Origin: Pseudomonadota bacterium
GTDB taxonomy: Bacteria; Pseudomonadota; Gammaproteobacteria; Pseudomonadales; Moraxellaceae
Direction of reading: 5' to 3'
Length of the DNA: 24,000 nt
Assembly (NCBI GenBank): GCA_049320605.1
Contig: JBMOQI010000013.1
Span: 449,941 to 473,940, forward strand
The position numbers and the translations under genes were made by a program. The notes beneath the pieces were generated by a model, which saw only the letters and a list, made by a program, of their open reading frames with translations, ran no database searches and was not told the origin of the DNA. Below are positions 1 to 24,000 of the stretch, piece by piece. Each line of letters opens with the position of its first letter. Within the stretch, counting starts at the first letter, position 1.

Positions 1-254
1 GTCGGCACAGGTCACATAGGCGTCGTAGTGCGCCGCCACGTCCGCGGCCGAGAGATTTTGCGTGGCGACGTCGAGGCCGGGGTAGGCGCGCTGCAGCAGG
101 GGCGCCAGGCGGAGGTCGAAGGCGGCGGTCACCTTTTCCGCCTTGTCCAGCAGGGCGGGCAGCAGGGCGCTGTAGACGAGCTGGTCGCCGATGCCCTGTT
201 CCTGGAGCACCAGCAGCGCGCCCACCGGCGTCTTGCCGTCCCACTCGGGGAGGG
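1..254. repeat. Exact 254-nt copy of 1599..1852 (conversion tract inside the tandem paralogs; may extend left of the window)
   Basis: Base-by-base comparison: 1..254 is identical to 1599..1852. The first mismatch is at 255 (g) versus 1853 (c). Confidence 0.95.
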
Positions 255-921
255 GAAGCTCCGCAGGCTTCATGCCGCGGGACTGCCAACGGTGGCCATA
301 CAGGGCAAAGCCCTGTTCGTAGCGCTCGGTTTTGAGCAGAAAGCCGGCGTATTCATGCAGAACTTCTGCATCGTCGGGAAACCGCTTCAAGGCTTCCGCA
401 TACATCTTCTCGGCGGCCGGAACATCCCCGCGCTGCTGATGGATGCCGGCCCAGTCCTTGAAGAGGCGCGGAATCTGCAGCCCCGCTTCAAAAGCCTTCT
501 CGTAATAGTGCAATGCCTTGCCGGATTCCTGCATGAGGTTGTAGCAGGCGCCGATGTTGAGGCACAGGTTGCCTGCCTCGACTTCCGCGGAACCAAGCAG
601 GTTCTCGAGCCGGGGCAGGGCTTCCGGATACCGGCCCTGCTGCACCAGCAGGAGGGCATACAGGAGCTTCAGCCTGTCCGGAATCGGCTGCAGGCTGGCT
701 GGAATCGCATTGAATACCCTTTCGGCATTTGCCGAGTCGCCGCGTTTGATAAGTAGCGTCATCAGCTCCTGGTAGCCGGCCGGGTTGAGCGGATAGGCCC
801 GGATGGCCTGCTGGTAAAGCTGCACGGCGGTCGCGATGCTGCCCGTCTTCTCCTGCTCTTTTGCCTGGCTCAGCAAGAGCAGGGATTGTTGCAGGCTGAG
901 GTGGCTGGTTGAGGCTGGCAT
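1..921 (-). CDS. TPR-repeat protein with GT9-like (heptosyltransferase-like) C-terminal domain, paralog 1; N-terminal 307 codons only, C-terminus lies left of the window
   Basis: Absent from the ORF track because it has no stop in the window. A reverse-strand ATG at 921..919 opens a frame that runs uninterrupted to position 1. Translation: MPASTSHLSLQQSLLLLSQAKEQEKTGSIATAVQLYQQAIRAYPLNPAGYQELM...EWDGKTPVGALLVLQEQGIGDQLVYSALLPALLDKAEKV... It is co-linear with the 1008..2519 gene at a constant 1598-nt offset. Confidence 0.75.
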   Translation of the reverse strand, partial: MPASTSHLSLQQSLLLLSQAKEQEKTGSIATAVQLYQQAIRAYPLNPAGYQELMTLLIKRGDSANAERVFNAIPASLQPIPDRLKLLYALLLVQQGRYPEALPRLENLLGSAEVEAGNLCLNIGACYNLMQESGKALHYYEKAFEAGLQIPRLFKDWAGIHQQRGDVPAAEKMYAEALKRFPDDAEVLHEYAGFLLKTERYEQGFALYGHRWQSRGMKPAELPLPEWDGKTPVGALLVLQEQGIGDQLVYSALLPALLDKAEKVTAAFDLRLAPLLQRAYPGLDVATQNLSAADVAAHYDAYVTCAD

Positions 922-1007
922 GCAGAGTGGTCCCGGATGCTCTTGTTTTAGTTATCCGCAGGGGGCTTGGCGCGGACTGTAAATCCAATGCGCGACGGCA
1001 GATATAG

Positions 1008-2519
1008 TCATGATCTCGCTTCGACATAGCCGGAGAGTGCATCTGCCACGGCCGCCATGACGGGCCCCCACTCGGCCGGCGCCCGGGCCCGGAACAGGCG
1101 GACATGCGGATACCAGCGCGTGGCCGATTCCCGGAAGCCCCAGTACCACAGCAGCGCCTGGCCCATCGGCACGATGACCCAGGTGGGGGCGTCGGTGGCG
1201 GCGGCCACATGGGCCGTGCTGTTGCTGGTGCTGATGACCAGGTCCAGGGCATGGGCCTGGGCCGCCAGCCCGTCGAGATCGGCAAAGCTGTCGATGTCGG
1301 GGTCCCGGTAGATCTCCACCCCCAGGGTGTCCCGGACCTTCCGCAGTTCCTCCTCCACCTCGCCGTATTGCAGGCAGATGAACTGGCAGGCGGGGTTTTC
1401 CAGGATCGGCCGCCAGCTCAGCAGGTTGATGCTTTTCATTTCGCCGTAGGTGGCGCGCTGGCTGCTCCAGGCAAGGCCGATCAGCTGTTTGCCGGGAAAG
1501 CGCTGCCGGTACCGGGCCTGCAACCGGGCGACGCGGCCGGCATCGGGCTTCAGGTAGCCGCCCTGCCAGCCGATGGCCTCTGGCACGAAGCGGCCCATGT
1601 CGGCACAGGTCACATAGGCGTCGTAGTGCGCCGCCACGTCCGCGGCCGAGAGATTTTGCGTGGCGACGTCGAGGCCGGGGTAGGCGCGCTGCAGCAGGGG
1701 CGCCAGGCGGAGGTCGAAGGCGGCGGTCACCTTTTCCGCCTTGTCCAGCAGGGCGGGCAGCAGGGCGCTGTAGACGAGCTGGTCGCCGATGCCCTGTTCC
1801 TGGAGCACCAGCAGCGCGCCCACCGGCGTCTTGCCGTCCCACTCGGGGAGGGCCGGGGTTGCCGGACGCGGCTTTATGGTTTGCCAGCGATGCTGGTAGA
1901 GGGCAAAGCCCTGTTCGTAGCGCTCGGCCTTCAGGAGAAAGCTGGAGTACTCATACAGAAGCTTTTCGTCGTCGGGAAACTGCTTCACGGCTTCCGCATA
2001 CATCTTCTCGGCGGCCGGAACATCCCCGCGCTGCTGATGGATGCCGGCCCAGTCCTTGAAGAAGGGAGCCGCCCGCAGGCCGGCCGCATAAGCCTTGTGA
2101 TAGAAACCCAGCGCCGTATCGATGCGCTGCCGCAGATTGTGGCAATTGCCGATGATGTACCAGATGCGCGCGGTGTCGAGCTCGGGGGCGCCGGCAAGCT
2201 TTTCCAGCAGCGCAATGGCCTCGTCGTAATGCCCCTGTTTGCTGAGCACCAGCGCATGCTGGAACTGCAGCTTCTTTGACGCGGCGTAGAGGGCGGGCGG
2301 AACCGCCTTGAGAACCAGCTCCGCATTGTCGGTGTTGTCCTGCCTCGTCAGCAGGGCCATCAGGGCCTCATAGCCGGCCGGGTTGAGCGGATAGGCCCGG
2401 ATGGCCTGCTGGTAAAGCTGCACGGCGGTCGCGATGCTGCCCGTCTTTTCCTGCTCTTTTGCCTGGCTCAGCAGAAGTACCGACTTCTGCAGCTTGGCTA
2501 TGTCGGACGGCGTTGGCAT
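1008..2519 (-). CDS. TPR-repeat protein with GT9-like (heptosyltransferase-like) C-terminal domain, paralog 2
   Basis: The track ORF 1008..2552 begins at a GTG. The ATG at 2519..2517 (MPTPSDIAKLQKSVLLLSQAKEQEKTG...) aligns exactly with the paralog-1 start at 921. The N-terminal half has TPR-like helical repeats (..AIALLEKL.., ..ALGFYHKAYAAG.., ..AEKMYAEAVKQFPDD..). The C-terminal half (GKQLIGLAWSS...SINLLSWRPIL...FICLQYG...DLDGLAAQAHALDLVISTSNSTAHVAAATDAPTWVIVP) resembles the GT9-like domain often fused to TPRs. The family call is from pattern memory only. Confidence 0.7.
   Translation of the reverse strand: MPTPSDIAKLQKSVLLLSQAKEQEKTGSIATAVQLYQQAIRAYPLNPAGYEALMALLTRQDNTDNAELVLKAVPPALYAASKKLQFQHALVLSKQGHYDEAIALLEKLAGAPELDTARIWYIIGNCHNLRQRIDTALGFYHKAYAAGLRAAPFFKDWAGIHQQRGDVPAAEKMYAEAVKQFPDDEKLLYEYSSFLLKAERYEQGFALYQHRWQTIKPRPATPALPEWDGKTPVGALLVLQEQGIGDQLVYSALLPALLDKAEKVTAAFDLRLAPLLQRAYPGLDVATQNLSAADVAAHYDAYVTCADMGRFVPEAIGWQGGYLKPDAGRVARLQARYRQRFPGKQLIGLAWSSQRATYGEMKSINLLSWRPILENPACQFICLQYGEVEEELRKVRDTLGVEIYRDPDIDSFADLDGLAAQAHALDLVISTSNSTAHVAAATDAPTWVIVPMGQALLWYWGFRESATRWYPHVRLFRARAPAEWGPVMAAVADALSGYVEARS
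1599..1852. repeat. Exact 254-nt copy of 1..254
   Basis: See 1..254. Further identical blocks at the same 1598-nt offset: 391..464 = 1989..2062, and 773..849 = 2371..2447. Confidence 0.95.
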
Positions 2520-2585
2520 AGGGTTGGGCCGGAAAAGGGTTATCGCCTGCACCGAAGGCCAGGCTTCAGGGCAGGGCCAGGAGCC

Positions 2586-3665
2586 TCAGACAGAGCGCTT
2601 TCTGGCCGGCAGCACGTCCTTCAGCTTATGGCGCATCTGGCGCACGGCTTGCTCGGTGGTTTCCCAGTCGATGCAGCCGTCGGTGACCGACTTGCCGTAC
2701 TCGAGCTGCGCCAGATCCCGGGGGATATCCTGGCGGCCGAACTTGAGGTGCGACTCCACCATCATGCCGACGATGGAAGCGTTGCCTTCGAGGATCTGGT
2801 TGCTGACGTTGTCCATCACCAGCGGCTGCAGGGCCGGGTCCTTGTTGGAGTTGGCATGCGAGGCGTCGATCATGAGGTTCTTGCTGACCTTGGACTTCTC
2901 CAGCTCGCGCTCCGCCAGCGCTACCGAGACCGAGTCGTAGTTGGGCTTGCCGTCGCCTCCGCGCAGCACGACATGGCCGTACCTGTTGCCGGTGGTGTTG
3001 ATGATGGCGCTGCAGCCGTTGGCGTCGATGCCGAGAAAGCTGTGCGGATTGGCCACGGAAAGCAGGGCATTGATGGCCACCTTGAGGCCGCCATCGGTAC
3101 CGTTCTTGAAACCGACGGGCGAGGAGAGACCCGAACTCATTTCGCGGTGGGTCTGCGATTCCGTCGTGCGGGCGCCGATGGCGGACCAGGCAATCAGGTC
3201 GTGCAGGTACTGGGGCGACATGGGGTCGAGCGCCTCGGTGGCGCAGGGCAGGCCCAGCTCGTTGAGCTCCAGCAGCAGCTTGCGGCCGATGTGGAGGCCA
3301 TCCTGGATACGGAAGGAGTCGTCCATATAGGGGTCGTTGATCAGCCCCTTCCAGCCCACGGTGGTACGGGGCTTTTCGAAATAGACGCGCATGACGAGGT
3401 AGAGGGTGTCGGCCACCTCGTCGGCCAGCTTCTTCAGGCGCCGGGCGTATTCCTGCGCGGCCTTTACGTCATGGATGGAGCAGGGGCCGATCACCAGGAA
3501 GAGGCGGTGATCCCGGCCGTCCAGGATGTCGCGGATGGTATTGCGACCGCCGAGCACGCTCTGGCGCGCCGTCTCGCTGAGCGGCAGCTCGCGCTTGAGC
3601 TGGGCCGGAGTAATCAGCAGTTCAGTGGAGCGGACATTGACGTCCTCGATGCGTGTTTCAGCCAT
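2586..3665 (-). CDS. 3-deoxy-7-phosphoheptulonate (DAHP) synthase, class I (AroF/G/H type)
   Basis: 359 aa with full-length family hallmarks: ..LFLVIGPCSIHD..YFEKPRTTVGWKGLINDP..IGARTTESQTHRE..GFKNGTDG..IDASHANS.. Isoenzyme and feedback specificity cannot be read from the sequence. Confidence 0.95.
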   Translation of the reverse strand: MAETRIEDVNVRSTELLITPAQLKRELPLSETARQSVLGGRNTIRDILDGRDHRLFLVIGPCSIHDVKAAQEYARRLKKLADEVADTLYLVMRVYFEKPRTTVGWKGLINDPYMDDSFRIQDGLHIGRKLLLELNELGLPCATEALDPMSPQYLHDLIAWSAIGARTTESQTHREMSSGLSSPVGFKNGTDGGLKVAINALLSVANPHSFLGIDANGCSAIINTTGNRYGHVVLRGGDGKPNYDSVSVALAERELEKSKVSKNLMIDASHANSNKDPALQPLVMDNVSNQILEGNASIVGMMVESHLKFGRQDIPRDLAQLEYGKSVTDGCIDWETTEQAVRQMRHKLKDVLPARKRSV

Positions 3666-3772
3666 TACCAGTCTCTGGGTTTTGCGCGAAAGAATGCAAT
3701 TCTATTGAAATCGTGCCGCTGTTTCATCCCGGGGTTTCGTTAGCGTCCCCCGGGTTTGCGGAAGCCCGCGCC

Positions 3773-4564
3773 CTAGAAAAACATGAATTTCACGCTGAGG
3801 AGCGCCAGCGTCACGCCGAGGATGGGGCGGATCACGTCTTCCCGCATCCGGGAGGAAAGCAGGGTGCCGGCAACAATGGCCGGCAGCGAGCCGATCAGCA
3901 GCCAGCCCAGCAGGGAGAAATCGACATTGCCCATCTGCATGTGGCCCAGCCCCGCGACCAGAGTCAGCAATACGGCATGGGTAACGTCCGTACCGATGAT
4001 CTGGATGGTGGAAAGGCGGGGATACAGGCTCAGCAGCACCACCACGCCAAACGCCCCGGCCCCCACGGACGACAGGGTCACAAGCACTCCCAGCGCCAGG
4101 CCCATGAACAAGGTGAACGCGGTCGTATGGCGATCGATCAGGCGGCGCAGATGGCTCTGCAGGGGATTGGCGTCATGTAGCCGTTGCAGCTGTTTGCGAA
4201 AGCAGAGCGAGGCGGCCGTGAGCATCAGCATGAAGCCCAGCGACATGGTCAGGGCCTGGCGGTATTCGTTGGCGCTGCCAAAGAAAGTGCTGAGCACCCA
4301 CAGGGTCAGCAGGGCAGCAGGAATGCTGCCGGCAGCCAGCCAACCGGCAACAGGCCAGTTGATGTTGCGCTTGCCGGCATGTATGACGGCGCCTCCGGAT
4401 TTGGTGAGGGCGGCGTAGAGCAGGTCGGTGCCGATCGCCGTGTGCAGCGGAATGCCCATGAGGGTAAGCAGGGGCGTCATCAGGGAGCCGCCCCCCACGC
4501 CGGTGACGCCTACACAGAACCCTACGGCCGCCCCGGCCAGGATGAAGTGAATGCCTTCGGTCAC
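3773..4564 (-). CDS. TauE/SafE (DUF81) family sulfite/organosulfonate-type exporter, polytopic membrane protein
   Basis: 263 aa and hydrophobic throughout. Gly-rich motif GVTGVGGGSLMTPLL near the N-terminus, repeated in the second half (LSSVGAGAFGVVVL), typical of the family. Divergent from cysB. Confidence 0.8.
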   Translation of the reverse strand: MTEGIHFILAGAAVGFCVGVTGVGGGSLMTPLLTLMGIPLHTAIGTDLLYAALTKSGGAVIHAGKRNINWPVAGWLAAGSIPAALLTLWVLSTFFGSANEYRQALTMSLGFMLMLTAASLCFRKQLQRLHDANPLQSHLRRLIDRHTTAFTLFMGLALGVLVTLSSVGAGAFGVVVLLSLYPRLSTIQIIGTDVTHAVLLTLVAGLGHMQMGNVDFSLLGWLLIGSLPAIVAGTLLSSRMREDVIRPILGVTLALLSVKFMFF

Positions 4565-5696
<1,132 letters not shown>

Positions 5697-5782
5697 GCCT
5701 TGGGCAAACAAAAAAGCCGGCGAATCCGACCGGGTAAAACCTCAATTTTCGGATTAAGCAGCCCCAAAGTGCGGGAATAAAA

Positions 5783-5818
5783 CAAAAGGGCGCCCCCATA
5801 TGTTGGGACGCCCTTTTG
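5783..5818. terminator. Bidirectional intrinsic terminator between convergent cysB and cysH
   Basis: caaaagggcg (5783..5792) pairs with cgcccttttg (5809..5818). T-rich runs follow on both strands: cgtttcgggttttttt on +, ttttattccc on -. Confidence 0.6.
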
Positions 5819-5878
5819 CGTTTCGGGTTTTTTTACACAGTCCGGAATGCCGGCTTTTTCATTGGCGGGCGCTGCCGG

Positions 5879-6604
5879 CTAGTCAAGATTGACGAGGTGC
5901 AGGCCGCATTCCTTCCTGGTGGCTTCTTCCCACCACCAGCGCCCTTCGCGTTCGTGCTGGCCCGGCAGGACGGGGCGTGTGCAGGGCTCGCAGCCGATGC
6001 TGACGAAGCCTTTCCCGTGCAGCTCGTTATAGGGCAGGTCGAAGGCCCGGATGTAGGCCCAGACCTCTTCCGAGGTCCAGTTGGCCAGGGGATTGAACTT
6101 GGCCAGCAGCTCTCCGGGGCGGTTGAAGGTGGTGTCGGCCTGAGCCACCGGGATTGCATGCCGGGTGTTCGGGCTCTGGTCCTTGCGTTGTCCGGTAATC
6201 CAGGCATCCAGCGTGGCCAGTTTCTTGCGCAGCGGGGCTACCTTGCGAATGCCGCAGCATTCTTCATGGGTGTCCTGGTAGAAGCTGAAAAGGCCTTTCG
6301 CATCGACCATCTTCTGCAGGGCTTCGGGCTCCGGAAAGCACACCTCGAGCTGAATGCCGTAATGGATGCGCACCTTGTCGAGGAAGCGGTAGGTTTCCGG
6401 ATGCAGACGCGCGGTATCCAGCGTGAATACACGGAAGGGCCTGCCGGTTTTCCTGGCCATGTCGATCAGCACCACATCTTCCGCGCCGCTAAAGGAAATG
6501 GCGATGTTGTCGAAGTTTTCCAGGGCCAGCTTCAAGATCTGCTGGGGTGATTTCTTCTCGTAGGCGCTGGCCCAGCCCTGCAGGGTGGTTTCGGTAACAC
6601 TCAT
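5879..6604 (-). CDS. cysH: Thioredoxin-dependent adenylyl-sulfate (APS)/PAPS reductase, Fe-S-containing type
   Basis: 241 aa. It carries EECCGIRKV (Cys pair), [10 protein letters not shown] (CxxC) and the C-terminal KECGLH signature. The CC plus CxxC cysteines are the [4Fe-4S] ligands of APS-type reductases and are absent from E. coli-type PAPS reductase. Confidence 0.93.
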
Positions 6605-6697
6605 GGATAATCCCTGAAGAATCGAATGACAGGCCGGCAGTTTACCAGACAGGGAAGGGGCTCCCTACCTCGGCGCCGCCGGCCAGATTGCAGAGCC
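6605..6697. promoter_or_regulatory. Divergent promoter region between cysH and thrH
   Basis: Intergenic region between divergent starts. No individual boxes are called. Confidence 0.4.
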
Positions 6698-7366
6698 ATG
6701 GCCGAATCAGTAGAGTTCGCGGCGTTTTCGAGAAGCGGGCGGGGGTGTGCGGTGGAGATTGTCTGTCTGGACCTGGAAGGCGTGCTGGTGCCTGAAATCT
6801 GGATCAACTTTGCCAGGCGCCGGGGCATCAAGGCGCTCGAAGCCACCACGCGCGACATTCCCGATTACGATGTGCTCATGCGCCAGCGTCTTCGCATTCT
6901 CGACGAGCACCAGCTCGGCCTCGGCGATATTCAGGCGGTGATCGCCGACATGGGCCCGCTGCCCGGCGCCAGGGAGTTCGTGGAATGGGTGCGCGAGCAT
7001 TTCCAGCTCATCATCCTTTCGGATACTTTCTATGAGTTCGCTCATCCGCTTATGCGCCAGCTGGGCTGGCCGAGCCTGATGTGCCACAAGCTCGAAACCG
7101 ATGCGGAAGGCCGGATCACCAGCTATGTTCTGCGCCAGCCCGATCAGAAGCGGCAAGCTGTGAAAGCATTGCATGGGTTGAATTACCGGGTAATCGCCGC
7201 CGGTGATTCCTATAACGACACCAACATGCTGTCCGAGGCGGATCGCGGCATTCTTTTTGATGCGCCGGAAAACGTGATCCGTGAATTCCCGCAGTTCCCG
7301 GTTACCCGCAGCTACGAGGAACTGAAGGCGGAAATTCGCAAGGGCTCTCTGCGACGGATTCCCTGA
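6698..7366 (+). CDS. thrH: HAD-family bifunctional phosphoserine phosphatase / homoserine phosphotransferase ThrH
   Basis: The body (EIVCLDLEGVLVPEIWINFA...TTRDIPDYDVLMRQRLRILDEH...ILSDTFYEFAHPLMRQLG...AAGDSYNDTNMLSEA...APENVIREFPQFP) matches P. aeruginosa ThrH as I recall it. The position next to cysH and pabB is also as in PAO1. The start is ambiguous: ATG 6698 (used here) or GTG 6752, which aligns with the ThrH N-terminus. I rejected the track start at 6626. Confidence 0.85.
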   Translation: MAESVEFAAFSRSGRGCAVEIVCLDLEGVLVPEIWINFARRRGIKALEATTRDIPDYDVLMRQRLRILDEHQLGLGDIQAVIADMGPLPGAREFVEWVREHFQLIILSDTFYEFAHPLMRQLGWPSLMCHKLETDAEGRITSYVLRQPDQKRQAVKALHGLNYRVIAAGDSYNDTNMLSEADRGILFDAPENVIREFPQFPVTRSYEELKAEIRKGSLRRIP

Positions 7367-7403
7367 GAGCCTGTTCATAATCTATTTGCCGCGCTGTCCG
7401 TCG

Positions 7404-7477
7404 TCTCTTTTCGCGGCTAAAGCCGCTCCTACATAGGAATTAATACCTGTAGGAGCGGCTTTAGCCGCGAAAAGAGA
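7404..7477. repeat. REP-like extragenic palindrome (perfect 30-bp arms, 14-nt loop); probable bidirectional transcript-end structure between thrH and pabB
   Basis: 7404..7433 (tctcttttcgcggctaaagccgctcctaca) is the exact reverse complement of 7448..7477 (tgtaggagcggctttagccgcgaaaagaga). Each arm also holds an internal dyad, gcggct-aa-agccgc. The tgtaggagc...gcgaaaag core resembles REP families of Pseudomonas genomes. Confidence 0.85.
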
Positions 7478-7662
7478 ATCGCAGGCCCATCTTTTAATGG
7501 ACCACTCCAAGATTTTGGACAGGCTCTGAGATGCGGGTGCCGGCGGCGGCAATGACTGCGTCTGCCGCCGGTTAAGTGCCCGCCTAGAAGTTTTCCGGCA
7601 ACGGATGCCCGTGATTTCAGCTGCCCTGGCCTGAAAATGTCGCAAAACTTTGGTTCAGGCAC

Positions 7663-9006
7663 TTAATCCTGAGGCCCCATGCGCTCTAGCGCGCTCATCA
7701 GGGCGCCTATCTTGTCGAAACACTCCTGATATTCCTTGTCGCATTCCGAGTCGGCGACTATGCCGCCGCCAGCCCAGGCATAAAGGTCGTCCCCGATGCG
7801 CAGGAGTGTGCGGATCGCAATGTTCAAGAGGGCGTCGCCATCGCTGCCGATATAGCCGATGCTGCCGCAATAAATGGATCGCGGAGTCGGCTCCAGTTCG
7901 GCAATGATTTGCATGGCGCGCTTTTTCGGCGCGCCGGTAATTGAGCCGCCCGGAAAGGCATCCCTTATCAGGTCGACGGTAGCGGAGTCTTTTCGGAGCC
8001 TGCCCGTTACGGTGCTCACCAGATGGTGAACGTGGGGAAGGCTCTCGACCTCAAAAAGTTTCTCTACCTTTACGGAGCCCGTCTCGGCGTGTTGTGCAAT
8101 GTCATGACGCAGCAGGTCCACGATCATGAGGTTCTCGGCGAGATTCTTGCTGCTGCGGGCCAGTTCGTTGCGCCACCTGGTGTCGGTCAGCGTATCGCTG
8201 GCGCGAGGCGCCGTTCCCTTGATGGGCTTGCTGGTGATGCGGCCTTTGTCGACGCGCAGGAAAAGCTCGGGGGAGAGGCACATCACGTCCCCTTCTGGCA
8301 GTGAGATCCAGGCGGCATGGGCGGGGTCGCTTTCCTTGATCAGGCAGGCCATGGCGCTTGAACTGCTGCCCTCGCAGCCCGCGTGGAAGGCTTGCGCATA
8401 GTTCACCTGGTAGCAGTCCCCGGCCTGGAGATAGGCTTGAATGCGGCTGAAATGCTCGCGGTACTGCGTGATCGGCGTCAGGGGGGCAAAGGGGGTACGG
8501 AGTCGAAATGCCGGGGCTGATCGCCCTGTGAAACTGGTCACATTTCCGAAAAGTTTTTCCCACTCCGCCCCCATGGGGTCGGCGCCGTGGGTGGTCACCA
8601 ATTCGGCCGTTTGCCTGGAGTGATCTATATAAACGAAGCGTGGGTATATACCCATATACGCGCCAGGAAATTCTGGTGTCGAGCTGTCGGGTGAATGCTC
8701 GTAGCCTAGAAACCCCATGATGCCCCCCCGGAAAGGCAGGTCTTCCAGGCCTGCTGCGGAGGGGGGCTGAAAGAGAAGCCGGGGGAGTTCTTCCCAGAAG
8801 TCGCGCCATGTGGGGACAGTTAAAATTCCACCTTCTTTTTCCTTTTTAATTGCTTGATTTAAATAAAGAAGTGCACTACTCGGAAAGGCGGCGAAAAGCT
8901 CTTGCCGGCGGCTTCCCGGGCGCAGCCAGAGGGCCCTGTCTTGGGGCCCGGCACAGGCCCGGAGACGGGCGCCCAGATCAGGGAAGTAGGGCAGGGGAGT
9001 ACGCAT
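7663..9006 (-). CDS. pabB: Aminodeoxychorismate synthase component I (PabB)
   Basis: Chorismate-utilising enzyme motifs: SPELFLRV, KPIKGTAPR, FPGGSITGAPKKRAMQII, CGSIGYIG, AGGGIVADS. The Lys in PIKGT is the PabB catalytic lysine; TrpE has PIAGT. The track ORF extends to 9069. I prefer ATG 9006 (MRTPLPYFPDLG..., 447 aa). Confidence 0.9.
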   Translation of the reverse strand: MRTPLPYFPDLGARLRACAGPQDRALWLRPGSRRQELFAAFPSSALLYLNQAIKKEKEGGILTVPTWRDFWEELPRLLFQPPSAAGLEDLPFRGGIMGFLGYEHSPDSSTPEFPGAYMGIYPRFVYIDHSRQTAELVTTHGADPMGAEWEKLFGNVTSFTGRSAPAFRLRTPFAPLTPITQYREHFSRIQAYLQAGDCYQVNYAQAFHAGCEGSSSSAMACLIKESDPAHAAWISLPEGDVMCLSPELFLRVDKGRITSKPIKGTAPRASDTLTDTRWRNELARSSKNLAENLMIVDLLRHDIAQHAETGSVKVEKLFEVESLPHVHHLVSTVTGRLRKDSATVDLIRDAFPGGSITGAPKKRAMQIIAELEPTPRSIYCGSIGYIGSDGDALLNIAIRTLLRIGDDLYAWAGGGIVADSECDKEYQECFDKIGALMSALERMGPQD

Positions 9007-9224
9007 AGGGAGTGGGGCGAGATGACCTGTGGAAGTGGACGAGATGACCTGTGACGAATGGCGTAGCAATTCTATCCGCTTTACTCATATGCCGTTCGTC
9101 GCGACGTAAACAGTTCAGTTACAAAGTCTTGCCCGGAGGTTTTTGAGCGTGGTAGCTTGCCTCGGCATAACTCCAAATACCCCAGGGTTATACAGCCAAG
9201 AATAAAATCCAGGAGAATCAAAAG
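9007..9224. promoter_or_regulatory. Divergent promoter region between pabB and the first fibre-subunit gene
   Basis: 218-nt intergenic region between divergent starts. An SD aggaga (9211..9216) precedes ATG 9225. I could not identify a convincing -35/-10 pair. Confidence 0.4.
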
Positions 9225-10049
9225 ATGAATGGGTTCAAGAAGCTTGTGCTCGCTTCCGCCGTCCTAGCAGCCACTTCCGGCGCTTACGCCATGGAAGCCT
9301 TGGACGACGAAAGCATGTCCACCACCACCGGTCAGGACGGTCTGACCATCAACCTCGACAGCAGCATAAACGACCTGCAGATCAAGTATGTCGACCGCGA
9401 CGGCCTGAACGGCGGCGCATTCGATCTGGCTGGCGCTCTCGTGATCGGCGACACCACCAACGGTGTTGACGTGACCATCGTCGGCCTGCAGATCGACATC
9501 GATGTCGGCGGCAACCTCGGTACCGCCTCTACCGGTTCCGGCATGCTGAACATCGGCATCGGCCTGACCAGCCTGAACATCGGCCTGGGCAATGTGGTCA
9601 TCGGTGTGGCCGACGCCTCCGGCACCGCTGGCAGCAGCGCCATCGGCACGGTGAAGACCATCCTGGCCTTCGACGCCAGCGCCGCGCTGAATATCGCCGG
9701 CAACGCCAACCTGATGAACATCCAGCTGGGTAACGAAACGCAGGGCTCCATGGTGCACATGAGCGCCACCCTGGGCTCCATCACCCTGACCGGCCTGCGC
9801 CTCGAAGATAATTCCGGCACCTACCAGGGCGGCGCGATCCGCATCGGCACCCTCCGCCTCAGCAACGTTGTGCTTGTCAATGACATCGATGCCGTGGCTG
9901 GCGGCCTGCAGATCCGCACTGCCGGCAGCTCGATTGGCGAAGTCGGTCTGGAGGACGTGCGTCTGGGTTCCAGTGCACAGGCGGATATCGGCGATATCTA
10001 CCTCGTCGGCCTGGATGTCAACTCGACGATCACGGTTCGCGGTCACTGA
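9225..10049 (+). CDS. Secreted Cys-free Gly/Thr/Ile/Asn/Asp-rich beta-strand-repeat protein, putative fibre subunit 1 (FilA-like)
   Basis: 274 aa. Sec signal MNGFKKLVLASAVLAATSGAYA|MEAL. A conserved post-signal motif MEALDDESMSTTTGQDGLTI is shared with the 10241 paralog. The body alternates hydrophobic and polar residues (VDVTIVGLQIDIDVGG, MLNIGIGLTSLNIGLGNVVIGV, IRIGTLRLSNVVLVNDID). It has no Cys and ends TITVRGH-stop. Good SD and C-ending codon bias. Confidence 0.8.
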   Translation: MNGFKKLVLASAVLAATSGAYAMEALDDESMSTTTGQDGLTINLDSSINDLQIKYVDRDGLNGGAFDLAGALVIGDTTNGVDVTIVGLQIDIDVGGNLGTASTGSGMLNIGIGLTSLNIGLGNVVIGVADASGTAGSSAIGTVKTILAFDASAALNIAGNANLMNIQLGNETQGSMVHMSATLGSITLTGLRLEDNSGTYQGGAIRIGTLRLSNVVLVNDIDAVAGGLQIRTAGSSIGEVGLEDVRLGSSAQADIGDIYLVGLDVNSTITVRGH

Positions 10050-10064
10050 TGTACTGATGTAATG

Positions 10065-10091
10065 AAAGCCCCGCTCGCGGGGCTTTCTTTT
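10065..10091 (+). terminator. Intrinsic terminator after subunit gene 1
   Basis: aaagccccg (10065..10073), loop ctcg, cggggcttt (10078..10086), followed by cttttcctc. Confidence 0.7.
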
Positions 10092-10240
10092 CCTCGCTGC
10101 TCGTCCGCAACGCATTACTGCCTTTCGTCGGAATTGTCCAGAGATCCCCAAATAGAGGTATGGGCAGCCTCAATAGATTTTTGTTAACTTTCGTAAGCGA
10201 TGCTGAACCAATAAAAACCACCAGCACTCCGGAGAAAAAA

Positions 10241-11089
10241 ATGACTTTCAAGAAGCTTTTGCTCGCCACTGCAATTACTACGGTTTCCTCTGCTTCCTTC
10301 GCCATGCAGGCCATGGACGAAGAAGCCCTGGCTGAAACCAGCGGTCAGGACGGTCTGACCATCACCATCAATCCGCCCGATGCCGGCATCACCACCGACA
10401 TCGTGATCCATGACAAGGACGGCACGTCCGGCATTACCGGCGGCTCCAATAATAGCGGCGCTATCCTGTTCGACAACTTCGTGCTCAACCCCAATGGCGC
10501 CACGTCAACCATCAGCATCGTGATCGATGCCACGGGTAACACGAACGCCGATGCGACGGCCACCGACCCGCAGATCAACATCAACATCACCCTGCCTGGC
10601 AGCACCATCATCTCGACCGGTGCCATCTTCGTGGCGGACAGTAACGGTGTCGGCGCCGCCCTGGGTACCAACCAGAAGACCGTGCTGGCCAACATGAACA
10701 TCACGCTGGTCGGCGCCACGCTGATCAACATGCAGTTGGGTGGCGAGCGCACTGGCGACTCGATGATCAATGTCAGCACGACCATCACCGGTGGCCTCTC
10801 GATCACCAACTTCAAGCTGGAAGATGCCGACGACACCGGCTCCATCAACTCTGACATGGTCACCATCAAGAATCAGGCTAACGGTAACCTGACTGCCGAT
10901 ATCGGGATCGACGCCACCACCACGGGCCTGGTGATCACCATGACCCAGTTCGGTAGCGGTCTTGGCGTCAACATTGGCATGACCAACTTCGGTCTCGGTG
11001 CTGACGGTACTGCCACCAACTCCATTGGTGACATCGACGTGCTTGGTCTGGACCTCGACGGTACGACCATCACCATCGCCGGTCACTGA
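10241..11089 (+). CDS. Secreted Cys-free Gly/Thr/Ile/Asn/Asp-rich beta-strand-repeat protein, putative fibre subunit 2 (FilA-like paralog)
   Basis: The track ORF starts at 10160. I prefer ATG 10241, preceded by ggag-aaaaaa, giving 282 aa. Signal MTFKKLLLATAITTVSSASFA|MQAM. It has the same post-signal motif (MQAMDEEALAETSGQDGLTI) and the same C-terminal block as the paralog (IGDIDVLGLDLDGTTITIAGH versus IGDIYLVGLDVNSTITVRGH). Both genes end with the identical ggtcactga. Confidence 0.8.
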   Translation: MTFKKLLLATAITTVSSASFAMQAMDEEALAETSGQDGLTITINPPDAGITTDIVIHDKDGTSGITGGSNNSGAILFDNFVLNPNGATSTISIVIDATGNTNADATATDPQININITLPGSTIISTGAIFVADSNGVGAALGTNQKTVLANMNITLVGATLINMQLGGERTGDSMINVSTTITGGLSITNFKLEDADDTGSINSDMVTIKNQANGNLTADIGIDATTTGLVITMTQFGSGLGVNIGMTNFGLGADGTATNSIGDIDVLGLDLDGTTITIAGH

Positions 11090-11099
11090 TCGCCGCATG

Positions 11100-11129
11100 A
11101 AAAAGGCCCCCGCAAGGGGGCTTTTTTTT
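11100..11129 (+). terminator. Intrinsic terminator after subunit gene 2
   Basis: aaaaaggccccc / gcaa / gggggcttttt, with one G-U pair, followed directly by a T8 run (cttttttttg). Confidence 0.8.
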
Positions 11130-11321
11130 GCCGGAAAAATACGGCGTGGTGGAGGGGCGCTGCGCTTCAGCCCGCCCCTAAAGAGGCCCTCAGGAATCTG
11201 TTGGAGTTGCGTAAAAACAGGTGCCCGGCCCGCAAAAGCAGTGTATCTTCTGCGGCACTACGAAGAATCATGTAGTTATAAATACAGAAGTATAACGCGG
11301 CCATAACAACAAAAGATTGCC

Positions 11322-12155
11322 ATGTTTACAGTCGTCCTCGGGGCAGCCCTGATCTATTTCTTTGCGGAAACCTCCTTTGAGGCGGCCGATATACAGCCGG
11401 GTACCGTCTATTACTCCTATCCCATCGATAGCCGCCAGAGCAGCCGCATGGATATGCTCGAGCGCCCTGTGGTGGTGGCCCCCCTCGTTGAACAGCAGTT
11501 CCGCAATATTGCGCATCAGGCATATGACTACAGTTGCGGGTCGGCAGCGCTGACGACGGTCATGAACAGCTATCTCGGGCACAACTTCGTAGAGCGCGAG
11601 ATCATGGATGGCCTGCTCAAATACGGCGAATACGACAAGATTGTGCAGAGACGCGGTTTCTCGCTGCTCGATATGAAACGGCTCGTGACCGCGCTGGGTT
11701 ATCAAAGCGGTGGTTATAAAGGCTCCTTTGATGACCTCAAGAAGCTGGAGCATCCCGCCATCGTTCCCATTCACTACGGCGGCTTCAAGCATTTCGTCGT
11801 GGTCAAGAAATACCGGGAAGGGCGTGTCTTCGTGGCTGATCCGGCGCTCGGCAACATCAGCTTTCCTGAAGAGCGCTTCAAGAGCATCTGGGAAAACAAT
11901 GTGATGTTCCTTGTATTTCCGGGCGAAACGCCGACCACCACGAAGCTTGCGTTGACGGAGGCCGATCTGCGCTTTGTCGATGACCATACCGTCGACCTCG
12001 CTGCGCTGGCGGAGGCTCCGCTCGGACTGAAGCCGGTGGAGGAAGTGGCAGACAGGGCCGGGACGTTGCAGAGAGTGCTTGATGCTGACCCCAAGAGCGC
12101 TACCTACAATCAGGTCATCAGCGTGCCGCTTCGCACGTATTTCCGTCGCAAATAA
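11322..12155 (+). CDS. Stand-alone exported C39-family cysteine peptidase (FilB-like)
   Basis: 277 aa. The hydrophobic N-terminus MFTVVLGAALIYFFAETSFEA is a signal peptide or an anchor. The C39 catalytic layout is present: Cys72 in QAYDYSCGSAALTTV (codon 11535..11537), His157 in GGFKHFVVVKK, and Asp173 in VFVADPALG. There is no ABC transporter domain or neighbouring ABC gene. Confidence 0.8.
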   Translation: MFTVVLGAALIYFFAETSFEAADIQPGTVYYSYPIDSRQSSRMDMLERPVVVAPLVEQQFRNIAHQAYDYSCGSAALTTVMNSYLGHNFVEREIMDGLLKYGEYDKIVQRRGFSLLDMKRLVTALGYQSGGYKGSFDDLKKLEHPAIVPIHYGGFKHFVVVKKYREGRVFVADPALGNISFPEERFKSIWENNVMFLVFPGETPTTTKLALTEADLRFVDDHTVDLAALAEAPLGLKPVEEVADRAGTLQRVLDADPKSATYNQVISVPLRTYFRRK

Positions 12156-12194
12156 ACTCGTTTGACGCCTGGGACAGGCAAGAGAAAGAGAAAA

Positions 12195-13349
12195 ATGAGA
12201 AATCCCAGATTAAGCGCCGCATTTCTTTTTCTGATCGTTAATGCGATTGCTGCGAATGTATACGCTGAAGAGGCGCCGGTTCAGGATGCTCCGCCTGCCG
12301 AGGCTCCTGCCCAGGAAGCTGAGGCGGCTCAGCCGGAAGCCCCGGCGCCGGCCGAGACAGCTACAGCGCAGCCGGAAGCCGCCCAGCCGCAGGCCGACGC
12401 AGGCGCGGGCCAGAGCGATACGGCGCGTGAAGCGCTGCAGCAGAAGGCGGATGACGCCTCCAGCGAGAAAAACCTGCAGCAAGTGTTCCAGGCCAGCGAA
12501 AAGACCTACTCGCTGCTGAAGAAGGGCAAGGTATCGCTCGACTACAGCCTGGGCTACAGCTACTACCGCGACAGTCGCATCGATATCGCCATTGCGGACA
12601 ACAGCTCGAGCCTGACCCGCTTCCGCATCGAGGAGGATGCGCAGCACAGCATCACCAATGCATTCGGCGTGGCCTATGGCGTTAAAAACAACCTGACCCT
12701 TACGGCCGATTTCCCCCTCGTCACGAAGATGGACACGCAAAGCAGTCTCCAGGCCACCGGTCTCGGCGACATCTCGCTCGGCCTGCGCTGGCAGCCTATC
12801 CCGCTGAAGCGCGGCCTGCCGACCTCAACGCTGTTCGCTTCGCTTTCCACTGCCACCGGGGACAGCCCTTACGACATTAACCTGACAAGTGACCTGGCGA
12901 CCGGCAAAGGTTTCTACAGCCTCTCCTTCGGCGGCAGCATGAGCAAGGTGGCCGATCCCATCGTGCTGTTCGCCTCGGGCAGCTACTCCATGAGCACCAA
13001 GGTGAGCGGAGTCAACCAGAACCGCGGCGGGCGCATCCTCGAGTCCGTCGAGCCCGGCGATGGTATCGGCGCATCGCTTGGTCTCGCCTACTCCCTGAAC
13101 TATGACGTATCGCTGACGGCCTCCTACCAGCAGTCCTACTCGTTCTCCTCTACCTATAACTTTGCAAACGGCGATTACGTCAATACCACCGGCGCCATGA
13201 GCGCCATGGTGAATTTCTCGCTGGGCCTGCGCACCAACCCCAAGCGGATCGTGAACGTGAGCCTGGGCTATGGCCTTACGGAGGATGCGCCGGACGTCTC
13301 GCTGGGTGTTTCCATGCCCATCGACTTTGTCGGTAGGTCAGAAGACTAA
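12195..13349 (+). CDS. Outer-membrane beta-barrel protein with long acidic disordered N-terminal extension (putative 'transporter'/MetA-pathway-like OMP family; FilC-like)
   Basis: The track start 12162 is a TTG. I prefer ATG 12195, giving 384 aa. Signal MRNPRLSAAFLFLIVNAIAANVYA|EE. About 70 aa of Ala/Pro/Glu/Gln low complexity follow, then a helix-like segment (REALQQKADDASSEKNLQQVFQ). The rest is alternating beta-strand sequence with TGLGDISLGLRWQP, typical of that OMP family as I recall it. Confidence 0.65.
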   Translation: MRNPRLSAAFLFLIVNAIAANVYAEEAPVQDAPPAEAPAQEAEAAQPEAPAPAETATAQPEAAQPQADAGAGQSDTAREALQQKADDASSEKNLQQVFQASEKTYSLLKKGKVSLDYSLGYSYYRDSRIDIAIADNSSSLTRFRIEEDAQHSITNAFGVAYGVKNNLTLTADFPLVTKMDTQSSLQATGLGDISLGLRWQPIPLKRGLPTSTLFASLSTATGDSPYDINLTSDLATGKGFYSLSFGGSMSKVADPIVLFASGSYSMSTKVSGVNQNRGGRILESVEPGDGIGASLGLAYSLNYDVSLTASYQQSYSFSSTYNFANGDYVNTTGAMSAMVNFSLGLRTNPKRIVNVSLGYGLTEDAPDVSLGVSMPIDFVGRSED

Positions 13350-13361
13350 AAACGGGCCGGC

Positions 13362-15047
13362 ATGATGTTCCTCATGAAAACAGCAAGAAGAGCACGGCCA
13401 TGTTTCCTGGCAGGGATGATGTTGCTGCTTGGCGGACTGGCTACGCTGGCGCATGCCGACCTCGCGACCAACCTCTCGATCGACATCCGCGCGCTTTCCT
13501 TGGGTAATGCCGTTACTGCCGATCCGCCGGGCGTGAGTGCGATTCATTACAATCCTGCCGCCCTCGCCAAGCTTGAAGGCCGTCAGTTCGATTTTCAGAT
13601 CTTCTCGGCTGCCATGAGCATCGAGTCGCAGTTTTCTGCCCCGGCCGGTTATGAAGTCTTCGGATACTCCGATGATCCTGTGGTCTGCAACGACCGGCCC
13701 GATGATGGGGAAGACCGCTGCTCGCTTTTCCATACGGGCCAGAGCGAAGTGATGGGTATCTCCCTTTACGTGCCGGTGCTGGACGAAGTCGTTGACTTGC
13801 CTGACGGCATGCCGGCAGCGGCGCCGCTCTTTGGCTTCTCCATCAAGCCCGCGGGCTCCAAGTTCACCTTTGCGAATGCCTTCTTTGCGCCCATGGTGGC
13901 CGGCTTCCACCGCAAGGAGAACGATCCGGGCAACTTCCTGGCGTCGCGTGCCGCGCTCGAGCGCTTCACCTATCTTTCACCTTCCATTGGTTATCAGGTG
14001 AACGATGAGCTTGCCATCGGGGCCTCGGTGAACCTGTCCTACCAGGCGGTGGCACTCGAGACGGATTTCCGCTCGCCGAACGTGCTGCTTGGCGTGCTGC
14101 GCATGATTGACGAGAAGGTCTGCCCGCAGTTCAAGGGCGAGTCGAATATCGTCATCGACCTTTTTCTTTTCGGTTTCTGTAATGCGGACAAGGGCATTGG
14201 CCCCTTTGATAACCTCGCCACGCTGCAGGTTTCGATGGAACAGACACTGTCGCCGACCTACAACCTGGGCATTCTCTGGGAACCCAGCGATGATTTTGGC
14301 TGGGGCGCGGTCTACCAGAGCGAAGCGAAGATGCATCTGCATGGCAAGTTTTCGGTGGACTACGTGCCGGGTGTGCAGGATGTCTTCAATGGCGTGGGGC
14401 AGTCCATCACCGGAAGAATCCTGCTGGCCATCCTTGGGCTGCCGTCATACATCCCGCCCAGCGAGTCTGGCCTGATCTCCATGGACCTGGTCTATCCGGC
14501 GCATTTCCAGACCGGCATCAAATACAAGGTTCTGCCCGATATGCAGATCAATTTCGATATCGGCTGGACCGACTATGGCGAGTGGGATTATTTCCGGATG
14601 AAGTTCGACCGCGAGATCAGTGTACTGAAGCTCGCCCGTTTGCTCGCTCCGGGCACCACCACGACCTCGCTGGCCCTGCCGCTCGGATTTCAGAGCCCCT
14701 GGGGCTGGAAAATCGGCATGGAGTATTCGTGGAACGAGCGCCTCAAATTCCGCCTCGGTTTCGAACCGCGTAACTCGGCCATCCCGGATGACCGCCGTTC
14801 GACCCTTGTACCCATCAACCAGGCGCATCTGTATGGCGCGGGCATTGGCTATCAGTTCGACAAGGACACGAGCATCGACCTGACGGCGGCCTATCTCTAT
14901 TCGAAGGACTCGATCCCCGCCAACACCAGCCAGAGCCTCAATTCCACTGGACTGCACAATATCGTTTACAACCCTTATGCCGGCCTGGATGTGGAGACCG
15001 AGGCGTCCATCATCATCCTGGGTCTCGCCTACCGCACGCTGTGGTAA
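13362..15047 (+). CDS. FadL/OmpP1/TodX-family outer-membrane beta-barrel protein, enlarged (FilD-like)
   Basis: 561 aa. Signal ...LLLGGLATLAHA|DLAT. N-terminal family motif IRALSLGNAVTADPPGVSAIHYNPAALAKL (compare FadL [26 protein letters not shown]). Amphipathic strands throughout, and it ends LGLAYRTLW with the aromatic terminus typical of OMPs. Confidence 0.75.
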   Translation: MMFLMKTARRARPCFLAGMMLLLGGLATLAHADLATNLSIDIRALSLGNAVTADPPGVSAIHYNPAALAKLEGRQFDFQIFSAAMSIESQFSAPAGYEVFGYSDDPVVCNDRPDDGEDRCSLFHTGQSEVMGISLYVPVLDEVVDLPDGMPAAAPLFGFSIKPAGSKFTFANAFFAPMVAGFHRKENDPGNFLASRAALERFTYLSPSIGYQVNDELAIGASVNLSYQAVALETDFRSPNVLLGVLRMIDEKVCPQFKGESNIVIDLFLFGFCNADKGIGPFDNLATLQVSMEQTLSPTYNLGILWEPSDDFGWGAVYQSEAKMHLHGKFSVDYVPGVQDVFNGVGQSITGRILLAILGLPSYIPPSESGLISMDLVYPAHFQTGIKYKVLPDMQINFDIGWTDYGEWDYFRMKFDREISVLKLARLLAPGTTTTSLALPLGFQSPWGWKIGMEYSWNERLKFRLGFEPRNSAIPDDRRSTLVPINQAHLYGAGIGYQFDKDTSIDLTAAYLYSKDSIPANTSQSLNSTGLHNIVYNPYAGLDVETEASIIILGLAYRTLW

Positions 15048-15052
15048 GGCCG

Positions 15053-16033
15053 ATGCATCGCTGTTTCGGGGTGATCGCTCTGCTGGCACTGGTGCAGGCG
15101 GCCGAAGCGGAAGAGAAGTTTTATTCCATAGTCGGTCCCGACGGTGGCGTTCAGATCATTCGGAGCACTGCCGAACCTGACAATGAAAAACCGTCGGCAT
15201 CCGGAAAGGAAGAGCGGCCGGAGCCCCGCAGGGATGGGCCGTCCACGGCGGCCAAGAAAAAGACAAGGAAGCCTGGGCCGTCTGCGCCGGCGCCGGCGGC
15301 CACCGCCGAGGGTGGCCCGGCTGCTGCGACCGGGGCGGCCTACGACTCCGATGAATATGCAGACAGCGAGCACTTGGAAAGCCCGGGCGCGCGCGCCGGC
15401 GGCAAAGAACGCTTCTACATCATCCAGGACGGACTCGGCAGCCAGCTTAGCGATGGCGAGTCCGTTTATGGTTCTGATGAAGCCGCCGCCCCGGAAGACA
15501 TGCCCGTACAGGAGTTCTTCCGGCAGGTGGACGAAGGGATGCTGGTCAGGCGCGCGGAAGAGGCGACAAAGGCCTTTCCCTTGCTTCCCGGCTGTCTTGG
15601 CAAGGCGGAAATCGAGACTGCCCGGCCCATTGAGCCCGGGGCTCCGGAAACGCTGGTGATCGGCAAAGAGACGTATGTCTTCCTTAAGGATTCGCGGGTG
15701 GCCGCCGCCTATCGTCTTGGCGGGGCCGGTCTTCGGACCCTGGTTTCCAGTTCCTTTTCAAGGACGGACAGGAAGCCCGGCTTCGTGCATCCGCATCTGG
15801 CGTTCTTCGACGATCGCGGATGCCTCAGCCGCGTGGTGAGCAATTTTTATGAGAGCCTGTATCCGGCCAACCAGAGGCGGCATCCCATGCTGAAGGCCAG
15901 GCTTGCGGTTCATGCGGAAGAGACATTCATGCTGGTGCTGCTGCCCCGGGATGGCGGGGGCAAGACGGTGGCGGCGCTGCCCTACGAGTACTCCCGACTC
16001 GGGCAGCTCAAGTTCACGGTAAAAAGGCAATGA
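15053..16033 (+). CDS. Exported protein with basic Pro-rich disordered region and a C-terminal globular domain (FilE-like), function unknown
   Basis: The track start 15041 is a GTG overlapping the upstream gene. ATG 15053 gives MHRCFGVIALLALVQAAEA|EEKF, 326 aa. The segment PDNEKPSASGKEERPEPRRDGPSTAAKKKTRKPGPSAPAPAATAEGGPAAATG is low complexity. The stop overlaps the next start (ATGA at 16030..16033). Confidence 0.6.
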   Translation: MHRCFGVIALLALVQAAEAEEKFYSIVGPDGGVQIIRSTAEPDNEKPSASGKEERPEPRRDGPSTAAKKKTRKPGPSAPAPAATAEGGPAAATGAAYDSDEYADSEHLESPGARAGGKERFYIIQDGLGSQLSDGESVYGSDEAAAPEDMPVQEFFRQVDEGMLVRRAEEATKAFPLLPGCLGKAEIETARPIEPGAPETLVIGKETYVFLKDSRVAAAYRLGGAGLRTLVSSSFSRTDRKPGFVHPHLAFFDDRGCLSRVVSNFYESLYPANQRRHPMLKARLAVHAEETFMLVLLPRDGGGKTVAALPYEYSRLGQLKFTVKRQ

Positions 16034-17997
16034 TCATGAACGCATCCTTTACCAGAAATGCTTTGCAGGCACTGGCAGTGCTTGCCCTTGCCAGCCTCGT
16101 TGCAGGCTGTCAGGAAAGTACGAATATCGCGAGTGGCAGCCGCGGCGTGACCAGTTGCGGAAGTTTGCTGGGCGCTATCTGCGTGTCCGGACGTTTCGTT
16201 GACGAGACCGTGGAAAACCTGGACTACGAGTGCGGTCTTTCCGGGATCGGCACCGTCAGGTCGGTGACTGATGAGGATGGCAGCTTCTCGTGCCCGAGCG
16301 GCAGCATCGTCACGTTCTCGCTGACGCATCCGGAGGACGCCGCCAGCAAGATCGTCCTGGGCTCGGTGAAGGTCCAGAAGCCTTCTAAGGCGTCGCCGGG
16401 CCTGTATTTCAATGTCCTGCCCACCATGCTGGCCGGCAGCTCCGGTGCCGTGACGGCGCATCGGGGGCAGCAGGTTGCCCGCCTGCTGCAGACCCTGAAT
16501 ACGGATACCGTGTCCGCCAGTCTGCCCTCGCACCACATCCTGATTACCAATGAGCAGAAGCGCCGGATCAATGCCGCGCTCTTCCCTGAGGTGTCTGTCG
16601 ATGTTTTTACCCGGCCTGCTGCCGCCGATCCGGCGAATCCCCAAGAAAATGAAGTGGACTATTATTTCGCCGCCTATATAGACCTGTTGCACAGCAGCGG
16701 ACTGCTCAAGCCCGGCAGGCCTGCCCAGATGGTGGGGGTGAGCGAGGCGAGCGCAATGCAGCTCAAGGGGGCCTACAGCACTTTCGCCGGCGCCTATGCC
16801 TCCGGGCCGAGCGTGATTCTCACTGGCACCGCATTCGATGCCGATTTCGGCAATATGGTGGGCAACGGAAGCACGGACGCCGGCAAACGTTTCCTGGGCC
16901 AGTTCTGGAGTCTTGTCGATCGCCGCGGCCGGATGGTCGGCTACGGCATCTATTCCTATGGCCCGCCTGCAACCACCACTTCCCTTGGCTCCAATCCGCA
17001 GGCAATGGATATCGAGGGTTTCGAAACAGAAGGGACATTCAAGCGGCAATGGCCTGTCAGCGGCGACCTCGCCGGGCTGGTGTTTTCACTGCAGGGGGAT
17101 CCTGGCAAGGAAGTCGAGCTTACACAGGGAGTCATGTTCAGAGGGGCGATTGCAGGCTCCGAGAATCTGTACATAAACCTTTTTGAGGAAAGCCTGGGCG
17201 AGACAAAACTTGGCCAGTGGCGGCTCCAGGACAGCAGCAGCATCTACCTGTCCGGCGCCCCCTACTCCTTCCTGCATACGGTGCCTGCAGCTCCGCTCAT
17301 GGACCCCGAGCTCTGGGATACGACGGCCATCAGTTTTCCTGTTCCGCTGGAGGTTACGCTTTACAACACGGACTCGGACAGCTGTGCAGAAACCAAGGGG
17401 TGTGCGATCGCGCGCATTCCGCTGCTCGTGCTTGAGGACGGCAACATTGTCTCGGATATCAGCGAGAGGTGCGGCGTCGACCTGGATCCTGAAACGTTGA
17501 TATATCCGCTCCAAGACCCTCTCCCCGCGCAGCAGGAATACCCGCTGGGGCTGGTCACCAATATCCAGCGTGGCGGTAACGAGGCGAATGGCCTGCGGGA
17601 CGAGTCGGGTGCGCCGATCACGATCATGACGCCGCTGGTGCTGATTCCCAATGAGCCGACCCTTGTTCAGAGCATCGCCACGTCTCCCGCCTATGAGCGT
17701 TATCTTCCTTATTCACAGTTCTTCAGTAACTTTGGCGGTAATTCCCTGCTGAGGGTCGATGGCGGCGCGGGCCAGAAGTACCAGATGTATGGCCTCTGCA
17801 ATTCCACTTATGTCGCGGCTGGTCTATGCAATGTCGATGGAAGGTTCGCGCCAGGTATTGCCGCGTGGATAAACGATCTCAGCAATGCCCGCATTGCATA
17901 TTACGGAGCCGAGGACACTGCGAATGCGGCCGAGGCGGATGCCTATGGCAAGAACAATGACGGCCTGATACGGTCGACGCTGCGAACCTGCCCCTGA
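16030..17997 (+). CDS. Large Cys-rich lipoprotein (FilF-like), function unknown
   Basis: 655 aa. Lipobox LVAG|C with Gln at +2, so no Asp inner-membrane retention signal and probably outer-membrane targeting. It has 10 further Cys, mostly in nearby pairs (TSC..AIC, YEC..FSC, DSC..KGC, YGLC..AGLC). Translationally coupled to the upstream gene. Confidence 0.7.
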   Translation: MIMNASFTRNALQALAVLALASLVAGCQESTNIASGSRGVTSCGSLLGAICVSGRFVDETVENLDYECGLSGIGTVRSVTDEDGSFSCPSGSIVTFSLTHPEDAASKIVLGSVKVQKPSKASPGLYFNVLPTMLAGSSGAVTAHRGQQVARLLQTLNTDTVSASLPSHHILITNEQKRRINAALFPEVSVDVFTRPAAADPANPQENEVDYYFAAYIDLLHSSGLLKPGRPAQMVGVSEASAMQLKGAYSTFAGAYASGPSVILTGTAFDADFGNMVGNGSTDAGKRFLGQFWSLVDRRGRMVGYGIYSYGPPATTTSLGSNPQAMDIEGFETEGTFKRQWPVSGDLAGLVFSLQGDPGKEVELTQGVMFRGAIAGSENLYINLFEESLGETKLGQWRLQDSSSIYLSGAPYSFLHTVPAAPLMDPELWDTTAISFPVPLEVTLYNTDSDSCAETKGCAIARIPLLVLEDGNIVSDISERCGVDLDPETLIYPLQDPLPAQQEYPLGLVTNIQRGGNEANGLRDESGAPITIMTPLVLIPNEPTLVQSIATSPAYERYLPYSQFFSNFGGNSLLRVDGGAGQKYQMYGLCNSTYVAAGLCNVDGRFAPGIAAWINDLSNARIAYYGAEDTANAAEADAYGKNNDGLIRSTLRTCP

Positions 17998-18011
17998 TGC
18001 GGGGTGAAAAT

Positions 18012-18045
18012 GACAAAGCCGGCAATTGCCGGCTTTGTCTTTTTT
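18012..18045. terminator. Bidirectional intrinsic terminator closing the cluster and the convergent DUF934-cysI operon
   Basis: Perfect 12-bp stem gacaaagccggc / aatt / gccggctttgtc, followed by T6 on the + strand and by attttc on the - strand. The hairpin lies 14 nt after the lipoprotein stop and 9 nt from the DUF934 stop. Confidence 0.85.
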
Positions 18046-18048
18046 GGT

Positions 18049-18540
18049 TCAGCGCGAGCGGAAGAGGGGCGGGGCGTCAACGGCGCCCTGGTAGCGAACC
18101 GTGAAGGTCGACAGGCCACGGAGCGCGTCCTCGATGTCCTTGTCGGCACGCACGGCGAAAGCATTGAAGCCACAGCGCTGCTGATAGAAAAGCGTGTCCT
18201 TGATGATGTCGCCGACCGCGCGCAGTTCCCCCCTGAAGCCATGCTGGCTGCGCAGGATGCTGGCCGTCGAATAGCCGCGTCCATCCGCTAAAGCCGGGAA
18301 TTCGATGGCGACGAGATCGAGCCTGTCGAGGTCGGGGGCGATCTCCCCGGCAAACTCGTCCGGCGCCAGTTGAACCCCCTTGGGATGCGGGTGAGCGATC
18401 AGCGCGTCGCGGTGCCGGCGCCAGTCGGCAAGCCTGACGAGCACGGGGCCCGCCGGGAGCGGCAGGCTGCCGTCCTCCTGCGTGGCTGCCAGGCTGTAGA
18501 CGTCGTCGACGATGGCCCCATCCTTAATCAGCTTCGGCAT
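18049..18540 (-). CDS. DUF934-family protein (sulfite-reduction-associated, usually co-transcribed with cysI)
   Basis: The track ORF (to 18798) is an over-extension into cysI. ATG 18540 gives MPKLIKDGAIVDDVY...IEFPALADGRGYSTASILR...FNAFAVR..., 163 aa. It overlaps the cysI stop by 17 nt. The family call is from memory of the gene downstream of Pseudomonas cysI. Confidence 0.75.
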   Translation of the reverse strand: MPKLIKDGAIVDDVYSLAATQEDGSLPLPAGPVLVRLADWRRHRDALIAHPHPKGVQLAPDEFAGEIAPDLDRLDLVAIEFPALADGRGYSTASILRSQHGFRGELRAVGDIIKDTLFYQQRCGFNAFAVRADKDIEDALRGLSTFTVRYQGAVDAPPLFRSR

Positions 18541-20185
18541 AGACGCGCTCCTTGAAGATCTCGATGCCGATGCGCCGGTAGGTGGCCAGGAACTTCTCGC
18601 CAGGGAGGCGGTGATCGAGATAGGTATTGATGATTTCCTCGATGACGTCGGCCATGTCCTCGGCAGCGAAGGAAGGGCCGAGAATGTCGCCAATCGAGGC
18701 GTGATGATCGGATGAGCCGCCGAGCGTGACCTGGTAGAACTCTTCGCCGCGCTTGTCGACGCCAAGAATGCCGATATGACCCACATGATGGTGGCCACAG
18801 GCGTTCATGCAGCCGGAGATGTTCAGGTCGAGCTCGCCGATGTCATACACCCTGTCGAGATCCTCGAAGCGGCGCTGTATGGCTTCAGCGATGGGGATGG
18901 ACTTGGCATTGGCCAGCGAGCAGTAGTCACCGCCCGGGCAGGCGATGATGTTGGTGAGGTAGCCGATATTGGCCGTGTCGAAACCGAGCTCCTTCAGCTC
19001 GCCCCAGAGAGCGTGGAGCTCACTCTGCTTTACATCGGCGAGAACGATGTTCTGCTCGTGCGTCGTGCGCAGCTCGCCGAAGCTGTAGTGGTCGGCCAGG
19101 TCTGCGATGGCTTCCATCTGCGCATCGGTCACGTCGCCCGGCGCAATGCCGGTCTGCTTCAGCGACAGGGTAACGATGCGGTAGCCCGGCTGCTTGTGGG
19201 CATGGGTATTGCGCCTGATCCAGTTTGCAAAGGCAGGGTTGCTGTCCCTTGCCTGCAGATAAGCGGCCGGCTCGTCCGCAAGGCACTCATAGGCCGGCGC
19301 GGTGAAGAAGCTGCGCAGGCGGGAGAACTCCGCGTCGGGCACCGTCAGGGGACCGTCTTTCAGAGGGCGCCATTCCGCCTCGACCTTTTCGGCAAAGACT
19401 TCCGGGCCCAGGGCCTTGACCAGGATCTTGATGCGCGCCTTGTACTTGTTGTCCCGACGGCCATGCAGGTTGTAGACGCGCAGGACGGCCTCCAGATACG
19501 AGATCAGGTGCTGGCGGGGAAGGAAGCCCTTGATGAGGCTGCCGACCATGGGCGTGCGTCCGAGACCCCCGCCCACGAGAACGCGATAGCCGATTTCGCC
19601 GCTGTCGTTTCTTGCGATATAGACACCGATGTCATGGACGGCCGTAGCGGCCCGGTCGATGTCGGGCGTGGCGTTGACGGCAATCTTGAACTTGCGGGGC
19701 AGGAAAGCGAACTCGGGATGAAACGTGGACCACTGGCGGATGAGTTCGCAGGTGGGACGGGGGTCTTCGACTTCGCCTGCGACGACCCCGGCAAACTGGT
19801 CCGTGGTGGTATTGCGGATGCAGTTGCCGCTGGTCTGGATGGCATGCATCTGCACACTGGCCAGGTGGGCGAGAATGTCCGGAACGTCTTTCAGCTCCGG
19901 CCAGTTGAACTGGACGTTCTGGCGGGTCGAAACATGGGCATAGCCACGGTCGTAGGTGCGGGCGATATGGGCGAGCATGCGCAGCTGGCGGCTTTCCAGC
20001 ATGCCGTAGGGAACGGCGATGCGCAGCATGGGCGCATAGCGCTGGATATACAGCCCGTTCTGCAGCCGCAGCGGGCGGAATTCGTCATCGCTCAGCTCCC
20101 CCGCCAGATGGCGACGGGTCTGGTCACGGAACTGGGCGACACGCTCGTCGACAATCCGCTGGTCGTAGGCGTCATAACGGTACAT
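18524..20185 (-). CDS. cysI: Assimilatory sulfite reductase hemoprotein (nitrite/sulfite reductase family, siroheme-[4Fe-4S])
   Basis: 553 aa. Two nitrite/sulfite reductase half-domains. Cluster/siroheme cysteine motifs CPGGDYC (Cx5C) and CMNAC (Cx3C) lie in ..IIACPGGDYCSLANAKS..ISGCMNACGHHHVGHIGILG.. The N-terminus is MYRYDAYDQRIVDERVAQFRDQ... Confidence 0.92.
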   Translation of the reverse strand: MYRYDAYDQRIVDERVAQFRDQTRRHLAGELSDDEFRPLRLQNGLYIQRYAPMLRIAVPYGMLESRQLRMLAHIARTYDRGYAHVSTRQNVQFNWPELKDVPDILAHLASVQMHAIQTSGNCIRNTTTDQFAGVVAGEVEDPRPTCELIRQWSTFHPEFAFLPRKFKIAVNATPDIDRAATAVHDIGVYIARNDSGEIGYRVLVGGGLGRTPMVGSLIKGFLPRQHLISYLEAVLRVYNLHGRRDNKYKARIKILVKALGPEVFAEKVEAEWRPLKDGPLTVPDAEFSRLRSFFTAPAYECLADEPAAYLQARDSNPAFANWIRRNTHAHKQPGYRIVTLSLKQTGIAPGDVTDAQMEAIADLADHYSFGELRTTHEQNIVLADVKQSELHALWGELKELGFDTANIGYLTNIIACPGGDYCSLANAKSIPIAEAIQRRFEDLDRVYDIGELDLNISGCMNACGHHHVGHIGILGVDKRGEEFYQVTLGGSSDHHASIGDILGPSFAAEDMADVIEEIINTYLDHRLPGEKFLATYRRIGIEIFKERVYAEAD

Positions 20186-20454
20186 GGGCTTTGTTCCTGA
20201 GCCTGTATGGGATGGCTGCGAAGGATAGCAACCGGACTTTGATAAACCAAAATGGCTTTTTCGAATGGCCTTATTCAGTCTTTCTTATGTTTGTCACTGC
20301 CTGCGTAAGGGACTCAGGCCTTGAGCCGATTACAAACTGTCGAACAAATGACAAAATGCTGGTTGCCGTTACATGCTGTTGCTAGCATGCCTCTGGCAAT
20401 TGCTTTGGCAGTTGCCCGCCCCCCCAAAGCCCGGCAAAGGAATGTGGTCTGACC
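20186..20454. promoter_or_regulatory. Divergent promoter region between cysI and the GntR-family regulator
   Basis: 269-nt comparatively AT-rich intergenic region between divergent starts. CysB-dependent control of cysI is expected from regulon knowledge, but I cannot call a site. Confidence 0.45.
20395..20416. promoter_or_regulatory. Imperfect dyad, candidate operator for the adjacent GntR-family regulator
   Basis: ggcaattgc (20395..20403) and gcagttgcc (20408..20416) form an 8/9 inverted repeat with a 4-nt spacer, 39 nt upstream of ATG 20455. A second dyad, catgct-N6-agcatg, lies at 20372..20389. Confidence 0.25.
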
Positions 20455-21150
20455 ATGAGTTTTCGAGCTTCCGAAAGTCTCTCCGAGCAAATTGCCCAGC
20501 ATCTGGCGCAGCAAATCATTACCGGTGACCTGGTCGAAGGAGAGCGTATCCAGGAACTGCGCATTGCCAAGGAGCTCAACGTCAGCCGTGGCTCGGTTCG
20601 CGAAGCCCTGCTGATTCTGGCCCGCCGCCGCCTGATCGAGATTTATCCGAGGCGAGGCGCGGTGGTGGCTGAAATGTCCGTTGCCCAGGTTCGGGGCCTT
20701 TACGAAGTGGTTGCCATGTTCCTCAGGCTGGTCATGCGCAAGGCGGCGGAGAACTGGCGCCAGCAGGATATGGAGGGTTTTACCGGCCAGTTGCAGAAGT
20801 TGCAGTCCCATGTCGATGGGCATGACATTGAGGCCTTTTTCGAGGGGACTTTCGATCTGTTCAGGATGGTCCAGCGTTATGCCGGGAATCCCTACATCGA
20901 GGAAATCCTGGAGGATCTGCAGCCGGCCATCCGCCGCAGCTACTATCTGGCCCTGCATACCAGCCGGCGCGAGCTTGAGGAGTCCTGTACCTTCCTCAAG
21001 GGAATGGTGGAGAGCATCCTGCTGCGCAAGGGAGAGCAGGCGGCGTCACTGGTTGAGGAGTTCTGCGCGCATCAGTGCCATCTGGTGCTGGACTCGCTTA
21101 TGCGGGTCAAGCAGATCGAGGCGGCCTGGGCGCAGCGCCACCGGCGCTGA
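20455..21150 (+). CDS. GntR-family transcriptional regulator, FadR/FCD-type C-terminal domain
   Basis: 231 aa. N-terminal winged HTH (SEQIAQHLAQQIITGDLVEGERIQELRIAKELNVSRGSVREALLILARRRLIEIYPRRGAVV) followed by an all-helical C-terminal domain. Confidence 0.85.
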   Translation: MSFRASESLSEQIAQHLAQQIITGDLVEGERIQELRIAKELNVSRGSVREALLILARRRLIEIYPRRGAVVAEMSVAQVRGLYEVVAMFLRLVMRKAAENWRQQDMEGFTGQLQKLQSHVDGHDIEAFFEGTFDLFRMVQRYAGNPYIEEILEDLQPAIRRSYYLALHTSRRELEESCTFLKGMVESILLRKGEQAASLVEEFCAHQCHLVLDSLMRVKQIEAAWAQRHRR

Positions 21151-21204
21151 CACGGACTCATCGACAATAAACTCAAGGCATGCGGGTCTTCCCCATGTCA
21201 GGGG

Positions 21205-21969
21205 ATGCGAATCCTGATGACAGGCCGCCAACGCAAGTCTCTGGGCGAACAGCTCTATGACGAACTCAGTCGCGACATCCTTCTTGGCCGGATCAATGCC
21301 GGCGCCAACCTGCTGCCGGAGCGCAAGCTGGCGGAAACGCGCGGCCTGAACCGCGGCGCCGTCCGCGAAGCCATGAAGCGGCTGGAGCAGATGCGTCTGA
21401 TTCGCTCCGTGCACGGCGGCGGCAACCGGGTCGAGGCGTGGCGGCAGGTGGCAGGGCTGGAGCTGTTGCCCGACCTTCTGGTGAAGGAGGGAGGGCTGCC
21501 GGACTTCACCATGCTCAGGGCGCTTCTGGAGATGCGGGCCTGCCTGGGGGTGGATGCGGCCCGCCTGGCGGCCCTGCGTTGCACTCCCGAGCAGGCCGGG
21601 GTATTGCAGGCCTGCGTCGACGCGATGCGGCGGCGGCCGAACGATATGGAGCACCAGCAGGAAATGATGCTCGCGTTCTGGGAGGCCCTCATGCAGGCGG
21701 CGAGCAACCAGATCTATGTGATGGCCTTCATCTCGCTCAGGCTCTGCTGGGAGCGCTATGGCGCCCATCTTCGGCATCTGCTGAGCGATGAGCTGCGCGC
21801 CACCAGCGAATACCAGGCTATCGTCACGGCCTGTCAGAAAAGAAATCCGGAGCTGGCCGCAAAGCAGGCCGGGCAACTTGTGCGGATGGCGTCGAACCAG
21901 ATCGAGAAAATCGCCAGCAGTTTTCAGCAGCGGCAATCGGTCAACAACGGCGATCTGTTTTCGCTGTGA
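21205..21969 (+). CDS. GntR-family transcriptional regulator, FadR/FCD-type (second, tandem)
   Basis: 254 aa. LGEQLYDELSRDILLGRINAGANLLPERKLAETRGLNRGAVREAMKRLEQMRLIRSVHGGGNRV, then a helical domain. The start could instead be ATG 21217 (MTGRQ...), which has better spacing to gggga. Confidence 0.8.
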   Translation: MRILMTGRQRKSLGEQLYDELSRDILLGRINAGANLLPERKLAETRGLNRGAVREAMKRLEQMRLIRSVHGGGNRVEAWRQVAGLELLPDLLVKEGGLPDFTMLRALLEMRACLGVDAARLAALRCTPEQAGVLQACVDAMRRRPNDMEHQQEMMLAFWEALMQAASNQIYVMAFISLRLCWERYGAHLRHLLSDELRATSEYQAIVTACQKRNPELAAKQAGQLVRMASNQIEKIASSFQQRQSVNNGDLFSL

Positions 21970-22177
21970 GTCTCGTCCTGAAGCTTGCGCAGGCGCCTTC
22001 CTCCTTAACCGGCGTAAGCCATGGAGGCAGGAGGGGCTTTCCGCTACACTCAGCCCGGCCTTTGAGGGGCCTGGGCGCCAGATCATAAGAAACGTGAGAA
22101 ATGGCGCCTAACCTATTGCTTCTAATCTAATTAAATTTGGTATTACCACTCTTTCGAGTGGAGGCCGCAGGACAAAC

Positions 22178-24000
22178 ATGCGACTAAAAAGCATCAAGCT
22201 GGTGGGTTTCAAATCCTTTGTGGACCCCACCGTAGCCCATTTCCCCACCAATCTCTCCGCCGTGGTCGGCCCCAATGGCTGCGGCAAATCGAACGTGATC
22301 GATGCCGTGCGCTGGGTGATGGGGGAGTCGTCTGCCAAGAATCTGCGCGGCGAAAGCATGACGGATGTCATCTTCAACGGCTCCACTGCCCGCAAGCCGG
22401 TGGGCCAGGCCTCCATCGAGCTGGTCTTCGATAATTCCAGTGCCAGCCTGGGCGGCGAATATGCCCAGTTTGCCGAGATATCCATCAAGCGCCTGGTTAC
22501 CCGCGATGCCAAATCGGACTATTTCCTGAATGGCGTACGCTGCCGCCGCAAGGACATTACCGACATCTTCCTGGGTACCGGCCTGGGCCCGCGCTCCTAC
22601 GCCATCATCGAGCAGGGCATGATCTCCCGCCTCATCGAGGCCAGGCCCGAAGAGTTGCGCGTCTACATCGAGGAGGCCGCCGGCATCTCCAAGTACAAGG
22701 AGCGCCGGCGCGAAACCGAAACCCGCATGCGCCACACGCGCGAGAACCTCGAGCGTCTCAGCGACATTCGCGAGGAGCTGGAGAAGCAGCTGCAGCACCT
22801 GCAGCGACAGGCTCAGGCAGCAGAAAAGTATAAGGAATACAAGGAGGAGGAGCGGCTTCTTAAAGCGCAGCTTCAAGCTCTCCGCTGGCAGGCCCTGGAT
22901 GCCCAGGTGGGCCAGCGCGAAACCCTGATCCGTGAGCTGGAGATCCGCCTGGAAGCGGTAATCGCCGAGCAGCGTGCCGCCGATGCCGCGCTCGAAAAGC
23001 AGCGCGAGTCCCAGCTCAGCCTGTCCGACAAGTTCTCCGAGGTGCAGAGCCGCTTCTATCGCGTCGGCAACGAGATTTCCCGCATCGAGCAGGCCATGGC
23101 GCACCAGCGCGAGCGTCTCTCCCAGCTGCGCCACGACCTGTCCCAGGCCGAGCGCAGCCACCAGCAGGCCACCGAACACCTGCGGCTGGACGAGGCCCAG
23201 CTGGAGGATGTGCGGGCGCAGATGCTGGCGCTGGCGCCGGAACAGGCCTCGTTTCAAGCCCAGGCCGAAGCGCTGTCAGCCAGTCTGTCCGCCGCCGAAG
23301 AGCATATGCAGCACTGGCAGCAGGAGTGGGAACAATTCAATCAGACGGCCGCGACGGCCCGTCAGCAGGCGGAAGTCGAACAGTCGCGCAGTCAGCATAT
23401 GGAGCAGGCTATCCAGCGCTCGCGCGAACGCATCGAGCGCCTGGAAACCGAGCGCAAGTCGCTGAGCGCCGGCCCGCTTGCCGACGAGGTGGCCGTTCTC
23501 AACGAGCAACTGGCCGAGGTCGAACTCGAGCTCGAGGCGGAGCAGGAGAAAGTCGATAGGGCGTCTGCCGGGATTGCAGGTCAGCGCGATCGGAACAACC
23601 AGCTGCACAATGAAACCGACAGCCTCAAGACCCGCCTGCAGTCTCTAAGGGGGCGCGAGGCCTCTCTCGAGGCTCTCCAGCAGGCCGCCATGGGGCAGGG
23701 TAGCGGCACGGCGGCGTGGCTCGAGAGCAATGGCCTGGCCAATCGCCCTCGCCTCGCCGATCGCCTCCAGGTTGAAGCCGGGTGGGAACTCGCGGTGGAA
23801 GTCGTGCTCGGACGTCATCTTCAAGCGGTATGCGTAGAGTCGCTGGGAGGGCTGGCCGGCAAGCTGGCGGAGCTGGGCAGGGGGAGCCTCACCCTGCTTG
23901 AGGCCCGGCGCCTTGAGGGTAAGACCAGTGGTGTGGGCACGCCGCTGGCCTCGTATGTTGAGGGGCCGGAGGCTGAGGGCCTGCTGGCCGGCGTCTATGC
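22178..24000 (+). CDS. smc: Chromosome segregation protein SMC, N-terminal about 607 codons (continues right of the window)
   Basis: Absent from the ORF track because it has no stop in the window. ATG 22178 gives MRLKSIKLVGFKSFVDPTVAHFPTNLSAVVGPNGCGKSNVIDAVRWVMGESSAKNLRG, with the Walker A motif GPNGCGKS. A long Glu/Leu/Gln/Arg-rich coiled coil follows to the window end. The antisense track ORFs 22108..23608 are artefacts. Confidence 0.93.
   Translation, partial: MRLKSIKLVGFKSFVDPTVAHFPTNLSAVVGPNGCGKSNVIDAVRWVMGESSAKNLRGESMTDVIFNGSTARKPVGQASIELVFDNSSASLGGEYAQFAEISIKRLVTRDAKSDYFLNGVRCRRKDITDIFLGTGLGPRSYAIIEQGMISRLIEARPEELRVYIEEAAGISKYKERRRETETRMRHTRENLERLSDIREELEKQLQHLQRQAQAAEKYKEYKEEERLLKAQLQALRWQALDAQVGQRETLIRELEIRLEAVIAEQRAADAALEKQRESQLSLSDKFSEVQSRFYRVGNEISRIEQAMAHQRERLSQLRHDLSQAERSHQQATEHLRLDEAQLEDVRAQMLALAPEQASFQAQAEALSASLSAAEEHMQHWQQEWEQFNQTAATARQQAEVEQSRSQHMEQAIQRSRERIERLETERKSLSAGPLADEVAVLNEQLAEVELELEAEQEKVDRASAGIAGQRDRNNQLHNETDSLKTRLQSLRGREASLEALQQAAMGQGSGTAAWLESNGLANRPRLADRLQVEAGWELAVEVVLGRHLQAVCVESLGGLAGKLAELGRGSLTLLEARRLEGKTSGVGTPLASYVEGPEAEGLLAGVY

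Follow-up and report, generated by a model that had tools for sequence, protein, structure and literature searches.

The closest described relative of the locus analyzed here is the Fil pilus of Acinetobacter. Among the appendages sheared from Acinetobacter genomosp. 16, type IV pili were less abundant than "curved, thin FilA pili", and FilA was identified in these filaments by mass spectrometry (PMC10980823, PMC11539960). For strain Tol 5, too, FilA is named as the subunit of the Fil pilus (PMC11784438), and FilF has been evaluated as an antigen for vaccination (PMC11834437). In the searchable literature we found no structure, assembly mechanism or function for the Fil pilus, and a search for a link between Fil and Fap, or for a Fil cryo-EM structure, likewise found nothing.

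Two other types of surface fibre are relevant for comparison. Chaperone-usher operons, such as those for Csu, type 1 and P pili, consist of a highly expressed major-pilin gene, an attenuating terminator and then the assembly genes, and in the pili themselves an N-terminal strand lies antiparallel to a C-terminal strand in the donor-strand exchange between subunits. In curli, the N-terminal segment of the mature CsgA subunit is the secretion signal.

Here we examine a window of 24,000 nucleotides (positions 449,941 to 473,940 of contig JBMOQI010000013.1, assembly GCA_049320605.1) from a member of the Moraxellaceae that is known here from sequence alone; filament formation has been shown for the Acinetobacter homologues only. 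Judged by their products, the genes filA1 and filA2 are diverged copies of filA, which encodes the subunit of the thin Fil surface filament of Acinetobacter-type bacteria. We think it probable that they encode two anciently duplicated subunits of a putative Fil pilus, which are exported by a Fap-type pathway and have an antiparallel-meander fold.

Gene content of the locus

The window contains a complete operon in the order filA-filA-filBCDEF, with both filA copies at the head and filB to filF, recognized by Pfam and NCBIfam matches, immediately downstream at 11322-17997 (Table 1). The gene families and their order are the same as in the Acinetobacter filABCDEF locus; the two FilA proteins match over their full length, including the TGQDG motif and the C-terminal GH, and a terminator follows filA, but there are two high-scoring filA copies rather than one. 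Every NCBIfam Fil match of the operon proteins (models NF050077-NF050081 and NF033645) scores under the curated naming cut-off. The locus is a diverged fil operon, a recognizable member of a named family and, as genome annotation, ordinary. The host has a GC content of 61%, versus about 40% in Acinetobacter.

Table 1. Features of the fil operon, in window coordinates.
Feature	Position	Strand	Basis or detail
Conserved non-coding leader/promoter region and filA1 RBS	9085..9224	+	Conservation in L081/L083
filA1, 274-aa FilA-family subunit, first-position paralog clade	9225..10049	+	Pfam DUF6160, NCBIfam FilA
Predicted Sec signal peptide of FilA1, residues 1-22, predicted cleavage AYA/ME	9225..9290	+	Read from sequence
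Mature N-terminal block of FilA1, MEALDDESMSTTTGQDGLTI	9291..9350	+	Highest family conservation, 2.86 bits per column
Central block of FilA1, LMNIQLGNE...LED, residues 163-195	9711..9809	+	L168 and G169 invariant
C-terminal block of FilA1, IGDIYLVGLDVNSTITVRGH, plus stop codon	9987..10049	+	Terminal xGH, last strand
Intrinsic terminator 1	10064..10095	+	10-bp stem 10064-10087, 7 GC pairs, then TTTTCC
filA2, 282-aa FilA-family subunit, canonical type	10241..11089	+	NCBIfam FilA E 2e-59, 201 bits
Intrinsic terminator 2, strong, flanked by A and T runs	11100..11129	+	GGCCCCC-GCAA-GGGGGCC, then T8
Conserved intergenic block ahead of filB	11130..11321	+	TCTGTTGGAGTTGCGTAAAAACAGGTGCC...AAAAGCAGTGTATCTTC kept in L081 and L083
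filB, periplasmic C39-family cysteine peptidase, FapD-like	11322..12155	+	Pfam Peptidase_C39 4.6e-20; NCBIfam FilB 9e-115
filC, outer-membrane channel, FapF homologue	12162..13349	+	NCBIfam FilC 3e-125, FapF 2e-19
filD, FadL/OmpP1-family outer-membrane barrel	13362..15047	+	Pfam Toluene_X 6.5e-67; NCBIfam FilD 1e-261
filE, exported protein with FilE_C domain	15041..16033	+	Pfam FilE_C 8e-6; NCBIfam FilE 5e-19
filF, 655-aa predicted lipoprotein, LVAGC lipobox	16030..17997	+	NCBIfam FilF 5e-13
Operon-end intrinsic terminator	18012..18049	+	12-bp stem, then T6; dG -25.8 kcal/mol, z -7.9

Both FilA proteins exceed the gathering cut-off of 27 bits for Pfam DUF6160 (PF19657), FilA1 with 56.0 bits and FilA2 with 38.4. 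The NCBIfam FilA model NF050077 covers them end to end, at 146.8 bits (E 8e-43) for FilA1 and 201.5 bits for FilA2, and both scores fail its curated cut-off of 220 bits. Since NF050077 is an Acinetobacter-centred "exception" model, FilA1 and FilA2 are to be regarded as diverged members of the family, not as equivalogs; their identity to Acinetobacter FilA is only 29-36%. Both genes start with ATG, preceded by AGGAG 9 nt upstream in filA1 and by GGAG 7 nt upstream in filA2. The filA2 start, for which the mechanical list of open reading frames gives 10160, is backed at 10241 by homologues and by alignment with the two nearest contigs, L081 and L083, which have the same two-copy filA layout as the window.

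FilB also matches the NCBIfam FapD model (7e-33) and, in the PDB, the C39 domains of PCATs (about 2e-6); it has an N-terminal hydrophobic signal, and its sole cysteine, C72, lies inside a QxxxxxCG motif. FilC matches FapF (PDB 5o65) across the barrel at E 7e-11. The FilB/FapD and FilC/FapF scores are under the equivalog cut-offs, and we therefore call FilB and FilC homologues of FapD and FapF rather than orthologues. FilD ends in a tryptophan and matches the NCBIfam PorV family (1e-9) and FadL in the PDB (9e-8). The filE start overlaps the filD stop, and a PDB search with FilE found no relative. The filF gene overlaps filE by an ATGA, and FilF, which is present in syntenic position in related loci, had no match in Pfam or the PDB.

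Like the Pseudomonas fapABCDEF operon, the locus encodes a periplasmic C39 peptidase (FapD/FilB) and an outer-membrane channel (FapF/FilC) downstream of paralogous fibre subunit genes, and the subunits of both systems are Sec-dependent. However, FilA is unrelated to FapB and FapC, lacks N/Q-rich imperfect repeats and is predicted to form an antiparallel meander instead of a beta-solenoid. Fil also has the additional FadL-like FilD, FilE and the lipoprotein FilF, and no homologue of the FapA chaperone or the FapE minor subunit appeared among the Pfam and NCBIfam matches of the operon proteins. By analogy with the homologous Fap components, FilB to FilF may act in FilA export; the substrate of FapD itself is not known (PMC5557850).

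The order filA(n)-filB-C-D(-E-F) is kept in most of 80 fetched loci, essentially all of them from Moraxellaceae. When 78 of these loci were scored with the FilA profile, 40 had one filA copy, 19 had two, nine had three, eight had four and two had five, so that 38 of the 78 carried two to five copies. Acinetobacter loci mostly have a single filA. As a separate observation, the FilA family is concentrated in hydrocarbon-degrading Moraxellaceae.

Conservation of the two subunits

The original prediction took the two products to be paralogs, and they can be aligned over their whole length, with 35-37% identity (BLASTP E 8e-27). In our tree the FilA family shows an old duplication, and both resulting lineages have been kept. 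FilA2 falls among the second-position and single-copy FilA proteins, those of Acinetobacter included, and FilA1 belongs to a separate first-position clade that is absent from the Acinetobacter loci in the tree. Long retention of both lineages is compatible with specialized roles for FilA1-type and FilA2-type proteins, such as the major subunit and minor or nucleator paralog originally suggested, but does not assign these roles to one copy or the other. The dN/dS of the filA genes is 0.24-0.50, compared with 0.03-0.08 for filB and filD, and the dS of filA is lower, which would fit surface exposure and high expression.

The composition had been described as Cys-free and rich in Gly, Thr, Asn, Asp and Ile, and indeed neither protein contains a single Cys or Trp, and G, T, N, D, I, L, A, S and V dominate both. 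Just 2% of the mature residues are aromatic, and the pI is about 4.05. By inspection, the FilA1 signal has a KK n-region, a hydrophobic core and an A-x-A site; A22 is nearly invariant across the family, and we infer cleavage after AYA. Visual inspection of the FilA N-terminus for the double-glycine motif at which C39 peptidases canonically cleave gave no convincing register.

Three blocks (N-terminal, central and C-terminal) had been reported as shared by the pair. They are present as written, apart from the C-terminal pattern, which fits FilA1 and FilA2 together only with a one-residue indel (VN-STITV versus LDGTTITI); the identical ending ggtcactga is found in both genes. The blocks are signatures of the FilA family and not peculiar to this pair. 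The two proteins have in common the N-terminal motif AM[EQ]A[LM]D[DE]E...TGQDG, and [TSA]GQ[DN]G occurs at about residue 34 in 335 of 391 relatives. A C-terminus ending in His, mostly as xGH, is found in 289 of them, and both FilA1 and FilA2 end in GH; 304 of the 391 have no Cys. The DUF6160 domain spans only the first 95 or so residues, and the same module heads proteins of 336 and 807 aa encoded at other Acinetobacter loci. The N-terminal module is probably a portable export or assembly tag.

Terminators, leader regions and codon usage

Each filA gene is followed by a hairpin and a T-run, in agreement with the proposal that each has its own terminator. Terminator 1 (dG -19.1 kcal/mol, z -3.8) is probably leaky, because its T-tract is short; its stem is kept in L081 and L083, and the T-tract is degenerate in L083. 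Terminator 2 (dG -26.4 kcal/mol, z -3.9) is perfectly conserved in both contigs. Across the family, a terminator follows 57 of 79 last filA copies and 36 of 71 internal copies. The 232-nt gap reported ahead of the assembly genes was found at 11090-11321, and the conserved block within it is possibly a separate promoter or regulatory site.

Over about 140 nt, the filA1 leader is near-identical in L081, and conservation remains strong in L083, where FilA1 shares only 71% identity with its counterpart in the window. No plus-strand promoter was predicted by a sigma-70 scan within the conserved blocks upstream of filA1 or filB, and an Rfam scan of 8900-11400 gave sub-threshold matches on the terminators only, with no riboswitch or leader. 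The word CGTAAA(A)ACAG was seen by eye upstream of both filA1 and filB and is absent from the repeat-search output.

Codon usage had been judged typical of highly expressed genes, and no other genes in the window are as strongly biased in codon choice as the filA pair: filA1 has an Nc of 31.3 and filA2 one of 37.8, compared with 42-48 for filB to filF. GGT and GGC account for 97-98% of Gly codons in the filA genes, and ATC for 88-92% of Ile codons.

Predicted fold and alternative explanations

AlphaFold models of FilA1 (pLDDT 83.5) and FilA2 (pLDDT 83.7, pTM 0.73) are both all-beta from residue 40 onward. Coevolution was analyzed by mean-field DCA of 357 sequences (Meff 283) in an hmmalign alignment. 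Seven well-populated antiparallel ladders were obtained (S1-S2, S2-S3, S3-S4, S4-S5, S5-S6, S6-S7 and S1-S8), and one top-ranked contact, 240-260, supports S7-S8 pairing. An antiparallel neighbour was present for 35 of the top 80 DCA pairs, versus a random mean of 5.2 (maximum 16), and a parallel neighbour for 15. FilA is predicted to be an eight-strand up-and-down antiparallel meander with its first strand paired with its last; because AlphaFold draws on the same coevolution signal as DCA, the evidence from the two overlaps in part.

The three conserved blocks are joined at one pole by contacts 41-274, 169-274 and 40-177, within-subunit and between-subunit contacts being indistinguishable by DCA. 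In FilA1, the N-terminal block is modelled with low confidence as a short helix. The central block is located at the S4-S5 hairpin turn, where 169-274 and 40-177 put it beside both termini, and the C-terminal block is the last strand, coevolving with the first (41-274, 42-271, 55-258). Some relatives have large insertions at precisely the S1-S2 and S6-S7 turns of the pole, so that a subunit interface could not bury those turns completely. We also considered longer relatives as tandem domain duplications and rejected this, as their extra length consists of loop insertions.

The products had originally been labelled "beta-repeat" proteins with a beta-solenoid or stacked-strand fold, and here our results differ. 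No sequence repeat is detectable (hhalign of N-half versus C-half profiles, 3.7% probability), and the ladders are antiparallel, not parallel in-register rungs. Structure prediction, which had been proposed as a way of finding a beta-helix, gave all-beta monomers, and Foldseek searches of 350,542 PDB chains found no FilA analogue and no beta-helix, CsgA or FapC match with either model. When the PDB was searched with FilA sequences and profiles, only chance matches came up (gelation factor, P2X, VgrG), again with no FapC or CsgA; the gelation-factor match covers the signal peptide and N-terminus.

The same evidence bears on the possibility that Fil is a functional amyloid of the curli/Fap type, in which one paralog would be a CsgB- or FapB-like nucleator, the other a CsgA- or FapC-like major subunit, and a parallel beta-solenoid or cross-beta fibre would form after export through the FapF-like channel. 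The homology of FilB and FilC to FapD and FapF, and the position of two paralogous, Cys-free, Gly/Asn/Thr-rich subunits ahead of the machinery, are what one would expect of such a system, and in Fap and curli, too, a major subunit is accompanied by a paralogous nucleator (PMC5557850). However, we consider it unlikely. FilA has no imperfect or N/Q-rich repeats, profile and Foldseek searches do not find the amyloid subunits or a beta-helix, coevolution indicates long antiparallel hairpins with few parallel ladders, and monomer models of such confidence point to a subunit with a defined fold. Moreover, the published images are of thin, curved individual pili (PMC10980823, PMC11539960), and with the single filA of most Acinetobacter loci there is no need for a separate nucleator. 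Curli (csgBA / csgDEFG) do resemble Fil in having two paralogous secreted subunits; curli-like export across the outer membrane in an unfolded state may apply to FilA, and the CsgA N-terminal signal offers an analogy for the conserved FilA N-terminus. However, FilA has no repeat units, its predicted fold differs, and no CsgG, CsgE or CsgF homologue was detected in scans of the operon proteins.

A still less probable explanation is that the FilA proteins are secreted and non-polymerizing, for example carriers of hydrophobic ligands that work with FilD, the copies being redundant isoforms. FilD belongs to the FadL/TodX family of hydrophobic-compound transporters, the concentration of the FilA family in hydrocarbon-degrading Moraxellaceae would suit such a role, and weak Foldseek matches include the lipid-binding folds LBP, Der p 7 and Mdm12, but these matches are not significant (probability at most 0.1), published FilA forms filaments (PMC10980823, PMC11539960), and the long retention of both paralog lineages argues against simple redundancy. 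Least probable of all is that FilA1 and FilA2 are small outer-membrane beta-barrels, porin or OmpX-like, with S1-S8 closing an eight-stranded barrel: the next-neighbour antiparallel topology including S1-S8 and weak Foldseek matches to FapF, EspP, OmpG and OmpF would fit, but those matches have TM-scores of 0.1-0.2 and E above 1, the aromatic content of 2% compares with 8-12% in FilC and FilD, there is no Trp, the C-terminus is Gly-His and not aromatic, the pI is 4.05, dN/dS is high across FilA, and Acinetobacter FilA was recovered from sheared filaments rather than membranes (PMC10980823, PMC11539960).

Proposed filament assembly

We therefore return to FilA1 and FilA2 as pilus subunits, a reading adopted because of FilA homology, operon synteny and the published identification of FilA filaments by electron microscopy and mass spectrometry. 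The original prediction is supported in so far as it describes Cys-free, all-beta subunits of a fibre that are highly expressed and exported by Sec, and whose genes precede the assembly genes, with terminators in between. We suggest that FilA pre-proteins would be exported by Sec and cleaved after A-x-A, and that the mature proteins, being acidic, Cys-free, Pro-poor and aromatic-poor, would stay unfolded in the periplasm. The Fap-type pair FilB and FilC, homologous to FapD and FapF, would then pass FilA across the outer membrane, with FilD, FilE and the lipoprotein FilF as possible accessory or anchoring factors. Outside the cell, the FilA chain would adopt the up-and-down meander of eight long antiparallel strands that the models and coevolution predict, with the mature N-terminus, the C-terminal xGH and the turn at the central LGxE at the same pole. 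Pairing of S1 with S8 might close the subunit, or it might join subunits head to tail in a donor-strand-like manner. With a terminator after each filA and strong codon bias, far more subunit than machinery would be made.

Chaperone-usher pili could offer a parallel for the S1-S8 coupling, which may be a contact of this donor-strand type. However, an Ig-like pilin is only about half as large as FilA, which has no Cys and is predicted to be an eight-strand meander, and neither a PapD-like chaperone nor an usher was found among the Pfam and NCBIfam matches of all the operon proteins. We tentatively raise the possibility, one that we would not yet favour, that Fil pili are a distinct class of Gram-negative filament, being neither chaperone-usher, type IV, type V nor amyloid. 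Such a class would be built from eight-strand subunits of about 25 kDa without a PDB analogue, the first strand of one subunit pairing with the last of the next. Its Fap-type export, by C39 peptidase and FapF-like channel, would recognize the DUF6160 tag, with FilD as carrier or anchor, and FilA1-type and FilA2-type subunits would occur in mixed or alternative filaments.

Implications

The Fil pilus is abundant on Acinetobacter cells, and multiple FilA paralogs per locus are common in environmental Moraxellaceae. The Fil locus couples a family-specific subunit to Fap-like export parts. Its predictable antiparallel topology, with conserved blocks converging at one pole, provides targets for mutagenesis and cryo-EM, namely the N-terminal tag, the GH end, Cys72 of FilB and the S1-S8 pairing.

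The filA pair and the fil operon

The products of filA1 and filA2 can be aligned from end to end, with 35-37% of residues identical (BLASTP E 8e-27), and the original prediction that they are paralogs was borne out. For filA2, the longest mechanical ORF starts at 10160; related contigs share the start at the ATG of 10241, which follows a GGAG ribosome-binding site. All three conserved blocks described earlier are present, but the C-terminal pattern needs a one-residue indel. Both genes do close with ggtcactga, and both proteins are indeed free of Cys; Trp is also absent. With a pI of 4.05 the mature proteins are acidic, and about 2% of their residues are aromatic. Only the term "beta-repeat", read as a sequence repeat, is unsupported, with a probability of 3.7% when N-half and C-half profiles were compared; the observation on the pair is otherwise confirmed.

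Features of the fil locus (nucleotide positions in the window) and predicted strands of FilA (residues)
Feature	Position	Size or energy	Description
filA1	9225-10049	274 aa	same strand as filA2
Terminator 1	10064-10095	dG -19.1 kcal/mol	10-bp GC-rich hairpin, then TTTTCC
filA2	10241-11089	282 aa	same strand as filA1
Terminator 2	11100-11129	dG -26.4 kcal/mol	stronger hairpin and T8 tract
filB	11322-12155		C39 peptidase; FapD match 7e-33
filC	12162-13349		amyloid transporter FapF match 2e-19; PDB 5o65 at 7e-11
filD	13362-15047		FadL/OmpP1 family; PorV family match 1e-9
filE	15041-16033		FilE_C domain
filF	16030-17997		predicted lipoprotein
Operon-end terminator	18012-18049		strong; closes filB-F
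S1	40-57
S2	70-97
S3	106-131
S4	143-168
S5	173-197
S6	203-222
S7	229-246
S8	256-274

Pfam DUF6160 matches the first 60-95 residues of both proteins, and the NCBIfam model "putative pilus system protein FilA" matches both at full length (E 8e-43 for FilA1 and 2e-59 for FilA2). Every Fil score of the window proteins lies below the NCBI curated cut-off, which is tuned to Acinetobacter, and the proteins are diverged family members. By domain, synteny and end motifs, though short of the curated equivalog score, the locus is assigned to the Fil pilus family.

The filB-F genes are close-packed or overlapping. Because the filE GTG start overlaps the filD stop (15041-15047), the filE stop and the filF ATG share the four bases ATGA (16030-16033), and filB-filC and filC-filD are spaced by just 6 and 12 nt, filBCDEF looks translationally coupled, unlike the widely spaced filA genes. 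In FilC, a long Ala/Pro/Glu/Gln-rich low-complexity segment (residues ~35-85) follows the signal peptide and precedes a helical segment and then the FapF-like barrel; it may be the counterpart of the FapF periplasmic coiled-coil and linker region. The flanks (6626-9069 and 18524-21969) hold ordinary housekeeping and regulatory genes with no evident fil link: a HAD hydrolase, minus-strand chorismate-binding (PabB/TrpE-like) and sulfite/nitrite reductase enzymes, and two GntR/FCD regulators.

Relatives and paralog history

Scanning a single genome for each species gave 159 FilA relatives, essentially all from Moraxellaceae (Acinetobacter, Alkanindiges, Fluviicoccus, Agitococcus, Aquirhabdus) or related MAGs, the closest representative having 50% FilA identity. 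The family is modest in size, with 1,177 representatives at 50% clustering of 1.84 billion proteins. Most of the 80 loci fetched have the order filA(n)-filB-filC-filD(-filE-filF). By FilA profile, 40 of 78 loci carry one filA copy, 19 two, nine three, eight four and two five; tandem paralogs are thus common outside core Acinetobacter. L081 (FilA1 92% identical) and L083 (71%), the closest metagenomic contigs, carry this two-copy operon too, beside an equivalent gene for the chorismate-binding enzyme. The window, at GC 0.61, and its nearest Fil loci (L002, L004 and L009, at 0.61-0.64) belong to high-GC organisms that are binned as MAGs of Moraxellaceae or Pseudomonadota, unlike Acinetobacter at about 40%.

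In a distance tree, FilA1 groups with first-position copies (L081, L083 and loci L001-L005 and L009), and FilA2 with second-position copies and single-copy FilA, Acinetobacter included. This grouping shows an old duplication with both lineages retained and FilA2 as the canonical type. A third, very divergent FilA-like paralog lies directly upstream of filB in many multi-copy loci. It forms its own clade and may serve as a minor or tip subunit; it is absent from the window. These proteins score 70-95 bits and have 280-350 aa (L008, L010, L013, L014, L020, L021, L024, L026, L027, L033 and others).

Terminators, expression and divergence

Each filA gene has its own terminator, as had been proposed, and shuffled versions never folded as well as either real sequence. 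L081 keeps both; L083 keeps terminator 2 and the stem of terminator 1, with a degenerate T-tract. Family-wide, terminators are found after 57 of 79 last filA copies and 36 of 71 internal ones. The 232-nt gap before filB is also as described, and the filA pair has the strongest codon bias in the window (Nc 31.3 for filA1 and 37.8 for filA2, against 42-48 in the five downstream genes), of the highly expressed type. The earlier arguments on layout and expression hold; a split into a major and a nucleator subunit is a candidate reading of the pair. The non-coding blocks before filA1, filA2 and filB (9085-9224, 10096-10240 and 11130-11321) keep 84-85% conservation even when compared with L083, whose FilA proteins share about 70% identity with those of the window. 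Both filA1 and filB are preceded by a similar word, CGTAAA(A)ACAG; the three blocks yielded neither a promoter nor an Rfam family.

Divergence is much faster in the subunit genes than in those of the machinery: against L081 and L083, dN/dS is 0.24-0.50 in the filA genes, which also have the lower dS, and 0.03-0.08 in filB and filD. Identity to L081 is 99% for FilB and FilD, 92% for FilA1 and 82% for FilA2. Fast filA evolution with depressed dS fits a surface-exposed, highly expressed pilin.

Fold of FilA

AlphaFold2, with a 72-sequence alignment, gave confident all-beta models of FilA1 and FilA2 (pLDDT 83.5 and 83.7; pTM 0.67 and 0.73), with low confidence for residues 18-40, a short helix included. 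Foldseek found nothing significant for either model among 350,542 PDB chains (best E 0.23 and 0.02, TM ~0.1). The weak matches were long-hairpin or curved antiparallel sheets (lysenin, gasdermin pores, outer-membrane barrels, hot-dog folds), with no beta-helix, CsgA or FapC among them. Mean-field DCA, run with 357 sequences of the family (Meff 283), is a more direct test of the fold, and its top couplings form antiparallel ladders between S1-S2, S2-S3, S3-S4, S4-S5, S5-S6, S6-S7 and S1-S8. The last includes 41-274, 42-271, 50-264 and 54/55/56-258/259; S7-S8 has a single top-ranked contact (240-260). Among the 80 top-ranked pairs, 35 had an antiparallel neighbour, where the random mean is 5.2 (maximum 16), and only 15 had a parallel one.

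FilA is therefore not supported as the beta-solenoid originally suggested, given both the Foldseek and the DCA results. A membrane barrel is contradicted by the 2% aromatics, the Gly-His terminus and the filament data. We predict from coevolution that FilA is an eight-strand up-and-down meander with its first and last strands paired. The S1-S8 pairing either closes the subunit or links neighbouring subunits, which coevolution cannot separate. In longer relatives the S1-S2 loop and the S6-S7 turn hold insertions rich in Ala, Thr and Asn; these proteins are not tandem domain duplications.

Couplings 41-274, 169-274 and 40-177 put the three conserved blocks at the same pole of the fold. Conservation is 2.86 bits at residues 23-35, 2.34 at the pole and 1.81 in mid-strand. 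Since no part of FilA is more conserved than the DUF6160 N-terminal module, which also lies outside the fold of the monomer model and heads proteins of other lengths, this module is the best candidate for an export or assembly tag. In the A. calcoaceticus-baumannii group the module heads 807-aa and 336-aa proteins with no adjacent filB, filC or filD (L051, L060, L064, L067, L072, L074 and L078; e.g., L067:7454-9877 and 9992-11002), which suggests a portable tag used by other cargo. In L067, L072 and L074, a protein of ~705 aa encoded upstream gives a weak match to the FilA profile.

Discussion

Sheared appendages of Acinetobacter genomosp. 16, identified by mass spectrometry, comprise straight type IV pili and more abundant "curved, thin FilA pili", the latter called of unknown function (PMC10980823, PMC11539960). 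FilA is also cited as the Fil pilus subunit in strain Tol 5 (PMC11784438), and FilC and FilF are up in biofilm or pellicle proteomes of A. baumannii, where the Fil system is loosely named a "type III pilus" (PMC3203104, PMC8792954). Our literature search found no Fil structure or assembly mechanism, and no paper tying Fil to Fap.

The locus is neither a chaperone-usher nor a curli system. It resembles Fap in part, in its Fap-type peptidase and channel (FilB and FilC), but it is not a Fap system, as it has no FapC-type subunit and, by the Pfam and NCBIfam hits of the operon proteins, neither FapA nor FapE. We suggest that the FilA pre-proteins would be exported by Sec and cleaved at AYA|ME (FilA1) and SFA|MQ (FilA2), and that the chain, acidic and without Cys, would stay unfolded on its way across the periplasm. 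As in the analogous FapF and FapD (PMC5557850), FilC may then take it across the outer membrane in a step that depends on FilB, after which it would fold and polymerise outside the cell. The Fil family had already been named but was mechanistically blank, and our analysis gives it specific, testable structural hypotheses.
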